Positions 1 through 64,000 of a DNA stretch of 64,000 nt are shown here, one piece after another. Location: positions 10,965-74,964 of the forward strand of contig CANDNO010000002.1 in assembly GCA_947386115.1 (NCBI GenBank). Reading direction: 5' to 3'. Numbering within the stretch: position 1 is the first letter of the stretch; each line of letters opens with the position of its first letter. Made by a program: the position numbers and the translations under genes. The notes below the pieces were generated by a model that was given only the letters and a program-made list of their open reading frames with translations, did no database searches and was not told the DNA's origin. This DNA comes from an uncultured Muribaculaceae bacterium. GTDB taxonomy: Bacteria > Bacteroidota > Bacteroidia > Bacteroidales > Muribaculaceae.

Positions 1-560
1 TCGCGGCGGGCCTTGAGTAGCTCTCTCAGCACCCCGTTCATGGGATAGTTGCGCGAGCCGAAACGCGAGCGAAGATGTAGCATGAAGCCATCCATCCACT
101 TGTTTTTGAGCGGACGATAAACCTGGCCGAACTCTACAGGCTTGTCGCCCTGAGGGTGCAGCCAGCGGGTCACCGACGGCGCCCATTCCCAGTTGAAACA
201 GTGGGAAAACAGCACCATCACCTGTATATCGCGATCGAGCAGCGATCGTATCGCTTCGAGATTGGTGAATGTCATGCGCCGCATCATCTGCTCGTCGCTT
301 ATGTGCAGCAGTTTTATCGTTTCGACTATATAATCGGCAAAGTTATGGTAGAAATCCTTCACGATGCGACGTTGCTCATCGGCGCTCTTCTCGGGAAACG
401 AATCGGCAATGTGCTTCTCGACCACATGCCGGCGATACCCCACGACATGATAGGCAAGAAAATATACAATATCGGCCAGTACATACAGTACCCTCAGCGG
501 CAACAGAGCCACCGCGTGAGCCATCCAGCCCAATGGAGCATATAGCCAATTCTTACTCAT
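1..560 (-). CDS. LpxL/HtrB-family lipid A (lysophospholipid-type) acyltransferase, N-terminal part; the 3' end lies beyond the window
   Basis: Absent from the ORF track because it runs off the edge. Manual reverse translation from ATG 560-558 gives MSKNWLYAPLGWMAHAVALLPLRVLYVLADIVYFLAYHVVGYRRHVVEKHIADSFPEKSADEQRRIVKDFYHNF...MVLFSHCFNWEWAP... It has an N-terminal membrane helix and the H-x4-E acyltransferase motif (HCFNWE). Confidence 0.6.
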   Translation of the reverse strand, partial: MSKNWLYAPLGWMAHAVALLPLRVLYVLADIVYFLAYHVVGYRRHVVEKHIADSFPEKSADEQRRIVKDFYHNFADYIVETIKLLHISDEQMMRRMTFTNLEAIRSLLDRDIQVMVLFSHCFNWEWAPSVTRWLHPQGDKPVEFGQVYRPLKNKWMDGFMLHLRSRFGSRNYPMNGVLRELLKARR

Positions 561-567
561 AATCCAC

Positions 568-1887
568 TCAAACCAATGTTCCTACGAGCTCTTCAATACC
601 GTCGGGGCCGGGACCGTCAAGCCTCACGTTTACGATTGTGTTATCAAGCTCGAGGGGAGCGTTCACGCTTACCTTAATATAATTGTCGGTAAATCCGCTC
701 ATAGGGTGTCCCGGGCGCGGGTGCTCGAGCAGTACCGGCCGCGTGGTTCCGATAAAACGCGATGTAAAACGCTGTAACAGGTCATCGCTCACGGCAAGCA
801 TCTCGCGAGTGCGCCGATGCTTCTCGGCCTGGTCAACCACATAATCTATATCGAGAGCCTTGGTGCCGGGACGCTCGCTATATGTAAAGACATGCAGACG
901 GCTTATGGGCAACGACTCTACAAACGCCTTTGAGCGGGCAAACTCGTCGGGCGTCTCGCCTCGAGCTCCCACAATCAAATCCACGCCTATGAATGCGTCG
1001 GGCATAGCCTCGACTATGCGCTCCATCTTGTGGCGGAACAACGCGGTGTCGTAGTGACGACGCATAAGCGACAGCACTGCATCGCTGCCGCTCTGCAAAG
1101 GCACGTGAAAGTGTGGCATGAAACGGCGCGACGAGGCTACGAAATCAATAATCTCGTCGGTGAGCAGGTTGGGCTCGATCGACGATATACGGTAGCGCTC
1201 GATGCCGTCGACTCGATCAAGCTCGCGAATAAGGTCAAGGAAATTATCGTCGCGACCTTTGCCGAAATCGCCTATATTCACACCGGTAATCACTATCTCG
1301 CGACCACCCTCGGCAGCCACACGTCGAGCCTGCTCGACCATACTCTCGATCGATCCCGAGCGTGAGCGTCCGCGGGCACGCGGTATCGTGCAATAGCTGC
1401 ACCAGTAGTCACAACCGTCCTGTACCTTAAGGAAGTAGCGGGTACGGTCGCCGCGCGAGCATGAAGGCACAAATTCGCGCAGCTCCTGCAATGGAGTCAC
1501 CTCCACACGGTTGGCGCGAGTGCGGCGCCACTCGTCGATAAATTCTATCAGCTTGAGTTTCTGATTGGTACCTCCTACTATTTTCACACCGGGAAGCGCC
1601 GCCACCTCCTCGCTTTTGAGCTGGGCATAGCAACCGGTCACCACGATGGCAGCATCGGGGTAACGGCGGGCAAAGCCGCGTATGGCCTGCCGGCACTTCT
1701 TGTCGGCCAGCTCGGTCACCGAGCAGGTGTTGACAACAATGATGTCGGGGGTCTCGCCCGCGGCCACACGCCTTATGCCCCGTTCGCCCATGAGTCGGGC
1801 TACGGTCGAAGTCTCGGCAAAGTTGAGTTTGCAGCCAAAGGTGTGAAACAGCGCGGTGCAGTTATCAAAAGTCGTGTTGTCAATCAT
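568..1887 (-). CDS. mtaB: tRNA methylthiotransferase, MiaB-like radical-SAM enzyme (MtaB type)
   Basis: N-terminal MTTase domain (FHTFGCKLNFAETS...VVNTCSVT), radical-SAM CxxxCxxC (GCDYWCSYCTIP) and a C-terminal TRAM-like region. The start is set at ATG 1887 (MIDNTTF) because the track start at 1908 sits 2 nt from the -7 box. Confidence 0.8.
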   Translation of the reverse strand: MIDNTTFDNCTALFHTFGCKLNFAETSTVARLMGERGIRRVAAGETPDIIVVNTCSVTELADKKCRQAIRGFARRYPDAAIVVTGCYAQLKSEEVAALPGVKIVGGTNQKLKLIEFIDEWRRTRANRVEVTPLQELREFVPSCSRGDRTRYFLKVQDGCDYWCSYCTIPRARGRSRSGSIESMVEQARRVAAEGGREIVITGVNIGDFGKGRDDNFLDLIRELDRVDGIERYRISSIEPNLLTDEIIDFVASSRRFMPHFHVPLQSGSDAVLSLMRRHYDTALFRHKMERIVEAMPDAFIGVDLIVGARGETPDEFARSKAFVESLPISRLHVFTYSERPGTKALDIDYVVDQAEKHRRTREMLAVSDDLLQRFTSRFIGTTRPVLLEHPRPGHPMSGFTDNYIKVSVNAPLELDNTIVNVRLDGPGPDGIEELVGTLV

Positions 1888-1909
1888 GAAAAAACAGCTT
1901 GTGAACATG

Positions 1910-1917
1910 CAAAGGTA
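1910..1917 (-). promoter_or_regulatory. Bacteroidetes -7 box (TACCTTTG on the minus strand) for mtaB
   Basis: The plus strand reads CAAAGGTA, whose reverse complement TACCTTTG matches TAnnTTTG. It lies 23 nt upstream of ATG 1887 and forms one arm of the 11-bp inverted repeat at 1909-1938. Confidence 0.5.
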
Positions 1918-1929
1918 GTGTTTTTTTAC

Positions 1930-1937
1930 TACCTTTG
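1930..1937 (+). promoter_or_regulatory. Bacteroidetes -7 box (TACCTTTG) for the aminotransferase gene
   Basis: TACCTTTG matches TAnnTTTG and lies 25 nt upstream of ATG 1962. The track start at 1935 is a TTG inside this box. Confidence 0.5.
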
Positions 1938-1961
1938 CAAAATAATAACTTAGGCTATATT

Positions 1962-3152
1962 ATGAATATCTCAGACCGCATCAAGGCCCTTGCCCCATCG
2001 GCAACCTTGGCAATGTCCCAGAAAAGTGCTGAGCTTAAAGCTCAGGGTATTGACGTCATCAACATGTCGGTAGGCGAACCCGACTTCAACACTCCGACCC
2101 ACATCAAGGCCGCAGCAATCGAAGCCATCGCCGACAACTTCACATTCTATACGCCCGTGCCCGGCTACATGTCGCTGCGCGAAGCCATCTGCGCCAAACT
2201 GCGCGACGAGAACGGCGTCGAATACACCCCGGCCCAGATCGTGGTAGGCAACGGCGCCAAGCAGGAACTCTGCAACGTAATCCTCGCTACCATCAATCCC
2301 GGCGACGAGGTCATCATTCCCACCCCGGCATGGGTGAGCTACGTAGAGATGGTCAAGCTCGCCGAGGGCAAGAGCGTGCTCGTGCCCGCCACTATCGAGA
2401 GCAACTTCAAGATCACTCCCGAGCAGCTCGAGGCAGCCATCACCCCCGCCACCCGTATGGTGCTCCTGTGCTCCCCCTCCAACCCCACCGGCAGCGTGTA
2501 TTCCAAAGATGAGCTCCAGGCCCTCGTAAACGTAATCGCCAAATACCCCGACATCCTCGTACTGGCCGACGAGATTTACGAGCACATCAACTATACCGGT
2601 TCATTCACATCGCTCGCATCGTTCCCCGAGATACACGACCGCGTGGTACTCATCAACGGCGTGTCAAAAGCCTATGCCATGACAGGCTGGCGCATAGGAT
2701 TCTGTGCCGCTCCGCTCGAGATAGCCAAGGCTGTGAGCAAGCTTCAGGGCCAGTACACATCGGGCTGTAGCTCGATAGCCCAGAAAGCCGCCGAAGCCGC
2801 CTACACCGGCTCGCAGGAATGTGTCGAGACCATGCGCAAGGCCTTCGAACGCCGCCGCGACCTCATCGTCAAGCTGGCATCGATGATTCCCGGACTGAAA
2901 GTCAACCGTCCCGACGGCGCCTTCTACCTCTTCCCCGAGGTATCATCGTTCATAGGCAAGAGCGACGGCGAGACCACCATCACATCGTCGGGCGACCTCA
3001 CCATGTACCTGCTCGAGCACGCACGCGTAGCCACAGTCGACGGCGCCGCCTTCTGCCTCGACGGCTACATCCGCCTCAGCTACGCCACCAGCGACGACAA
3101 CATCAAGGAAGCAATGCGCCGCATCTCCGCCGCCCTCTCCCGCCTGCACTAA
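1962..3152 (+). CDS. Class I pyridoxal-phosphate aminotransferase (aspartate aminotransferase type)
   Basis: Full-length match to the class I aminotransferase pattern: NMSVGEPDFNTP, PSNPTG, and the PLP-lysine motif SKAYAMTGWRIG. Confidence 0.8.
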   Translation: MNISDRIKALAPSATLAMSQKSAELKAQGIDVINMSVGEPDFNTPTHIKAAAIEAIADNFTFYTPVPGYMSLREAICAKLRDENGVEYTPAQIVVGNGAKQELCNVILATINPGDEVIIPTPAWVSYVEMVKLAEGKSVLVPATIESNFKITPEQLEAAITPATRMVLLCSPSNPTGSVYSKDELQALVNVIAKYPDILVLADEIYEHINYTGSFTSLASFPEIHDRVVLINGVSKAYAMTGWRIGFCAAPLEIAKAVSKLQGQYTSGCSSIAQKAAEAAYTGSQECVETMRKAFERRRDLIVKLASMIPGLKVNRPDGAFYLFPEVSSFIGKSDGETTITSSGDLTMYLLEHARVATVDGAAFCLDGYIRLSYATSDDNIKEAMRRISAALSRLH

Positions 3153-3178
3153 CCTCTCCCCCGAACCAACAATCCGAA

Positions 3179-3206
3179 CCGCAAATTACGCAAATTGCGC
3201 AAATTT
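3179..3206. repeat. Array of about three 8-9-mers (CGCAAATT-like) upstream of the GxxExxY gene
   Basis: CCGCAAATTACGCAAATTGCGCAAATTT. It is the inverted counterpart of 3718-3744. Confidence 0.8.
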
Positions 3207-3279
3207 ATTTTAGGCACTGCGTCGACTTTCTTGAAACGAGCATCGCACAAATTTATTTAACACTCCGCATCGAGACATT

Positions 3280-3660
3280 ATGGTAAAAGACATCGGTTTT
3301 GACATTATTGGAGCAGCGATGGAAGTTCATAGGATTTTAGGTCCGGGCTTGCTTGAATCTGCATATAAAGCGGCTCTCACAAAAGAACTTGTTTCACGAG
3401 GGCACTTTGTGGCAACGGAGGTTCCTATCGGAATAGTATATAAAGGAGAGAAACTTGATGTTGGCTATCGGGCCGATTTGATAGTAAACAACGAGGTCAT
3501 TATAGAACTGAAAGCAGTTACCGAGATCAACCCGGTTTACCACATGCAACTGCTCACATACTTGAAATTATCAGGCAAGAAATTAGGATTCCTGTTTAAT
3601 TTCAACACACCGAGCCTCGTTTACAACGAATCATATTTTAGAAAAGTAAATAATTTTTAA
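3280..3660 (+). CDS. GxxExxY protein (PD-(D/E)XK-like small protein family)
   Basis: 126 aa. The family motif is present as GPGLLESAY (G-x-x-E-x-x-Y). The DLIVNNEVIIELK strand is typical of this family. GC is visibly lower than in the flanks. Confidence 0.8.
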   Translation: MVKDIGFDIIGAAMEVHRILGPGLLESAYKAALTKELVSRGHFVATEVPIGIVYKGEKLDVGYRADLIVNNEVIIELKAVTEINPVYHMQLLTYLKLSGKKLGFLFNFNTPSLVYNESYFRKVNNF

Positions 3661-3689
3661 ATTCGCGAAATTCGCGTAATTCGCGATTC
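3660..3689. repeat. Three tandem 8-mers (AATTCGCG-like) immediately after the GxxExxY stop
   Basis: AATTCGCGAAATTCGCGTAATTCGCGATTC. Confidence 0.8.
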
Positions 3690-3717
3690 AAAAACAACCA
3701 GCATAAAAAACAACAAC

Positions 3718-3744
3718 AATTTGCGTAATTTGCGAAATTTGCGG
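3718..3744. repeat. Array of about three 8-9-mers (AATTTGCG-like), inverted relative to 3179-3206
   Basis: AATTTGCGTAATTTGCGAAATTTGCGG. Its reverse complement, CCGCAAATTTCGCAAATTACGCAAATT, closely matches the upstream array. Confidence 0.8.
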
Positions 3745-3792
3745 TTGAATAATTCACCCAACAAGAGCAAGACGCGTTAAATATAACTTATT

Positions 3793-5088
3793 ATGAATTT
3801 TATTGAAGAACTTACTTGGCGCGGGATGATTCACTCAGTGATGCCCGGCACCGAAGAACAACTAAATAAGGAAATGACCACGGCCTACCTGGGCATCGAC
3901 CCCACCGCCGACAGCCTCCACATAGGCCACCTCGTGGGAGTGATGATGCTCAAACACCTCCAGCGCGCCGGCCACAAACCCATCGCGCTCGTAGGCGGAG
4001 CAACCGGCATGATCGGCGACCCCTCGATGAAGAGCCAGGAGCGCAAACTCATCGACGAAGAGACCCTGCGCCACAACCAGGAAGCCATCAAGCGCCAGCT
4101 CGCCAAATTCCTCGACTTTGACAGCGACGCCCCCAACGCCGCCGAGCTCGTCAACAACTACGACTGGATGAAGAACTTCTCGTTCCTCGAGTTCATCCGC
4201 GACATCGGCAAACACATCACCGTCAACTACATGATGGCCAAAGACTCGGTCAAGAAACGCCTCTCGGGCGAGTCGCGCGAGGGAATGTCCTTCACCGAGT
4301 TCTCCTACCAGCTCCTCCAGGGCTACGACTTCCTGCACCTGTACCAGACACGCAACTGCCGCCTGCAGCTGGGCGGTAGCGACCAGTGGGGCAACATGAC
4401 CACCGGTACCGAGCTCATACGCCGCAAGACAGGCGAGGAGAACGTCTTTGCCATCACCTGCCCGCTCATCACAAAAGCCGACGGCGGCAAATTCGGCAAG
4501 ACCGAGAGCGGCAACGTATGGCTCGACGCCCGTTACACCTCACCCTACAAGTTCTACCAGTTCTGGCTCAACGTCTCCGACGCCGACGCCGAGAAATACA
4601 TCAAGATATTCACCTCGCTGCCCAAGGAGGAAATCGACGAACTCATCGCACAGCAGGCAGCCGACCCCGGCCAGCGCCCGCTGCAGCGCCGTCTTGCCAA
4701 GGAAATCACAATCATGGTTCACAGCGAGGACGACTACAATGCCGCTGTCGAAGCATCACAGATTCTGTTCAGCAACAAAGCCGGCGAAATCCTTCACCGC
4801 ATCGACGAGGACACACTCCTCGCAGTGTTTGAAGGCGTGCCCACATTCGAGGTGAACCGTGCCGACATCGAGGCCGGCGTTAAACTGGCCGACCTTCTCG
4901 TCGACCTCGCCCCCGTATTCCCCTCCAAGGGCGAACTGCGCAAACTCGCCCAGGGAGGTGGCTTCGCCATCAACAAAGAGAAAGTAGCCGATCCCTACGC
5001 GCCCGCCTCGACCGACATGCTACTGAACGACAAATACATCCTCGTTCAGAAAGGCAAGAAGAACTACTACCTCCTCATTGTCAAGTAA
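3793..5088 (+). CDS. tyrS: Tyrosine--tRNA ligase
   Basis: HIGH motif (SLHIGHLVG), KMSKS-type motif (KFGKTESG), GGSDQWGN, and a C-terminal S4-like domain. Confidence 0.9.
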
Positions 5089-5116
5089 ACATCCCCACAC
5101 ACACGGCATATCCACG

Positions 5117-5148
5117 AAGTCCCGCCCTCCCCGGCGGGACTTCTTTTT
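5117..5148 (+). terminator. Rho-independent terminator after tyrS
   Basis: AAGTCCCGCC-loop-GGCGGGACTT (10-bp stem) followed by CTTTTT. Confidence 0.75.
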
Positions 5149-5318
5149 AGAGCCGGTTCGACAATAATTGCCGTCGAGTGGCCGCCCTGCAATTATCATT
5201 TATCGTCTAACAGGCTTTTATGTTAATGCCGAATCCTAATTTTATAAAAGAATTTAAAAAATATTCACCGTTATTTAAATTTTTTGTCGAAAAAGTTGCG
5301 AGATAAAATTCCATTATT

Positions 5319-5326
5319 TAAATTTG
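5319..5326 (+). promoter_or_regulatory. Candidate -7 box (TAAATTTG) for PUL 1
   Basis: Matches TAnnTTTG within the AT-rich 370-bp intergenic region. It implies a leader of about 135 nt, so this is only one of several possible boxes. Confidence 0.25.
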
Positions 5327-5461
5327 TAATTATTTCTTACCGTAAAGTATACACAACAAAGTGAATATGGGATTATTTAAACAAAGTTAACTTAAAAATT
5401 TTTCTTACATCTCTCCACCGAAACAAAACAACACCAGTCATATTTTTTCACAACTCTGACC

Positions 5462-8400
5462 ATGAAAACAAAACTAAAGAACCTAAGACTTATGGTCTCA
5501 TTATGGTGTATGGTAATAGCCATCTGTGCAAGCGCACAGGTAACAGTTACCGGTACCGTAAGCGACAGTAGCGGCGATGGACTGCCGGGCGTCACTGTAA
5601 GATTGAAAAGTGATCCCAACACAGGAATCGCAACTGATATCGACGGTAAATTTGCTCTACAGGTACCCGACCTGAACGGAACACTTGAGTTTACCTACAT
5701 CGGTTACAAGAAACAGAGCGTAGCCCTCAAGGGTCGCCAGAACATAGACGTAACGATGGAAGAAGACACCGAGATGCTCGACGAGGTCGTAGTCGTTGGT
5801 TACGGCGTCCAGAAAAAAGTCACCCTCACCGGCTCCGTATCTTCAATATCAGGCAAGGATCTTGTAAAAGCACCAATGCAAAACGTCTCGAATATGCTCA
5901 CCGGTAAGGTATCGGGCTTGACCGCCATACAGTCGACAGGTCTTCCCGGTGCCGATAACGCCGCCATACACGTGCGCGGCGTCAACGACTTTGCAGGTTC
6001 GGGCCCGCTGGTAATCGTCGACGGTGTCCCCATGGACATGAACTCGGTCAACCCCCAGGATGTCGAGAGCGTATCGGTACTGAAAGACGCCGCCGCAGCC
6101 ATCTATGGTGTGCAGGGTGCCAACGGTGTTATACTTATCACCACCAAGAAAGGTGCTGAAGGCAATGCCAAGATTTCGTATAGCGGCTCTGTAACCTGGA
6201 ACCGCAATACCGCCATGCCCGAGTACCTCAACGCCGAGGAATACATGTACTGGCACAACAAGGCATCGGGCCTCGACGGCATCACACCCCGCTTCAACGC
6301 CGAGTTCCAGCGCCGCGTGCTCGAAGGCAACAACGACCCCGACTCATGGCTGGGCGAGACCGACTGGATCAAGGAGACTTTCCGCACAGGTCTCACCAAC
6401 AACCACACCATCTCGGCAACAGGCGGAACAGCCAAGACACATTATTATGTATCGGCCGGCATCATGGACCAGCAGGGTACCATGCGTAACACCAACTATC
6501 GCCGTTACAACCTCCGCTCCAATCTTGATATCACCGTAGCCAAAAACCTGCGTTTCGTATCGAATATCTCGGGCTACCGCACCGAGCGCAAATGGCCTGC
6601 CGTGAACATCACCAACCAGCAGGACGAGTTCAACCCCGCGCGCCACGCTATAGCAGCAGTTCCTATCATCAAGAAGGAATACAAAGGTGTGCCCCTCGCT
6701 TATAGAGCAGGCGACTCGCAGTACAACCCCATACACCTGCTCGAAAACACCGGACAGTCAACACTTAACGTAAACGTAATCAACGTGAGCGGCATGCTCG
6801 AATATCACTTCAAGGATATTCATCCCGTTCTCGAAGGCCTTAAGGCATCGATCTGGGCCAACTACCAGTACACACACGGTCTTACAGGCAACTTTACCGA
6901 CCGTCCCAAGAACTACTACACCGGAATCGATTTTGCCGAGCCGGTTCTCAACGTCACTCCCGGCTTTGGCGAGGATGGTTCTTACTTCCGCGGTTCAAGC
7001 TGGGCCAACAACTGGATATTCCGTCCCCAGGTCAACTACAACCACAAGTTCGGCAAAGCCGATATAGGCGTCATGTACCTCTACGAGGCCACCCGCTACT
7101 CGAGCGGCGTGTTCCAGGCATCGGCCAAGAACTATATCACCAATGACCCCGTCGACATCTCGCTCGGTGGCGAGACCGTTCCCACCAGTGTCTCGGGCAG
7201 CCACCAGGTAACATCGATGATTTCACACGTGGGACGTTTCAACTTCGTGTGGGACAGCAAGTATCTCTTCGAGTTCGCATTCCGCGTCGACGGTTCTTAC
7301 AAGTTCGCTCCCGATAATCGCTGGGGATTCTTCCCCTCGGCATCGGCCGGCTGGGTAATATCGAGCGAGCCTTTCATAAAGGAAAATCTTCACTGGATCG
7401 ACAACCTGAAACTGCGTGCCAGCTACGGTGAATCGGGTAAAGACAATATCAGCCCGTTCCTCTACACCTACCTTTTTGAGAAACCCGTTACCAACGGCTA
7501 CTTCCTCAACGGCAACCCTGTTACCCTTTACTACACCAACTCTTACCTGCAGCCCGACCTGAAGTGGTCAACGACCCGCACATACAACATCGGTCTCGAT
7601 GTCGACGTGCTGCAGCGTAAACTTGGTGCCGAGATTGATGTATTCTACCAGCACACCAGCGACCTTATCGAGTCGATCGGTGGCAAATATCCCTCATCGC
7701 TCGGCGGAAACAACCCCACTCGCGAGAACTCAGGCGCTATTGAAAACCGCGGTATCGACATCACCCTCAAGCACCAGCTTGCAGTTACCAAGGACTTCAA
7801 CTACAGCATCCGCAGCACATTCAGCTTCGCTCGCAACAAGGTGTTGAAGATGAAGACCAGCGATGACCACCCCATGTACAACTCACAGCTCGGCCACTCG
7901 ATGGGCGCACGCTTCGGCCTCATCGCTACCGGACTGTTCCAGACCCAGGAGCAGCTTGACAACTACCCCGCACCCCCCTCGGGCAGCATTCGCCTCGGCG
8001 ACATCATGTACAAGGATACAAACGGTGACGGCAAAATCATGTACAAGGGCACCGAGAGCGACTACGTACGCATCGGTTACGGCGCTCTTCCCGAAATCTC
8101 GTTCTCAATGAACATGGATTTCAACTACAAGAACTTCTACCTCAACATGCTCTGGCAAGGTGTCAGCCACGTCGACTATCAGCTCAACGGCGCGTGGGGC
8201 AACGGTCACACCGACCACACACCCTACACCCGCCCCTTCTATGGCGACACCAACGCTCCCAAGTATCTTGTAGAGCAGGCCTGGACCCCCGAGAATACCG
8301 ACGCCCGCTATCCGCGTCTGTCGACAATCGCCAACCAGAACAACGCCGTTACCTCTACCTGGTGGCTGGTCAACGGCGAATACCTGCGACTCAAGAACCT

Positions 8401-8593
8401 CGTCTTCGGTTACGAACTGCCCGAACAGATCCTTACCAAGACACCGTTCAGCCGTGTCAACGTATATGTTGCCGGCACCAACGTGTGGACACTGAGCCAC
8501 TTCAAGTATGTCGACCCCGAGTCTCCCTCGGTCAGCGCCGGCCACTATCCGCAGCAGTCAACCTGGAGCTTAGGTCTTAATGTATCATTCTAA
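5462..8593 (+). CDS. SusC/RagA-family TonB-dependent outer-membrane transporter (PUL 1)
   Basis: Signal peptide, CarboxypepD_reg-like N-terminus (VTVTGTVSDSSGDGLPGVTV), plug motif DEVVVVGYGVQKKVTLTGSVS, 1043 aa, and a C-terminal aromatic residue (..NVSF). Confidence 0.9.
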   Translation: MKTKLKNLRLMVSLWCMVIAICASAQVTVTGTVSDSSGDGLPGVTVRLKSDPNTGIATDIDGKFALQVPDLNGTLEFTYIGYKKQSVALKGRQNIDVTMEEDTEMLDEVVVVGYGVQKKVTLTGSVSSISGKDLVKAPMQNVSNMLTGKVSGLTAIQSTGLPGADNAAIHVRGVNDFAGSGPLVIVDGVPMDMNSVNPQDVESVSVLKDAAAAIYGVQGANGVILITTKKGAEGNAKISYSGSVTWNRNTAMPEYLNAEEYMYWHNKASGLDGITPRFNAEFQRRVLEGNNDPDSWLGETDWIKETFRTGLTNNHTISATGGTAKTHYYVSAGIMDQQGTMRNTNYRRYNLRSNLDITVAKNLRFVSNISGYRTERKWPAVNITNQQDEFNPARHAIAAVPIIKKEYKGVPLAYRAGDSQYNPIHLLENTGQSTLNVNVINVSGMLEYHFKDIHPVLEGLKASIWANYQYTHGLTGNFTDRPKNYYTGIDFAEPVLNVTPGFGEDGSYFRGSSWANNWIFRPQVNYNHKFGKADIGVMYLYEATRYSSGVFQASAKNYITNDPVDISLGGETVPTSVSGSHQVTSMISHVGRFNFVWDSKYLFEFAFRVDGSYKFAPDNRWGFFPSASAGWVISSEPFIKENLHWIDNLKLRASYGESGKDNISPFLYTYLFEKPVTNGYFLNGNPVTLYYTNSYLQPDLKWSTTRTYNIGLDVDVLQRKLGAEIDVFYQHTSDLIESIGGKYPSSLGGNNPTRENSGAIENRGIDITLKHQLAVTKDFNYSIRSTFSFARNKVLKMKTSDDHPMYNSQLGHSMGARFGLIATGLFQTQEQLDNYPAPPSGSIRLGDIMYKDTNGDGKIMYKGTESDYVRIGYGALPEISFSMNMDFNYKNFYLNMLWQGVSHVDYQLNGAWGNGHTDHTPYTRPFYGDTNAPKYLVEQAWTPENTDARYPRLSTIANQNNAVTSTWWLVNGEYLRLKNLVFGYELPEQILTKTPFSRVNVYVAGTNVWTLSHFKYVDPESPSVSAGHYPQQSTWSLGLNVSF

Positions 8594-8613
8594 TGATTGG
8601 GAGGAATTTAACA

Positions 8614-10365
8614 ATGAAAAAAATATTATATATATTCGCCGCAACTGCCCTGCTGTTTGGTTCGACATCGTGTAACGACGAACTGAACCTACGCAGCACG
8701 ACCCAGTTCACCCCCGAGGACGTATGGAACGACGAGGGAGCCGCCGATGGCTATGTCATCGCCTCATACCAGACATTTGCCGACCACCTCGGTAACTACT
8801 TTATTGACGGCAACAAGTTCTATGATGCATTCTCCGATATCGCCAAATCAACATCATGGGATCAATACGAGCACCAGTACAACAAAACCTGGATGCTCTC
8901 CAACTCATTCGGCAAAAACAACGCCGGCGTGTTCAGTTGCTGGGGCACCGAATATGGCCGCATCAAACGTGCCAACCGCCTGCTCAACGAGATTGACTTT
9001 TACGGTGTGCCGCGTTATGGCGAAGAATGGTGCGATATACGCCGCGCCGAGGTTCGCTTCTGCCGTGCCATCAGCTACTTCTTCCTTGCACGCGTTTATG
9101 GCGGTGTGGTTATCCGCACCGACAAATCGGGCGTGACCGGTGAACTCGACGACGGTCGCTACGAGGAAGACATCCACCGCGCCCGCCTCACCGAGGAGGA
9201 GACCTACGACTTCATAATCGATGAAATGAATTGGGCCATCGAACATCTGCCTAAAACATGGGCCGAGCATAAAGATTATAAAAACAAATACATAGGTCGT
9301 GCCACCCAGGGTATGGTCTACGGCTTCTTGTCGCGTATCGCTCTATATGCCAAGCGCTGGGATGTCGTTATTGACGCTGCCGACAAGTGTAAATCGCTCG
9401 GAGGCTATGATCTTAAACAAGCTTCATCAAGAAAGTTTGAAGACCTCGTAGAAAACTACAAGTCGCTGTTCAATTGCAAGAACGATGTAGCCAACCGCAA
9501 AGAGGTAATTTTTGCCATCTACGGTAAAAAAGACATCAAGATGAACGATTACGATATGCAGATGCGTCCATTCGGCGACTCTAAAATCGAACGTCTCGGT
9601 AAAGTGAACGCCCGCATCGTGCCCACCGCCGAGCTGGCCGACATGTATGAGTTCCACGACGGCACCGACATCAACTGGAACGACTGGGAATGGGACTGGG
9701 ACGACCCGTACACTATGCGTGAGCCTCGCTTCCAAGCTACCATATTATATGATGGAGCCGACTGGGAAGGACGCAAAATCGAAACTTACATAGGTAGCGG
9801 AACAGATAACGGCGCTGACTACTATACCGAATATCAGAACAACGCGTCGACCAACGGACACACTCCTACCGGCTACTATTTCCGTAAATATCTTATGGAA
9901 GGTGAAGAAATATCGACATCCAACCGTAGCTATAACACCGAAATCGTACTACGCTATGCCGAGGTATTACTCAATAAGGCCGAGGCACAGGCCGAGCAGG
10001 GAGACGTACCCGGGGCAATCGCGACACTTAATATTGTGCGCAACCGTGTAGGCCTGCCGGGCAAGTCGGCAACCGACAAGGAGTCATTCATGAAGATACT
10101 GCGTCGTGAGCGCTGCTGCGAGCTCGCCGGAGAGGGATTCCGTTTCTGGGACCTTCGCCGCTGGGACATGGCACGCGAGGTAATCGACGGCAAGAATGTT
10201 CACGGTACTCTCATCACCAAGACAGCAAGCGGTATCAAATCATATAAAGAGGTCGATGCCGACGGTGGTTCGAAACGCATCTATCAGGAGCGTTACAGAT
10301 ACTTCTCCCTCCCGTCAGACGAGCTCAACAACAACCACCTCTGTGTAGACAATCCCGACTGGTAA
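8614..10365 (+). CDS. SusD/RagB-family lipoprotein (PUL 1)
   Basis: Lipobox (LLFGSTSC). SusD C-terminal signature ERCCELAGEGFRFWDLRRWD. It lies directly downstream of the SusC gene. The start is set at MKKILY (8614). Confidence 0.9.
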   Translation: MKKILYIFAATALLFGSTSCNDELNLRSTTQFTPEDVWNDEGAADGYVIASYQTFADHLGNYFIDGNKFYDAFSDIAKSTSWDQYEHQYNKTWMLSNSFGKNNAGVFSCWGTEYGRIKRANRLLNEIDFYGVPRYGEEWCDIRRAEVRFCRAISYFFLARVYGGVVIRTDKSGVTGELDDGRYEEDIHRARLTEEETYDFIIDEMNWAIEHLPKTWAEHKDYKNKYIGRATQGMVYGFLSRIALYAKRWDVVIDAADKCKSLGGYDLKQASSRKFEDLVENYKSLFNCKNDVANRKEVIFAIYGKKDIKMNDYDMQMRPFGDSKIERLGKVNARIVPTAELADMYEFHDGTDINWNDWEWDWDDPYTMREPRFQATILYDGADWEGRKIETYIGSGTDNGADYYTEYQNNASTNGHTPTGYYFRKYLMEGEEISTSNRSYNTEIVLRYAEVLLNKAEAQAEQGDVPGAIATLNIVRNRVGLPGKSATDKESFMKILRRERCCELAGEGFRFWDLRRWDMAREVIDGKNVHGTLITKTASGIKSYKEVDADGGSKRIYQERYRYFSLPSDELNNNHLCVDNPDW

Positions 10366-10392
10366 TGTAACCTTTTTAACACTACTTCAATC

Positions 10393-10884
10393 ATGAAACT
10401 ATTATATAAAAACCTACTTTTTATCTTTATCACGGTTGCTTCGGTAGTAGGATTCGCCTCTTGCCAGAAAGCCGATGAAGATTTTAAACATGACAATAAC
10501 CTCATCTCCGACATGCGTCTGAAGATGAATCCTACGGCCGAAGGTATCAAAGGCGTTATAACTGAATATAACGCGGCCGGAGAAGTGGTTTCTGGCAAAG
10601 ATTTGACCGCCAAGGCTGTACAGGGTGGATATGGAAAGATTGAATTTATCCTCAAACGCAGCCTTATCGGAGCCTACGACCTTGAGAGCTGCTACCTCTC
10701 GGCTTCTCTTACATTCGACGAGGTAATTACCCCGCCCCTCACTCGACACAATATCACCAACCGCGATGCAAATGGTGTAGCTCAAGGTACAGAATTCATT
10801 GTAACCTCGGGCATAGGAACCACACGCCGCTACATTGTTATCGGTTACTTCGAGGGTGAATATATTTTTACCGGTGAAGAATAA
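10393..10884 (+). CDS. Small lipoprotein of unknown function (PUL 1)
   Basis: 163 aa with a lipobox (VVGFASC), 27 nt after susD. I recognise no family. The antisense ORF 10414..10890 was rejected because it has no signal peptide. Confidence 0.6.
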   Translation: MKLLYKNLLFIFITVASVVGFASCQKADEDFKHDNNLISDMRLKMNPTAEGIKGVITEYNAAGEVVSGKDLTAKAVQGGYGKIEFILKRSLIGAYDLESCYLSASLTFDEVITPPLTRHNITNRDANGVAQGTEFIVTSGIGTTRRYIVIGYFEGEYIFTGEE

Positions 10885-10902
10885 TCTCAACGCTATAATA
10901 AT

Positions 10903-12534
10903 ATGAAACTACAATATTTTATATATACAGCATTCCTTGGTATTGGTGCAGCAGCCCTTTCGTCATGTGAAGATGACATGACCAAAGATCTACGTTCAGA
11001 TGCAGCCATCGAACCCTACGGATTTACCGTAGAATCGCCAACAATCTATGACGAAGAAGGAAAAATTAAGCGTCAAAGCAAGGTTTTCAAGGTTAAACCT
11101 TCGACCGAAAACGGTAATGTATTCAACATTCGCATCAGCCCGTTCCTTGATGCGAACGATTACCTTACCAACGCTAAGCCCTCCTTCAACCTCTCGATGG
11201 GTGCAACCGTAACACCCTCTATGACCGAGCCCCAGGACTTCAGCAACCTCGATGCACCGGTTGAATACACCGTAACATCAGGTGACGGAAAGAAAGTCGA
11301 AAAGTTCTACGTGAGCTGGACCGAGAGTGAGCTCAAGCCCTACGGTGAAGGCATGGGCGACGGCGAGCAGAGCGCTTACAAGACCTACGTTGAACTTGGC
11401 TATCCCGGCACATACGCCAAATGGCCTCAGGACGATAACCTCAACACATCTTATGGTGACCTTATGGGCTTCCCCGCCTTCTGTGGCAAGGACAAGATTG
11501 TTATATTCTCTCGTCGCTTCGCCTGGGGTGATAACGGTGATGCCGGTGCAAAATATGCAATGCAGCCAAATGACGCCCACGCCTTTAAAGTATTTGATGT
11601 AGCTACTTTAAATCCGGCCGGATCACTCAATCTTGGCAGCATTTCTCCGGGCGACGTAGTTGCCATAACATCCGACTGGCTTGGAAATATGGTAGCGTCG
11701 GTGGGTCGTAAAGCTTCCGGCAAGACCGATTTCTACTATTGGACATCACCCGAGGAGGAACCCATTCATGTAGGTACCGCCGATGTAACTACCGATATAA
11801 GCGCCAACTCTACCGATGGCGGATGCTATATCAACGTAGCCGGAGACATTACAACAAATGCAGTCATTGCCACATCGGCACCACGCACAAACAAGGGTCA
11901 GCACTACAAGTTTAATGCCTACCGCGGTAAACTCGAACCTGAATACACCATCATCGAGACCGGACGCAGCGAGCTCGATAAGAATCAGTTCCAGATGATA
12001 TCATACTTCGGCACCTATGAGAATGACCCGTATCTTGTAGGCGACTGCTCGGCCAACGGCAGCGAAGACAACGGTCAGATTCATATCTACCTCAACAACC
12101 CCGACGGATCGAACCGCGGTGAGGCCGACTACCACATGCTCGGGTACAACGGCTATATGCACGATGACGGCGAGCAATGGTGGTCACGCTCCGGCAAATG
12201 GCTCTCTCGCAATGGCGGACGACGTCCTACTGTACACGCAATGGTTCTTAACGGCAAACCATACTCTTATGCCACAACCGGAACCGACTGGCGCAACCGC
12301 GGAGTAATGTTCGATCAGGAACTCACTGAGGTAATTCCCGGATATCCCGCATTCGGATACGGACTCTGCACGAAAGAGAAGAATCCCAACAAGAATGAAG
12401 CCGGCATGTGGATAGGCGATTCATTCGGCTGTATGGCCGACTGGTACTTCGACGACGAGACACAAGAAGGTTACGTCGCTGTATGGTCCGATCGCTTCGG
12501 TCTGAACATGTTCTTCATCACCTGCTACGAGTAA
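10903..12534 (+). CDS. Lipoprotein of unknown function, candidate surface glycan-binding protein (PUL 1)
   Basis: 543 aa with a lipobox (AALSSC) and an Ig-like N-terminal module ending ..VEYTVTSGDGKKVEKFYVSW. I see no recognisable catalytic motif. Confidence 0.6.
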   Translation: MKLQYFIYTAFLGIGAAALSSCEDDMTKDLRSDAAIEPYGFTVESPTIYDEEGKIKRQSKVFKVKPSTENGNVFNIRISPFLDANDYLTNAKPSFNLSMGATVTPSMTEPQDFSNLDAPVEYTVTSGDGKKVEKFYVSWTESELKPYGEGMGDGEQSAYKTYVELGYPGTYAKWPQDDNLNTSYGDLMGFPAFCGKDKIVIFSRRFAWGDNGDAGAKYAMQPNDAHAFKVFDVATLNPAGSLNLGSISPGDVVAITSDWLGNMVASVGRKASGKTDFYYWTSPEEEPIHVGTADVTTDISANSTDGGCYINVAGDITTNAVIATSAPRTNKGQHYKFNAYRGKLEPEYTIIETGRSELDKNQFQMISYFGTYENDPYLVGDCSANGSEDNGQIHIYLNNPDGSNRGEADYHMLGYNGYMHDDGEQWWSRSGKWLSRNGGRRPTVHAMVLNGKPYSYATTGTDWRNRGVMFDQELTEVIPGYPAFGYGLCTKEKNPNKNEAGMWIGDSFGCMADWYFDDETQEGYVAVWSDRFGLNMFFITCYE

Positions 12535-12555
12535 CAGAGTTGAATTGATAGAATC

Positions 12556-12594
12556 AAAAAAAGAGTTTAATCGAAATGATTAAACTCTTTTTTT
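12556..12594. terminator. Bidirectional hairpin terminator between PUL 1 and tRNA-Gln
   Basis: AAAAAA-AGAGTTTAATC-gaaat-GATTAAACTCT-TTTTTT: a 12-bp stem with an A-run upstream and a T-run downstream. Confidence 0.75.
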
Positions 12595-12597
12595 GTG

Positions 12598-12668
12598 TTG
12601 TCTTACCAGGATTCGAACCTAGACAGGCAGAACCAAAAACTGCAGTGCTACCATTACACCATAAGACA
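12598..12668 (-). tRNA. tRNA-Gln (anticodon UUG)
   Basis: The hand-folded cloverleaf is: acceptor TGTCTTA/TAAGACA (U1-A72, as in bacterial tRNA-Gln), D-stem GTGT/GCAC, anticodon loop TTTTGGT, T-arm CTAGG-TTCGAAT-CCTGG. It is 71 nt and CCA is not encoded. Confidence 0.85.
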
Positions 12669-12711
12669 ATCCTATTTGCTCAAGCCGCACTCATGTGGGC
12701 CTAAAGCGTTG

Positions 12712-12719
12712 CAAAATTA
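12712..12719 (-). promoter_or_regulatory. Candidate -7 box (TAATTTTG on the minus strand) for tRNA-Gln
   Basis: The plus strand reads CAAAATTA, about 44 nt upstream of the tRNA 5' end. Confidence 0.35.
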
Positions 12720-12824
12720 CGCTATTTTTTGATTCCGTGCAACATATCCCGCCGTTTTTTCATCTCAACGCCCCCAAAATTTGCGACTCGCGGTAGAAGG
12801 TGTGGCGGAGGCCTGCGTCATAAA

Positions 12825-12931
12825 CGTAGGGACATGCCTTTGGCATGTTTATAATATCAACCGATAATCTAATAAATGATTTTGTTGACAATCAGCAACT
12901 TGAGTAAACATGCCGAAGGCATGTCCCTACG
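12825..12931. repeat. Inverted doublet of GTAG-plus-hairpin units (REPIN-like)
   Basis: The left arm is CGTAGGGACATGCCTTTGGCATGTTTA (12825-12851). The right arm is TAAACATGCCGAAGGCATGTCCCTACG (12905-12931). The arms are 27 bp with 1 mismatch, and each contains its own 7-bp hairpin. The spacer is 53 bp and AT-rich. Confidence 0.85.
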
Positions 12932-12951
12932 GATAATTTCGGGGGGAGGGG

Positions 12952-15309
12952 TTACTCGGGCTTGACGAGGCGGACGTGGTAGACGCCGCCGGCGATGTTG
13001 CCTTTCTCGCTCACAAATTTCACGTTGATGTGCTCTTTACCCTCGAGCAGGTGTGAGGGTATCTTGTACTCGACGTCGACAAACTCCTCGCTGTTCCATC
13101 GGCCAGATACATCCTCGTCGGCAAGCAGGATGTCATCGACAAGGATCGAGAATTTGCGGCGTCCGTTCTCGTTGCCCCAGTAGCTCACTCGCAGGGCAAG
13201 ATCGGTCTCGGAGCATGGTTTCATACGGTAGGCAAAGAATCCGCCGTCGTGGGCGTCACGCCAGGCCTTGCCGAAGTTGACACCGCGGTTGGAATGCTCG
13301 GTGGTCATGAAGTGGTCGGCCTCGGGCTGCTGCTCGCCGGTATTAACGGCATCGACGGTGCGGCGGTCGAGGGCAAGAAGGGCTTCCTCGGCGGCGCGCT
13401 CACGTTCCAGATATGCCTGATACTCGGGCTGTGTCATCGACAGCCAGTACATCATGTAGCGGCAGTCGTGGAGACGTGCGAAGGGTTTGAGCGTGATCTC
13501 CTGCGACGGATCGCTCGTGATGCCCGACACCTTGTAAGTGAGTCCCTCGCCATCAACAGACTTGGCCGAGCGCAGACGCTCCAGAATCTCACTGCGTTCT
13601 CCCACGAGTATGGGTGTATCAAACACCGACACAAGCTCTCCGCCGGCTACATGGGCCCAGCGGCTGTCGTCGGCCACGAGTCCCGTGAGGCCCTCGGTGC
13701 TGTAAGAGGCTCCGAGCACTATGGGGCCTTTGACTATCGAGACATATTCGGGACAGTTGGGGAGCTCCTCGAGCCTCATCTCCATGGGGAGCGTAACCTC
13801 GACAACATCGCCGTTTTTCCACTTGCGGTCGATGGCGACATACGAGCCGGGGGTACCCTCAAACTTGAAATTCTTACCGTTGATCATGACCGTCATGTCA
13901 CTGCACCATCCGGGATAGCGAAGCATCATGGGGAAACGGCGCGACTTGCGCGTGTTGACGGTGAACCGCGCGGTCTCGCTGTCGGGGAACGAGGTTTCCT
14001 GAGTCACCGTAACACCCTTGTCTTTCCAGTCGAGACGCGATGCGATAAAGAGGTTCACATAGAGCGAGTCGGCAGCATGGGTGTATATAAACTGGCCATA
14101 CTTGCCGTGATTTTCCATGCCTGTACCCACGCAACACCACATGCCGGCATTGGGCCGGGAGTAGACGCGGTAATGTCCCGGGCGGGCCGATGTAAAGTAG
14201 ACATAGCCGCCATGGCCGGGGTGCTGTGACGAAAGGATGTGGTTGTAAAGAGCGCGCTCATAGAAATCGGACAGGGCGGCCGAAGGGGTCATACGGAACA
14301 AGCCCTCGGTGAGTTTGAGCATATTGTTGGTATTGCATGTCTCGGGGCCCTCGCGGTCGGTGACATAGCTGCGGCAATCGTCCTTCGAGGCGAAGTGCTC
14401 GCGACGGCTGTTGCCGCCTATCGACAGCGAGCGTGTATCGACCACCGTGTGCCAGAAGAAACGCGCCGCACGGTCATACTCCTCACCGCCGCCAAGCTCG
14501 GCAATGCGCTGGTAGCCCACTACCTTTGGCACCTGAGTGTTGGCATGCTTGTTGTCGAGATTGTCGACACCCGCCACCATGCTGTCGAGCAGCCAGTGGT
14601 GGGAAAAACGGCGTGCCGCATCGAGATACTTGCTGTCGCCGGTGATGGCGTAGGCATCGGCCAGCACTTCGTCCATGCCGCCAAACTCGTTGTCGAGCAT
14701 ACTTTCCATCGCCTTGTCGTCGATGTTGGCAATGAGATCGACAGCCCAGTCACAGAACAAGACGAACATGTCGCGTGCCCGGGTGTTGCCCGTATAGACC
14801 CACGCGTCGCGCAGGCCGGCATAGGTCTTGTGAACATTATACCAGGGCACCCAATATTTCCATATCAAGTCGACTTTGCCCTGTTTCAATTCCTTCCACA
14901 GGGGAGCGCCGCCGGGAACTCCGCCCACATAACCGTCACCGTTGGCATCCTGACACTTTTTAAGCTCGGCAATCATGTAGTCCATGCGCTCCTTCAGTGC
15001 TTTATTGCCGGTAGCGGCATAGTGGATGGCGAGGGCCGACAGATAGTGGCCGCCTATGTGGCCGTCGAGACCGTCCCAGCAAGGGAAACTCTCGGCTTTG
15101 GGCTCAAGGCCGGCCTCTTTGAAGTAGGGAGCAAGCAGGCGATCGGTGTCATACTGCAGCAGCACGTCGACATTAAGGTCGAGAGCATGCTTGAACGGAC
15201 CGTCGAGCAGCTGTACATCGCCCAGGGAAAATTCGTTGTCATACAGGCGCTCCTGAGCCACAGCTCCGAGCGACACCATAAGGATAATAAGTGAAAAGAT
15301 ACGATTCAT
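12952..15309 (-). CDS. GH127/GH146-family beta-L-arabinofuranosidase-like enzyme (DUF1680)
   Basis: 785 aa with a signal peptide. GHYLSALA is present. The E-x-C (PETCNT) and CC (MWCCVGTGMENH) motifs correspond to the Glu/Cys3 zinc site and cysteine nucleophile known for GH127. Confidence 0.75.
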   Translation of the reverse strand: MNRIFSLIILMVSLGAVAQERLYDNEFSLGDVQLLDGPFKHALDLNVDVLLQYDTDRLLAPYFKEAGLEPKAESFPCWDGLDGHIGGHYLSALAIHYAATGNKALKERMDYMIAELKKCQDANGDGYVGGVPGGAPLWKELKQGKVDLIWKYWVPWYNVHKTYAGLRDAWVYTGNTRARDMFVLFCDWAVDLIANIDDKAMESMLDNEFGGMDEVLADAYAITGDSKYLDAARRFSHHWLLDSMVAGVDNLDNKHANTQVPKVVGYQRIAELGGGEEYDRAARFFWHTVVDTRSLSIGGNSRREHFASKDDCRSYVTDREGPETCNTNNMLKLTEGLFRMTPSAALSDFYERALYNHILSSQHPGHGGYVYFTSARPGHYRVYSRPNAGMWCCVGTGMENHGKYGQFIYTHAADSLYVNLFIASRLDWKDKGVTVTQETSFPDSETARFTVNTRKSRRFPMMLRYPGWCSDMTVMINGKNFKFEGTPGSYVAIDRKWKNGDVVEVTLPMEMRLEELPNCPEYVSIVKGPIVLGASYSTEGLTGLVADDSRWAHVAGGELVSVFDTPILVGERSEILERLRSAKSVDGEGLTYKVSGITSDPSQEITLKPFARLHDCRYMMYWLSMTQPEYQAYLERERAAEEALLALDRRTVDAVNTGEQQPEADHFMTTEHSNRGVNFGKAWRDAHDGGFFAYRMKPCSETDLALRVSYWGNENGRRKFSILVDDILLADEDVSGRWNSEEFVDVEYKIPSHLLEGKEHINVKFVSEKGNIAGGVYHVRLVKPE

Positions 15310-15421
15310 AGTGAAACCGATGATAAGAAATTAAAAACAAAACTGGGAGTTTGTAACAAGGATAGGAAAAATGATTGGAAAAGGGAATCCTTATCTTATA
15401 GAGTATGTCAGGAACAGACTG

Positions 15422-17473
15422 TTATTCAGAGACAATCTTTTTTGTCACCACACGGCCCGACAGGTAACGGTAGCACGCGATGCCAATTCCCTCGGGGCGG
15501 CCCGAGAGTCGTCGGCCCGAAAGGTCGTAGTACTCTACCGACACAGGCTGCTCGCCATCGGCCACGACGTCGTCGACACCGGCCACCGATGCATTCACAG
15601 CCTCGATAGCAGCGAGGACCTCGGCGGTAGCTGCCTCATATCGCGACGGAGATGTCGACGTGAAGCCCTCGTAGGCATCAATCACGCTTTTCAGATTCAC
15701 CACTTCCTGCAGTTCGAGATACTCGGGGGCTATCGACCCGTACAGTTTCACGGCAGCAGCCATGGCACGCAGGAAACCACCCTTGTAGATGTCGGCAGCC
15801 GATGCCGATGTGGTGATTTTCAGTCCGCCCACGATCACGGCGGCCCACCCCGATGTCATGGTATAGCTCACGAGGTAGTCACCCTCGGTGGGTATCTCAA
15901 ACTCGTAGGCATGCAGTGTCGAGCCCTCAATAGTGCGGCCGCTGTTCTCGTCGAGATTGCCTGTCGAGGCAAGCGAACCGAAGCGGGTAACGGGGCTACC
16001 GTCGATACCGGCTACGGTGAAGTCAAAAGTCACCTTGCCGTCGAGCGAGCCCTTGTTCCAGAAAATAGAATTGAAATTGACCGTATATTTTCCCGGCACG
16101 AGATGCAGCCGGTAGCCGTCATAGCGGCCATAGGTAATCTCACACTTGTCATAGTCGCGGGCGCTGAGATAGAAACCCTCGCTGAAGTCGCCACCCTCGA
16201 GGAAGTACTTCATGCGTGCGCCGCCGGTGTTGGCCGAGTTCTGCTCTTTCTCATCCTTCTCGCCGTTGGCGCGGGAATTGCAGCGGTACCATCCGGCCGG
16301 AATACCCTCGCCCACCGAGCCCTGAGTGGCACGCAGATCGGGTTCGAACACAGTCTTCACGGCAAGCTGCTCGCCTACCTCTTCGATACCTATGACGTAG
16401 CCACATGTAAACTTTTTCATCACGCCGCCGCTCTCGCCCTTGACATTCTCCACGGTAAGCGTGTAGGACCCTTTGGGGAGCGTAACGCCGGCGGGCATAG
16501 AGAGGGTCATGTCGTGGCCACTGGCCGACACTTCGAGCTCACAAGAGGTCGAAGCGCCGGCGAGTACAGCCGTAACACCGTCGGTCTCGACAGCCTCGTC
16601 AAACGACAGGGTGATGTCAAGACCGCTCTGAGGCAGGTCGAAAGAGCCGTCTTCGGGCTCGACCGAAGCAACCTTGGGAGCGTCGGGGCCGAGCGACCAA
16701 CGGTTCATGAAAGCCCAGCCCTCGTCGCTCACACGCGCGAAAGCCTTGTCCTCACACTGCCAGTGGCCCTTGCCGTCGAAGGCGAGGAGCGACACCTCGA
16801 CACCGTTCTCGCCGTCGAGCCAGTCGGTGCGGGTGGTATTGGCATTAGGATTTCCCACGGGATAAGGGCGGGTGGTAACAGGCGTGGTATTGCAACCGTT
16901 GCGCTTGATCCAGGCATCGAGAGTGGGTTGTACGCCCGAGAACACGCACACGTCATCGCCCGTTCCATGGCAGTGCAGTATGGGCACAGGGCGTGAGCTC
17001 GCAGCTATTTTTTCGCCCATAGGATAGCCGCTCACGGGGACAAAGGCCGCGATGCGGTCGGCGATGCGGTTGGCACAGTGATAGGTGAACATGCCACCCA
17101 TCGAGAAGCCTGTCATATAGACGCGATTGGTATTTATACCATAGCGGCTCTCCATCTCCTTGATGATAGCCAGCACGAAGTCGATATCTTTGTTGCCCGA
17201 GATATCCCAGAACTTATTCTCGCCGTTTGGGAAAACGACTACAAACTTCTCACGGTCGGACACCTCGATCCAGGCCGAGTTGACGGTAGAGTGGTAGTTG
17301 GCATCCTGATTGGCACCGTGACACGCGATAACGAGCGCCGGGCTCTCGCCCAGGCCGGCCGGAGCATGCACGATCATAGTGCGCGTCGCACCGTTTACCG
17401 TGAGATTCTCGAGCCCTTGTCCCCAGGCAACAACCGAGCAGAGGACAAGTAATGAAAACAGAAGTCTTTTCAT
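15422..17473 (-). CDS. Secreted CE1/PHB-depolymerase-type esterase with Ig-like and beta-sandwich modules and a T9SS C-terminal sorting domain
   Basis: SPI-type signal peptide (no lipobox). Esterase core HGANQD...GFSMGG (GxSxG)...HCHGTGDD. The C-terminus VEYYDLSGRRLSGRPEGIGIACYRYLSGRVVTKKIV resembles a T9SS CTD. The start is set at ATG 17473; the track start at 17494 is a TTG. Confidence 0.7.
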   Translation of the reverse strand: MKRLLFSLLVLCSVVAWGQGLENLTVNGATRTMIVHAPAGLGESPALVIACHGANQDANYHSTVNSAWIEVSDREKFVVVFPNGENKFWDISGNKDIDFVLAIIKEMESRYGINTNRVYMTGFSMGGMFTYHCANRIADRIAAFVPVSGYPMGEKIAASSRPVPILHCHGTGDDVCVFSGVQPTLDAWIKRNGCNTTPVTTRPYPVGNPNANTTRTDWLDGENGVEVSLLAFDGKGHWQCEDKAFARVSDEGWAFMNRWSLGPDAPKVASVEPEDGSFDLPQSGLDITLSFDEAVETDGVTAVLAGASTSCELEVSASGHDMTLSMPAGVTLPKGSYTLTVENVKGESGGVMKKFTCGYVIGIEEVGEQLAVKTVFEPDLRATQGSVGEGIPAGWYRCNSRANGEKDEKEQNSANTGGARMKYFLEGGDFSEGFYLSARDYDKCEITYGRYDGYRLHLVPGKYTVNFNSIFWNKGSLDGKVTFDFTVAGIDGSPVTRFGSLASTGNLDENSGRTIEGSTLHAYEFEIPTEGDYLVSYTMTSGWAAVIVGGLKITTSASAADIYKGGFLRAMAAAVKLYGSIAPEYLELQEVVNLKSVIDAYEGFTSTSPSRYEAATAEVLAAIEAVNASVAGVDDVVADGEQPVSVEYYDLSGRRLSGRPEGIGIACYRYLSGRVVTKKIVSE

Positions 17474-17577
17474 AACTATTATATTGATTGTCAAACTCTT
17501 GTATAGATATAAGACAAGGGTGTTGCACAGAGCCGCAACCCATAGTGCAACACCCTATCTACATGAGAGTTAAGCGA

Positions 17578-19011
17578 TTATTTTACAAGATACTTCTTGC
17601 CATTTGCCACATAAAGACCGGGGGCAAGAGTCTGGATCTCGGCCTCGTTCTCGGTGCGCAGAACCTGGATACCCTGGAGGTTGTAAACGGTGATGACCTT
17701 GTTCTCCTGAGCGTCAACGGTAACGTCGTCGACACCTGCTCCGGGCTTCCAGTTAGCACCGTGCTGGAACCACAGTTTAACGTTGTCTACATAGCACTGG
17801 TTGAGGCAGGGGAAGAAACCGATGCTGACAGAAAAGCTGGTCTTTTTGCCCATCTCCTCACATGTCTGCTCGGCATCCCAGTGAACAGGGGTTTTAACTG
17901 CATCGTCACCCTCACCCTCGGTGATCTCGAAATCGCGGGCTTTCCAAGCGATTCCTGAGGGCTTGAATGATACGTGGTGCCACTCGTTGACGGTGGGAAG
18001 AGCTGCGTTGCCGCAATCCGAGCCGTTATCGTTGCTTTCGATGCTCCAGGGAGCGTCCTTGATTTTCAAAACGGGAGCACCGTTCTTGCCGGGGAACTCG
18101 TCAGAATTAGTTAAGTTAACACCGGGAGTCTCAGTCTCATAGATGTCATACTCAACCTCGCGGAGGTCATCAAATGTGTATCCTTCGGGACAATTGATAT
18201 AATCCCAGATAAAGATATTGCTGTAGCCACCGTAGATGATGTGGGCACACTTGTTGTTGTAACCTTCGGGACCCATATCCACGATCATGTCGGCACGATT
18301 AATGCTATGTCCGTTCGAGCCAAGGAACGGCGAGCCGGCCTCGTTGGCTTCCCAGTCGTCAAAGTCGATTGTGACACAGGGCGCAGTTGACTTGTCGAGA
18401 GCAGCCTCGTCGAGCTCGCGCTGGGTCATCTCCTTCTCAAAATAGAAAGTGATGTCGTCGATATAGTAGCGGGTGCTACCGTTGAAACCGAAAGCGAAGC
18501 CGAAGGTCATAGCACTCATACCGTCGGCCGACAGAGCAAACTCGGTGGCGTCGAATGTAGCGGTAGTCCACTCGTTGAACACGATCTCGTCGGCAGGAGC
18601 CACGGGCTCACCAAAGGCATTGCTGCTGCCGGCAGCGAGGAACTGTATGCGCAGGGGCACATCGGGATTCTCGATTGTGGCCTTGTAGGTAACGGTGACC
18701 ATAAGAAGGTCCTTGAGGGCGCAACCGCCGGGTGCCGAGATGCTGGGGATACGGGCAAAGGTGCTCCATACATCAGGATTTTCACCGCTGTAGCCCGACA
18801 CATATACGCAGTGGCCCTGAACGCCATCAGGATCCTCTACGACTACAATCTTATCGTTGGGGCCACCCCAGAATGAGTTATACTTGGTACCGAGCGCTAC
18901 ATCCTCAAAGTTCAAGCAGAGCTCCTGCGATACTGTCTCGGCCATCGAAGGCAGTGCACATACTGTGCCAAGGGCGATGGCAGCAAGTGTTTTGTGGTAA
19001 TTAAGTTTCAT
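17578..19011 (-). CDS. Non-catalytic secreted protein with two CBM-like beta-sandwich modules and a T9SS C-terminal sorting domain
   Basis: SPI signal peptide. Module 1 runs LNFEDVALGTKY...YYIDDITFYF and module 2 runs IDFDDWEANE...CYVDNVKLWF. The C-terminus ITVYNLQGIQVLRTENEAEIQTLAPGLYVANGKKYLVK is a classic T9SS CTD pattern. Confidence 0.6.
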   Translation of the reverse strand: MKLNYHKTLAAIALGTVCALPSMAETVSQELCLNFEDVALGTKYNSFWGGPNDKIVVVEDPDGVQGHCVYVSGYSGENPDVWSTFARIPSISAPGGCALKDLLMVTVTYKATIENPDVPLRIQFLAAGSSNAFGEPVAPADEIVFNEWTTATFDATEFALSADGMSAMTFGFAFGFNGSTRYYIDDITFYFEKEMTQRELDEAALDKSTAPCVTIDFDDWEANEAGSPFLGSNGHSINRADMIVDMGPEGYNNKCAHIIYGGYSNIFIWDYINCPEGYTFDDLREVEYDIYETETPGVNLTNSDEFPGKNGAPVLKIKDAPWSIESNDNGSDCGNAALPTVNEWHHVSFKPSGIAWKARDFEITEGEGDDAVKTPVHWDAEQTCEEMGKKTSFSVSIGFFPCLNQCYVDNVKLWFQHGANWKPGAGVDDVTVDAQENKVITVYNLQGIQVLRTENEAEIQTLAPGLYVANGKKYLVK

Positions 19012-19103
19012 AAACTTAGATTTTAAGTGAGTAAGAAATTAGTTTTTTTAATTGCCGGGGCGCAGGGATTGCGGTAACCGCGCCCCGGCAAGGTGTTTTT
19101 GAA

Positions 19104-21935
19104 TTAATCAATAGGTTCAATAATCATATTGTCAAGGTAGAGCGAGCACGAAGCGGCGGCGCTGGCCTTAAGCTCGACCATGCTCTTGCCGGCGGGCAGA
19201 TACACGGCGGTGGCCGATGTGTACCAGATGGTGCGGTCGCTGCCGCTCTGGGTGAACACGGGCGAGGCAACCTTGTCGCCGTTGACATAGAGGTCGAATG
19301 TAGTAACGTCGGCAGTTTCGGCGCGATAACGGAACTTGACTGAGTAGCGTCCGCCCTCGATCACGCTCACCTCGTCGCGCACGGCGGCGTTACGGCTTGT
19401 ACCCATGAGGATATAGCCCTGGCCGGTGTAGTTGCGCACGTCGAAGTCGTAACCGCTGGTGCGGCGCGAACCGATGCTCTTGAAGTCGAACACCTCGGCC
19501 TCATACTGGCGTGGACCGTAGTAGAGGTTGGGACGACCGGGCACCTGAATAGTCGATGGAGTATATTCGGTAAGGCGGTCGGTACCGTTGCCCGAGCAGG
19601 AGATTGCCAAGTCAAGCGGACCGTTGTGCTCGATGGTGAGTGTGAGCACGCCGTCGCTCCACTTCTCGTCAAGCTTGGCGGTAGCCTCGGCACGGGGAGT
19701 CATCGTCACGGCGGGCTTGGCGCCGGCACCCTTGATGCGTATCTCAGAGATAACAGGCTTGCCAGTAACGTCGTAGTGGGTGAGATAGCATGTGAGGCGG
19801 TCGGCATATTCCTTCCACACGGCAGTAGTGAAGGTCTCGAAGGTGAAGTCGATGCTCTCGCAAGTGTTGTACTTGAAGGGAACAGTGGCTGTCTTGACGC
19901 TATTCCAGGGGTTGTAGGTAACCCATGTGTTCTCGTGACGGCCGGCAAAGAGGTCGCCGGTGTATTCCTGCGGGAACTCGCGGTTGAGTTCGCGGGTCTT
20001 GGCCGAAGTGTTGGCCCAAGAGCCTACGATCTCGCTCTGGTTGCGCACGTGGGCAAACTTGGAAGCCATGCCGCCGGCAAACTCGGCGATGACGGGCATC
20101 GCGGGATAGCGGCCGGTCTTGCGCAGGTAGAAGTGATTGTCCTCGCGGCCACCGTCATGGTCGAGAGCTCCGATACCCTGGTGGAACCACTTGGGCAGGC
20201 AGTATTTCTCGATTTCGGCACCCGAATTGATATCCTGGATGATGGCATACTTGCATCGTGCTATCACCTCGTCGCGAGTCATAAGGCGTATGGTGCCGTC
20301 GAGAATCTTGCGATAGAGGTCCATGTCGATGTTGCGGAACTGGGGGAAGGTCTCCCAGTTGCGGGTCTGATAGCCGTCGCCGGCGCTTACTGCGCCGGTC
20401 TCCTTGAAGTCCTGCTGCCAGATGAGCTCGGGGCCGTCGAATACCGTCTGGCCGGTGAGCGTCGTATGCTCCAGTTTAAGAGCCGCACCGAGAGCCACGG
20501 GGAAGTCGGCTTCCTTGTCGCTGAGGTTGTAATACTTGGCAGCCCACTCGTTCCAGGCACACTGGTCGAAGCGCAGGCCATAGTTGTCGGCATGACCCGA
20601 CATCCACACGCCCAGACACTCGGCCTCGACATCGAAGAAGCAGCCCGACTGTGTGTACTTCTCACACATGATGAAGTTCTCGGAGTACATGGCCGACGTG
20701 GCGGCAAACTCGGGATTGCGCTTGATCATGGCAACGGGGTTGATGGGAGCCGACCAGTAGTTGGCACAGAAGCTCACAACGAGATAGCCTCCATACTCGT
20801 GGGTGAGTTTGAGGAGCTCGTTCCAGTGGGCCACGCGCTGGAACCATGAGGGAGAGTAAAGAGCGTCGGTCGAATCAAATCCCCAGAACTGCTCGCAGTA
20901 GTTGAAGCCGAGGAAGTTGGGGTACTCGAAGAATTCCTTGTACATACCGTATTTCTCCTCGTCAAACTGCGCGTAGCTGTCGACGTCGGGGAAGTGGCTG
21001 TAGCCGCCCGACGAGGGCTGGATCATAGCCCACAGATTGCGTTCGGCACAGGTGCGCAGCCACGATTTCACTGTCTCATAGCCATATTCGCTCACCTTGA
21101 AGCGTGCGGTAGACTCGTCGTGGCTCACCGAGAGTGAAAGGTTGAAAATACAGTAGGGAAGGATATCCTCGGGGATGAGGTCGATGATCTTGGCGGGGTC
21201 GGCATAGTTCCAGCAGTCGATGTGTACGAGCCATGCAGGATTGTTCACGTCGATGGGACGGCGCAGCTGACCCTTGAGGGGATCGTCGGGGCGGCTCGTG
21301 CCACCGCCGGCTGCAAGCTGCAGGGGCTCGGTATCGTCGCTGAAGTAGACGGTGATGTTCTCGGGGTCGGTGATATCGACCGAGCTGATGGCGCTCACCT
21401 GCTCGCCGCGCGAGGCGGGACGGAGCACGGTCTTGCCATAGTCGAGAGCGTCGATTACCCACTCGCCGTGCTCGTTGATGCTCACGCGGGGAGTGATGGC
21501 GCGCGCACCGGTGACACAGATGCGACCGTCGGGATCGTTCTCGGGAGCAAGCCACTCGCCGTCGGCGGTCCAGTAGTACACACCATCATCGCCGGGCATG
21601 GCCGCGATGGTGGGTGTATAGGTCACGTCGGCCTGCGGATAGTCGCTGAGCGCTCCCACACGGGTCTTGAGTGCCACGGTATTGCCGTCGGTAAACTCGA
21701 TCATGTAGCCGGCATCGTCGGTAAGCACCGTGGTCTTCAGCACCTTGGCGCCGGTTTCCTTGGCCTCGACAAAGCTGCGTATGGCTGCTACGTTGGCATT
21801 GATATTGTCAACGGGAGCCTCGCTTGCCTCGGGTTTCAGAACCGGAGCCTCGAACTCCTTGTCGTCACAGGCGACGAATGTAGCCGCCAGTGCCGACAGA
21901 AGTAAGGCTTGTGTGAATATACGATTGATTTTCAT
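19104..21935 (-). CDS. Large lipoprotein, putative glycoside hydrolase (possibly GH98-like) with a C-terminal CBM6/35-like module
   Basis: 943 aa with a lipobox (TFVAC). The N-terminal module contains ..GVYYWTADGEWL.. The central region looks TIM-barrel-like (WLVHIDCWNY...NLSLS...WAMIQPSSGG). The C-terminus is YEAEVFDFKSIGSRR...YTGQGYILMG...RYSVKFRYRAE. The family is guessed from PUL context, not verified. Confidence 0.4.
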   Translation of the reverse strand: MKINRIFTQALLLSALAATFVACDDKEFEAPVLKPEASEAPVDNINANVAAIRSFVEAKETGAKVLKTTVLTDDAGYMIEFTDGNTVALKTRVGALSDYPQADVTYTPTIAAMPGDDGVYYWTADGEWLAPENDPDGRICVTGARAITPRVSINEHGEWVIDALDYGKTVLRPASRGEQVSAISSVDITDPENITVYFSDDTEPLQLAAGGGTSRPDDPLKGQLRRPIDVNNPAWLVHIDCWNYADPAKIIDLIPEDILPYCIFNLSLSVSHDESTARFKVSEYGYETVKSWLRTCAERNLWAMIQPSSGGYSHFPDVDSYAQFDEEKYGMYKEFFEYPNFLGFNYCEQFWGFDSTDALYSPSWFQRVAHWNELLKLTHEYGGYLVVSFCANYWSAPINPVAMIKRNPEFAATSAMYSENFIMCEKYTQSGCFFDVEAECLGVWMSGHADNYGLRFDQCAWNEWAAKYYNLSDKEADFPVALGAALKLEHTTLTGQTVFDGPELIWQQDFKETGAVSAGDGYQTRNWETFPQFRNIDMDLYRKILDGTIRLMTRDEVIARCKYAIIQDINSGAEIEKYCLPKWFHQGIGALDHDGGREDNHFYLRKTGRYPAMPVIAEFAGGMASKFAHVRNQSEIVGSWANTSAKTRELNREFPQEYTGDLFAGRHENTWVTYNPWNSVKTATVPFKYNTCESIDFTFETFTTAVWKEYADRLTCYLTHYDVTGKPVISEIRIKGAGAKPAVTMTPRAEATAKLDEKWSDGVLTLTIEHNGPLDLAISCSGNGTDRLTEYTPSTIQVPGRPNLYYGPRQYEAEVFDFKSIGSRRTSGYDFDVRNYTGQGYILMGTSRNAAVRDEVSVIEGGRYSVKFRYRAETADVTTFDLYVNGDKVASPVFTQSGSDRTIWYTSATAVYLPAGKSMVELKASAAASCSLYLDNMIIEPID

Positions 21936-21947
21936 ATTCTTAAGTTA

Positions 21948-23618
21948 CTATTTGGTGAGTCCGTAAACGAGACCCTCATAGATGAAGTTGCGGTTGCCGT
22001 CGGCACACCAGGGAGCCACACCGGCGGCATCGTCGAGCACGCGTGCGAGACTGAAGCCGGCAGCTTTATCGCCCATAGCGGCACGGTAGGCCGAAAGTAC
22101 AGCCTCGTAATACTCGCCTATGGCTTTGCGCTCTGAGATGGTGATAGTGTTGGGATCAACGGCAATACCGTTGCGGTCGACAACACGTACCGAGAAGTTG
22201 GAAACTCTCACCTTCTTGTCGAGAACGTTAAGAGACTGCATGGCTGCTACGGCAGCGGCCTCGTTCTCGACCTGGGTCTTGTGATCCTCAGAGAAGGTGG
22301 CCGAGAGCACCAGATTAACGCCGTCGACCTTGACGCCCTTGGCTTCGAGAGCCGCAACGGCACCCTTGAGATCGGCTACATCCTGTGCAGTGTTCTTATT
22401 GACGGTGAGTGTCTGGCTCACGTAGTAGTTGACGGGAGTCTCGGAAGCGCTGTTAAGCTTGGCCTGAACCTTGGCAACGTAGTCGTCGCCCAGATAGTCG
22501 GCCCAGTTGAATGTGGCGCTCTCGTCGTCGAAGGGCTCATCATAGATGATCATGTCCTGGGCGCCTGCCGATGCTGCGGCAAGGCCGTCGACCCACTTGT
22601 CAAGCTCGCTCTGAACGATGGCTGTCTTCTCCTCGTCGCTCTTCTCAATGACGGTGTCGTCGCCGGTGAGGTGGTCGACATAGATCTGGATATCATCGAC
22701 GTAGCATGTGATTTTGTTACCGTAGGCACCGAGGGCCAGGGCAAACGAGGTCAACTGGCGCTGGGTGGCATTGAACTTGAAGTTGTCGGCATTGACAAGG
22801 AAGTCATACTGCACCCACTTGCCCGAGGCCTTGTGGTCGTTGGTGGTCAATGTCTTACCTACATTGTCGATTACGATACGCGAGCCGGTGGGGGTGCCTG
22901 TATCCTCGCGGTAGCACTTGAACGAGATGCGGGTCACATCGCCTAAGGTAACACCCTGGGGGAGTGTGATGCGGTCGATCTTGGGAAGGTCAAGCAGCAG
23001 CTGTGTGCCCTTGAGCACATGGCCATGTGTTCCGGCGGGATCTGGATCCTCGACAATCTCGACAGCCACCTTTCCGGCAGTCTTCTTGGCCGAGGGATAC
23101 TTGGTGCCGAGAGCCACGCCCTCGAAGTTCTCAGCATCGATAATCTCAGACCAGGGCTCGTAGGGGATTACCTCGGGGGCAATCATCTGGGCATAACGGT
23201 CGAATGGGAAGTTGACGAGCGAGCAGTAGGCGGGACCGAACACCGAAACACCGGCCTCGCCGGCTGTCTCGACGAGCGACTTAAGGCCGCTGAGGTCATA
23301 TTGACCTTCAGCGTCGATAAGATTCTGGGGCAGGAAACGTCCGGGAGCCTCAACCTGTGAGAAATTGTTCTTGATGATGCTGTAGACAAGAGTTTTCTTC
23401 TCAAAGTCGGCAGGATTGACCGATGTTCCCATGGTTACGTCGCCCTCGCCTGCATAGTCGGCGAGCACACCATACTGCGAGAGGTGGGCAGCCATCTGCG
23501 AGTCATACGGCGCGTCGGGCACGGGTATGGTGACGTCGTAATCCTCGTCACAGGCTGTAAGGCCGGCGATAGCCACCGCCACCGCTATTGTGGTTTTGAT
23601 ATATTTCATGTGGATCAT
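21948..23618 (-). CDS. GH10-derived lipoprotein with an inserted CBM-like module; the catalytic residues appear to be substituted
   Basis: Lipobox (GLTAC). The order of GH10-like blocks is preserved but degenerate. NNFSQVEAPGRF replaces FN.vt.eNemKw. SVFGPAYCS replaces vrGHtLvW. IIYDEPF replaces WDVVNE. VDGVNLVLSA replaces IDGIGmQsH. VRVSNFSV replaces i.iTELDv. The insert at aa 158-315 contains NFEGVALGTKY...CYVDDIQIY. The alternative start is 23609. Confidence 0.55.
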   Translation of the reverse strand: MIHMKYIKTTIAVAVAIAGLTACDEDYDVTIPVPDAPYDSQMAAHLSQYGVLADYAGEGDVTMGTSVNPADFEKKTLVYSIIKNNFSQVEAPGRFLPQNLIDAEGQYDLSGLKSLVETAGEAGVSVFGPAYCSLVNFPFDRYAQMIAPEVIPYEPWSEIIDAENFEGVALGTKYPSAKKTAGKVAVEIVEDPDPAGTHGHVLKGTQLLLDLPKIDRITLPQGVTLGDVTRISFKCYREDTGTPTGSRIVIDNVGKTLTTNDHKASGKWVQYDFLVNADNFKFNATQRQLTSFALALGAYGNKITCYVDDIQIYVDHLTGDDTVIEKSDEEKTAIVQSELDKWVDGLAAASAGAQDMIIYDEPFDDESATFNWADYLGDDYVAKVQAKLNSASETPVNYYVSQTLTVNKNTAQDVADLKGAVAALEAKGVKVDGVNLVLSATFSEDHKTQVENEAAAVAAMQSLNVLDKKVRVSNFSVRVVDRNGIAVDPNTITISERKAIGEYYEAVLSAYRAAMGDKAAGFSLARVLDDAAGVAPWCADGNRNFIYEGLVYGLTK

Positions 23619-23627
23619 GGATTAGGT

Positions 23628-24668
23628 TTATTTGACTTCGATTGAGGGATATACGGGCTTGATACCGCGGTCGCGCACCACCAGGTAATCGTCGGTCTTG
23701 AGCGACCAGCCGGGAGCTGTCACCTCATAGGTGAGACGGAGCAGGTCGCGCGGCTCGCCGTTGATGACGTTCTTCTCGCCGTCGGTGATGAATTCGCCGC
23801 TGCCGGTGATGGTCATCGAGGGGTCGGCCGACGATATGGTGCACTTGCCGTCCTCGCCAAACGCGAGGTTAAGTTTAAAGCGGTAAACGTGGTCGGCGTC
23901 GGTGCGTGTGGAGAGTTCGGCTGTACACTCGCGATAGGCCGAGGTGACTACCGATACGAGCTCGTCGTTGATGACATAGTCTTTCTTACGAGTGATCTCG
24001 GTGGTAACGCCATCCACAGTGAGACGGTCGGTGCCGCGACGCAGGTAGTTGGCGTGCCAGGGGTTCACGTAGCGCAGGAAGTAGAGCACATAGTCCTTGG
24101 GCTGTACGCTCCAGTCGGACGGCTTTACGCGAACGGGATTGGCCACTGAGGGCTTGCCCTGAAGTATCGAGTCAACACCTATGGCGCTCTCCATTACAAG
24201 GGGGAGCACATAGTTGAAGTCGAGAGCTTTGGGATCGTTGAAGAAGGCGTCGGTGAGCTGTACCACGACACCGCCGTCATGAGAACCCGAGGGGATGGTG
24301 ATAGCGCCGCTCTCGAGAGTGTAATACTCGGCGGGAAGCGGAGTGGCCTTGAGACCGCCATACTCGGCGGTGAGATACAGGTTGTCACACAGGCTCTCGT
24401 CGACCTTGATGTTGATGATGCGGTCGCGGTTGTTCTCGTAGACACCGCCCATCACGGCCTTAACCCGGAAACGGTGCTGGTTGTCATCGGTAACGTCGGC
24501 CTCCGGTTCCTTGCCCAGCTCGATGGTACGGCCGGCAGTGGGACGTGCGAAGTAGACTGTCTGGTAGTCGAAATCGGGGAACTCGTTGTCACCGTTGTGA
24601 CAAGAAGTCATCAGAGTCGACGCAACCGCTGCAATAGTGAATATCTTGATTATTTTCATTGCTGTCAT
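23628..24668 (-). CDS. DUF1735-like lipoprotein in the xusE position
   Basis: Lipobox (LMTSC). The N-terminal DNEFPDFDYQTVYFA motif is typical of DUF1735-type PUL lipoproteins. It lies immediately downstream of susD. Confidence 0.55.
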   Translation of the reverse strand: MTAMKIIKIFTIAAVASTLMTSCHNGDNEFPDFDYQTVYFARPTAGRTIELGKEPEADVTDDNQHRFRVKAVMGGVYENNRDRIINIKVDESLCDNLYLTAEYGGLKATPLPAEYYTLESGAITIPSGSHDGGVVVQLTDAFFNDPKALDFNYVLPLVMESAIGVDSILQGKPSVANPVRVKPSDWSVQPKDYVLYFLRYVNPWHANYLRRGTDRLTVDGVTTEITRKKDYVINDELVSVVTSAYRECTAELSTRTDADHVYRFKLNLAFGEDGKCTISSADPSMTITGSGEFITDGEKNVINGEPRDLLRLTYEVTAPGWSLKTDDYLVVRDRGIKPVYPSIEVK

Positions 24669-24694
24669 TTTTATTTGATAATGAAATAATTGGA

Positions 24695-26476
24695 TTACCA
24701 GCCCATGTTCTGGAGCAGGTTGCTGAACTTGAGCACCTCACCCTCGGGCAGGGGACCATAGTACATGTGATCGCTGTAAGAGCGCTCCTCGACCTGGGGT
24801 ATGGGGGTATAGACGCTGTTGTTGGTGATGTTCACACCGCGGGCGCTCTCGTTGAGATCGGCTTTCCAGCGACGCAGGTCGTAGAAGCGGAAGCCCTCGA
24901 AGCAGAGCTCGAGACGACGCTCGTTACGAATGAGTTCACGCATCTTGTCGGGGCTTGTGGCACACTCTTCGAGATAGGGGTCGATCGAGATGCCAAGCGC
25001 GCGCTGGCGTATAGCCTTGATGACGTCGTAAGCCGAGTAGCCGTGCGAGCCGCTGCCCTTGGGGCCCCAAACCTCGTTGGCAGCCTCGGCGTAGGCGAGG
25101 AATATCTCGGTGTAACGGATGCGGGGGTTGAAGTGACGCTTGGGCTGCTTGCCGCCGGGGGTGCAGTTGACATCCATGCGCAGGCGCTTCTTCATGTAGT
25201 AGCCCGTGCGGGTCGAGGTCTCGCGCTTGTTGAGGCCGTCGGCGGTCGAAGCGTCAGAACCGGTGTTGATCACTGTGTTCGAAACGCCGGCCTTGCTGCC
25301 GTTGTAGATGATGTAGTGGCCCAGGCGCGGGTCGCGGCCGTTGTAGGGGTTAGACTCGTCATATTTGGCGCGGCTGTCATCGATGGGGTAACCGTTGGCC
25401 ATGGGGAACGCGTCGACAAGATTCTGGGTGGGGTTGCAGAGGCCCTTGCCATAGAGCGACGGGGGGAAGAAGTTCTCCTCCTGGGTTGTCGTACCGTCGG
25501 TCTTGTTGTCAAGATTCTCACGCCATATTATCTCCTTGGGGTTGGTGCCGTCACCGAGAGCCTCGATATCGGCAGTATTGCAATAATATGTGAGACCCTT
25601 CTTGTCCATTCCGGCGGGACCACCTATGTAGTCGAGCACGTCGGCAGCGGCATCGGCAGCAGCATCCCATGTAGAATTGGAAGCCTCAAAGGCGGGGCTT
25701 GCAGCCAGGAGGCAGATGCGGGCCTTGTAGGCACGGGCGATAAGGCCGTTGAAAAGCTGGCGGGCCGATCGACCGAACACGCGGTTGTAGGTCTGGGCCG
25801 AAGCGGTGTACTGGCTGAAGGGGGCGGGCACGGCGTCCTCGAGCGACATGTCCTCATACTCCAAGGGGAGGTTGGCCTCGGCATACTCGAGGTCGGCCAG
25901 GGCAAATTTCACACAATCCTCAAACGAGGCACGGGGCATGTTGAAATCATCGTTCACGCCCATGAAACGGTCGAGCATAGGCACGCCCTGCAGGGTACCG
26001 TCGGTAGCCACACCGCCAAACTCGCGCAGGAGGTGGAACATGAACATGCCGCGCATACCGCGAGCCTCGGCCATAGTGCGCATCTTGAACAGGTCGGCAG
26101 CCTCGGGATCCTTGGCCCATGCAACCTTCTCGGCGTTCTCGAGGAACTGGTTGATGTTCAGTATCGAGTGCATCCAGGTGTTCCAGCTGTTGCTCCAGCG
26201 CCAGTGGGTGGCGGTCCAGCCGCCCTGGGCTATCTTGCGGTAGTCGTTGTTGATGTCGTTGCACACGGCGTCGTCGGTAGCGTAATCGTTCTCGCTGTAG
26301 TAGCCGGGGACGTTACGGTAAACGTTGAGCAGGAAGCCCTGTGCATAGGTCGCGTCGTCATACATCTGGTCGAGGTCCTTGAGGTTCTCCTTCTGGGGCT
26401 CGAACACGTCGTCACAGGCGGTAAGGCTCATGGCTGCGCCCAATGCAACAATCAGTGACTTATATATTTTTTTCAT
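24695..26476 (-). CDS. SusD/RagB-family lipoprotein (second pair, xusD position)
   Basis: Lipobox (SLTAC) and the SusD signature ERRLELCFEGFRFYDLRRWK. Confidence 0.9.
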   Translation of the reverse strand: MKKIYKSLIVALGAAMSLTACDDVFEPQKENLKDLDQMYDDATYAQGFLLNVYRNVPGYYSENDYATDDAVCNDINNDYRKIAQGGWTATHWRWSNSWNTWMHSILNINQFLENAEKVAWAKDPEAADLFKMRTMAEARGMRGMFMFHLLREFGGVATDGTLQGVPMLDRFMGVNDDFNMPRASFEDCVKFALADLEYAEANLPLEYEDMSLEDAVPAPFSQYTASAQTYNRVFGRSARQLFNGLIARAYKARICLLAASPAFEASNSTWDAAADAAADVLDYIGGPAGMDKKGLTYYCNTADIEALGDGTNPKEIIWRENLDNKTDGTTTQEENFFPPSLYGKGLCNPTQNLVDAFPMANGYPIDDSRAKYDESNPYNGRDPRLGHYIIYNGSKAGVSNTVINTGSDASTADGLNKRETSTRTGYYMKKRLRMDVNCTPGGKQPKRHFNPRIRYTEIFLAYAEAANEVWGPKGSGSHGYSAYDVIKAIRQRALGISIDPYLEECATSPDKMRELIRNERRLELCFEGFRFYDLRRWKADLNESARGVNITNNSVYTPIPQVEERSYSDHMYYGPLPEGEVLKFSNLLQNMGW

Positions 26477-26500
26477 TTTCGATATCTTGATTACTTGTTA

Positions 26501-29320
26501 TCAGAATGTGAGCTTGCAGCCTAACATGTAGTGGCGGGTCTGGGGCGCGCCGGTGCTCAGCTCCATGATCTTGCGGTTGGGCGAGATGGTGGCAAGGTTT
26601 TCACCCTCGACATAGACGCTCGCACCCGACAGTACACGGTTGCCGGCAAACATGGCTACGGGGAAGTCGTAGGTGAGCTGTACGCGGCGTATGTCAAAGC
26701 GGTTGGTGCTGTATTTCCAGAATGTCGATGCCTGGGTATTGTTGGCTGTGGTACCGGTGGTGAGACGGGGTGCGGTTGCAGTCTCGGCAGTCTCGGGAGT
26801 CCAGCGGCCCCATGCCATCTCTGAGTAGCGGTCCTGGGCGCCGTTGCAGTAGTAGGGCGAGTTGTTGAAGCCGATACCGCCAGCCTGGCCTGTGCCGTAG
26901 GCAAAGAGGGTGAAGTTTTTCCAGCGGGCGGTGAGGTTGATGCCGTAGAAGAATGTCGGAGTCCAGCGGCCAAGCACTACCTGGTCCTTGGAGTCGATAA
27001 CGCCATCCTCGTTGACATCCTTATACTTGAGGTCACCGGGGCGCAGTGTGCCGCCGAATGCCTGGCGCACCTTGCGTGTGTCGATTTCATCCTGTGTCTG
27101 GAAGAATCCCTCGCATATATAGCCGCGGGCCACGCTCAGAGGCTTGCCTACGGCGCGAAGTGCCTCGGTGGCGGGCATCTCGTCGCGGCGGGTAGCCTTG
27201 TCGGTGTAATACATCCCCGAGAGGCCGAGTCCCAGCTCCCAGTCGCCTACGTTCTTGACGGCATTGACTGTGAAGTCGATACCCTGACGGCGGTCGTTGT
27301 TATAGTTGAGCCAGGGGAGGAACGAGCCCGAGTTGCCTTCCATGTAGGAGGGGAAGATCGAGTTCTTACCGGTGGTGAGACCACCCTTGGTGTCCTGGAT
27401 GAACCAGTTGGCGTTGAACGACAGGAGACGGTCGAAGATAGAGCCTTCGAGACCTACACGGAACTCCTCGCGGGTAATGAACGTGAGGTCGAGGTTGTAG
27501 CCGCGCTTGGGGAGCGAGGTGTAGCCGCCGTGTGAGCCGTCATACCACTGGAACCAGCCGCCGCCTACCTTGTAGCCGTAGTAGCCCTGATACATATAGT
27601 AGTCGGTGATGTCGATATCCTGGTGGAGCTTGGCAGCCGAGGCTGTGAGCTTGAGCTCGTCGATCCAGGGAGCGTTCTCGCTGATGAACTTCTCCTGACC
27701 TATGCGCCAGCCCAGCGACAGCGAGGGTGAGAAGGCGTTGCGGTGACCCTCGGCGAGTTTCGACGAGTGAACAAGAGCGCCCGTGAGAGTAGCATAGTAG
27801 CGGTGGGCGTAGTTGTAGGCCACCTGCAAGCCGGCATTAAGATTGGTAGTATTGTGCAACTGGCTCGAGTCGTGGTTGGCGTCGGCCGAGTTCTGTATCG
27901 AGTAACCCCAGCCCACGAGGGTGGCGTCGACCTGGTGCAGGCCGTTGAAGACGCGGTTGTAGTCAAACTGTGCACGGAACATCATGTTCTGGTGATATGT
28001 CGACTGTCCCACAAACTCGTTGGTAGAGTTGGTGTCGTCGCCATGCTTCTTGAGGTCGACGATCATATCGCGGCCGTTGACGTTGGCCCATGTGGGCTCA
28101 TACACTGCATAGTCTTCCTTATAGCCCTCGCTGTAGAACGAGCTGTAGTCGAGGCCGAACACTGTCTTGAACTTGAGACCCTCGGTAATGAAACGGAAGT
28201 CGAAGTCAAGACCCAGGTCGAACATGAAGCGACGGTTCTTGTTCTTGATATAACCGGCCTCGTAGGCATCGGCAATAGCGTTGGTCTGGTTGCTCGAGGT
28301 ACCACCCAGGAGGTAGCGGCCGTCGATGAGGGTTGCAGCACCGATGAGGCCCTGGAGCTCGGCATTGTCGGGGTCGATCATGTCGACGGGCAGCAGGACG
28401 CCGAAACGGTTGGGCCATGTGCCCGAGGCCATACCCCAAAGGTCGCCGCGCGAGGTGTAGTTGTCGGCTACGACAATCGAAGCGTTGGTGAAACCGGTAA
28501 GCCAGCTTGTGATCGCCATGTCGACATTACCGCGCACGTTGAAGCGCAGGTCGTTGTCGTTCTTGTGATCGCCCACCTTGATGAGGCCGTTGTTGTATGA
28601 CAGGCCTATGTTGAGGTAGTAGCGGGTCTTTTCGTTACCGCCGCGAATCTCGCCGTTGATGCTGTAATCGTTGGAGAACTTGCGCAGGTACTCGCTGTTG
28701 TAGTACTTCTGGTTGGGGTAACGGAAGGGATTGGTTCCGGCAGCCGAGTTGTAGATGTCGGAGGGGCTGTACTGGGGTTTGAGTCCTTCGTTGGCACAAG
28801 CCTCGTTGTACAGTGTCATGTAGCTGGCTGCGTCGAGATAGTTGGGATAACTCTTGGGCACGATGAAGCCGGCGTTGGCACGGAAATCGATTTTCATGCT
28901 CTCGTTGGCACCGCGCTTGGTGGTGATGAGTATCACACCCTTGGCGCCGCGGCTGCCGTAAAGGGCCACTGCGGCAGCGTCCTTGAGGAAGCTGATGCTC
29001 TCTACCTCGCTTGCGAGCACGTCGGCTGCATCGCGGGGCATACCGTCAACGAGTACAAGGGCATCCTGTCCCCACATGCTCGTGCCGCCGGTGTAGCCGC
29101 CCACGAGCGGTACGAGGTGACTGTCGAGGCTCGACGTGGCATAGCTCTTCTTCATCAGGTCGCTCACGTTCACCGACGAGGTAGCCGTGATGACATCATC
29201 CTTGGCGGTGGTGCCGAAAGCGACGTTGACAATGCTGTCGCTCTGAGCGGTGGCAGTAGCTCCCGCCGACACGGCAAGCGCCAAAGCCACACATCCTATA
29301 TATTTTGGAATTGTATTCAT
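26501..29320 (-). CDS. SusC-family TonB-dependent transporter lacking the CarboxypepD_reg N-domain (xusC position)
   Basis: 939 aa. The signal peptide leads directly into the plug (VLVDGMPRD...ISFLKDAAAVALYGSRGAKGVILITTKRG). The C-terminal residue is F. Confidence 0.85.
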   Translation of the reverse strand: MNTIPKYIGCVALALAVSAGATATAQSDSIVNVAFGTTAKDDVITATSSVNVSDLMKKSYATSSLDSHLVPLVGGYTGGTSMWGQDALVLVDGMPRDAADVLASEVESISFLKDAAAVALYGSRGAKGVILITTKRGANESMKIDFRANAGFIVPKSYPNYLDAASYMTLYNEACANEGLKPQYSPSDIYNSAAGTNPFRYPNQKYYNSEYLRKFSNDYSINGEIRGGNEKTRYYLNIGLSYNNGLIKVGDHKNDNDLRFNVRGNVDMAITSWLTGFTNASIVVADNYTSRGDLWGMASGTWPNRFGVLLPVDMIDPDNAELQGLIGAATLIDGRYLLGGTSSNQTNAIADAYEAGYIKNKNRRFMFDLGLDFDFRFITEGLKFKTVFGLDYSSFYSEGYKEDYAVYEPTWANVNGRDMIVDLKKHGDDTNSTNEFVGQSTYHQNMMFRAQFDYNRVFNGLHQVDATLVGWGYSIQNSADANHDSSQLHNTTNLNAGLQVAYNYAHRYYATLTGALVHSSKLAEGHRNAFSPSLSLGWRIGQEKFISENAPWIDELKLTASAAKLHQDIDITDYYMYQGYYGYKVGGGWFQWYDGSHGGYTSLPKRGYNLDLTFITREEFRVGLEGSIFDRLLSFNANWFIQDTKGGLTTGKNSIFPSYMEGNSGSFLPWLNYNNDRRQGIDFTVNAVKNVGDWELGLGLSGMYYTDKATRRDEMPATEALRAVGKPLSVARGYICEGFFQTQDEIDTRKVRQAFGGTLRPGDLKYKDVNEDGVIDSKDQVVLGRWTPTFFYGINLTARWKNFTLFAYGTGQAGGIGFNNSPYYCNGAQDRYSEMAWGRWTPETAETATAPRLTTGTTANNTQASTFWKYSTNRFDIRRVQLTYDFPVAMFAGNRVLSGASVYVEGENLATISPNRKIMELSTGAPQTRHYMLGCKLTF

Positions 29321-29345
29321 TGTTTTGTTTCAAGTGTTTAAGGTA

Positions 29346-31265
29346 TTACCAGCCGGGGTTCTGCTTTAACTCGGGATAAATGTTCACATCCTTGATGGGG
29401 AAAGGCAGCCAGTAGTGACGGTCGTCGAGATTGCGCTCAACGATCACTTCCTCACGCAGGTTGGCCACGCGCGACTCGCTGGGATTGCGCAGGTTGAAAT
29501 CGGCCGTACGGTCAAACTCGAGCGATGTCTTGATTGTATAGGGACGCTCGGTGAACAGCAGCCAGCGGCGCAGGTCGAAGAAGCGGTGTCCCTCGAAGGC
29601 CAGCTCTACTGCTCTCTCGCGATAAAGCTCGGGAAGGAACGTAGCATTAGAGCCGGTGAAACGGGCAGCGATGCCGGGCATCTTGACATTCTCGCGAATC
29701 TTGTTGACAGCCTGCAGGGCGTTCATGTGGAACTTGGGCGACTTGCCTGTGGGCGATCCGTAGCCACATGCAGCAGCCTCGGAGTAGAGGAGATAGACGT
29801 CGCTCAGACGCATGAGGCTCAACGACATAACCATACCACTGCTGTACTGGTCGAGCAGCTGATAGGTCGAACGCTCGTTGAGCTGGGGAATGAACTTGGT
29901 CTCCAACAGGCCGGTAAGACAGTTCTTGTAAGAAGCCTTCGTGCGCCAGTCGCCACCGGTGAAGAGCTGTGCATAACGGCGTGTCTCGGGTTGCGAGGCG
30001 TCCTTCATGCAATAGCATCCGTCATAGGTGATGTCGGTATAGAAGCGGGGATCACGGCCGCGCCAGGGATAGGCGGGATCGTAGCCCGATACGGGATCGG
30101 CCTGTGTCCAGTCCTCGATAGGCTCGCCGTTGGCCATGCCGTAGTTCTTGACATAGTTGGCTGTAGGCATTACGATAAGACCCGAGGTAACGATGAAGGG
30201 AAGGTAGTCGTTACTCTGGTTACGCTGCCAGCGTGTGCTGAGCTCGGCGAAGTTTTCCATGAGGATAGACTCCTTGAGGCCGGGGATACGTGAGCCCTGC
30301 TCTACATAATAGAAGAGCTCAGAGCGACGCTCGAAGGGAGCGAGCTCATAACGGCCTGTCGACTCGGTGAGGCTGAGGGCCTCGCCAAGGAGATCGGCTG
30401 CACGCTTGCAGTAATCTTCGTTATAGGTGCGCGAACCGGTCGACTCGTAGTTCATCAACGGGCTGCCGGCATAGAGCAGGCACTTGCCTGCGAAGGCCAG
30501 GGCCATGATCTTGTTGGCGCGGAAGTTGTTGTTGCCAAGTGTAAGACGGCCGGCGGCAGTCTGGTCCCAGTCGATGGGGAGCAGTTCGGCAGCGTCGGTA
30601 AGGTCCTTGGCGGCCTTGTCGGCACACTCCTGGTAGTTGAGACGCTCAAGACGGGGAGTCTCGCCGGCAGGGAGCAGATAATCTACGTAGGGAAGTCCGC
30701 CCCAGTATTTCATGAGCAGCGCGTGGTAGTAGCCACGGAAGAAGAGCATCTGACCCTTGAGCAGGTCGCGTTCCTCCTGGGTAGCGCTCTGCAGGCGGTC
30801 GAGATTGGCAAGACCCATGTTGGCCTTGCGTATGCCGGCCCAGCTCATGGCCCAGAGATTCTTCTTGTGCTCGCGGGTGTTTGACGACATGCTGCCGGTG
30901 AGCATTCCGGCGGGAGAGCCGTAGAAGTTCTGCTCGCCGCCGCCGTTGAGGTTCTGGTCGACCATACAGCGGTAGTTGCCGTTGTCGATGGCCAGAGTGA
31001 GGAAACGCACTTCGTCCTGGTTGTCCTTGACGTGCTCGTCCTCACCAAAGTTCCAGCAGCAGTGCCATGACGATGCCGAGTACAACGGGAGACCGCCATA
31101 CAGCTCCTCGACAAATCCCTGGAAATTCTTGAAATTCATGTAGGGGGTGTTCTCGTCGATATCGCTGCCCGGAGCCTTGTCCAGGTAGTCGGTACACGAG
31201 GCTGTGGCTACGAGAGCGCCGGCCACCATGGCCCCTTTGAATATATTCTTTATATATGTGTTCAT
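29346..31265 (-). CDS. SusD/RagB-family lipoprotein (first pair, xusB position)
   Basis: Lipobox (ATASC) and the signature ERAVELAFEGHRFFDLRRWL. Confidence 0.9.
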   Translation of the reverse strand: MNTYIKNIFKGAMVAGALVATASCTDYLDKAPGSDIDENTPYMNFKNFQGFVEELYGGLPLYSASSWHCCWNFGEDEHVKDNQDEVRFLTLAIDNGNYRCMVDQNLNGGGEQNFYGSPAGMLTGSMSSNTREHKKNLWAMSWAGIRKANMGLANLDRLQSATQEERDLLKGQMLFFRGYYHALLMKYWGGLPYVDYLLPAGETPRLERLNYQECADKAAKDLTDAAELLPIDWDQTAAGRLTLGNNNFRANKIMALAFAGKCLLYAGSPLMNYESTGSRTYNEDYCKRAADLLGEALSLTESTGRYELAPFERRSELFYYVEQGSRIPGLKESILMENFAELSTRWQRNQSNDYLPFIVTSGLIVMPTANYVKNYGMANGEPIEDWTQADPVSGYDPAYPWRGRDPRFYTDITYDGCYCMKDASQPETRRYAQLFTGGDWRTKASYKNCLTGLLETKFIPQLNERSTYQLLDQYSSGMVMSLSLMRLSDVYLLYSEAAACGYGSPTGKSPKFHMNALQAVNKIRENVKMPGIAARFTGSNATFLPELYRERAVELAFEGHRFFDLRRWLLFTERPYTIKTSLEFDRTADFNLRNPSESRVANLREEVIVERNLDDRHYWLPFPIKDVNIYPELKQNPGW

Positions 31266-31278
31266 GATTTGATCGTGG

Positions 31279-34200
31279 TTATAGGGTTATGTCAATACCT
31301 ATGTTGAAGCGTCGTACGGTGGGATAAGCGCCGTCGCTGCCGTCGCCTGCGCCGCTGAAGTTGGACTCGCGGTCATCGGGCATCTTGGTCCAGAGCCACA
31401 GGTTGTCGCCGTTGAGATAGATGCGGCAGCTGTTGAGGCCGATCTTGCGGGTGAGCTTCTGGGGGATACGGTAGGAAATCTCGGCGTTCTTCAGGCGCAC
31501 GTATGAACCGTCATAGAGATAGCGGGTACCACGGGCCATGACGGGATAGGTCGACGACCAGCGGGGCAAGGGGAGTCCCTCGGTATCGGGGGTCCAGTAG
31601 CTACCCTCCTTGTAGGCAAGAGTGTTGCCGTTGAAAGTGGGGAACGTTACCGTACGCGACACGTTGGTCACACCATAGAACTGTACGAAAGCGCTGAAGC
31701 CTTTCCACTCGAAGCCGAGCGTGGCGTTATAGGTGTTCTGAGGTATGGTGCTGTAGCCGTAGGGAATCTCGTCGTTGGCGTCGATGATACCGTCGCCGTT
31801 GAAGTCGATGAGCTTATAGTCGCCGGGCAGACGGTTGGCGTTGTCCGACTCCCATGAGGTAGCGCCGTAAAGGTCGTCCCAAGAACCGATCTGGCCGAAA
31901 TCGACATAATCCTTGTTCTGGTTGATGGCGTAGCCCTCGCTCTTCATGTAGCTGGGAAGCAGGGGAGCGTCGTCGCGGAATTTCACCTTGTTGGTGGCAT
32001 GGGTCATGCTGGCGTTAAGCCACACGCGGGTGTCCTGGTTGATAGGATAGTTGAAACGTATCTCAAGCTCGTAACCCTTTGAGTCGACACGGCCCAGGTT
32101 GGCACCGGGAGCCTCGGCTCCGAAGTAAGAGGGAATGGCACGCTGGTTGCCGCTGATGTAGATGTCGGTACGCTTGTCGGCAAAGAAGTCTAACGAACCC
32201 GAAATCATGTTGTGCAGGAAGCCGTAGTCAACACCGATGTTGCGTTTTTCAACCTTCTCCCACGAGATGTCGGGGTTGCCGAGCATCGACAGGCGGTAGA
32301 ATGTATAAGGTGTCTTGGCTGCGCCGCCGATAGCCTCGGTAATGTTGCCACCATAGACATACTGGTCGCGGTAGAGCCAACGGCCACCGGCGCTGTCGTC
32401 GCCGACCTTACCCCACGAACCGCGGAACTTGATCTGGTCGAGCCATGTGAGATGACGCATGAAAGGCTCCTGACTCAGACGCCATCCGAGCGAGAATGAC
32501 GGGAAGAAGTCGAAGCGGTTGTTAGAGCCGAATTTCTCCGAGCCGTTGTATGCACCGTTGAACTCGAAGAAGTAACGGTAGTCGAAGTTATAGGTTGTAC
32601 GGAATACCCAGTCCTCACGGTAGTGGTGGAACTCCGAGCCGCGGGCATAATCCTCACGGGTGAAAGCGCCCATGGCGGTTACCTCGTGCTTGCCGAATGT
32701 GCGGCTGTAGTCGATCTGGAATGCATAGTAAACCTTACGGAAAGTGGCGTTGAGGTCAACGACACCCTGCGAGTTGCGCCAGTAGACGCCAAACGACGGG
32801 TCGAGGCCCGTAGCCGAGTCGATCTCGGGATCAACGCTTATCTCGCCGGTAACGGGATTTACCCATTTGCGGGGGAGGTTGTTGTCAAGGTCGTTGATAC
32901 CACGGCGGTTCTCGATGAAGTTATAGTCGAGCGACAGGCGAGCCTGGGCGTGGAGACCCTTGGTGATGAAGTCGAGATCCTGGCCCAGGATAAGGTCGGA
33001 GTTGATCTTGGTTGTAGTGATTTTCTCCTTACCCGATGTTGCGAGTGCATAAACCGAGTTCTGGACGTTGGCCTTCGAGGGACCGTAGAAACCGTAGAGA
33101 CCGTCGCTGTAGATGGGGCGGAACGAATCGGGGGCGGTGCGGTACACCGAGTTCCAGAACGATGCGTTGCTGTCGCCAACGTTACGGCCGAAGGGGGTCT
33201 GCTTGCTGCCGTTAGAGCCGAAGAGGTTTACGGTAAGTTTGGTGGTGGGAGTGAGCGAGAAGTCAAGGTTTGAACGCACGTTGACACGCTGGAATCCGAA
33301 ACCGGGAGTATAGCCGCGGCCACCGTCGAACGAACGGAAAAGGTCACCCTCCTTCAGGAAGTCGACAGCTGCATAGTATTTCACGAATTTGGTACCGCCC
33401 GATACGTCGACGCTGGCGTTGTACGAGAAAGCGGCTTTCTTGAACAGCACGTCTTCCCAGTCGACATTGGGGTAGCGGTCCCACTCCTCGGCGTTGAGAG
33501 GATTGCGGAACTTCTCGATAAACTCCATGGGCATTACATCGTCCCAAGCGCCTACGCCGGGCGACATAAGGTCGCGCTGGATGGCGCGGTTGCGCAGCAT
33601 GTAGGCGTCATAGGCGTCATACTTTGCGGGGAGCTTCGAAGCCACCTTGGCTGTGATGTTGGCCTTGGCGTGAACCTGTGCCTTGCCCTCGCTGCCTCGC
33701 TTGGTGGTGATAAGGATAACGCCGTTAGCGCCTTTCACACCATACACGGCGGTTGCCGAAGCATCCTTGAGCACCGAGATGTTGGCTACCGACGAGATGT
33801 CGACCGAGCTCATCTCACGCTCGATACCGTCAACGAGGATGAGGGGCGAACTGTTGTTCCACGAGCTCTGCGAGCGGATGATGATCTGAGGGTCCTCCTC
33901 GCCGGGCATACCCGACGATGCCGATGTGATCACACCGGGAAGGTTACCAGTGAGGGCCGCACCCACACTCGACACACCGCCGGCACGCTCGAGCACTTCG
34001 CCCGATGCCTGAGTGATGGCACCTACCACCGACGCCTTTTTCTGCTGGCCGTAACCTACCACGACAACCTCGTCGAGCTGGGTGGTGTTCGTCTCCATGG
34101 TGACGTTGATGACAGTCTGTCCTTTAATAGCTATCTCCTTGGGATTCATGCCTATGAATGAAAACACAAGGACTCCCGTCTGCAAGTCGGGAACATTGAG

Positions 34201-34398
34201 CGTATAGTTACCGTCAAAGTCGGTAGCGGTAGCTACGCCCGTAGCCCCTTTGAGCAAAACTGTCGCTCCTATCAGGGGCTCTCCGGTATCATCGACCACC
34301 GTACCTTTTACTGTCTCGGCTACAGCCGGTGCAGCGCCTATGATAAGCGCCAACAGCAACACGACGAGGTGATGATATGAGTTGGTAATTTTTTTCAT
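31279..34398 (-). CDS. SusC/RagA-family TonB-dependent transporter (first pair, xusA position)
   Basis: CarboxypepD_reg-like N-terminus (VKGTVVDDTGEPLIGATVLLK) and plug motif DEVVVVGYGQQKKASVVGAITQ. The start is set at MKKITNSY (34398). Confidence 0.9.
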   Translation of the reverse strand: MKKITNSYHHLVVLLLALIIGAAPAVAETVKGTVVDDTGEPLIGATVLLKGATGVATATDFDGNYTLNVPDLQTGVLVFSFIGMNPKEIAIKGQTVINVTMETNTTQLDEVVVVGYGQQKKASVVGAITQASGEVLERAGGVSSVGAALTGNLPGVITSASSGMPGEEDPQIIIRSQSSWNNSSPLILVDGIEREMSSVDISSVANISVLKDASATAVYGVKGANGVILITTKRGSEGKAQVHAKANITAKVASKLPAKYDAYDAYMLRNRAIQRDLMSPGVGAWDDVMPMEFIEKFRNPLNAEEWDRYPNVDWEDVLFKKAAFSYNASVDVSGGTKFVKYYAAVDFLKEGDLFRSFDGGRGYTPGFGFQRVNVRSNLDFSLTPTTKLTVNLFGSNGSKQTPFGRNVGDSNASFWNSVYRTAPDSFRPIYSDGLYGFYGPSKANVQNSVYALATSGKEKITTTKINSDLILGQDLDFITKGLHAQARLSLDYNFIENRRGINDLDNNLPRKWVNPVTGEISVDPEIDSATGLDPSFGVYWRNSQGVVDLNATFRKVYYAFQIDYSRTFGKHEVTAMGAFTREDYARGSEFHHYREDWVFRTTYNFDYRYFFEFNGAYNGSEKFGSNNRFDFFPSFSLGWRLSQEPFMRHLTWLDQIKFRGSWGKVGDDSAGGRWLYRDQYVYGGNITEAIGGAAKTPYTFYRLSMLGNPDISWEKVEKRNIGVDYGFLHNMISGSLDFFADKRTDIYISGNQRAIPSYFGAEAPGANLGRVDSKGYELEIRFNYPINQDTRVWLNASMTHATNKVKFRDDAPLLPSYMKSEGYAINQNKDYVDFGQIGSWDDLYGATSWESDNANRLPGDYKLIDFNGDGIIDANDEIPYGYSTIPQNTYNATLGFEWKGFSAFVQFYGVTNVSRTVTFPTFNGNTLAYKEGSYWTPDTEGLPLPRWSSTYPVMARGTRYLYDGSYVRLKNAEISYRIPQKLTRKIGLNSCRIYLNGDNLWLWTKMPDDRESNFSGAGDGSDGAYPTVRRFNIGIDITL

Positions 34399-34550
34399 TG
34401 TTACTCTTCTTAAAGATAATAACTTAGTGATTTGTGATAAGCCGGTGTCCACGCAAGACACCATTGATTGGGGTTTGAATTAAGTGAATGGTACTGGATG
34501 CAGGTAAATGTGATGTTAGTTATTTAGTATGGTTAGTAAATAGTGAAAAT

Positions 34551-36263
34551 TCATATTCGCGAGGCATAGGGGCCTACTGTCGTTCCGGTGAAACCGCCGG
34601 CTACGGCCGTGGAGGTGTGACGGGCATCGACGCCGGTCATCACGGGAATCCAGTTCTCGCCACGGTCGGGCGAATACAGGAAGTCGTAACTCTTGCCCGT
34701 CGAAACCACCTTGAGCCCTACTCCTTTCACATCGCTCTCCATCGCGGTGCTTGCAATCTCGCTTGCACCGTTCTCGTCGATCTTGCGCAACACGATGCGG
34801 TCAAAGTCGTCACCGGCACGGCGTGCAAGCTGGTACTGATGAGTTTCATCCTTGAACACTACGAGTCCGGCGTGCTGCAGCGAGTCTGAGGGCTCGAAAA
34901 TCATGTGGGTCTCACACTCATACTTGTGATGCTGCACGCGGCGGCCCATGAATGCTGCCACATCCTTCTCGGTAGTGGGTACATCAGAGCATTTGAGCGT
35001 GAGGTGACCGGCGGGACGGCTCAGTGAATAAAGGTCGGCGGCATCGCCACGAAGTGTGTGCCACTCCATGTCGAGAGCGGGCGACATGAAGCTGTCGGTC
35101 CACTCGAAGTTGCCGAATGTAACCTTCTCGCCTCGCTTCACACCGGGACGCGACGCGATGAGAGGTATAGCCTCACCCTTGCGGGTCATGTAAGGCCATC
35201 CGTCCTCGGTCCAGTTCACCGGGAGCATGAAGGTCTCGCGGCCGAGGTTCTCGTAGTCACCGTCGATAGGACGGCAGGCAAGGAACACCGACCACCAGTC
35301 CCCCTCGGGAGTCTGCACCATATCGGCATGGCCGGCACAGGTAACGGCATCGGGGCGATTGGGGTCAAGGTCACGCTGGGTGAGAATGGGGTTGCCGCTC
35401 CAGGGCTCGAAAGGCCCCATAGGCGACTTGCCGCGATATATCACCTCGCTGTGGTCTATGGCTGTTCCACCCTCGGCTGTCATCAGGTAATAGGTGCCGT
35501 CTATATTATATATGTGCGGGCCCTCACACCATATAGGGTTGTCCTGAGGGCGCCATCCCTTGTTCACAAGAATCTTTCGCTCGCCTATGCACTGCTCGGT
35601 AGCGGTGTCGAACTCAACGATACGCACCGTGCGGTGGCCTGGATACTCGGGCTTGCCGTCGGGAGCGTCGTCGTTGTTGACGATATAGGCGCGGCCGTCG
35701 GTGTCAAAGAAAAATGAGGGGTCGATACCCTGCACCTCGGGCAGATAAACCGGGTCGCTCCATTCGCCCCACGGGTTCTGAGTCTTGACAAAGAAGTTTC
35801 CGGCACCTACGTTGGTCGTGATCATGTAGTAGGTCTTGTTGGCCGGATTGTATTTCATATCGGGGGCGAAAATACCGCCGCTCACATGCTGGTGGCGGAA
35901 ATTTTTCATCTGCGACTCGCGTGTGAGCACATGGCCTATCTTCTCCCAGTTCACGAGGTCGCGGCTGTGGAACACCGGCACGCCGGGAACATAGGTAAAC
36001 GTTGATGTTGCCAGGAAATAATCACCCTCGCCGTTAGTACACAGCGTGGGGTCGGAATACCAGCCGGGAAGGATGGGGTTGTAGAACGAACTCTCATCGG
36101 GAAGAGGATTGGCGGCATAGAAATCGTCATTGCCTTTGTATGAAAACGACTCGAAGACAGCGGCGTCTTTCTGCGACGGCACTTCTTCACGGCGCGACGT
36201 GCCACAGCTTGTAGCTATCAACATCGCGGCGGTCGCCATGGTACTAAACGAAAGGTAATTCAT
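34551..36263 (-). CDS. GH43 beta-xylosidase/alpha-L-arabinofuranosidase with a C-terminal beta-sandwich
   Basis: NPILPGWYSDPTL...FHSRDLVNWEKIGHV at the start of the 5-bladed propeller, then a ConA-like C-domain (WTDSFMSPALDMEWHTLRG). The start is ATG 36263; the track start at 36296 is a TTG inside the -7 box. Confidence 0.85.
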   Translation of the reverse strand: MNYLSFSTMATAAMLIATSCGTSRREEVPSQKDAAVFESFSYKGNDDFYAANPLPDESSFYNPILPGWYSDPTLCTNGEGDYFLATSTFTYVPGVPVFHSRDLVNWEKIGHVLTRESQMKNFRHQHVSGGIFAPDMKYNPANKTYYMITTNVGAGNFFVKTQNPWGEWSDPVYLPEVQGIDPSFFFDTDGRAYIVNNDDAPDGKPEYPGHRTVRIVEFDTATEQCIGERKILVNKGWRPQDNPIWCEGPHIYNIDGTYYLMTAEGGTAIDHSEVIYRGKSPMGPFEPWSGNPILTQRDLDPNRPDAVTCAGHADMVQTPEGDWWSVFLACRPIDGDYENLGRETFMLPVNWTEDGWPYMTRKGEAIPLIASRPGVKRGEKVTFGNFEWTDSFMSPALDMEWHTLRGDAADLYSLSRPAGHLTLKCSDVPTTEKDVAAFMGRRVQHHKYECETHMIFEPSDSLQHAGLVVFKDETHQYQLARRAGDDFDRIVLRKIDENGASEIASTAMESDVKGVGLKVVSTGKSYDFLYSPDRGENWIPVMTGVDARHTSTAVAGGFTGTTVGPYASRI

Positions 36264-36293
36264 TGCTTGTGTTAACGGTTTTAGGATTCTTTG

Positions 36294-36301
36294 CAAAGGT
36301 A
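36294..36301 (-). promoter_or_regulatory. -7 box (TACCTTTG on the minus strand) upstream of GH43 and probably the downstream susC/D operon
   Basis: The plus strand reads CAAAGGTA, 31 nt upstream of ATG 36263. The extended context TTGCAAAGGTA is the same as at 1909-1919. Confidence 0.5.
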
Positions 36302-36478
36302 AAATATCGTTAACACAGAGGGGCTATAATAACGTCTTACGAACGTAACTGAATGTTGCCTAAACCCTTTGCGATGTCTCAAAACCATATAAAATCGTAA
36401 CATCACCAAGCCGGCAAAAGAAAACCGCTCCATCACACCTGAGTGACAGAGCGGTTTTACTACATGAGACTTTATTGA

Positions 36479-40312
<3,834 letters not shown>

Positions 40313-40461
40313 CAAACCGTTTATTCCCTCGGCAGGCACACGATGTAGCAACAATATTAGTGTTTGCCACGCAGTTGCCGTTTTCGTATCAAATGTATCA
40401 CTAATTGTAACATCGTTCGATTTTGTCTCATAAAAGCCATGTTACATCGGGTGTTTTGTTA

Positions 40462-40469
40462 TAACTTTG
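40462..40469 (+). promoter_or_regulatory. -7 box (TAACTTTG) for the hybrid two-component sensor gene
   Basis: Matches TAnnTTTG, 36 nt upstream of ATG 40505. Confidence 0.45.
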
Positions 40470-40504
40470 GGGCATCGAAAAACAGAAATCCGAAATCTGA
40501 AATC

Positions 40505-43500
40505 ATGAATTACGTTACCCGTCTCTTTTCTGTTATTAATGCCTGCCGACGTTTCAATTTACACATTTTATTTTTGACCCTGTCGGTTTTTGCCGCCGTC
40601 ACATTGCGTGCCGACGACAGCAGGTCATTGCGTCTTTTCAACGACCCCGAGATTCTTTCACACCAGTACCGCACGTTCTGCCTCGACAAGCAGGGCTACC
40701 TGTGGATAGGGTCGGACCTCGGTCTCGTGAGATTTGACGGGTCGGACTATGATGTGTACCGTCGCGACGGCGACACCCCCGGCACGATAAGCTCGAATAT
40801 TGTATTAGACATCCTGTGCGATGCCGGAGGCCGCATCTGGGTTGCCACCGCCGATGGCCTTAACCTCTTTGACCCTACCACAAACAGCTTCAGGCTGGTC
40901 AAGATTCCGGGCATATCATTCAAAGGCTACATCCTGAGCATCACCGAGCAGGCCGACGGCACGGTGGCATTTATCGTATCGGGCGTAGGTTTGTATTTCA
41001 TCGACGAACAAAACAATGACAATCTCGAAGCCGTGCGCATAGGCTACATATCCGAAAACAGCGATATAAACTCGATCATGGCCACGCCCGACGGCGGCTT
41101 CGTATGCGGCTCCCATTACGGCAATATCGTGAGAATATTCCCCAACGGCAAAATTACGAGTAAACCCACCACCAACGATTTCTTCGTTGGCATACGCCGT
41201 GCCGGAGAAAACCAAGCCATTGCCTATACGTCGAAAGGAATATGGCGAGCCAACATTCCCACAATGGAAATTGACGAGATAGATATCTCGCCACTGAACG
41301 GCCACATTATAAACAATGTGAGCATCGGCCCCGACAACACGGCCTACGTGGCCACCAACAGCGGCGGCGTGTGGATAATCAAGGAGAACAGCAACGTATT
41401 GGAGTCGATGGACGGACTCTTCCACCCCTCGGTCGACATCGACCGCATAAAACTCGGAGCCATATATATGGCACCCGACGGCAACCTGTGGATAGGCTGC
41501 AACCACCACGGCGTGCTCATGCTGCCCTCCACCCCTATGCCTTTCAGCTATCACCCGGTCAAGAGAGCCATGAACGACTTCGACGGCGGCATAACTGCGA
41601 TGTCGGTGTCACCGGATGGCGTATGGATGGCTCTTGAAGATAATGATATAGTACATTTCTCCAACGACCATAAACTACGCCACCGCCGACACATCTCCAC
41701 GGGGCGCAGTATCTGCCAGCTGTACCAGGCCGATGACGGCACGCTCTACACGGCATCGGTCTACGACGCCATCTATCGCATCGACCCGTCGACAGGCGCC
41801 ATATCCCGGCTGTTCGACCTCACAAACACTTCCATAAGATACTGTATTGCCGGCGGTGGCTCAGAGCCTGACCTTTACGTAGGCGTACACGGCGACGGCA
41901 TGATAAAATACAACCAGTCGACCGGCGAAAAAACAATGTTCAGCTCCAAGCAACAGGGCGAGGACCGATTCCTCAACGACTGGATAGCATCGATGTTCAT
42001 CGACTCACACAAGCGGTTGTGGATAGGCCTGTACAGCGGACTGGCGTGCTATGACATACCGGCCGACACGTTCAAAATAATTCGCAAATCGCCTTTCTTC
42101 TCTCTCGGCGCATGCAATACGATACGTGAGACACGCGACGGGCGCCTGCTGCTGGGAACCAGTTGCGGACTGGCCATATATAATATCGACAAAGACACCG
42201 TTGAGAATCTGATTACCACGACCCACGGTTTATGTGACAACGACGTGCGCGCGCTCGAAATCGACTCCAACGACATCGCCTGGATAGGCACCTTGCACGG
42301 CCTGTCGAGATACTCGATAGCCACCGGCGATGTATCGTCGCTCAAAGGTGGCCACGGCATCTCCGAGACGACGTTCCCTCACTCGGGCTACGACCGCGAC
42401 TCCGACCGCATGGTATTTGCCGGAAATCTTGGATATACCATATTCTCGCCGTCGACAATCGAGCCGGTATCGTTCTCCAAACCGATGAAAGTGAGCGGAG
42501 TTTATCTTAACGGCAAGCGTCTCACCGAGTCACACACGTCGGGAGGACGCCCTGCCATCGAGACCGATTCATCACAGGCTTACAGCCGGGTGAACCTGTC
42601 GTACAAAGACAACAACCTCATGATGCGCCTCTCGACGATGGATTTCCGCGACCCGGCCAACATAAGTTACGAATGGAAAATCGAGGGAGAGGGAGACTCC
42701 TGGATTTCAACCAATCCCGGTTCAAGTACCATAGTGATTCCGGGCCTCGACTCGGGCAACCATACTCTCCTGGTGAGAGCCACCGACAACTCGGTGAGCT
42801 CCGACATCACGCGCCTCACCATTCACGTCACGCCGCCCTGGTACCTGTCGGCTCCCGCCAAGGTAGTGTATGCACTGCTCGTAATAGACATTTTAGTGCT
42901 CGTGTTCATCATTTTCCGTAAGAAAAAGAGCGAAGAGATATACGAAGCCAAAGTAAAGTTCTTCATGGACATCTCACACGAGATACGTTCTCCCGTGACA
43001 TGTATCATAGGCCCTCTCGAGACCCTCATCAAGAAAGACCACGACCCGGAGACCCAGGCCATGCTGCGCGGCATGCACCGCAACGCCGGACGCATCCTGA
43101 GCCTTGCCAACCAGCTGCTCGAAATACGTAAAATCGACAAAGGCAAGAAGAGTCTAACCATGCAGCCTACCGATCTCACCGGCTTCGCCTCGGAGATTGT
43201 CGAACTGTACCGCCCCATGGCCGAGAGCAAGTCGATCGACATCTCGCTCGATGCACCCGCCGATATGGAACAGGTGTGGATCGACCGTGACAACTTTGAC
43301 AAGGTGCTCGTAAACCTCATTACCAACGCCATCAAGTACACGCCCGACGGCGGCAAGGTCGAGGTATGCCTCGACACCACCACCGACGAGGAACTCGGCA
43401 ACTGCGCCCGCATCCGCGTGATCGACACCGGCGTAGGCATCGACCCAAAACACATTTCCCGCATATTCGAGCGCTTCTATCAGGGCCAGCGTTCAGCTGC

Positions 43501-44545
43501 AGGATTCGGCGTAGGACTCAACCTCGCCCGCCAGCTCGTCATTCTGCATCACGGCTCGCTCACGGCAGCCAACCGTGCCGATGGAGTCAAGGGCAGCATC
43601 TTCACCGTCATGCTACCTCTGGGCCATTCACACCTGTCGGCCGACGAGTTAAATAATAGCTCATTAACTGACAGCATCTTACCTCCTCCGGGCAATATTT
43701 CAACAAACATCAATCTTAACACCGACTCTTCATACAAGTCGTCACAGCCGGCCCGTCGAAACGCCGACCGCTACACTATCCTTATCGCCGACGATGACAA
43801 CGAGCTGCGCGAGTATCTCCGATTCCACTTCTCGCGCCAGTTTAAGGTTCTCGAGGCCTCAAACGGCTCCGAGGCACAGAAACTGCTGCTCGACAACAAG
43901 GTAGACCTCGTGATAAGCGATGTAGTGATGCCCGAGGTCGACGGTCTCGAATTGCTCAAGACCATAAAAGGCAACACCGACACCAGCCACACGCCCGTAA
44001 TACTTCTCAGCTCCCGCAACGATGTCGCCGACCGCCTCTCGGGCTGGAACCGCGGCGCCGACGGTTACATCGGGAAGCCGTTCAGCATCAGCGAGCTCGA
44101 ATCGCTCGTCGACACGCTCATCGAAAACCGACTGAGAATGAAAGGCAAATTCTCGGGCGCCCAGAACAGCTGTGACAACGTGCCGCTCCCCGAAGTCAAA
44201 GGCAACGACGAGGCCCTCATGAACAAGATAGTGAAAGTAATCGAGGCCCGTATAGCCGACCCCGACCTCAACGTGGAGACACTCGGTGTCGAAGTAGGCA
44301 TTTCGCGAGCACACCTTCACCGCAAGATGAAAGAGCTGATAGGTATGACGCCGAGCGACTTCATTCGCAACGTGCGCCTGCGCCAGGCATGCGAGATACT
44401 GCGCAAACACGATGTCGATGTCACCCAGGTGGCATATAAGGTAGGTTTCACATCACAGCCCCACTTCTCGACAGCCTTCAAGAAGTTTACCGGCGTTTCG
44501 CCCACCGAGTATCGCGCACGATCTAACGCCCGGCAGGACGATTGA
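40505..44545 (+). CDS. Hybrid two-component system (HTCS) sensor kinase/response regulator with an AraC-type HTH
   Basis: Periplasmic beta-propeller and Y_Y_Y region, one TM helix, HisKA (FFMDISHEIRSP), HATPase, REC (ILIADDDNELREYL..DLVISDVVMPEVDG), and HTH_AraC (GFTSQPHFSTAFKKFTGVSPTEYR). The start is set at MNYVTRLF. Confidence 0.9.
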   Translation: MNYVTRLFSVINACRRFNLHILFLTLSVFAAVTLRADDSRSLRLFNDPEILSHQYRTFCLDKQGYLWIGSDLGLVRFDGSDYDVYRRDGDTPGTISSNIVLDILCDAGGRIWVATADGLNLFDPTTNSFRLVKIPGISFKGYILSITEQADGTVAFIVSGVGLYFIDEQNNDNLEAVRIGYISENSDINSIMATPDGGFVCGSHYGNIVRIFPNGKITSKPTTNDFFVGIRRAGENQAIAYTSKGIWRANIPTMEIDEIDISPLNGHIINNVSIGPDNTAYVATNSGGVWIIKENSNVLESMDGLFHPSVDIDRIKLGAIYMAPDGNLWIGCNHHGVLMLPSTPMPFSYHPVKRAMNDFDGGITAMSVSPDGVWMALEDNDIVHFSNDHKLRHRRHISTGRSICQLYQADDGTLYTASVYDAIYRIDPSTGAISRLFDLTNTSIRYCIAGGGSEPDLYVGVHGDGMIKYNQSTGEKTMFSSKQQGEDRFLNDWIASMFIDSHKRLWIGLYSGLACYDIPADTFKIIRKSPFFSLGACNTIRETRDGRLLLGTSCGLAIYNIDKDTVENLITTTHGLCDNDVRALEIDSNDIAWIGTLHGLSRYSIATGDVSSLKGGHGISETTFPHSGYDRDSDRMVFAGNLGYTIFSPSTIEPVSFSKPMKVSGVYLNGKRLTESHTSGGRPAIETDSSQAYSRVNLSYKDNNLMMRLSTMDFRDPANISYEWKIEGEGDSWISTNPGSSTIVIPGLDSGNHTLLVRATDNSVSSDITRLTIHVTPPWYLSAPAKVVYALLVIDILVLVFIIFRKKKSEEIYEAKVKFFMDISHEIRSPVTCIIGPLETLIKKDHDPETQAMLRGMHRNAGRILSLANQLLEIRKIDKGKKSLTMQPTDLTGFASEIVELYRPMAESKSIDISLDAPADMEQVWIDRDNFDKVLVNLITNAIKYTPDGGKVEVCLDTTTDEELGNCARIRVIDTGVGIDPKHISRIFERFYQGQRSAAGFGVGLNLARQLVILHHGSLTAANRADGVKGSIFTVMLPLGHSHLSADELNNSSLTDSILPPPGNISTNINLNTDSSYKSSQPARRNADRYTILIADDDNELREYLRFHFSRQFKVLEASNGSEAQKLLLDNKVDLVISDVVMPEVDGLELLKTIKGNTDTSHTPVILLSSRNDVADRLSGWNRGADGYIGKPFSISELESLVDTLIENRLRMKGKFSGAQNSCDNVPLPEVKGNDEALMNKIVKVIEARIADPDLNVETLGVEVGISRAHLHRKMKELIGMTPSDFIRNVRLRQACEILRKHDVDVTQVAYKVGFTSQPHFSTAFKKFTGVSPTEYRARSNARQDD

Positions 44546-47099
44546 GCGACGGGCCCACGTAGGTAGGTCTGAGACCGCCGTAGTCTACAACCACGCGCTG
44601 TATGATCTGGCCGGCGTCAATGGCGTGAAGCGTGACAGTGTGCGACTCCCGCTGCGGGTCGATAGCGAAAGTGAATTTATTCTCGGTGCTGTTGCGCAGG
44701 ACGTTGGTTTTCCATTCGTGCGACCACTCGATGGGGTGATACTCGACCGTCTGTATGTCGCCGCCGTCGACCGAAACGCCAAACTGCGTGCCGGCCATGG
44801 CATTGAGCGGGAAAAACGGAAACGCATAGACCGTTACCTCGACCGAGTCGCGCGCCATCGCCGGCAATGAGTATGTAATGCTCTCGCTGGCCACGTCGGC
44901 ATCGGGGCGTGCCTCGCCAAGCTGCACCGACTGCATGTCATAGCCAAGTCCCTTGATAATCCTTATCGACGAGCCGCTCTTGGACAGCGGTGACGCAAGG
45001 TCGACAACGTGGCAGCCATCAAGTCGAGACTGTTCATCAACCGGCTCGATGTCAATATCGCCGGCCTCGACACCATCGACGAAGCACACCGTGGGCTTGT
45101 TCTGATATTTAGCCACAAAACCCTCGGGCACGGCCATCATCCCGTTCCATTTGCCACCGAGCGCCATATTGTAACGCAGGCTCAGAGCGTCGATGCTGTC
45201 ATGGGCGGCAATAGCCATCATGGCAGCGCGGTTGGCTCCGGCACTGTCACCGCGGGCAAGCAGCTCGCCGTTGAGCTGGGCAAGAAGATATTTCCGATTC
45301 ATCTGGTACGATGCCTGAACAGGATAACCGAGCATCTCGAAGAACGGCACACGCAGGCTGTCGGGCAGTTCGTTCATCACTCGCTCAGCCTCGTCGGACA
45401 ATCGGCGGTAATCGCTAAGTCGGCCTCGGGCATCATTGTAGTTGTCAAACGAATAGTCGGTAGGGCCCGTCTCGGCATATCTCGGGGCATCCCACTCTCG
45501 CTCCCATCCCATATACTCGGGCTTGCGGCTCCAGGCCAGGCGATAGTAGTCGTCAAGCATGCCCTGCAACGTCGGGCGATACTCGGCTCCTATTATGCCG
45601 GCAAGCATCTCGGCCTGATGGGTATAGGCCTTCTCGTAGCTCCAGGCATCCATATCCCAGGCCATCTCCATAAACGACTGTATGGCAAGCTCCATAGGCT
45701 TGATGTCGCCCACGTTGAGTAGCCAGTAGCGGTCGGCACCATAGTCATAGGCCTTCTTGAGCTCCTCATACATGAGCACCGGAGGCGTCGTGCACAGCCA
45801 CAGGTAATCGTGAGGCGTGCCCAGGTATGACGTGTGGTAATACACTCCTGCGCCACCCTTGCGCCCACGCCCCCTACCGTCGCTAAGATGCTTCATAAAG
45901 CCGTAATTATCGTCGGGCCACACGATTGTGACATCATCGGGCAACTGTAACCCGGCCTCATAAACATCGAGCGTCTCCTTGTAAGGGACAAATATCTGGG
46001 GCACACGGTCGGCAGCCTTTCCGGTGTGCTTTTCAAGAATCTCACGCTGGTCGGTTATCACCTGCGTGAGCACTTCGACGCGCTTGTCCATCGACATGTC
46101 GCCACGCATACCCTCGTCGTGGACGCCACGCATGGCTATCGTATAAATGTTCTCAAACCGGCCTGCCTCTTCAAGGCGCTTGTCAAACTTGTCGTATATC
46201 GTAGCCCTGTTGGTGACGTAATTCCACTCTCCGTCACGCTCGCTGTCCCACTCGCTTTGCGCCGCATTGTTAAACAGCATGGGCTCGCAATGGGAAGTAG
46301 TGATGATTATTCCGAAACTGTCGGCCACCTCCTTGCTCCCGGCATGAGAGTAGAAAGCGCCCGTGCACGAGTGCATGGCCGGAGCGAGCATATTGCCCTT
46401 AAGGCGCAGCAGGAGTTCACACACGCGGGCATAGGTTCGCGGTCCTATGTCGCCCAACTCTTTCTCATAGTTATTTGACGACCAGGGCTTGAGGCCCCAG
46501 TCTTCATCGTTGATGAATATACCGCGGTAACGCACCGACGGCTCGCGCGAAAGATAGTCGGCCACGATTCTGAGCTCAGGAATACGGGCCACGGGGACAT
46601 CGGCCCACCACTCCCATGGCGACACACCCATAGCCTCGCTGACGGCCAGCGCTCCATAGGCTGCACCGCGACGGTCGCTGCCGGCTATCACGAGCGCTTC
46701 GGGAATCCCTTTGGCAGGGTTCGGGACCGTAAGAATACGGTAACGTTCTACGGCACCGTCGAGCGAGTCGATATCGATGACCCCTTTGGCCGACAGCTTG
46801 TCGATCATGCCGCTGTTGCCTTTCACCCCGATTATCACTGCCGGCCGGCCTCGCCTCACGCGTGTTTCAACCTCGGGCCGTTTGCCCGTGACCCGCTCAA
46901 GGTCGGCAGCAAACATTCCGGCAGCTTTCATCACTACCGGCGAGTCGTCAGGGTCGACCAGTATATAGCAGTCGTCGGCCGCAAACCCGGCTGCCGTCGT
47001 GCCGCCAATTTTACTGTAAGCCTCTATGACGTCTTTACCTAAAGCATTCACGCCCTGTGAACACATTATTGCCGCGATAATCAGGATAAATATTCTCAT
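44523..47099 (-). CDS. GH115 xylan alpha-glucuronidase
   Basis: YRGIFINDEDWGLKPW, SHCEPMLFNN and GVYYHTSYLGTPHDYLWL are characteristic GH115 blocks. The signal peptide starts at MRIFILIIAA (ATG 47099). Confidence 0.8.
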   Translation of the reverse strand: MRIFILIIAAIMCSQGVNALGKDVIEAYSKIGGTTAAGFAADDCYILVDPDDSPVVMKAAGMFAADLERVTGKRPEVETRVRRGRPAVIIGVKGNSGMIDKLSAKGVIDIDSLDGAVERYRILTVPNPAKGIPEALVIAGSDRRGAAYGALAVSEAMGVSPWEWWADVPVARIPELRIVADYLSREPSVRYRGIFINDEDWGLKPWSSNNYEKELGDIGPRTYARVCELLLRLKGNMLAPAMHSCTGAFYSHAGSKEVADSFGIIITTSHCEPMLFNNAAQSEWDSERDGEWNYVTNRATIYDKFDKRLEEAGRFENIYTIAMRGVHDEGMRGDMSMDKRVEVLTQVITDQREILEKHTGKAADRVPQIFVPYKETLDVYEAGLQLPDDVTIVWPDDNYGFMKHLSDGRGRGRKGGAGVYYHTSYLGTPHDYLWLCTTPPVLMYEELKKAYDYGADRYWLLNVGDIKPMELAIQSFMEMAWDMDAWSYEKAYTHQAEMLAGIIGAEYRPTLQGMLDDYYRLAWSRKPEYMGWEREWDAPRYAETGPTDYSFDNYNDARGRLSDYRRLSDEAERVMNELPDSLRVPFFEMLGYPVQASYQMNRKYLLAQLNGELLARGDSAGANRAAMMAIAAHDSIDALSLRYNMALGGKWNGMMAVPEGFVAKYQNKPTVCFVDGVEAGDIDIEPVDEQSRLDGCHVVDLASPLSKSGSSIRIIKGLGYDMQSVQLGEARPDADVASESITYSLPAMARDSVEVTVYAFPFFPLNAMAGTQFGVSVDGGDIQTVEYHPIEWSHEWKTNVLRNSTENKFTFAIDPQRESHTVTLHAIDAGQIIQRVVVDYGGLRPTYVGPSLNRPAGR

Positions 47100-47125
47100 G
47101 CTTATGTGTGATAAATGATTCGATG

Positions 47126-47133
47126 CAAATTTA
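47126..47133 (-). promoter_or_regulatory. -7 box (TAAATTTG on the minus strand) for GH115
   Basis: The plus strand reads CAAATTTA, 27 nt upstream of ATG 47099. Confidence 0.45.
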
Positions 47134-47374
47134 CCCAAAAAAGCGTCACCGTCGATACCCACATAGTCCCAAACACGTCGCACGTTGTAACAAAACGTCT
47201 CATCGGCATTTCTATAAGTCTCAACCTGCACAAATGCTAACCGACGACGTTGACAGGCAATTTTGTGGTTTCCGATATTTTGGGTAATTTTGTGTGCTTA
47301 TGTACACACTCCTGGCCGAACCCGTGCGGGGGTGCCGTTTGTTATAATGTCGGTACAAAGTAAAACTTTTTATT

Positions 47375-47716
47375 ATGGAATCAACAAGACAAGCTAAAAT
47401 AGCCCGTCTCCTGCAAAAGGAGCTAAGCGAGATATTCCGCCGCCAGACGGCCAAGACTCATGGTGTCCTCGTATCGGTAAGCGCCGTGCGCGTTTCGCCC
47501 GACCTCAGCATTGCCCGTGTCTACCTCTCGGTGTTCCCCTCCGACAAAGGCCAGGAAATCCTGAACGAGATAAACCGCAGTAACAAGACCATACGCTACG
47601 AGCTCGCTCAGATCGTGCGCCACCAGCTGCGCAAGACCCCCGAGCTGTCGTTCTACCTCGATGACTCGCTCGACTATATCGAGAACATCGACAACCTGCT
47701 CAAAGAAAAAGAATAA
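47375..47716 (+). CDS. rbfA: Ribosome-binding factor A
   Basis: 113 aa. MESTRQAKIARLLQKELSEIF...VRVSPDLSIARVYLSV is the typical RbfA KH-like fold signature. Confidence 0.85.
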   Translation: MESTRQAKIARLLQKELSEIFRRQTAKTHGVLVSVSAVRVSPDLSIARVYLSVFPSDKGQEILNEINRSNKTIRYELAQIVRHQLRKTPELSFYLDDSLDYIENIDNLLKEKE

Positions 47717-47738
47717 TTCTCAACTCTCAATTCTCTAA

Positions 47739-48974
47739 ATGCTTTCTCTGCGCGTGGCGCTGAGGTATCTTTTCTCAAAGAAAACCCACAACGCCGTCAA
47801 CATACTGTCACTGGTCTCGGTGGTCGGCGTGGCCATAGCCACAATGGCCATGGTGATTGTATTGTCGGTATTCAACGGCTTCAGCGACCTCGCGGCCGGG
47901 AAACTGTCGCAGATGGTCCCCGACCTGCTCATCGTGCCGGAGAGCGGAAAGATTATTGAGGATGCCGACTCTGTCGCCGCCATTGCCGGCTCGGTACAGG
48001 GGGTAATACTCACAGCCCCCGTGCTGCGCGAACAGGCCATGGCCGTGACCCGCGACGGACAGATGCCCGTAACGCTACTGGGCATGACCGTGGGAGCGGT
48101 CGAGGCTACCAACATGTCGGGGATAATGCTCGACGGCTCGAGCCTCGTAGGATACATCGACGAGCCCGACCTCCCCGTCTACGGCCGGCCGGCATGCGTG
48201 CTTAGCGTGGGCGTAGCGGTAGAGACCGGACTGAGAAGCGGGATGGACGAGAGCCTGCAAGTCTATGTACCGCGCCGACGCGGCCGCATAAACACGGCCA
48301 ACCCCATGAGCGCATTCCGCGGCGACACACTCGTTGTAGCCGGGGTATATCGAGTGGAACAGGCCGAGTATGACACCGACATGATCGTGGTTCCCCTCGA
48401 GGTAGCCCGACGGCTGCTCGACTACACCGACGGCGAGGGAACGGCCGTGCAGGTATTCCTTACCGACGGCGACTCGGCCCCATCGGTGGCGCGGCAACTG
48501 TCTAACCACCTTGGCCCCGGATACCGCGTGCTCGACCGCATAGCCCAGCAACAGCAGGCTTTCAACATGATAGCCGTCGAGAAATGGGTCACGCTGCTCA
48601 TGCTCGCATTCATACTTGTGATAACATCGTTCAACATCATATCGGCGATATACATTCTTAAAGTCGAGAAACAGGGCAACATGGCCGTTCTGCGCGCCAT
48701 GGGAGCCACCGAGGGTATGATACAGAACATATTCGCATGGCAGGGCCGACTTATCACGCTCGCCGGCGGCGCGATAGGCATACTGCTGGGCACGACGCTC
48801 ACCCTCGCACAGCAATGGGGCGGATTCATCAAGCTCCAGGCCGGCGACATGTCAATGCTCTCGGTCGAGGCCTACCCCGTGCGTCTCGAGCCCACCGACC
48901 TGCTCGTCGTCGCTGCAATAGTAATAATCGTAGCGCTCGTGTGCGCCCGCATAGCCACCCTTACAAGAAAATGA
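47739..48974 (+). CDS. FtsX/LolC/LolE-family ABC transporter permease
   Basis: 411 aa. The N-terminus is LRYLFSKKTHNAVNILSLVSVVGVAIATMAMVIVLSVFNGF. There is a periplasmic MacB-like domain and a C-terminal FtsX 3-TM bundle. Confidence 0.75.
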   Translation: MLSLRVALRYLFSKKTHNAVNILSLVSVVGVAIATMAMVIVLSVFNGFSDLAAGKLSQMVPDLLIVPESGKIIEDADSVAAIAGSVQGVILTAPVLREQAMAVTRDGQMPVTLLGMTVGAVEATNMSGIMLDGSSLVGYIDEPDLPVYGRPACVLSVGVAVETGLRSGMDESLQVYVPRRRGRINTANPMSAFRGDTLVVAGVYRVEQAEYDTDMIVVPLEVARRLLDYTDGEGTAVQVFLTDGDSAPSVARQLSNHLGPGYRVLDRIAQQQQAFNMIAVEKWVTLLMLAFILVITSFNIISAIYILKVEKQGNMAVLRAMGATEGMIQNIFAWQGRLITLAGGAIGILLGTTLTLAQQWGGFIKLQAGDMSMLSVEAYPVRLEPTDLLVVAAIVIIVALVCARIATLTRK

Positions 48975-50428
48975 TTACCCCGCTACTATATCTCGCCAGC
49001 GACTGGCTCTACTACTCGACTGCCCGCATCGACAACAGCGTCCACTCCACCATACCGCGCGGAGTTACAGTTGTCATAGGGCCCAATGGTGCCGGAAAAT
49101 CGATGCTGGCCGACATAATCGAGCGCGGCCGCAACTTCCGCACAAACCGTATCACGACACCCGACTCATCGCCTCTCTCAGTCAAAAAAGTAGAGTTTGC
49201 CGACATTCACTCGCTGCGGGGAATCACCGCCACAGGCTACTACCAGCAGCGCTACGAGGCCACAATGAACGACGAGGTGCCCGCCGTGGCCGACATCATA
49301 AGCCGCGACTACGACCTCGAGGCTGTAAACGAGTGGTGTCATAGGCTCGGGCTTGACGGCGTGATGGAAAAGCGCATCAACTACCTGTCGAGCGGCGAGC
49401 TGCGCAAACTGCTCGTGGCCACAGCACTTACATCGCGCCCCGGCCTGCTCATTCTCGACAATCCTTACATAGGACTCGACGCCACCTCGCGCGAGGTGCT
49501 CGACAGCGCGCTCGCCATGCTCCCCGTGCTCGGGGTCAACGTGATGATGCTCGTGTGCGACCCGCGCGACATCCCCGCCTACGCCACCGCCATCCTGCCC
49601 ATCGTCGACATGAAACTGCGCGAGCTTGTCGAAGTCAACAAACCCATCGAGGCCGTGCGCGACTCGATGATGCACCTTTTTGACTATGCCATCGACACAT
49701 CGCGTCTTCCCCGCCCTCTTGACATCGACAACGACACCGTCGACATTATTGCAAAGTTCGACAAGTGCCGCGTAAGCTACGGCCCAACGACAATTATCGA
49801 CAGCATCGACTGGACCATACGCGACAACGAGCGCTGGGCGCTGCAAGGCCCAAACGGCAGCGGCAAATCTACCCTTCTGAGCCTTATCAATGCCGACAAT
49901 CCTGCCGGCTACCGCTCCAACATCACCCTCTTTGACCACCGTCGCGGCACAGGCGAAAGCATCTGGGACATCAAGCGGCGCATAGGCTACGTCTCGCCCG
50001 AAATGAGACTCTATTTCACCGGCACCGGTACGGTTCAAACGGTAATAGGTCAGGGACTTATCGACACCGTGGGCAGCTACGTTAAACTACGGCCCGACCA
50101 GACGGCTCTTGCCGGACTGTGGGTCGAGATGCTACACCTCCGGTCGATAGCCGACCGCCCCTACAACACCCTCTCGGCCGGCGAACGCCAGATGGTTCTT
50201 ATCGCCCGCGCAATGATAAAACAGCCCCGATTGCTCATCCTCGACGAGCCGATGCACGGACTCGACTACGGCCGCAAACGCGCCATGCGCGCGCTCATCA
50301 ACTACTTTGCCGCCCGCGCCGACCTCCCCGGCTCCCCCTACCCCATGGCCTTGATCTACGTCACCCACCACGCCGACGAACTGCCCGAATGCATCGACCA
50401 CACCCTGAACCTCTCACACCATGACTAA
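48971..50428 (+). CDS. Double ABC ATPase without a TM domain (ModF-like)
   Basis: Two Walker A motifs (GPNGAGKS, GPNGSGKS) and two signature motifs (LSSGELRK, LSAGERQM). About 485 aa. ATG 48971 overlaps the upstream stop in an ATGA arrangement. The track N-terminal extension was rejected. Confidence 0.7.
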   Translation: MITPLLYLASDWLYYSTARIDNSVHSTIPRGVTVVIGPNGAGKSMLADIIERGRNFRTNRITTPDSSPLSVKKVEFADIHSLRGITATGYYQQRYEATMNDEVPAVADIISRDYDLEAVNEWCHRLGLDGVMEKRINYLSSGELRKLLVATALTSRPGLLILDNPYIGLDATSREVLDSALAMLPVLGVNVMMLVCDPRDIPAYATAILPIVDMKLRELVEVNKPIEAVRDSMMHLFDYAIDTSRLPRPLDIDNDTVDIIAKFDKCRVSYGPTTIIDSIDWTIRDNERWALQGPNGSGKSTLLSLINADNPAGYRSNITLFDHRRGTGESIWDIKRRIGYVSPEMRLYFTGTGTVQTVIGQGLIDTVGSYVKLRPDQTALAGLWVEMLHLRSIADRPYNTLSAGERQMVLIARAMIKQPRLLILDEPMHGLDYGRKRAMRALINYFAARADLPGSPYPMALIYVTHHADELPECIDHTLNLSHHD

Positions 50429-51260
50429 GCATAATAAAATTCAGATTTTCAGCGACCGTAAAGTCCGCACAATTTGGGATAGCGACAATGAACAATGGTA
50501 CTTTTCAATCATCGATGTTGTAGCTGTCCTTACCGATAGTAACGATGCCTCTGCTTATTGGAGAAAACTAAAGCAACGACTAAAAGCCGAAGGCAATCAA
50601 AGTGTGACAAATTGTCACAGGTTGAAACTAAAGGCAGCCGACGGTAAGATGAGACTAACCGATGTGGCTGACCAACAGCAACTTTTCAGAATTATTCAAT
50701 CAATTCCATCACCAAAAGCCGAGCCTTTCAAGCAATGGATGGCACAGGTTGCGTCAACACGCCTCGACCAGATCCAGGATCCCGAACTATCAATCGAACA
50801 AGCTATTGTCGATTATCGAAATCTTGGTTACTCTGAGGAATGGATTAATCAACGGGTCAGAAGTATCGAAACCCGAAAGATGTTAACTGATGAATGGAAG
50901 CGAACCGGGATAAGAGATAGCCAATACGCAACATTAACCGACATAATAACTCAACAATGGAGCGGTTTTACTACTCGTGAATACAAGGGATTCAAAGGTT
51001 TGCACAAAGAATCTCTTCGCGACAACATGACAAATATAGAACTTGCCTTGAACATGCTTGCCGAAGCATCCACTACAGAAATTTCCAAACAGCAAGATCC
51101 CACAACATATTCCCATCAAAGACGCATTGCAAAAAGTGGAGGAAACGTAGCCAAAGCCGCAAGAGCCGAGCTTGAATCTAAGTTAGGTCGTTCTGTAATA
51201 TCTCCGGCAAAGGCCTCTGATTATCTTAAAACAGGAGATAAACCCACACAGATTGAATAA
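50421..51260 (+). CDS. Bro-N domain / DinD-like (DNA-damage-inducible protein D family) protein
   Basis: 279 aa. The N-terminus IQIFSDRKVRTIWDSDNEQWYFSIIDVVAVLT resembles Bro-N. The C-terminal part LRDNMTNIELALNMLAEASTTEIS resembles the DinD/antirepressor family. GC is visibly lower, and the start overlaps the upstream stop by 8 nt. Confidence 0.6.
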   Translation: MTKHNKIQIFSDRKVRTIWDSDNEQWYFSIIDVVAVLTDSNDASAYWRKLKQRLKAEGNQSVTNCHRLKLKAADGKMRLTDVADQQQLFRIIQSIPSPKAEPFKQWMAQVASTRLDQIQDPELSIEQAIVDYRNLGYSEEWINQRVRSIETRKMLTDEWKRTGIRDSQYATLTDIITQQWSGFTTREYKGFKGLHKESLRDNMTNIELALNMLAEASTTEISKQQDPTTYSHQRRIAKSGGNVAKAARAELESKLGRSVISPAKASDYLKTGDKPTQIE

Positions 51261-51312
51261 GCACATAGAAAATCATTATAACTCAATATATTAGCTTAGC
51301 GATTAGTGCACT

Positions 51313-52413
51313 ATGCAGCTGAATCACCTGATACTCAATAACTTCAAGAATATTACCGAGGCGTCGCTCGACTTCTCGCCTGCAATCAACTGCCTGCTCG
51401 GCAACAATGGCATGGGGAAAAGCAATCTTCTCGATGCCATATATTACCTGAGCTTTGCCCGAAGTTTCAGCGGTCTGCCCGACGCTCGCCTCGCAACACG
51501 AGGATGCGACTTCATGATGCTCCGAGGCGAATACACCCGCAAGGACACGGCCGAAGAGCTCACGGCCGGACTCGTCAACGGACGCCGCAAATCATTCAAG
51601 CGCGGAGGCAAGGAGTATCAGCGCCTAAGCGACCACATAGGCCTCTTCCCCCTCGTGCTCGTCTCGCCGGCCGACTCCGACCTCATAACCGGCACCGGCG
51701 AAGAACGCCGCCGCCTCATGGACATGGTGATATCTCAGGGCGATCCTGTCTATCTCGACCACCTGATACGCTACGGTCGCTCACTGCAACAACGCAACAA
51801 GCTACTGCACAACCACATAGTCGACCACAATCTGTATCTCGCCGTCGAAACGGCAATGGCCATGTCGGCCCACTACATCGTCTCGCGACGCCGACGCTGG
51901 GTCGAAGAGCTTACACCGCTGTTCACAAAGCTTTACAGCGACATAGCCGGCGACGGCGAAACACCCGCCATCGCCTATCGCACCCATCTCGACGACAATA
52001 CCACATTTGAATCGCTGCTCGACAACGCCCGGCGCCACGACGAGTCCGTAGGCTACACTACCGTAGGCCCCCACCGTGACGACCTCGAGCTGTCGCTCAA
52101 CGACCTCCCCGTAAGGCGCGCCGCCAGCCAGGGCCAGTGCAAATCGTTCACGATCGCGCTCCGCCTGGCCCAGTATGACTTCCTACACCGAGCCTCGGGT
52201 CTCACACCTCTGCTGCTGCTCGACGACATCTTCGACAAACTCGACGCCACCCGCGTTGAGCGCATCGTAGCAATCGTACGCGACAGCGAGCGGTTCGGCC
52301 AGATATTCATCACCGATACCAACCGCGACCACCTCGACTCGATCATGCGCCTCACCGGCGCACGATACAAGATGTGGCACGTGACCGACGGAAATTTCGA
52401 GCCGATAGTATGA
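51313..52413 (+). CDS. recF: DNA replication and repair protein RecF
   Basis: The N-terminus LNNFKN...LLGNNGMGKSNLLDAIYYL contains the Walker A motif, followed by the SMC-like signature and LLLLDDIFDKLD (Walker B). Confidence 0.9.
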   Translation: MQLNHLILNNFKNITEASLDFSPAINCLLGNNGMGKSNLLDAIYYLSFARSFSGLPDARLATRGCDFMMLRGEYTRKDTAEELTAGLVNGRRKSFKRGGKEYQRLSDHIGLFPLVLVSPADSDLITGTGEERRRLMDMVISQGDPVYLDHLIRYGRSLQQRNKLLHNHIVDHNLYLAVETAMAMSAHYIVSRRRRWVEELTPLFTKLYSDIAGDGETPAIAYRTHLDDNTTFESLLDNARRHDESVGYTTVGPHRDDLELSLNDLPVRRAASQGQCKSFTIALRLAQYDFLHRASGLTPLLLLDDIFDKLDATRVERIVAIVRDSERFGQIFITDTNRDHLDSIMRLTGARYKMWHVTDGNFEPIV

Positions 52414-52700
52414 AACGCAGCGACCCACTCTCGATCAAGGAACTCATCGACCGCGTTCTCGACGACGACAGCGTGCGCGATGCCGCCCGCGCCCAACGCC
52501 TCTGCTACCTCTGGCCCGAAATCGTAGGGCAAGGCATAAACCGATACACTACACGGCGATATGTAGCCGACGGAATACTCCACGTTTACCTCTCGTCGGC
52601 ACCGCTTAAAAACGAGCTTCAGTTTCACCGCTCGCGCCTCGTCGACGTGCTGAACCAAGCCGTAGGAGCCGACGTTATAACCGATATCCATATACACTGA
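52410..52700 (+). CDS. DUF721-family protein (the small protein usually adjacent to recF)
   Basis: 96 aa in the conserved position after recF, with an ATGA overlap. The pattern is MKRSDPLSIKELIDRVL...LHVYLSSAPLKNEL. Confidence 0.6.
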   Translation: MKRSDPLSIKELIDRVLDDDSVRDAARAQRLCYLWPEIVGQGINRYTTRRYVADGILHVYLSSAPLKNELQFHRSRLVDVLNQAVGADVITDIHIH

Positions 52701-52703
52701 ACA

Positions 52704-53180
52704 ATGAAACAACCTATAGAATTCCCCCCCTCGACAAATCCTCGAGTACCCGAACCCATAGCACCCTTCTACCACGCCGTGCCACTTCAGATACGTTTCA
52801 ACGACATCGACATGCTCGGCCACATGAACAACGGCGTCTACCTCACGTTCATGGACCTGGGCAAAGCCCACTATTTCAACGACGTGATGGAAAACCGCGT
52901 CGACTGGCACAACATCAACGTCGCCGTCGTCAACATCAACGTCAACTTCTACGCCCCCACCTACCTTGACAGCCACATAAGCGTGCTCACAGCCGTAACC
53001 CGCATCTCCAAACACAGCATGACCATGGAGCAGCGCATCGTCGACACCGACACCGGCGAAGTAAAATGCCAGGCCATCACCATCATGGCCGGCTACGACG
53101 CCAAGACCGCCACCTCCCTTCCCATCGACCCCGCCTGGCGCCAAGCCATCGAAGACTGGGAGCAACGCCCCCTCTCCTAA
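52704..53180 (+). CDS. 4HBT/YbgC-type acyl-CoA thioesterase
   Basis: PLQIRFNDIDMLGHMNNGVYLTFMDLG is the hotdog-fold thioesterase signature. Confidence 0.7.
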   Translation: MKQPIEFPPSTNPRVPEPIAPFYHAVPLQIRFNDIDMLGHMNNGVYLTFMDLGKAHYFNDVMENRVDWHNINVAVVNINVNFYAPTYLDSHISVLTAVTRISKHSMTMEQRIVDTDTGEVKCQAITIMAGYDAKTATSLPIDPAWRQAIEDWEQRPLS

Positions 53181-53187
53181 CCCCGCA

Positions 53188-53396
53188 CCTTGAACCTTAT
53201 TCAACGCGGCACCCCGCCACCAACAATCAGGATGCCTCGCACCTTGTACCTCGTGCCTTGAACCTTATTCAACGCGGTACCCCGCGTTCCTACAATCAGG
53301 ATGCCTCGTACCTTGTACCTCGAGCCTAGTACCTTTTTTGTCTCCGGCCGGCGCGATTCATCGCGCCAAGTACAGCCTATCAATCAATATATTGAG
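53188..53396 (+). repeat. Composite intergenic repeat: a 68-bp unit in tandem x2 (53188-53255, 53256-53323), then a GC hairpin and the ATCAATATATTG palindrome
   Basis: The unit is CCTTGAACCTTATTCAACGCGG.ACCCCGC...ACAATCAGGATGCCTCG.ACCTTGTACCTCG. It is followed by TACCTTTTTTGTCTCCGGCCGGCGCGATTCATCGCGCC. The stretch 53256-53396 is homologous to 56515-56675. Confidence 0.85.
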
Positions 53397-53484
53397 CATC
53401 AATTTACGATAACGCGGCACGCCGCGTCCAAACAATTAGCGATATCACGTCTAAACCGATATTGTATATTACGACATTTTGACG

Positions 53485-53492
53485 TATATTTG
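53485..53492 (+). promoter_or_regulatory. -7 box (TATATTTG) for the 53523 gene
   Basis: Matches TAnnTTTG, 31 nt upstream of ATG 53523. Confidence 0.45.
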
Positions 53493-53522
53493 TGCGATTG
53501 TTTTACAAATTACTACATTTTT

Positions 53523-54971
53523 ATGAGAATTCATCAAATGATGCTCGCAGCCGCCATGTGTTTTGTTCCAGGCTGGCAGGCTGCCGCCCAATGGCAGACA
53601 ATAGGTACAGGCGTCTATCACGAAGATTTAATTCCCGATTTTGACGGGACTTGCGAACGTGGCATGAAGTGGAATGTCACTATCGAAGAGAACACCGAGA
53701 CACCCGGACTATACCGTTTCGTTCCATACCACAAATATAGCGGCATCGCGGAGTGGATTACCGCGTCAGATGACGTGACATGCATGATTATTCATGCCGA
53801 GAATCCCGACAAGGTATGGATGGAAGATTTCAAGCCCTACCCCGAGTATGAGATGTTCTGGTTTACCCATATGGTGCCGGAAAGCGGCTGGGAAGCCGAA
53901 CCGGCCGGATACGGAATACTTTCTGAAGGAGTTATTTCCTTTCCCGCCAGCTGCATGGCGTTCGTCAACATCTATGACGAGAATCAGCAATGGTTCGCGA
54001 CAAACACCAGCGGTTCTTTTAAAATAGAACTTCCCGGTGGTGAAAGCTACGAAGATTACAGCCTGTTTCTTGAGAATCCCTACTGTGGTGCCGACAATAG
54101 TGTGCCCGTAACCATAACATGTGGCAACTCAACAGCTTCAATGAAGTATGCCATCTATAAAGGTCCGAAAGAAGCCGACGCGCAACTTGCGGCTGACATT
54201 GCTGCCAACGGCACATTGATTGAAAAAGGAGAACAGTCGATAAAGTGTCCGGCTCACGGTATGTACACGCTCGTTGTCGTCACGCTCGACAACAACGGCA
54301 ACCTTAAAGAATATAAGAAAACCGAGATATACGGACTGTATGACAATGACGATGATTGGAAATCACTCGGAAAGACGACCTATCACGAAGCGATCATTGC
54401 CGAGCACTATGAATATGACTACACTGACCTTCAGGTAGAAATACAGGAAAACATCCATACTCCCGGTTATTATCGACTCGTCAATCCCTACGCAGAGTAT
54501 GAGTACAATTACATTGAGCGTGTAGACGGGCATAACCACTACATGTATATCCATGCCGAAAATCCTAAAGCCGTGTGGATTGAAAACTCACCCTTAGGTG
54601 CCGATTTCGGCTATGGCGACGGCCGTATATCATCGGTAGTTGCACAAGCTATTGAAAACGGATTTACCCTCCAGGAAGCACTTGACAGCGGTCTCGAAGT
54701 AGGCTTCATAAACAATGAAAACGCAATCGTGTTCCCCGAATGGGGCATCAAATATGCCGATCGTGATTACTTCGATGGCGAATGGTATTCGTCGGGCCTT
54801 GGTTTTAAACTTCAATTGCCGGATAACGCAGGAATAGATTCCATCATATCTCAAGACGACAACACTCCCGTCCAATACTACAACATGCAGGGAATCAAGC
54901 TCAACAGCAAGCCCTCGGGCATCATGTACATCGAGAAACACGGCTCGACGGTAACAAAACACATCAATTAA
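53523..54971 (+). CDS. Secreted protein of unknown function with an internally duplicated domain and a T9SS C-terminal sorting domain
   Basis: SPI signal peptide (MRIHQMMLAAAMCFVPGWQAAAQ). Two paralogous modules are present: W.T.G.G.YHEDLI..IEENTETPGLYRFV..IIHAENPDKVWMEDF and WKSLGKTTYHEAII..IQENIHTPGYYRLV..YIHAENPKAVWIENS. The C-terminus is VQYYNMQGIKLNSKPSGIMYIEKHG. The track N-terminal extension runs through the repeat and was rejected. Confidence 0.65.
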   Translation: MRIHQMMLAAAMCFVPGWQAAAQWQTIGTGVYHEDLIPDFDGTCERGMKWNVTIEENTETPGLYRFVPYHKYSGIAEWITASDDVTCMIIHAENPDKVWMEDFKPYPEYEMFWFTHMVPESGWEAEPAGYGILSEGVISFPASCMAFVNIYDENQQWFATNTSGSFKIELPGGESYEDYSLFLENPYCGADNSVPVTITCGNSTASMKYAIYKGPKEADAQLAADIAANGTLIEKGEQSIKCPAHGMYTLVVVTLDNNGNLKEYKKTEIYGLYDNDDDWKSLGKTTYHEAIIAEHYEYDYTDLQVEIQENIHTPGYYRLVNPYAEYEYNYIERVDGHNHYMYIHAENPKAVWIENSPLGADFGYGDGRISSVVAQAIENGFTLQEALDSGLEVGFINNENAIVFPEWGIKYADRDYFDGEWYSSGLGFKLQLPDNAGIDSIISQDDNTPVQYYNMQGIKLNSKPSGIMYIEKHGSTVTKHIN

Positions 54972-54991
54972 CGACAGCTTCTATATCAATA

Positions 54992-55034
54992 AAGCCTCGG
55001 CTCCACATCAATGGAACCGAGGCTTCATTATTTT
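54992..55034. terminator. Bidirectional hairpin terminator between convergent genes
   Basis: AAGCCTCGGCTCC-loop-GGAACCGAGGCTT followed by CATTATTTT, with an A-rich upstream flank. Confidence 0.7.
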
Positions 55035-55044
55035 AAACTGTTGA

Positions 55045-56289
55045 TTACTTATCGGCTACCGCACGGAGTGACATTCCTTGTGAACGACGGTCCTTATTTA
55101 CCTTGAAGGTACGCTTGCCATTGATAATAAACATATATTGACCATACAAAGTAGGATTGGCAACCAAATCGGCCGATGCTTTGCCGGCAGTACCTATCCA
55201 CAAACCACTGTAATGGTTCATATCGGGGAAATCGCAACCGCCCGACACATAGGCACGTGTGCCTGTAGCAGGGAACCACTGGCCATCCTGCATCGCGCCC
55301 TTGTTCGCATCATCCCACGTCATCGAAGCATATTTAAGCCATGCATAAGGTGTTGCGCCCGAGGCATCGCAAACCGGCACCTTCCATCCGGGAGGACAAG
55401 GATCATACATTGATTTTTTCATAGAAACACCGCCCCAACGGTCATCATCCGACACGTCCGACCAGTCGCCCGACAACGGATCATTCAGCCTTATTTCATC
55501 ACCGTACTCGTCAAGTTCGCCAGTATAAATATAAGTCATCGCATAGAATGTCATAGGATTAGCGACCGACAGATCAACCGTTCCGTGAACATCGGTAAGA
55601 GAACTGATCTTAGACAGCTTATTATTTTCGATATCATACAAAGTAGCTTCACCATCTTTGCCGCTCACATAGTTGTAGTTCTCGTCGAGCTCAGTATAGG
55701 AGACCGGAGCAGGGAAAGGATCCTTGCGGCCCCATTGATATATAAGGCCATGCGTAGCGAAACCGGCCGACGGGTCAGCACTCAACGCTCCAAGATTACG
55801 GTCCATAAATGTCCATGTAGTACCATCGGCATTAGCCTCGGTGGTAAATGCAGTAGCATCCGGATTATAATCAGTCACCCACAAGTGCCAGCTCCATAAC
55901 ACATTTCCTGCATCATCCACAGCGGCAACAAGAGCATTACCCTCCTCTTCGCCGAGCCACACAACAGCCATCTTTTCATCAACGGCATACTTCACATCCT
56001 TGACAAGGGATACCTTATCCATCCACACGAGTTTTACGCCGGCCACATCTCCTACTTCCACCGTTTTGGAATTGCCTTTATATTGTGTGCTGAAAGCTAC
56101 AACCTTACCGGGCGAAGCCAAATAGCAGTTTGCCGTTTCTACACTTGACAGAATCGAGGCATCCTCAGGAACTGTCACCTTAAAATAATCATCAATAGCA
56201 CCATTACCGTTGTCGTCATCGCTGCACGAGGTCAAGTTCAAAGACAGAACACCGGCAACAGCAATAATACCTAATTTGAAACCTTTCAT
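55045..56289 (-). CDS. Lipoprotein of unknown function with a FISUMP/DUF1566-like C-terminal region
   Basis: Lipobox (LNLTSC). The motifs are ANCYLA, WSWHLWVTDYNP, WTFMDRNLGA, LIYQWGRKDPFP and YDPCPPGWKVP. The family assignment is from memory only. Confidence 0.5.
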   Translation of the reverse strand: MKGFKLGIIAVAGVLSLNLTSCSDDDNGNGAIDDYFKVTVPEDASILSSVETANCYLASPGKVVAFSTQYKGNSKTVEVGDVAGVKLVWMDKVSLVKDVKYAVDEKMAVVWLGEEEGNALVAAVDDAGNVLWSWHLWVTDYNPDATAFTTEANADGTTWTFMDRNLGALSADPSAGFATHGLIYQWGRKDPFPAPVSYTELDENYNYVSGKDGEATLYDIENNKLSKISSLTDVHGTVDLSVANPMTFYAMTYIYTGELDEYGDEIRLNDPLSGDWSDVSDDDRWGGVSMKKSMYDPCPPGWKVPVCDASGATPYAWLKYASMTWDDANKGAMQDGQWFPATGTRAYVSGGCDFPDMNHYSGLWIGTAGKASADLVANPTLYGQYMFIINGKRTFKVNKDRRSQGMSLRAVADK

Positions 56290-56329
56290 AAAAAATACTT
56301 AGAATTGGATTAATACTTGATTTATGTTG

Positions 56330-56337
56330 CAAATTTA
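56330..56337 (-). promoter_or_regulatory. -7 box (TAAATTTG on the minus strand) for the 56289 lipoprotein gene
   Basis: The plus strand reads CAAATTTA, 41 nt upstream of ATG 56289. Confidence 0.45.
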
Positions 56338-56454
56338 TACATTCTCACCACTCCAATCAACAAATTTTCACAAAAACCTCAAAATAAACTACAATTCATC
56401 ACCAAACTCAACAATCCGGCTAATAAAAACCATACATACAATCCACCCCGCGCC

Positions 56455-56718
56455 CCGAACCTCGTGCCCCGTGCCTTGACCTTGAACCTTGTACCTCGTG
56501 CCTTGAACCTCGTGCCTTGAACCTTATTCAACGCGGCACGCCGCGTTCCTACAATCAGGATGTCTCGTACCTTGAACCTTGTACCTCGCACCTCGCGCCT
56601 CTCCCCCGTACCTTTTTTGTCTCCGGTTGGCGCGATTTATCGCGCCGTTATGGGTTAATTATCAATATATTGCAGTTTTGCCGGGTTTACGCGGCACGCC
56701 GCGTCCCTACAATTAGGG
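56455..56718 (+). repeat. Composite intergenic repeat: period-8 array, REP-like hairpin unit, a second 8-mer stretch, a GC hairpin, the ATCAATATATTG palindrome and a second REP-like unit
   Basis: 56455-56524 holds units such as CCTCGTGC, CCTTGAAC and CCTTGTAC. 56530-56560 reads AACGCGGCACGCCGCGTTCCTACAATCAGGA. 56628-56646 reads GGCGCGATTTATCGCGCC. 56689-56718 reads ACGCGGCACGCCGCGTCCCTACAATTAGGG. Confidence 0.85.
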
Positions 56719-56785
56719 AGCTACACACCTCATACCTTGCGGGTTGAAGCTATGCTGTAAATTTGAATTATCCGATTATATTCGC

Positions 56786-56793
56786 TAAATTTG
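56786..56793 (+). promoter_or_regulatory. -7 box (TAAATTTG) for dnaX
   Basis: Matches TAnnTTTG, 22 nt upstream of ATG 56815. Confidence 0.5.
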
Positions 56794-56814
56794 CCGATAT
56801 AAGACTTATTCAAA

Positions 56815-58578
56815 ATGGAGAAATATATAGTATCGGCACGCAAGTACCGCCCGTCGACGTTTGCAAGCGTCGTGGGGCAGACTGCACTGACGTCGACGCT
56901 CAAAAACGCCATCGCTACCGACAGGCTGGCTCACGCCTACCTATTCTGCGGTTCGCGCGGTGTGGGCAAGACATCCTGTGCACGCGTTTTTGCCAAAACG
57001 ATAAACTGCGAACACCGCACTCCCGACGGCGATCCATGCAACGAGTGTGACTCTTGCCGTGCGTTCAACAACGGCTCGTCGCTCAATATCGTCGAACTCG
57101 ACGCTGCGTCAAACAACGGTGTCGATGACATCCGCAGCCTCGTCGAGCAAGTGCAGGTTCCTCCCACCAACGGCCTGTACCGAGTGTTCATCATCGACGA
57201 GGTTCACATGCTCTCGGCAGCGGCATTCAATGCCTTCCTCAAGACGCTCGAGGAGCCGCCAAGCTACGTCGTGTTCATCCTCGCCACCACCGAGAAACAC
57301 AAGATCATTCCCACCATCCTGTCGCGATGCCAGATATACGACTTCAACCGCATCACTATCCAGGACATGGTCAACCATCTGGAATACGTGGCATCGCAGG
57401 AGGGCATTACCGCCGAGCGCGCTGCCCTGGGAGTGATCGCGTCAAAGGCCGACGGTGCCATGCGCGACGCTCTGTCGATATTCGACCAGGTGGCAGCATC
57501 ATCGCGTGGCAACATCACCTACCGCAGCACCATCGAGAACCTCAACGTGCTCGATTCGGCCTACTTCAGCCGACTCGTCGACTGCTTCCTTGCAAGCGAC
57601 GTACCCGGCGCACTGCTCGTGTACAAGGAGATACGCGACCACGGCTTTGACTCGCACGCGTTTATCAACGGGCTCGCGGCCTATATACGCGACCTCATGG
57701 TCACCCGCGAGGAATCTACACGCAGCCTTGTCGACACCGACGAAGCCACACTGAAACTCATGACCGACCAGGCAGCCAAGTGCACGCCTACGTTCCTCTA
57801 TCAAGCCATGAGCCTGTGCAACGACGCCGACCTCAACTACCGCCAGGCAACGGCCAAGACATTCCTCGTCGAGCTCCTGCTCATCAAACTGTGCCAACTA
57901 CTCAGCCCCTCCCCCATCTTTAGTGGCGACGGAGAGGGGCAGTTGAAACCCTTGCAGGCGGCTGTACAACAGCCCGCCATGCCCGCCACGCCCCAGGTAC
58001 AGCAACCGCGCCCGGCAGCGCCTCAGGTCCAGCAGCCGGCCCCCGCACCGCGTGCCTCATTTACCCCGGCACCGGCACCGGCCACAGCCCGGCCTGAAGC
58101 AAGACGACGCGCTGCCACTGTACCCCACACGATAAGCATTCGCAACCCCGAGGCTACACTACACCCCGAGACAGCATCATCGCCTGCCACCTCGTCGGCC
58201 CCACGCCGCGACTCGGCCTACAACGAGAAGCAACTCTCGGCCGCATGGGAAGCCTATATGGCAGCCAACCCTACGCGCCACATCCTCGTCAACACCATGA
58301 GGGCGAGCCATCCTGTAGCCGCCGAGGGCCGGGCCCACATATTCACGGTAACAGTCGAGAATCCCGCCCAGCAAGAGATGCTCGAAGCCGAGATGCCGGC
58401 GCTGCTCGAACACATACACAACGCCCTCGACAACGACTTCGTAACCTTCGAGATAGCTCTCAACCAGGGCGTCTCGAGCCCCTCGACATGGAGCGAGCGC
58501 GAGATTGTAGCCTATATGTCCGAATCTTATCCCAACATGAAGAAATTCATGAGCGAACTCAAACTATCACTCACTTGA
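56815..58578 (+). CDS. dnaX: DNA polymerase III subunit gamma/tau
   Basis: ARKYRPSTFASVVGQ..., GSRGVGKTSCARVFAK (Walker A), a Cys4 zinc module (CNECDSC), IIDEVHMLS and SRCQ. The linker is P/Q/A-rich with PQVQQP repeats. Confidence 0.9.
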   Translation: MEKYIVSARKYRPSTFASVVGQTALTSTLKNAIATDRLAHAYLFCGSRGVGKTSCARVFAKTINCEHRTPDGDPCNECDSCRAFNNGSSLNIVELDAASNNGVDDIRSLVEQVQVPPTNGLYRVFIIDEVHMLSAAAFNAFLKTLEEPPSYVVFILATTEKHKIIPTILSRCQIYDFNRITIQDMVNHLEYVASQEGITAERAALGVIASKADGAMRDALSIFDQVAASSRGNITYRSTIENLNVLDSAYFSRLVDCFLASDVPGALLVYKEIRDHGFDSHAFINGLAAYIRDLMVTREESTRSLVDTDEATLKLMTDQAAKCTPTFLYQAMSLCNDADLNYRQATAKTFLVELLLIKLCQLLSPSPIFSGDGEGQLKPLQAAVQQPAMPATPQVQQPRPAAPQVQQPAPAPRASFTPAPAPATARPEARRRAATVPHTISIRNPEATLHPETASSPATSSAPRRDSAYNEKQLSAAWEAYMAANPTRHILVNTMRASHPVAAEGRAHIFTVTVENPAQQEMLEAEMPALLEHIHNALDNDFVTFEIALNQGVSSPSTWSEREIVAYMSESYPNMKKFMSELKLSLT

Positions 58579-58625
58579 CATTGTTCTAACAAAGTATAAA
58601 ATTTGACAAAATAATTAATAACACT

Positions 58626-59060
58626 ATGGGTAAATTCCTTTCTGATTTCAAAGCGTTTGCCATGAAGGGCAACGTCATCGACATGGCAGTCGGTGTTATC
58701 ATCGGCGGTGCGTTCGGCAAGATTGTAACATCGCTTGTCAACGACATACTCATGCCCGTGATCTCCATCCTCACCGGAGGCGAAGGCTACAAGAATCTCA
58801 AGTATATCATCACCCCCGAGGTTAAAGATGCCGCCGGCACAGTCACCGTACAGGAGGTTGCCGTCAACTACGGCATGTTCATCCAGAACATCGTTGACTT
58901 CCTCATTATCGCCTTCAGCATCTTCGTAGCTCTCCGCGTGATAATGAAATTCAAGAAGAAAGAGGAAGAAGCACCCGCACCTGCTCCCGCTCCCACCAAG
59001 GAGGAAGTTCTTCTCACCGAGATTCGCGATCTGTTGCAGAAGCAGGCCGACAAGAAGTAA
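58626..59060 (+). CDS. mscL: Large-conductance mechanosensitive channel
   Basis: [37 protein letters not shown] is the canonical MscL TM1 signature. Confidence 0.9.
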
Positions 59061-59071
59061 TCACCGACGCT

Positions 59072-59608
59072 GTGCGTCCCGTTTATCTTATAGGCTACAT
59101 GGGCTGCGGCAAGACCACACTGGGTCGTGCTGTAGCTCGTTGTGCGTCAATGCGTCTCATCGACCTCGACGAGTATATCGAAGAGCGTGAGGGCATGTCG
59201 GTAAGGCAGATTTTCGACGCTAAGGGTGAAGCATACTTCCGCGCTGTCGAGCGGGAATCTCTTGCCGAGGTATCGCGCATGAGCGACGTGATCATCGCCA
59301 CCGGGGGCGGCACACCATGCCAGCCGGGGCTTATGGACATGATGCTCGAGACCGGTACCGCAGTGTGGCTCGAGGCACCGATCGACGTCCTGCACCGACG
59401 TCTCATTGAGGGACGGGCAACCCGTCCGCTCATAGCATCGCTCGACGATGACGAGCTACGCCGGTTCATCGTCAAAGCGCTCGACGCCAGGCGACCTCAT
59501 TACGCGCGAGCTGCCGCACGTTTCGACTCCTCCCGCCTCGAATCGACCGCCGAAATCGCCGACTCCGCCGCCCGCTTCATCGACCAATTCATCGACCACA
59601 GCTCCTGA
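59072..59608 (+). CDS. aroK: Shikimate kinase
   Basis: LIGYMGCGKTTLGR (P-loop), IATGGG, and the lid region RPL. The start is a GTG at 59072 as given in the track. Confidence 0.8.
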   Translation: MRPVYLIGYMGCGKTTLGRAVARCASMRLIDLDEYIEEREGMSVRQIFDAKGEAYFRAVERESLAEVSRMSDVIIATGGGTPCQPGLMDMMLETGTAVWLEAPIDVLHRRLIEGRATRPLIASLDDDELRRFIVKALDARRPHYARAAARFDSSRLESTAEIADSAARFIDQFIDHSS

Positions 59609-59636
59609 TAACGGATTCCGACACCTCTTTCGTTCT

Positions 59637-59935
59637 GTTAGGCGCGAAGCATCGCGCCATCTGCATTTTGCATATCATCCCAAGGTCCACGCGGCACGCC
59701 GCGTCCCTACAATCAGGACGTCCCGAACCCCGTACCTTGAACCTCGAACCTCGTACCCCGAACCTTGAACCTTGGACCTTGAACCTAAAAAGGGCCTCGT
59801 ACCTTGGGCCTTATTCCACGCGGCACGCCGCGTCCCTACAATTAGGACGCCTCGTACCCCGCACCTCGTACCTCGAACCTCGAACCTCGAATCTCGAACC
59901 TCGAACCTAAAAAGAGCCTCGTCCCTACAATTTTT
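59637..59935 (+). repeat. Composite intergenic repeat: a GC hairpin, then two tandem units of about 130 bp, each a REP-like hairpin plus a period-8 array plus GAACCTAAAAAGRGCCTCGT
   Basis: 59641-59658 reads GGCGCGAAGCATCGCGCC. The REP-like units are at 59688-59718 and 59817-59847 (CACGCGGCACGCCGCGTCCCTACAATYAGGA). A truncated copy GTCCCTACAATT is at 59921-59932. The 8-mer arrays are at 59719-59786 and 59848-59907 (CCTCGAAC x5). Confidence 0.85.
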
Positions 59936-59940
59936 GACTG

Positions 59941-61110
59941 ATGTATTCTCCACTTGAACAAGCCGCTGAGGTTGCTACCTCCCGCCGTCGTTTCTCCATT
60001 GGCCTGCCGCGAAGCGCCTCGCAGGCCGAGCGTCGTTTTCCGCTTACTCCCGAGGCCGTAAACATTCTTGTCGAGCGCGGCTTCACCGTCAAGATGGAGA
60101 CCGGCGCCGCCGATGTGATACACTATACCGACAACCGATACTCTCGCCACGGAGCATCGATCGTCGACCGCTCCACCACATTGCAGTGTGACATCGTGAT
60201 CCACCTTGCCCCCCTGTCGGTGGCCGACGTCAGCCACATGCGCCGCGGAGCTATGCTGCTCACGCTGCTCCACTCGTCGGTGAGATATACCAAACCGCTC
60301 GTCGACGCACTGATTAACCGCGGCATAATGACAATCGCCATCGACCTTATACGAGAACACGAGGGGCACTCGCCATTTGCCGACATCCTCAGCGAGATCG
60401 ACGGCCGTGCCGCTCTGGCCACAGCCTCGTCGCTTCTTGCCGACGCTCTTCGCGGCAAAGGCATTCTGCTGGGCGGTGTAGCCGGAATAGTACCCTGCGA
60501 GGTCATGATTCTCGGCAGCGGCATAGCAGCCTGTGCCGCCGCCATGTCGGCTCTGGGACTGGGTGCACAGGTGCGCATGTTCGACAGCGACACCTACAGC
60601 CTGCGTTCGGCACTGATGAAACTTGGCCCGGGAGTGGCCGGCTCCGTACCCCACCCCCACGTTGTCGACAACGCCCTGCGTAGCGCCGACGTTGTCATCG
60701 CCACCACAATGAACTCAAGCGAGGTCATAGGCAGCGAACGCATCGAACTGATGAAACGTGGCGTAATAACATTCGATATCTCGGCAACACCCGGCACCAC
60801 ATTCCCCTCGCTACCCACAATCGATCTCGCCGTAGCCCGCAGCTGCGACAACTCCACCGACGGCTACCGCGTGTGCTACGTCAACGCCGGCAGCGCCGTT
60901 CCCCGCACCGCCGCCATGGCCCTGAGCAACACCTTCATCACCATGCTCGACGACGTCGTGACCTGCGAGGGCATGAACAACGCGCTCAAACTCACGCCCG
61001 GACTCCAAGGCGCCACGCTCACGTTCAGCGGACACGCCGTCAACCCCGAGATCGCCCGCATATCAGGTTGCCGTCCTACCGATTTAGCCCTTTTCCTACA
61101 ACTTTCATGA
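59941..61110 (+). CDS. Alanine dehydrogenase / PNT-family NAD(P)-binding protein
   Basis: AlaDH/PNT N-domain (ERRFPLTPEAVNILVERGFTVKMETGAA) and a Rossmann motif (VMILGSGIAACAAAMSALGLGAQVRMFD). Confidence 0.6.
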   Translation: MYSPLEQAAEVATSRRRFSIGLPRSASQAERRFPLTPEAVNILVERGFTVKMETGAADVIHYTDNRYSRHGASIVDRSTTLQCDIVIHLAPLSVADVSHMRRGAMLLTLLHSSVRYTKPLVDALINRGIMTIAIDLIREHEGHSPFADILSEIDGRAALATASSLLADALRGKGILLGGVAGIVPCEVMILGSGIAACAAAMSALGLGAQVRMFDSDTYSLRSALMKLGPGVAGSVPHPHVVDNALRSADVVIATTMNSSEVIGSERIELMKRGVITFDISATPGTTFPSLPTIDLAVARSCDNSTDGYRVCYVNAGSAVPRTAAMALSNTFITMLDDVVTCEGMNNALKLTPGLQGATLTFSGHAVNPEIARISGCRPTDLALFLQLS

Positions 61111-61754
61111 GCCAGTCAAAAAAGAAATACTACGTCGTGTGGGCCGGCTGGGACACCGGCGTGTTCGACTCCTGGGAAGATGCCCAGCTGCAGATAAACG
61201 GTTTCCCCGGAGCCCGCTACAAAAGCTTTGAATCACAGGCCGCAGCCATCAATGCCTACCGCGGCAATCCCGAGGAATACATAGGCGTAATACGCAAGAT
61301 CTTCACTCATCCCGCCGCTCCCGTCAACTACGATGCCATACCCGAGATACGCCGGGACGCCCTTGCCGTGGACGGAGCATGCGCGAAGAATCCCGGACCG
61401 ATGGAATACCGCTGTGTGCGCGTAGCCACCGGCGAGGAGGTATTCCACATGGGACCGCTCGCCGACGGCACCAACAACGTGGGCGAATATCTCGCCCTCG
61501 TCCACGCCCTCGCACTGCTCGACAAGCAGGGCGACCACATCACCCCCGTCTATTCCGACAGCCGCACCGCCCAGGCTTGGTTACGTCGTCGCGGCCACAA
61601 ATCGACTCTGAAACGTACCCCTGCCAATGCCCGCATCTTTGAACTGCTCGAGCGTGCCGACGCCTGGGTGCAGAGCCACGAGATACTGAATCCCGTCATC
61701 AAATGGGACACCGACAACTGGGGTGAGATTCCCGCCGACTTCGGCCGCAAATAG
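61107..61754 (+). CDS. RNase H1-type ribonuclease H with an N-terminal hybrid-binding (viroplasmin-like) domain
   Basis: The HBD reads KKYYVVWAGWDTGVFDSWEDAQLQINGFPGARYKSFESQAAA. The RNase H core reads AVDGAC..NPG.., GTNNVGEYLALVHAL and VYSDS. ATG 61107 overlaps the upstream stop in an ATGA arrangement. Confidence 0.75.
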   Translation: MSQSKKKYYVVWAGWDTGVFDSWEDAQLQINGFPGARYKSFESQAAAINAYRGNPEEYIGVIRKIFTHPAAPVNYDAIPEIRRDALAVDGACAKNPGPMEYRCVRVATGEEVFHMGPLADGTNNVGEYLALVHALALLDKQGDHITPVYSDSRTAQAWLRRRGHKSTLKRTPANARIFELLERADAWVQSHEILNPVIKWDTDNWGEIPADFGRK

Positions 61755-61811
61755 TCACGCCGCCTACAACCATACCGGCCTTGGTGTGTTATAATTCATA
61801 TACAGTATTAT

Positions 61812-63014
61812 ATGCGACAGATTATAACACACTTCACCGACGACGATCTCTATAAGTTCACAATGTGCTGTGCCGTGATCGAGAACTACCCGCGCACGAG
61901 GGTCAAATACAAGTTCACCGATCGCGCCGACACCATCTATCCTCCCGGCTTCGCCGACCGACTCGAGGAGCAGATTGCCATGCTCGAAAGCCTGACCATC
62001 ACGCAGGAAGAGATCGATTTCATGCGCCGCCGCTGCACCTATATCCCCGTGTGGTTCTACAGTTTCCTGAAAGGATTCCGTTACGACCGACGTCTCGTCA
62101 CTGTGGCTCAGGATGCACAGGGTCATCTTAGCGTCGAGTTTGAGGGCAACTGGAGCGATACAATCCTGCTCGAGGTCAAAGTGCTCGCAATAATCTCCGA
62201 GCTCTACTATATCATGACCGGGCAGAGCGACACCCTTGACTACGACACCTACTATTACAAGTCGTGGAACAAAGCCAAGAGGCTCATCGAGGCCGGATGC
62301 GTGTACAGCGATTTCGGCACCCGCCGCCGCGCCTCGTTCCAGGCCCAGGACACCGTTGTCAGGGCCATGAAAGAGTGTGGCGACTCAATGGGCGGACCGG
62401 GACGCTTCACCGGCACCAGCAACGTCTACCTCGCCATGAAGTATGACCTTACGCCCATAGGCACGATGGCCCACGAGCTTATATGTGCCATTGCCGGAAT
62501 GTATGGCCCGCAGATGTCCAACTATATCGCCATGAAGACCTGGGCCCACACCTACCGTGGCGCCCTCGGCACATTCCTTTACGACACCTACGGCTGGCGC
62601 ATATTCAGCCTCAATTTCTCCGAAGACTACGCCAACATGTTCAAGGGACTGCGCGTGGACAGCGGAGACAATTACAAGGAGCTTGACCTCATAGTCGAAA
62701 AATACCGCTCGCTCAACATCGACCCGCGCACGAAGCAGATTGTATTCAGCAACGGACTCGACGTTGACGAAGCAATCAAAATCCAACAGTACGCCACCGG
62801 CAAGTGCCAGCCATCATTCGGCATAGGCACACATTTCACCAACGACTTCCCCGGCGTGAAGCCCATGAACATAGTGATAAAACTGCTCGCGGTGAAGATC
62901 ACCGAGGCTTGGCCGTTCTACTGCTCGACATGCAAGCTGAGCGAGGATCACGGCAAATACACCGGCGACCCCGAGACCGTAGCCAGCTTCCTCCAGACTC
63001 TCAATCTTGAATAA
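61812..63014 (+). CDS. pncB: Nicotinate phosphoribosyltransferase
   Basis: The N-terminus DDDLYKFTM, then SDFGTRRR, GTSNV and the TMAHE motifs of PncB. Confidence 0.85.
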   Translation: MRQIITHFTDDDLYKFTMCCAVIENYPRTRVKYKFTDRADTIYPPGFADRLEEQIAMLESLTITQEEIDFMRRRCTYIPVWFYSFLKGFRYDRRLVTVAQDAQGHLSVEFEGNWSDTILLEVKVLAIISELYYIMTGQSDTLDYDTYYYKSWNKAKRLIEAGCVYSDFGTRRRASFQAQDTVVRAMKECGDSMGGPGRFTGTSNVYLAMKYDLTPIGTMAHELICAIAGMYGPQMSNYIAMKTWAHTYRGALGTFLYDTYGWRIFSLNFSEDYANMFKGLRVDSGDNYKELDLIVEKYRSLNIDPRTKQIVFSNGLDVDEAIKIQQYATGKCQPSFGIGTHFTNDFPGVKPMNIVIKLLAVKITEAWPFYCSTCKLSEDHGKYTGDPETVASFLQTLNLE

Positions 63015-63021
63015 CCGGCTC

Positions 63022-63330
63022 TTACTTTTGGGTCACAACGACCTTGTCACGGGGACTGAGCGACGGGATGTCGATGTCGTAGGGCAGTCCCTCGGGCAAC
63101 GCGAAACGGTACTCGTAGCTGCCGTCGTCGCGCAGTTTCCACGATGACGTGACCGTGCCGTGGGGTGTCTCGGTGCGGGCCGTGGCATACTCTATGCGCT
63201 TCTGCCCTGTCTTGGCAAGGTAAGGCGTCACATCGACCTCACGGCACATCACCTCGTGGCGATAGTCGGTCCAGCCGGGATTCAGCTCGCCCATCTCCAC
63301 CCGCCACCACAGCAACAACAAACGCAACAA
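63022..63330 (-). pseudogene. Probable remnant of an alpha-L-rhamnosidase-like (GH78-type) gene
   Basis: The 102-aa ORF joins an N-domain-like piece (LNPGWTDYRHEVMCREVDVTPYL, cf. PgwtdY..v.Y..yDVT..L) directly to a C-terminal-like piece (TPHGTVTSSWKL...FALPEGLPYDIDIP). There is no signal peptide and no catalytic (alpha/alpha)6 region. Confidence 0.35.
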
Positions 63331-63433
63331 AGCATCTCATCCTCATACCAAAAACTTCATAGGTTAATCACCACGAAGATACACAAAAAATTCTTTTATT
63401 ATTAAATTTCCCCTCCAATATTTCAAAATACGA

Positions 63434-64000
63434 TTATTGCTTAAGTTTATTGAGTCGCATTACAATTGAGGTTTGACTTCTTCCCATTTTTGCAGCTATA
63501 TATTTCAAGCTCTTTCCCTCATCATGTAGCTGTAGCAGAAATTGATCAGCCTGTTTAGTCCATCTTTTATTTGCATTTGGATGTTTTGCATAGCTTTCCT
63601 CAGAAATCCTTTCGGGTCGCAAAAACTCATCAACAAATACTGATGGGAAACGCCTGTCATAAAGCACAAAAGTCTTATACTTAGCCCGGGTAATTGCAAC
63701 ATAGAATAATCTACGCTCTTCTCCAAATGGATATTGGTCACCCTTAGTCAATACATAATTGATCACCTTGTCATCACTAACAAGAGACGGAAAACCGTAA
63801 GTATCTTTATTACACTGCAATAGTATTACATAATCTGCTTCAAGACCTTTTGACTTATGAACTGTCAAAAACTCTATTTTTCGTCCGCAAATCAAATAGA
63901 AAAATCTATTGCCCTCTTTTATACCTTGAAACATAAACGAAAGATAATAATCGTCAAAAGAATATCGTCCTAATAAAAAAATAGATTTATCTGACGGTAT
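63434..64000 (-). CDS. UvrD/Rep/helicase IV-like superfamily 1 helicase, C-terminal part with an extra HTH-like tail; the 5' end lies beyond the window
   Basis: Helicase motifs V/VI are present (TVHKSKGLEADYVIL, LFYVAITRAK). The frame stays open upstream of the track Met through 64000 (..IPSDKSIFLLGRYSFDDYYLSF-MFQG). The tail reads WTKQADQFLLQLHDEGKSLKYIAAKMGRSQTSIVMRLNKL. GC is very low. Confidence 0.65.
   Translation of the reverse strand: MPSDKSIFLLGRYSFDDYYLSFMFQGIKEGNRFFYLICGRKIEFLTVHKSKGLEADYVILLQCNKDTYGFPSLVSDDKVINYVLTKGDQYPFGEERRLFYVAITRAKYKTFVLYDRRFPSVFVDEFLRPERISEESYAKHPNANKRWTKQADQFLLQLHDEGKSLKYIAAKMGRSQTSIVMRLNKLKQ

What the first reader, a model, noticed from the sequence alone, without database searches (positions are those of the whole stretch)
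21948..23618. The xyn10C-position gene encodes a GH10 scaffold that appears catalytically dead and carries a CBM insertion
The gene order susC-susD-susC-susD-lipoprotein-X on the minus strand (34398 to 21948) matches the conserved xusA-B-C-D-E-xyn10C xylan core known from Prevotella and Bacteroides.

Protein X keeps the order of GH10 sequence blocks and the mid-barrel CBM insertion (aa about 158-315; nt 22674-23147). However, several key positions are substituted.
- The block that should hold the nucleophile (i.iTELDv) reads VRVSNFSV, so Glu becomes Asn474 (nt 22197-22199).
- The eN.mK block reads APGRF.
- The GHtLvW block reads GPAYCS.
- The WDVVNE block reads IIYDEPF.

This suggests a xylanase recruited as a non-catalytic surface xylan-binding lipoprotein. 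No intact GH10 is present anywhere in this window.
Basis: inference. Interest (0 to 1): 0.6.

Follow-up and report, generated by a model that had tools for sequence, protein, structure and literature searches.

The report
Inactive GH10 xylan-binding lipoprotein, known kind
This gene encodes a xylanase-derived surface lipoprotein that has lost its catalytic nucleophile; it is a Muribaculaceae counterpart of the "inactive GH10" xylan-binding protein BACOVA_03431 described in Bacteroides ovatus in 2015, so it is real but ordinary.

Summary
Window 21948-23618 (-) encodes a 556-aa lipoprotein with a GH10 (beta/alpha)8 barrel interrupted by one CBM-like jelly-roll (about aa 151-318).

Profile alignments put Asn474 at the nucleophile Glu. 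The -1/-2 subsite residues (N/K of eNxmK, H/W of GHxLxW, N of vNDY, Q/H of QxH) are all replaced. One correction: the acid/base Glu is kept (E361 in "YDEP").

Rogowski et al. 2015 showed that BACOVA_03431 of B. ovatus PUL-XylL is a surface "inactive GH10" that binds xylan.
- I recovered that protein (ALJ48332.1). It is 29-30% identical to this one over the full length.
- Both fall in one 32-member clade in which no member has the nucleophile Glu.
- Both occupy the same slot: SusC-SusD-SusC-SusD, then a BACOVA_03430/3N91 homologue, then this gene, then GH98.

The gene is under purifying selection (dN/dS about 0.14). The window has no intact GH10, but the genome has three elsewhere, including a PUL-XylS-like locus with a CBM4-interrupted GH10.

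What differs here: one CBM-like module instead of two, a retained acid/base Glu, and a Muribaculaceae host. Verdict: new member of a known kind, low interest.

The parts
21948..23618 (-). Gene for the 556-aa pseudo-GH10 lipoprotein (P0001). The true start is probably the second ATG at 23609 (aa 4, MKYIK...), as in its homologues.
   Evidence: L001 and B. ovatus homologues begin MKH/MKY.
23550..23618 (-). Signal peptide with lipobox LTA-C23. It is followed by the acidic stretch DEDYD, the type of lipoprotein surface-export signal known in Bacteroidota.
   Evidence: Read directly from the sequence. C23 is invariant in the 42-sequence family. The surface-export reading rests on established knowledge and was not tested.
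23169..23501 (-). N-terminal part of the GH10 barrel (aa ~40-150). It holds the degenerate eNxmK block (G93, L96) and the degenerate GHxLxW block (P129, S133).
22665..23168 (-). Single CBM-like beta-jelly-roll inserted in the barrel (aa ~151-318). It sits at the same site as the tandem CBM4 insert of Xyn10C-type GH10s.
   Evidence: It is 27% identical (E = 6e-11) to module 1 of the 477-aa protein downstream.
21951..22664 (-). C-terminal part of the GH10 barrel (aa 319-556). It contains E361 (acid/base retained, nt 22536-22538), S401, V437, S439, N474 (nucleophile lost, nt 22197-22199) and W537.
23628..24668 (-). Upstream DUF5627/BT_3987-like lipoprotein, a homologue of BACOVA_03430 (PDB 3N91).
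   Evidence: E = 2.3e-91
24695..34464 (-). Tandem SusC/SusD pairs: SusC 31279-34464, SusD 29346-31265, SusC 26501-29320, SusD 24695-26476.
19104..21935 (-). Downstream GH98 with a C-terminal CBM6-like module. It is the probable endo-xylanase of the locus.
   Evidence: PDB 9h6f, 1024 bits. The role of GH98 in PUL-XylL comes from PMC4491172.
17578..19011 (-). 477-aa CBM-only protein whose first module is related to the insert of the pseudo-GH10.
40364..44545 (+). Hybrid two-component sensor (HTCS) of the PUL.

Best explanation
The gene encodes a lipid-anchored, probably surface-exposed protein descended from a Xyn10C-type GH10 xylanase, the type whose barrel is interrupted by CBM modules. It no longer hydrolyses xylan.

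- The nucleophile Glu is Asn474, and nearly all -1/-2 subsite residues are replaced.
- Only the acid/base Glu361 and a C-terminal Trp537 survive.

By homology with BACOVA_03431 of B. ovatus PUL-XylL, it most likely acts as a surface glycan-binding protein. It would capture complex (glucurono)arabinoxylan at the cell surface, using the inserted CBM-like jelly-roll, the remnant cleft, or both. It would hold the polymer near the neighbouring GH98 endo-xylanase and the two SusC/D transporters.

What is shown here: fold, homology, residue losses, synteny, clade membership and purifying selection. What is inferred: surface location, xylan binding, and which surface binds.
For: **GH10 descent**
- Pfam 24.1 bits.
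- Family profile against PDB GH10s, E = 8e-13.
- hhalign to this genome's own intact GH10, 98.6%.
- Foldseek TM ~0.7.

**Loss of catalysis**
- The signature is GLPSDESVSN against NKHWNENQHE in intact GH10s.
- No Glu occurs at the nucleophile column in any of the 42 family members.
- Active-site columns conserved at >= 85% in 67 intact relatives are lost in the 32-member clade, while core columns are kept.

**Same kind as BACOVA_03431**
- P0354, recovered next to a gene 100% identical to PDB 3N91 (BACOVA_03430), is ALJ48332.1 of B. ovatus.
- It aligns with P0001 end to end at 29-30% identity, E = 4e-33 and 1e-30.
- The two share a 32-row clade (SH-aLRT 91; 95 with one more row) in which no member has the nucleophile Glu.

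**Synteny.** The order SusC-D-C-D, DUF5627, pseudo-GH10, then GH98 or the CBM-only protein is conserved in Muribaculaceae, a Prevotella MAG and Bacteroides.

**Published function of the B. ovatus protein.** It is surface located, inactive on xylans, and binds birch glucuronoxylan and corn xylan (PMC4491172).

**Not a decaying gene**
- dN/dS is 0.14 against the 76%-identical relative; the insert is the most constrained part at 0.10.
- Full-length ORFs are kept down to 41% identity.

**Anchoring and insert**
- Lipobox Cys23 is invariant.
- The insert folds as a CBM22/4-like jelly-roll.
Against: - No binding or activity data exist for this protein or for any Muribaculaceae member.
- Identity to the one characterised relative is only about 30%.
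- The domain count differs: one insert module here against two in B. ovatus.
- The neighbouring BACOVA_03430 was also a candidate SGBP and turned out not to bind xylan, so position in a PUL does not guarantee binding.
- The insert gives no Pfam CBM hit, and its structural matches are only moderate (TM 0.5-0.6).
- The acid/base Glu is retained in this subclade, which leaves a formal possibility of some chemistry.
- dS is near saturation (about 1.2), so dN/dS is approximate.
Confidence: 0.8

Rival explanations
1. It is a non-binding structural component of the outer-membrane SusC/D-enzyme complex, for example a docking partner for GH98 or the SusCD pairs, rather than a glycan-binding protein in its own right.
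For: - It shows strict co-occurrence and tight spacing with the tandem SusC/D pairs and the DUF5627 protein.
- The neighbouring BACOVA_03430, also once a candidate SGBP, did not bind xylans.
- Clade-specific invariant residues (Y27, K326, N435, R471, R497, E548) are not obviously sugar-binding aromatic residues.
Against: - The characterised relative BACOVA_03431 does bind xylans.
- The protein keeps a CBM-like jelly-roll under the strongest constraint, dN/dS 0.10.
Confidence: 0.12
2. It is still an enzyme. It would use the retained acid/base Glu361 with a non-canonical nucleophile or mechanism, or act on another substrate.
For: - E361 is retained in this subclade, and 66% of the 32-member clade keep it.
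- Some relatives carry Asp at the nucleophile column.
Against: - Asn474 cannot act as a nucleophile in a retaining mechanism.
- His, Trp, Asn, Gln and His of the -1 subsite and Asn and Lys of the -2 subsite are all replaced.
- More distant family members lose the acid/base Glu as well, to Q, D or N.
- The B. ovatus relative was inactive on xylans.
Confidence: 0.04
3. It is a decaying pseudogene remnant of a GH10 with no function.
For: Loss of the catalytic residues.
Against: - The ORF is intact, with dN/dS 0.14-0.32 against three relatives.
- Full-length orthologues occur in at least 40 lineages, with conserved synteny.
Confidence: 0.01

Closest known systems
BACOVA_03431 (ALJ48332.1), the 'inactive GH10' surface glycan-binding protein of Bacteroides ovatus PUL-XylL (Rogowski et al. 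2015, Nat Commun 6:7481, PMC4491172)
   Same: - Full-length homologue (29-30% identity) in the same nucleophile-less clade.
- Lipoprotein.
- Nucleophile Glu lost and -2 subsite residues replaced.
- Same slot after two SusC/D pairs and a BACOVA_03430 (3N91) homologue, next to GH98, in a PUL with GH43, GH115, esterases and an HTCS.
   Different: - 556 aa with one CBM-like insert, against 750 aa with two.
- Acid/base Glu retained (E361) here, against Asn in B. ovatus.
- Nucleophile position is Asn here, against Asp in B. ovatus.
- No GH30 gene between it and GH98.
- Host is a Muribaculaceae (Duncaniella-like) genome rather than Bacteroides.
- No biochemistry.
Xyn10C-type surface GH10 xylanases with a CBM4 insertion (P. 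bryantii Xyn10C; BACOVA_04390 of PUL-XylS; this genome's own 783-aa GH10 on contig C92)
   Same: - Lipoprotein N-terminus.
- GH10 barrel interrupted at the same point by CBM-type jelly-roll module(s).
- Shared linker and C-terminal motifs.
- Position after SusC/D in a xylan PUL.
- hhalign probability 98.6%.
   Different: - Those are active: the signature NKHWNENQHE is intact, and the insert gives Pfam CBM_4_9 hits.
- Here all signature positions but one are replaced, and the insert is too diverged for Pfam.
GH18 chitinase-like lectins (chi-lectins), the analogy drawn by Rogowski et al.
   Same: A glycoside-hydrolase barrel that lost catalytic residues and is used as a carbohydrate-binding protein.
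   Different: Unrelated family, eukaryotic, and no PUL context. This is an analogy only.

Membership tests
GH10 (by descent) | Sequence and fold homology to the GH10 (beta/alpha)8 barrel | tested here: met
   Pfam 24.1 bits against 22.1. Profile against PDB, E = 8e-13. hhalign 98.6%. Foldseek TM ~0.7.
GH10 (functional xylanase) | Catalytic nucleophile Glu in the iTELD block | tested here: not met
   Asn474 (VRVSNFSV) aligns to the Glu in three independent alignments. No family member has Glu there.
GH10 (functional xylanase) | Catalytic acid/base Glu in the WDVvNE block | tested here: met
   E361 aligns to the Glu. The flanking W, D and N are replaced by M, I and D.
GH10 (functional xylanase) | Conserved -1/-2 subsite residues (N and K of eNxmK; H and W of GHxLxW; N of vNDY; Q and H of QxH) | tested here: not met
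   They read G93, L96, P129, S133, S401, V437 and S439, against N, K, H, W, N, Q and H in 67 intact relatives.
Inactive-GH10 SGBP (BACOVA_03431 type) | Homology to BACOVA_03431 and placement in its clade | tested here: met
   BLASTP E = 4e-33 and 1e-30 over the full length. The common ancestor defines a 32-row clade with no nucleophile Glu, SH-aLRT 91, or 95 for 33 rows.
Inactive-GH10 SGBP (BACOVA_03431 type) | Position in a PUL-XylL-like core: two SusC/D pairs, a BACOVA_03430 homologue, this gene, GH98 | tested here: met
Inactive-GH10 SGBP (BACOVA_03431 type) | Surface-exposed lipoprotein | tested here: inconclusive
   Lipobox Cys23 and the acidic +2 to +6 stretch (DEDYD) are present. Surface exposure can only be predicted from sequence.
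Inactive-GH10 SGBP (BACOVA_03431 type) | Binds xylan without hydrolysing it | not testable with these tools
   Needs ITC or affinity gels plus activity assays on recombinant protein.
CBM4/CBM22-type module (the insert) | Beta-jelly-roll CBM fold inserted in the barrel | tested here: met
   Insert model pLDDT 90.8. Best Foldseek hits are CBM22, CBM11, CBM16, CBM4 and SGBP-B, TM 0.5-0.6.
CBM4/CBM22-type module (the insert) | Sequence-level membership (Pfam CBM_4_9 or similar) | tested here: not met
   No CBM family at E <= 0.01 for P0001. This genome's own intact GH10 does hit CBM_4_9.

The most novel reading that the evidence does not exclude
The xyn10C slot of Bacteroidota xylan PULs may have turned enzymes into binders repeatedly. 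Rogowski et al. wrote that no other natural inactive GH10 was known.

- Among the 150 best representatives at 50% identity, about 70 lack the nucleophile Glu.
- One old clade spans Bacteroides, Prevotella/Hallella and Muribaculaceae and includes this gene.
- Well-supported branches force at least 4-5 further independent losses.
- The clade has its own invariant residues (Y27, K326, N435, R471, R497, E548). These could mark a re-tooled binding or docking surface on the dead barrel rather than on the CBM.
Probability: 0.45. Interest if true: 0.4.

Novelty: new member of a known kind. Interest (0 to 1): 0.2.

Why it matters
The practical value is for annotation. Public records name proteins of this clade, including BACOVA_03431 itself and a close Duncaniella relative, "endo-1,4-beta-xylanase". 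CAZyme counts for Muribaculaceae and other gut Bacteroidota would therefore overstate xylanase content.

It also extends the known range of the locus. The PUL-XylL-type core (tandem SusC/D, DUF5627 protein, dead GH10, GH98) was reported in 2015 as almost confined to B. ovatus and B. xylanisolvens. Here it also turns up in some Muribaculaceae genomes, which suggests they can use complex cereal xylans. In a sample of 121 Muribaculaceae genomes, 5 (this genome among them) matched the family profile at E <= 1e-30. Some of those matches may be active Xyn10C-type GH10s.

The concept itself is not new.

Tried and rejected
- **Single-sequence PDB search** with P0001 found nothing useful; the family profile was needed.
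- **NCBIfam** gave no hit for P0001.
- **The genome-contig scan** with the family alignment did not reach Bacteroides, because the back-translated patterns were too specific. I reached BACOVA_03431 indirectly: from the PDB 3N91 sequence of its neighbour, to a homology search, to the encoding contig.
- **The first cluster look-up** of ten representatives did not contain B. ovatus.
- **Rooting the tree** with this genome's two non-Xyn10C GH10s failed. They aligned to only 17-21% of the columns, so the direction of change rests on Glu being the universal GH10 state.
- **One signature column was dropped.** I first took it for the 'tiWG' Trp, but it is variable in real GH10s.
- **Decaying pseudogene** was rejected on dN/dS and conservation.

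Full report
**What is there.** Window 21948-23618 (-) is an intact 556-aa ORF (P0001).
- It begins with a signal peptide and the lipobox LTA-C23, followed by the acidic stretch DEDYD. Cys23 is invariant in the family.
- The second ATG (aa 4, nt 23609) is the more likely start, because homologues begin MKH/MKY.
- The gene lies 9-18 nt after the upstream gene and 12 nt before the next one, all on the minus strand.

**GH10 homology.**
- On its own the protein just passes Pfam's GH10 threshold (24.1 against 22.1 bits, aa 332-509). It finds nothing in the PDB.
- I collected 44 relatives, almost all from Muribaculaceae or Duncaniella assemblies, and aligned 42 of them (A1).
- The profile hits solved GH10 xylanases in two pieces, aa ~55-139 and ~320-502, best E = 8e-13.
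- It aligns over 499 columns with this genome's own intact CBM-interrupted GH10 (hhalign probability 98.6%, E = 7.6e-16).
- The AlphaFold model (pLDDT 86.8) matches GH10 structures with TM about 0.7, normalised by target length.

**Catalytic residues.**
- Three independent alignments put Asn474 (VRVSNFSV) on the nucleophile Glu of iTELD.
- N and K of eNxmK become G93 and L96.
- H and W of GHxLxW become P129 and S133.
- N of vNDY becomes S401.
- Q and H of QxH become V437 and S439.
- As a control, the same ten columns read NKHWNENQHE in bona fide GH10s, including the one on contig C92.
- Across the 42-member family the nucleophile column is N, D, S, G, A or V, or a gap in a few sequences, and never E. 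The acid/base column is E in close relatives and Q or D in distant ones.
- I compared 67 intact relatives with the 32-member clade. Core and structural columns are shared, active-site columns are lost, and a few residues are newly invariant (Y27, K326, N435, R471, R497, E548).

**The insert.**
- Residues ~151-318 form a beta-sandwich.
- Modelled alone (pLDDT 90.8), it resembles CBM22, CBM11, CBM16, CBM4 and SGBP-B modules at TM 0.5-0.6.
- It sits at the same point of the barrel as the tandem CBM4_9 modules of the intact GH10 on C92.
- It gives no Pfam CBM hit itself.
- It is 27% identical (E = 6e-11) to the first module of the 477-aa protein two genes downstream.

**Context.** The locus reads, in gene order:
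1. HTCS
2. GH115
3. SGNH-esterase-GH43 fusion
4. GH43
5. SusC, SusD, SusC, SusD
6. DUF5627 protein
7. this gene
8. GH98
9. CBM-only protein
10. esterase
11. GH127

- The DUF5627 protein matches PDB 3N91 at E = 2.3e-91.
- The GH98 matches solved GH98 structures at 1024 bits.
- The order from SusC to the pseudo-GH10 is conserved in 15 or more Muribaculaceae loci, a Prevotella MAG and Bacteroides.

**The precedent.** Rogowski et al. 2015 (PMC4491172) described B. ovatus PUL-XylL.
- BACOVA_03430 is the 3N91 protein and does not bind xylan.
- BACOVA_03431 is a surface lipoprotein with GH10 similarity. [quoted passage not shown]
- A 2016 paper repeats that PUL-XylL encodes an inactive GH10 in the core xylan utilisation cluster.

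**Direct comparison with BACOVA_03431.**
- I searched with the 3N91 sequence and found the 100%-identical protein.
- I fetched its contig. The next gene (750 aa, P0354) is sequence-identical to ALJ48332.1 of B. ovatus.
- P0001 and P0354 align end to end at 29-30% identity (E = 4e-33 and 1e-30).
- P0354 has two insert modules, Asn at the acid/base position and Asp at the nucleophile position.

**Phylogeny.**
- I built a maximum-likelihood tree of 149-151 representatives from barrel columns only, with the signature columns removed.
- P0001 and P0354 share a 32-row clade (SH-aLRT 91; 95 for 33 rows) in which no member has the nucleophile Glu.
- One ancient loss shared by both is therefore the simplest reading.
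- Elsewhere on the tree, well-supported branches force at least 4-5 further losses.

**Is it functional?**
- dN/dS against the 76%-identical relative is 0.14, and 0.10 for the insert. It is 0.31-0.32 against two relatives at 50-53% identity. dS is near saturation.
- Together with conserved full-length ORFs and synteny, this excludes a decaying pseudogene.

**Genome-wide view.**
- The window has no intact GH10, but the genome has three.
- One of them sits in SusC-SusD-SGBP-GH10(CBM4x2) on contig C92, a PUL-XylS-like locus. The genome thus mirrors the two-PUL arrangement of B. ovatus.
- The pseudo-GH10 is single copy.
- It appears patchy in the family. In a sample of 121 Muribaculaceae genomes, 5 (this genome among them) matched the family profile at E <= 1e-30, and some of those matches may be active Xyn10C-type GH10s.

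**Verdict.** This is a new member of a known kind. It differs in having one insert module, a retained acid/base Glu and a Muribaculaceae host. Binding, surface exposure and the location of the binding site remain inferred.

Noticed in passing
L029 (G000 contig C92) 22-10438: A second, PUL-XylS-like xylan locus in the same genome: SusC, SusD, an SGBP_B_XBD protein, an intact 783-aa GH10 with two CBM4_9 inserts, and a GH35-like gene. The SusC appears split into 762-aa and 266-aa ORFs (8150-10438 and 7281-8081). This may be a frameshift or an assembly error.
   Followed up: partly
window 17578-19011 (-): The 477-aa CBM-only protein carries a module related to the pseudo-GH10 insert (27% identity, E = 6e-11; family profile E = 9e-15). 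In more distant Muribaculaceae loci this gene directly follows the pseudo-GH10 in place of GH98.
   Followed up: partly
L016 (JAMPHR010000001.1, 712-kb scaffold): A MAG labelled 'Paenibacillus sp.' carries the whole Muribaculaceae-type locus (SusC/D pairs, DUF5627, pseudo-GH10, GH98, GH127) at 48-77% identity. The taxonomic label of that bin is almost certainly wrong.
   Followed up: no
P0012-P0023; L016-L018: Close Duncaniella relatives (46-48% identity) are about 730 aa, which fits two insert modules as in B. ovatus; I did not check this. They are the sister group of the 556-aa P0001/P0003 pair. If they do carry two modules, this lineage probably lost one recently.
   Followed up: partly
representatives P0046-P0192: Besides nucleophile losses, about 11 representatives keep the nucleophile Glu but have H, D, Q, V or F at the acid/base position. 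These are other possible pseudo-GH10 lineages.
   Followed up: no
window 44523-44545: The convergent HTCS (+) and GH115 (-) ORFs overlap by 23 nt at their 3' ends.
   Followed up: no
public annotations: Proteins of this nucleophile-less clade, including BACOVA_03431 itself and the Duncaniella relative WP_303029362.1, are named 'endo-1,4-beta-xylanase' in NCBI and UniRef. This is an over-annotation.
   Followed up: no

Follow-up and report, generated by a model that had tools for sequence, protein, structure and literature searches.

REP Elements in Composite Tandem Arrays of an Uncultured Muribaculaceae Bacterium, Probable Partners of Subclass 2.4 RAYT Transposases

Introduction

Which process placed near-identical hairpin units between the genes of an uncultured Muribaculaceae bacterium, and to what kind of element do these units belong? 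The units lie in a 64-kb stretch of its DNA (the window), which is part of a 76.9-kb contig, and a sequence-only reading of this stretch had taken them for a REP-like family, such as RAYT (Y1 HUH) transposases mobilise, and had seen no cognate transposase. To our knowledge, REP/RAYT research has been almost entirely confined to Proteobacteria. A 2013 survey of GTAG-tagged REPs recorded none in Bacteroidetes (PMC3733652), and RAYT subclass 2.4, which is accompanied by canonical GTAG REPs, has since been placed in Bacteroidetes by Quentin et al. 2018 (PMC6006769). This subclass corresponds to RAYT group 4 of Bertels et al. 2017 (PMC5581495), with long or 'double-foot' GTAG REPs.

REP Units of the Window

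On the plus strand, each unit of the main family (family 1) consists of the hairpin ACGCGG-NNNN-CCGCGT followed by (T/C)CCTACAAT. Read on the minus strand, the unit is ATTGTAGG(G/A)-ACGCGG-CGTG-CCGCGT, a GC stem of 6-7 bp with ATTGTAGG on its 5' side, and the earlier description of a GTAG next to a palindrome is therefore correct. The 22-nt core is GTAGGGACGCGGCGTGCCGCGT, which in pattern form is GTAGG[GA]ACGCGGNNNNCCGCG, and the minus-strand REP sequence is TCCTAATTGTAGGGACGCGGCGTGCCGCGTGGAAT. The window contains seven units and one hairpin-less copy, all in a single orientation and distributed across three intergenic regions (53181-53537, 56290-56814, and 59609-59940), as defined by the list of open reading frames (ORFs) and public gene calls on the identical contig:

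53204-53227, minus strand: REP unit A1, degenerate, with stem ACGCGGCACCCCGCCA and head CCAACAAT; weak fold (-4.7 kcal/mol)
53272-53296, minus strand: REP unit A2, ATTGTAGGAACGCGGGGTACCGCGT on the minus strand; 7-bp stem
53412-53436, minus strand: REP unit A3, with a perfect hairpin and a degenerate head (CCAAACAAT; ATTGTTTGG)
56531-56555, minus strand: REP unit B1, ATTGTAGGAACGCGGCGTGCCGCGT
56689-56713, minus strand: REP unit B2, ATTGTAGGGACGCGGCGTGCCGCGT, at the right end of composite array B and upstream of the dnaX promoter-like TAAATTTG
59689-59713, minus strand: REP unit C1
59818-59842, minus strand: REP unit C2
59920-59931, minus strand: hairpin-less REP remnant, CGTCCCTACAAT, 9 nt upstream of the ald start codon

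The copies named in the sequence-only reading are all present where it had placed them, and its claims that they share one orientation, with GTAG on the minus strand, and are confined to intergenic DNA hold for every family-1 copy; its list lacked only the degenerate eighth copy, A3. An unpaired GTAG lies directly 5' of the stem-loop in the five intact units, which fold as DNA with energies of -7 to -10 kcal/mol, and the three other copies are degenerate or truncated. The sequence of the remnant is consistent with a loss of the hairpin by deletion between two CGT triplets. The number of copies is above chance, as had been supposed: ATTGTAGGRACGCGG, with at most two mismatches allowed, matches the window seven times against an expectation of 0.22, and none of 100 shuffled sequences reaches seven matches. 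All eight family-1 copies of the contig are located inside 7 kb.

A second family is represented by a single locus:

12826-12930 (arms 12826-12848 on the plus strand and 12908-12930 on the minus strand): family-2 REPIN-like inverted doublet with stem GTAGGGACATGCC-N3-GGCATGT

The pair of variant hairpins that had been noticed at 12.8 kb is thus a true inverted doublet, with a stem that differs from that of family 1. The whole doublet folds as single-stranded DNA into a single long hairpin (-33.8 kcal/mol, z = -11.4) and has tRNA-Gln on one side and the 3' end of the gene at 12952-15309 on the other. The family-2 REP is also present in L043.

Composite Arrays with Heptamers and a Second Hairpin

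The units of about 30 nt are real, but contrary to the earlier picture they do not stand alone: each belongs to a larger, composite tandem array. The family-1 units are embedded in 7-nt tandem repeats, detected with TRF, that read GNNCCTY on the plus strand, and the arrays in turn form higher-order tandem repeats with a period of 69 nt at 53188-53335 and of about 129 nt at 59686-59926. The 69-nt period of array A comprises a REP and heptamers and is repeated 2.2 times, while in array C the REP and heptamer unit of about 129 nt is duplicated, with copies that are 83% identical. Each array also carries one copy of a second hairpin, GGCGCGA-N4-TCGCGCC:

53241-53334: 7-nt repeats of array A, on both sides of REP A2
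56446-56525 and 56564-56601: 7-nt repeats of array B, flanking REP B1
59724-59786 and 59850-59908: 7-nt repeats of array C, between REP units
53350-53367: second hairpin of array A, GGCGCGA-TTCA-TCGCGCC
56629-56646: second hairpin of array B, preceded by TTTTTTGTCTCCGG, as in array A
59641-59658: second hairpin of array C, at the left end of the array

Neither the heptamers nor the second hairpin figured in the sequence-only reading. The second hairpin is missing from all loci compared except those with the window's own sequence, and inspection by eye gave no convincing alignment that would make it a diverged inverted REP. The arrays do not correspond to BIMEs, as the orientation does not alternate and the linkers are 7-nt tandem repeats. 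Nor does family 1 in the window display the feature of a REPIN, an inverted pair 20-200 bp apart that forms one long hairpin, since its copies share a single orientation. A CRISPR array can likewise be rejected, because the spacers are themselves heptamer repeats and each locus holds two or three irregularly spaced units; no cas-like genes are found among the called genes near the arrays. Bacteroidetes-type TAnnTTTG boxes were seen by eye downstream of arrays A and B.

The Same Core in Other Bacteroidales

The repeat recurs beyond the window. A 24-nt core pattern was found in 63 stretches of a 596-Gb genome collection, about 49 of which are Bacteroidales, against about 4 expected by arithmetic. 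The carriers are metagenome-assembled genomes (MAGs) of uncultured Muribaculaceae, Prevotellaceae, and others, each with at least 3-10 strict-pattern loci, a lower bound because the strict pattern demanded a variable AAT flank. Elsewhere in Bacteroidales, the core mostly forms REPIN-like inverted doublets of 70-210 bp with GTAG outermost, about 30 doublets in all. The exclusion from genes extends to these genomes: across the 49 Bacteroidales loci, only 11 of 93 cores fall inside any ORF of at least 120 aa, compared with 85% of random 22-mers.

RAYT Genes Flanked and Invaded by the Core

The proposal that a Y1 HUH transposase gene would be flanked by inverted copies of the repeat holds in related genomes but not within the source contig. 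RAYT genes lie between inverted copies of the identical 22-nt core in L055 (136-654), L081/L082, and L075-L080; the protein of L081/L082 (P0001) is intact and 180 aa long, and that of L075-L080 is termed P0002. The intact core-flanked RAYT contains an NHFH HUH motif, WQ, and YIxxN, and PNH-H, WQ-R, and Y...N are invariant across 35 RAYT sequences. The HUH and WQ motifs fit the definition of subclass 2.4, or group 4 (NH[IFV]H; WQ), and the tyrosine motif, which is YIxNNP in subclass 2.4, reads YIxNN[V/I] in the Bacteroidales clade and YIQNNP in L021. Related RAYTs also occur outside Bacteroidetes, in Chloroflexota (L062) and in a MAG labelled Clostridiales (L021).

The proteins match the NCBIfam model REP_Tyr_transpos (NF047646) with E-values of 2e-12 to 2e-15 and 47-57 bits, under the 80-bit equivalog cut-off. 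Of three proteins compared with Pfam, two reach borderline scores for Y1_Tnp (24.2 and 21.9 bits), and the L055 136-654 protein has no Pfam match. The top PDB match of the family profile is E. coli TnpA_REP (4ER8, E 5e-9), with the HUH and WQ...YIxxN motifs aligned, whereas IS200/IS608-type chains reach an E-value of 0.19 or worse. As judged by these profile matches, the associated proteins are homologous to characterised TnpA_REP rather than to IS200 TnpA.

The core has also entered the RAYT genes themselves. In 34 of 120 RAYT homologues, the peptide VGTRRAAS or DAARRVPT (searched as VGT[RL]RA[AV]S and/or AAR.VPT) is present, these being the in-frame translations of the core and of its complement, respectively; REP sequence inside RAYT genes is unique to subclass 2.4 according to Quentin et al. 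2018 (PMC6006769). Around metagenomic RAYT loci, GTAG-headed perfect GC hairpins occur within 400 nt in 36 of 80 cases, where 2.0 occurrences would be expected.

Gain and Restructuring of the Arrays

Comparison of syntenic loci reveals both presence/absence and structural variation among relatives, the polymorphism that the sequence-only reading had suggested looking for. The aroK-ald spacer, which contains array C, is 332 nt long in the window. In a relative with 97% alanine dehydrogenase (AlaDH) identity, the REP/heptamer array is present but restructured, and the contigs terminate inside it. The arrays are lacking at the syntenic sites of relatives with 83-92% AlaDH identity, where the REP-free aroK-ald spacer measures 56 nt (92% relative), 38 nt (87% relative), and 30 nt in one of two 83% relatives, the other having a 4-nt overlap of the two genes. 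The arrays are, therefore, lineage-specific and have been both gained and restructured.

The absence of a cognate transposase from view extends to the whole 76.9-kb contig. Neither tblastn, nor a six-frame search with a profile HMM built from 35 sequences (best E 0.47 in the window), nor the gene lists yielded a RAYT in the 64-kb window or the other 12 kb of the contig, and that flanking sequence (10 kb upstream, 2 kb downstream) is free of further REPs as well. The candidate P0018 (28 contigs) was rejected as the host's RAYT, since it comes from other samples and lies inside a type III R-M operon. As no RAYT was found in the contig, its mobilising role in this genome is something that we infer, and the REPs of this genome could be orphans. 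No ongoing movement was seen among 23 contigs of the same strain with identical AlaDH, which are 99.95-100% identical, arrays included, and hence uninformative on strain polymorphism. The lineage-specific junction CGCGGNNNNCCGCGTYCCTACAATYAGGAYG had zero matches in a metagenome scan. GC skew in the window tracks gene orientation, so that it carries no signal of replication direction or strand bias.

Interpretation and Alternatives

The grammar of the units, their excess over chance, their exclusion from ORFs, and the presence of RAYTs with the same core in relatives together support the REP-like reading. The units are most probably REP elements that serve as the DNA partners of subclass 2.4 (Bertels group 4) RAYT/TnpA_REP proteins, in a system spread among gut and rumen Bacteroidales; we assign this reading a probability of about 0.8. 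A RAYT presumably acts, or has acted in the past, in this particular genome.

The mechanism can be drawn by analogy with the characterised E. coli, Stenotrophomonas, and Marinomonas systems, for which Corneloup et al. 2021 provide the biochemical model (PMC8266576). The minus strand, when single-stranded, would fold as a 6-7 bp GC hairpin, and a RAYT would bind both this hairpin and the unpaired GTAG(GG) found at the 5' foot. Cleavage nearby by the catalytic tyrosine would then leave a 3'-OH that could be rejoined elsewhere, such that REP-bounded segments would be copied or moved. The composite of REP, 7-nt tract, and second hairpin may have been seeded at three or more intergenic sites after the split from the 92%-AlaDH relatives, and local amplification and remodelling by tandem duplication or slippage would have produced head-to-tail arrays rather than the inverted REPIN doublets of other Bacteroidales. 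A counterpoint is that family-1 copies in the window are head-to-tail singlets only, whereas the inverted doublet has been proposed as the replicative unit by Bertels and Rainey 2011 (PMC3116915); the local multiplication of these copies may be transposase-independent.

The alternative that survives best, although it is unlikely, takes this last point further and regards the arrays as locally made mini- or microsatellites (VNTRs), in which replication slippage or unequal recombination multiplied a hairpin unit without the help of a transposase in this genome. The head-to-tail copies in higher-order repeats of 69 nt and about 129 nt, the heptamer number that differs in the 97% relative, the clustering of the three loci within 7 kb while the other 70 kb or so of the contig lack copies, and the lack of a RAYT in view would all fit such an origin. 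Slippage is unable, however, to put one composite into three separate intergenic regions, and it leaves unexplained why dozens of other genera carry the identical 22-nt core, at and inside RAYT genes. Slippage-type growth of each array is probably a component of the REP/RAYT explanation and not an alternative to it.

Ordinary host signals, namely intrinsic terminators, mRNA-stabilising 3' hairpins, protein-binding sites, or a small RNA, are a very improbable explanation. E. coli REPs affect mRNA stability. The hairpins of the window are stable and GC-rich, and array C is probably transcribed because it lies inside the aroK-ald junction, a tight operon junction in relatives. Against this, a terminator/promoter consensus scan was negative for the units, neither they nor the second hairpins overlap a terminator-like site, and the stems are followed by CCCTACAAT or GGAATAAGG and not by a T-run; the units are thus not the terminators that the sequence-only reading had named as a competing explanation. 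The location of array B is a divergent promoter region, with the conserved dnaX promoter-like TAAATTTG downstream of the array, and since the arrays are absent in the 83-92% AlaDH relatives, they do not count among the conserved regulatory elements of these genes. No Rfam family matches the units even at E up to 1; across the window, tRNA alone passed the gathering threshold, with one chance-level snoRNA match at E up to 1.

It is hardly credible that the units are the ends of another mobile element (terminal inverted repeats of a DDE-transposase MITE, or IS110/IS1111-type target sites) with an incidental RAYT link: doublets in other genomes do resemble MITEs with 22-25 bp terminal inverted repeats, and REPs are known IS targets (Tobes and Pareja 2006, as cited in PMC3116915), but a RAYT is the sole transposase seen beside the repeats at inspected loci, no target-site duplication was seen in the flanks of the doublets, and two features, the conserved unpaired GTAG by a stem-loop and the in-frame insertions into RAYT genes, are signatures specific to REP/RAYT systems.

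REPs and Tandem Repeats

Tandem repeats were observed beside REPs at several loci, as 7-mers in the window and likewise in the 97% relative, 11-mers in L007 (a Prevotellaceae MAG), 15-mers at L075 (a RAYT locus), and REP-abutting 7-, 9-, or 12-mers at four further loci (L039, L115, L144, and L056). A first, naive comparison of REPs and tandem repeats gave an apparent 5-fold enrichment. REP-containing intergenic gaps are longer than REP-free gaps, and in a fair control tandem repeats occurred in 15 of 107 REP-containing gaps and in 24 of 282 REP-free gaps (OR 1.75, p = 0.13); a general association is therefore rejected as a demonstrated rule. That a REP of this RAYT subclass travels with, or seeds, a lineage-specific short tandem repeat abutting it is quite doubtful. 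If it were true, bacterial micro- and minisatellites would be generated when a RAYT nicks and transfers strands, or when replication stalls at the hairpin, and cyanobacterial repeats in heptamer tracts would represent the same phenomenon in another phylum where this RAYT subclass is common.

Relation to Known Systems

The system resembles subclass 2.4 in its NH[IFV]H HUH motif, WQ, and Y-I-x-N-N, in the GTAG-headed GC hairpins that flank the gene, in its occurrence in Bacteroidetes, and in its modest copy numbers; it differs in that the Bacteroidales RAYTs have V or I in place of P in YIxNNP, and in that the REPs of the window are head-to-tail singlets in heptamer tracts and not doublets. No biochemical test of a subclass 2.4 RAYT was found in the literature searched.

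With the E. coli REP/BIME system (REPtron Ec, 4ER8) and the group 3 systems of Stenotrophomonas and Marinomonas (PMC8266576), it shares an unpaired GTAG 5' of an extragenic stem-loop, a RAYT gene (in relatives) between inverted REPs, and the profile homology to 4ER8 noted above, which covers the catalytic motifs. Unlike these systems, it belongs to a different phylum and RAYT subclass and has two additional conserved bases (GG or GA) between GTAG and the stem. Compared with E. coli in particular, the 6-7 bp stem is perfect and lacks the bulge that E. coli needs, and the orientation is uniform, whereas BIMEs alternate Y and Z REPs.

The inverted doublets, found in family 2 and, elsewhere in Bacteroidales, in family 1, form one long hairpin as do the REPINs of Pseudomonas fluorescens, and the arrays recall its ordered tandem REPIN clusters, in which a repeat and its flank are reiterated (PMC3116915). 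In contrast, family 1 in the window lacks doublets, the reiterated flank is itself a 7-nt microsatellite, and the copy number appears far lower than the hundreds of copies in Pseudomonas.

Cyanobacterial small dispersed repeats (SDRs), said to have been described by Elhai et al. in 2008, are reportedly embedded in heptameric tandem repeats. They would be similar in being very small hairpin-forming dispersed repeats that often lie in tandem heptamers. Cyanobacteria are a main home of RAYT group 4/subclass 2.4. A link between SDRs and RAYTs has been put forward only as a suggestion (Bertels and Rainey 2011, PMC3116915).

Significance

The REPs of the window belong to an already known kind of element, of which this member is new. 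The novelty for Bacteroidales that the sequence-only reading had supposed stands in part: the subclass with GTAG REPs was known in Bacteroidetes (PMC6006769), whereas no description of the core GTAGGGACGCGGCGTGCCGCGT, or of its spread through uncultured Muribaculaceae, Prevotellaceae, and other MAGs, was found in the literature searched. These results leave the general understanding of REPs unchanged. What is gained is a very conserved 22-nt REP core together with matched intact RAYT genes (P0001 and P0002) from gut Bacteroidales, a combination that is testable in vitro. For the genomes that carry them, the elements can stretch intergenic regions several-fold beside core genes (dnaX, aroK-ald), a stretching that fell within the divergence between the lineage of the window and the 92%-AlaDH relative. 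The arrays break short-read assemblies, as seen from the contigs of the 97% relative that terminate inside one, and they could serve as strain markers in Muribaculaceae.

Structure and Arrangement of the REP Units

The + strand of each family 1 unit, the GTAG-hairpin REP of the window, shows a 16-nt hairpin, ACGCGG-NNNN-CCGCGT, with (T/C)CCTACAAT after it; the minus-strand reading is ATTGTAGG(G/A)ACGCGGCGTGCCGCGT. The unit coordinates and the single common orientation proposed by a sequence-only reading were borne out on re-reading of the sequence. Its placing of GTAG 5' of a palindrome also stands; GTAG lies two bases before the 6–7 bp GC stem. The motif follows REP grammar and exceeds chance, with seven matches in the window vs. 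0.22 expected, a number reached by none of the shuffles in the motif scan. As single-stranded DNA, the intact units are predicted to fold with −7 to −10 kcal/mol. In units including 56700–56713 and 59828–59847, the head is followed by a partly complementary sequence (CCCTACAAT-TAGGG or CAGGA), and a small second hairpin sequestering GTAG is predicted to be able to form in single-stranded DNA. Gene calls on the identical public contig place every family 1 unit between genes, as had been claimed.

Repeat features of the window
53181–53537: intergenic region holding array A, from a 4HBT thioesterase gene ending at 53180 to an unknown gene starting at 53538
53350–53367: second hairpin, GGCGCGA-N4-TCGCGCC, in array A
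53412–53436: extra unit with a perfect hairpin and a degenerate head, overlooked by the sequence-only reading and found by hairpin scan
56290–56814: intergenic region holding array B, from a divergent unknown gene at 56289 to dnaX at 56815
56629–56646: second hairpin in array B
59609–59940: intergenic region holding array C, between aroK (59608) and ald, an alanine-dehydrogenase-family gene (59941)
59641–59658: second hairpin in array C
59920–59931: head without hairpin
12826–12930: family 2 inverted doublet, adjoining tRNA-Gln

The junctions of the hairpin-less copy read …CCTCGT followed by CCCTACAAT, which would match the expected leftover of a deletion between two CGT triplets.

Rather than standing alone, the units have on both sides 7-nt repeats, GNNCCTY (+ strand), which had previously gone unseen and were revealed by Tandem Repeats Finder along with higher-order periods of 69 nt at 53188–53335 and ~129 nt at 59686–59926. 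Each of the three regions has exactly one copy of the second hairpin, which is absent from the rest of the window; beyond the window, this hairpin was found only in loci bearing the window's own sequence. Arrays A and B are collinear over ~260 nt, in the order heptamers, TTCA, REP, CAGGATG, heptamers, TTTTTTGTCTCCGG (preceding the second hairpin in both), second hairpin, an AT-rich stretch with TATCAATATATTG, REP and TAG, with 92% identity across one 86-nt stretch, and all three arrays have the GTAG head (…CC[CA][TA]ACAATT) as their right end. Thus, the same composite, not merely the same 30-mer, resides at three separate intergenic sites. This head-to-tail, heptamer-embedded arrangement of REPs is unusual.

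The pair at 12826–12930, previously taken for a variant of family 1, is indeed an inverted doublet but belongs to a separate REP family (GTAGGGACATGCC-N3-GGCATGT), which shares the head GTAGGGAC with family 1 and has a different stem (ACATGCC/GGCATGT). A single long hairpin is the predicted fold of the REPIN-like doublet (−33.8 kcal/mol, z = −11.4). The family 2 core recurs in a Bacteroidales MAG (L043) as a doublet and a singlet (1082–1154 and 1481–1493), and this MAG carries family 1 as well. The shared head and differing stems suggest either several RAYT paralogues or one enzyme reading mainly the head.

The Same Core in Other Genomes

A scan for CGCGGNNNNCCGCGTNCCTACAAT across 596 Gb, with one genome per species, returned 63 stretches vs. 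~4 expected by chance by our own arithmetic. Bacteroidales MAGs account for 49 of them (Muribaculaceae, Duncaniella, Prevotellaceae, 'Porphyromonadaceae' UBA lineages, and unclassified Bacteroidales), where the element usually takes the form of an inverted doublet spanning 70–210 bp, ATTGTAGGGACGCGGCGTGCCGCGT … ACGCGGCACGCCGCGTCCCTACAAT, whose inverted repeat often reaches further inward; this is REPIN architecture. The portion invariant across genomes is the 22-mer GTAGGGACGCGGCGTGCCGCGT. The claimed intergenic restriction also applies here, as only 11 of 93 cores lie within any ORF of at least 120 aa, vs. 85% of random 22-mers.

At least 10 head-to-tail copies of a 121–140-nt unit holding ATTGTAGGGACGCGGCCTGCCGCGTCCC and more GTAG-type hairpins occur in L062 (6050–7250) and L028 (Aggregatilineales chromosome CP146238.1). 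Because nearly the same REP stem is thus found in Chloroflexota, cross-phylum spread of this RAYT/REP type is suggested.

RAYT Genes Associated with the Core

The window was correctly described as lacking a cognate transposase (tblastn and profile HMM of all six-frame segments, best E 0.47), and the other 12 kb of the 76.9-kb metagenomic contig, of which the window is 10965–74964, hold no RAYT and no further REPs. The anticipated Y1/RAYT gene flanked by inverted copies was found in related genomes (L055, L081/L082, and L075–L080). In L055 ('Porphyromonadaceae' UBA4262), inverted copies of the core border a 173-codon gene at 136–654 with the motifs VVMPNHFHAI, WQTRFHDH, and DYIRHNVSNW; the one in-frame TGA of this gene (541–543) is a Gly codon in the intact, 97%-identical P0001. 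Its public relatives, P0001 (180 aa; L081/L082) and P0002 (70% identical; L075–L080, six samples), are intact, and their genes too have the identical core in inverted orientation on either side. Upstream REPs of the L055 gene have GTAC where GTAG is expected; in L082 these REPs recur with a period of 58 nt. Sister REPs, with the same GTAGGGAC head and other stems or loops, flank an L055 paralogue 1.4 kb from the first gene and a gene in L021, a MAG labelled Clostridiales.

These proteins match the NCBIfam 'REP-associated tyrosine transposase' with E values of 2e-12 to 2e-15, under the equivalog cut-off. Among the three proteins tested, Pfam Y1_Tnp is borderline for the L055 paralogue (24.2 bits) and the L021 gene (21.9 bits; cut-off 23 bits), and the L055 136–654 protein has no Pfam match. 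The best solved relative of a 35-sequence RAYT profile is E. coli TnpA_REP (4ER8; E 5e-9), in an alignment that takes in the HUH and WQ…Y-I-x-x-N segments, vs. E values of only ~0.2–0.35 for IS200-type transposases; several homologues are annotated 'REP element-mobilizing transposase RayT' by JGI. Motif set and host range appear to fit subclass 2.4 (Quentin et al. 2018), which is group 4 of Bertels et al. (2017). In-frame REP copies within the RAYT gene are unique to subclass 2.4 according to Quentin et al. (PMC6006769), and such insertions, with exactly the family 1 core, have invaded 34 of 120 RAYT homologues; GTAGGGACGCGGCGTGCCGCGTCC encodes VGTRRAAS, and its complement encodes DAARRVP. At 36 of 80 more distant metagenomic RAYT loci, GTAG-headed perfect GC hairpins lie within 400 nt (2.0 occurrences expected from shuffles); the changes in their stems are paired, with GTAG(A/G)G retained.

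One homologue with in-frame REP inserts (P0018; L088, 4001–4651) lies inside a type III-like restriction-modification operon, between methylase (N6_N4_Mtase) and ResIII/RE_endonuc genes, a position kept across many samples. Separately, directly after rnhA in L085 (2782–3786) comes a 334-aa gene whose similarity to Y1_Tnp is faint (family HMM E 2e-8); an NAPRTase gene occupies this position in the window, and no GTAG hairpins were found in the surroundings of the L085 gene.

Gain and Restructuring of the Arrays

Comparison of the aroK–ald and pre-dnaX spacers in relatives of the window's Muribaculaceae MAG lineage established the presence/absence polymorphism that had been looked for.

aroK–ald spacer in relatives ranked by alanine dehydrogenase identity
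Window: 332 nt, REP/heptamer array
L177–L180 (97% aa, 89% nt): array present but different
L173 (92%): 56 nt, no REP
L085 (87%): 38 nt, no REP
L084 (83%): 30 nt, no REP
L083 (83%): 4-nt overlap, no REP

The L177–L180 array runs from a REP through ~22 heptamers to a REP whose head has decayed, 20 nt ahead of the ATG; three of these four short-read contigs begin within the array and one at its first REP. The dnaX upstream region spans 525 nt in the window vs. 169–236 nt in L173, L083, and L084, where it has no REPs. The promoter-like box CGCTAAATTTGCCG immediately before dnaX, downstream of the array, is conserved in L083 and almost conserved in L173 (TGCTAAATTTGCCG), with just the TAAATTTG core kept in L084. 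Given the REP-free spacers of the 92% lineage and the altered array of the 97% relative, acquisition of the arrays dates from after the split from the former, and their repeat number has changed since. Same-strain contigs from 23 assemblies are identical, and thus give no sign of current activity.

Elsewhere in the window, 63022–63330 holds a mere 102-aa C-terminal rhamnosidase remnant, followed by a UvrD-type helicase gene, where L177 has a full 792-aa gene (3158–5536); this suggests that the window's lineage underwent a deletion or rearrangement. A small PDDEXK_3-family gene (3280–3660) is flanked by three short arrays, each with about three 9-nt repeats (CGCAAATTA, AAATTCGCG, and AATTTGCGA; 3180–3205, 3659–3686, and 3718–3743). 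The arrays share one octamer, present in both orientations, and could be binding sites or iterons.

Association with Tandem Repeats

Several independent lineages have short tandem repeats directly adjoining family 1 REPs, with unit lengths of 7 nt in the window, 11 nt in L007, 15 nt at the P0002 RAYT locus, and 7, 9, and 12 nt in L039, L115, L144, and L056. A naive comparison gave an apparent 5-fold enrichment near REPs; in a fair control, tandem repeats were present in 15 of 107 REP-containing vs. 24 of 282 REP-free intergenic gaps (odds ratio 1.75), the former gaps being longer. Because this control gave p = 0.13, the link is kept as an unproven lead. Cyanobacterial small dispersed repeats, which reportedly lie embedded in heptamer tracts, resemble the heptamer-embedded REPs of the window.

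Interpretation

A REP/RAYT system of subclass 2.4 is the best-supported account. Single-stranded minus-strand DNA would fold into the hairpin, the RAYT would recognise the stem and the 5' GTAG, and, by analogy with group 2 and 3 enzymes, the tyrosine of YIxxN would cut nearby before the end is rejoined; those enzymes require GTAG and cut next to the REP, at CT or CA (PMC8266576). We infer RAYT activity in the window's genome, and likewise the cleavage site and the origin of the heptamers. Slippage explains the growth of each array, but is not sufficient by itself, as it accounts neither for three dispersed copies of one composite nor for the same 22-mer at and inside RAYT genes across many genera. 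Ordinary terminators, regulatory (promoter) sites, and an RNA gene are poorly supported because the units in the window overlap neither terminator-like nor sigma-70-like sites, no Rfam family matches, one array sits in a divergent promoter region, and the REP loci are not conserved among relatives.

A 2013 survey did not report GTAG REPs for Bacteroidetes (PMC3733652); RAYT subclass 2.4 with canonical REPs was described there in 2018 (Quentin et al., PMC6006769). The elements of the window are no new kind of system, but a well-documented addition to known REP/RAYT systems.
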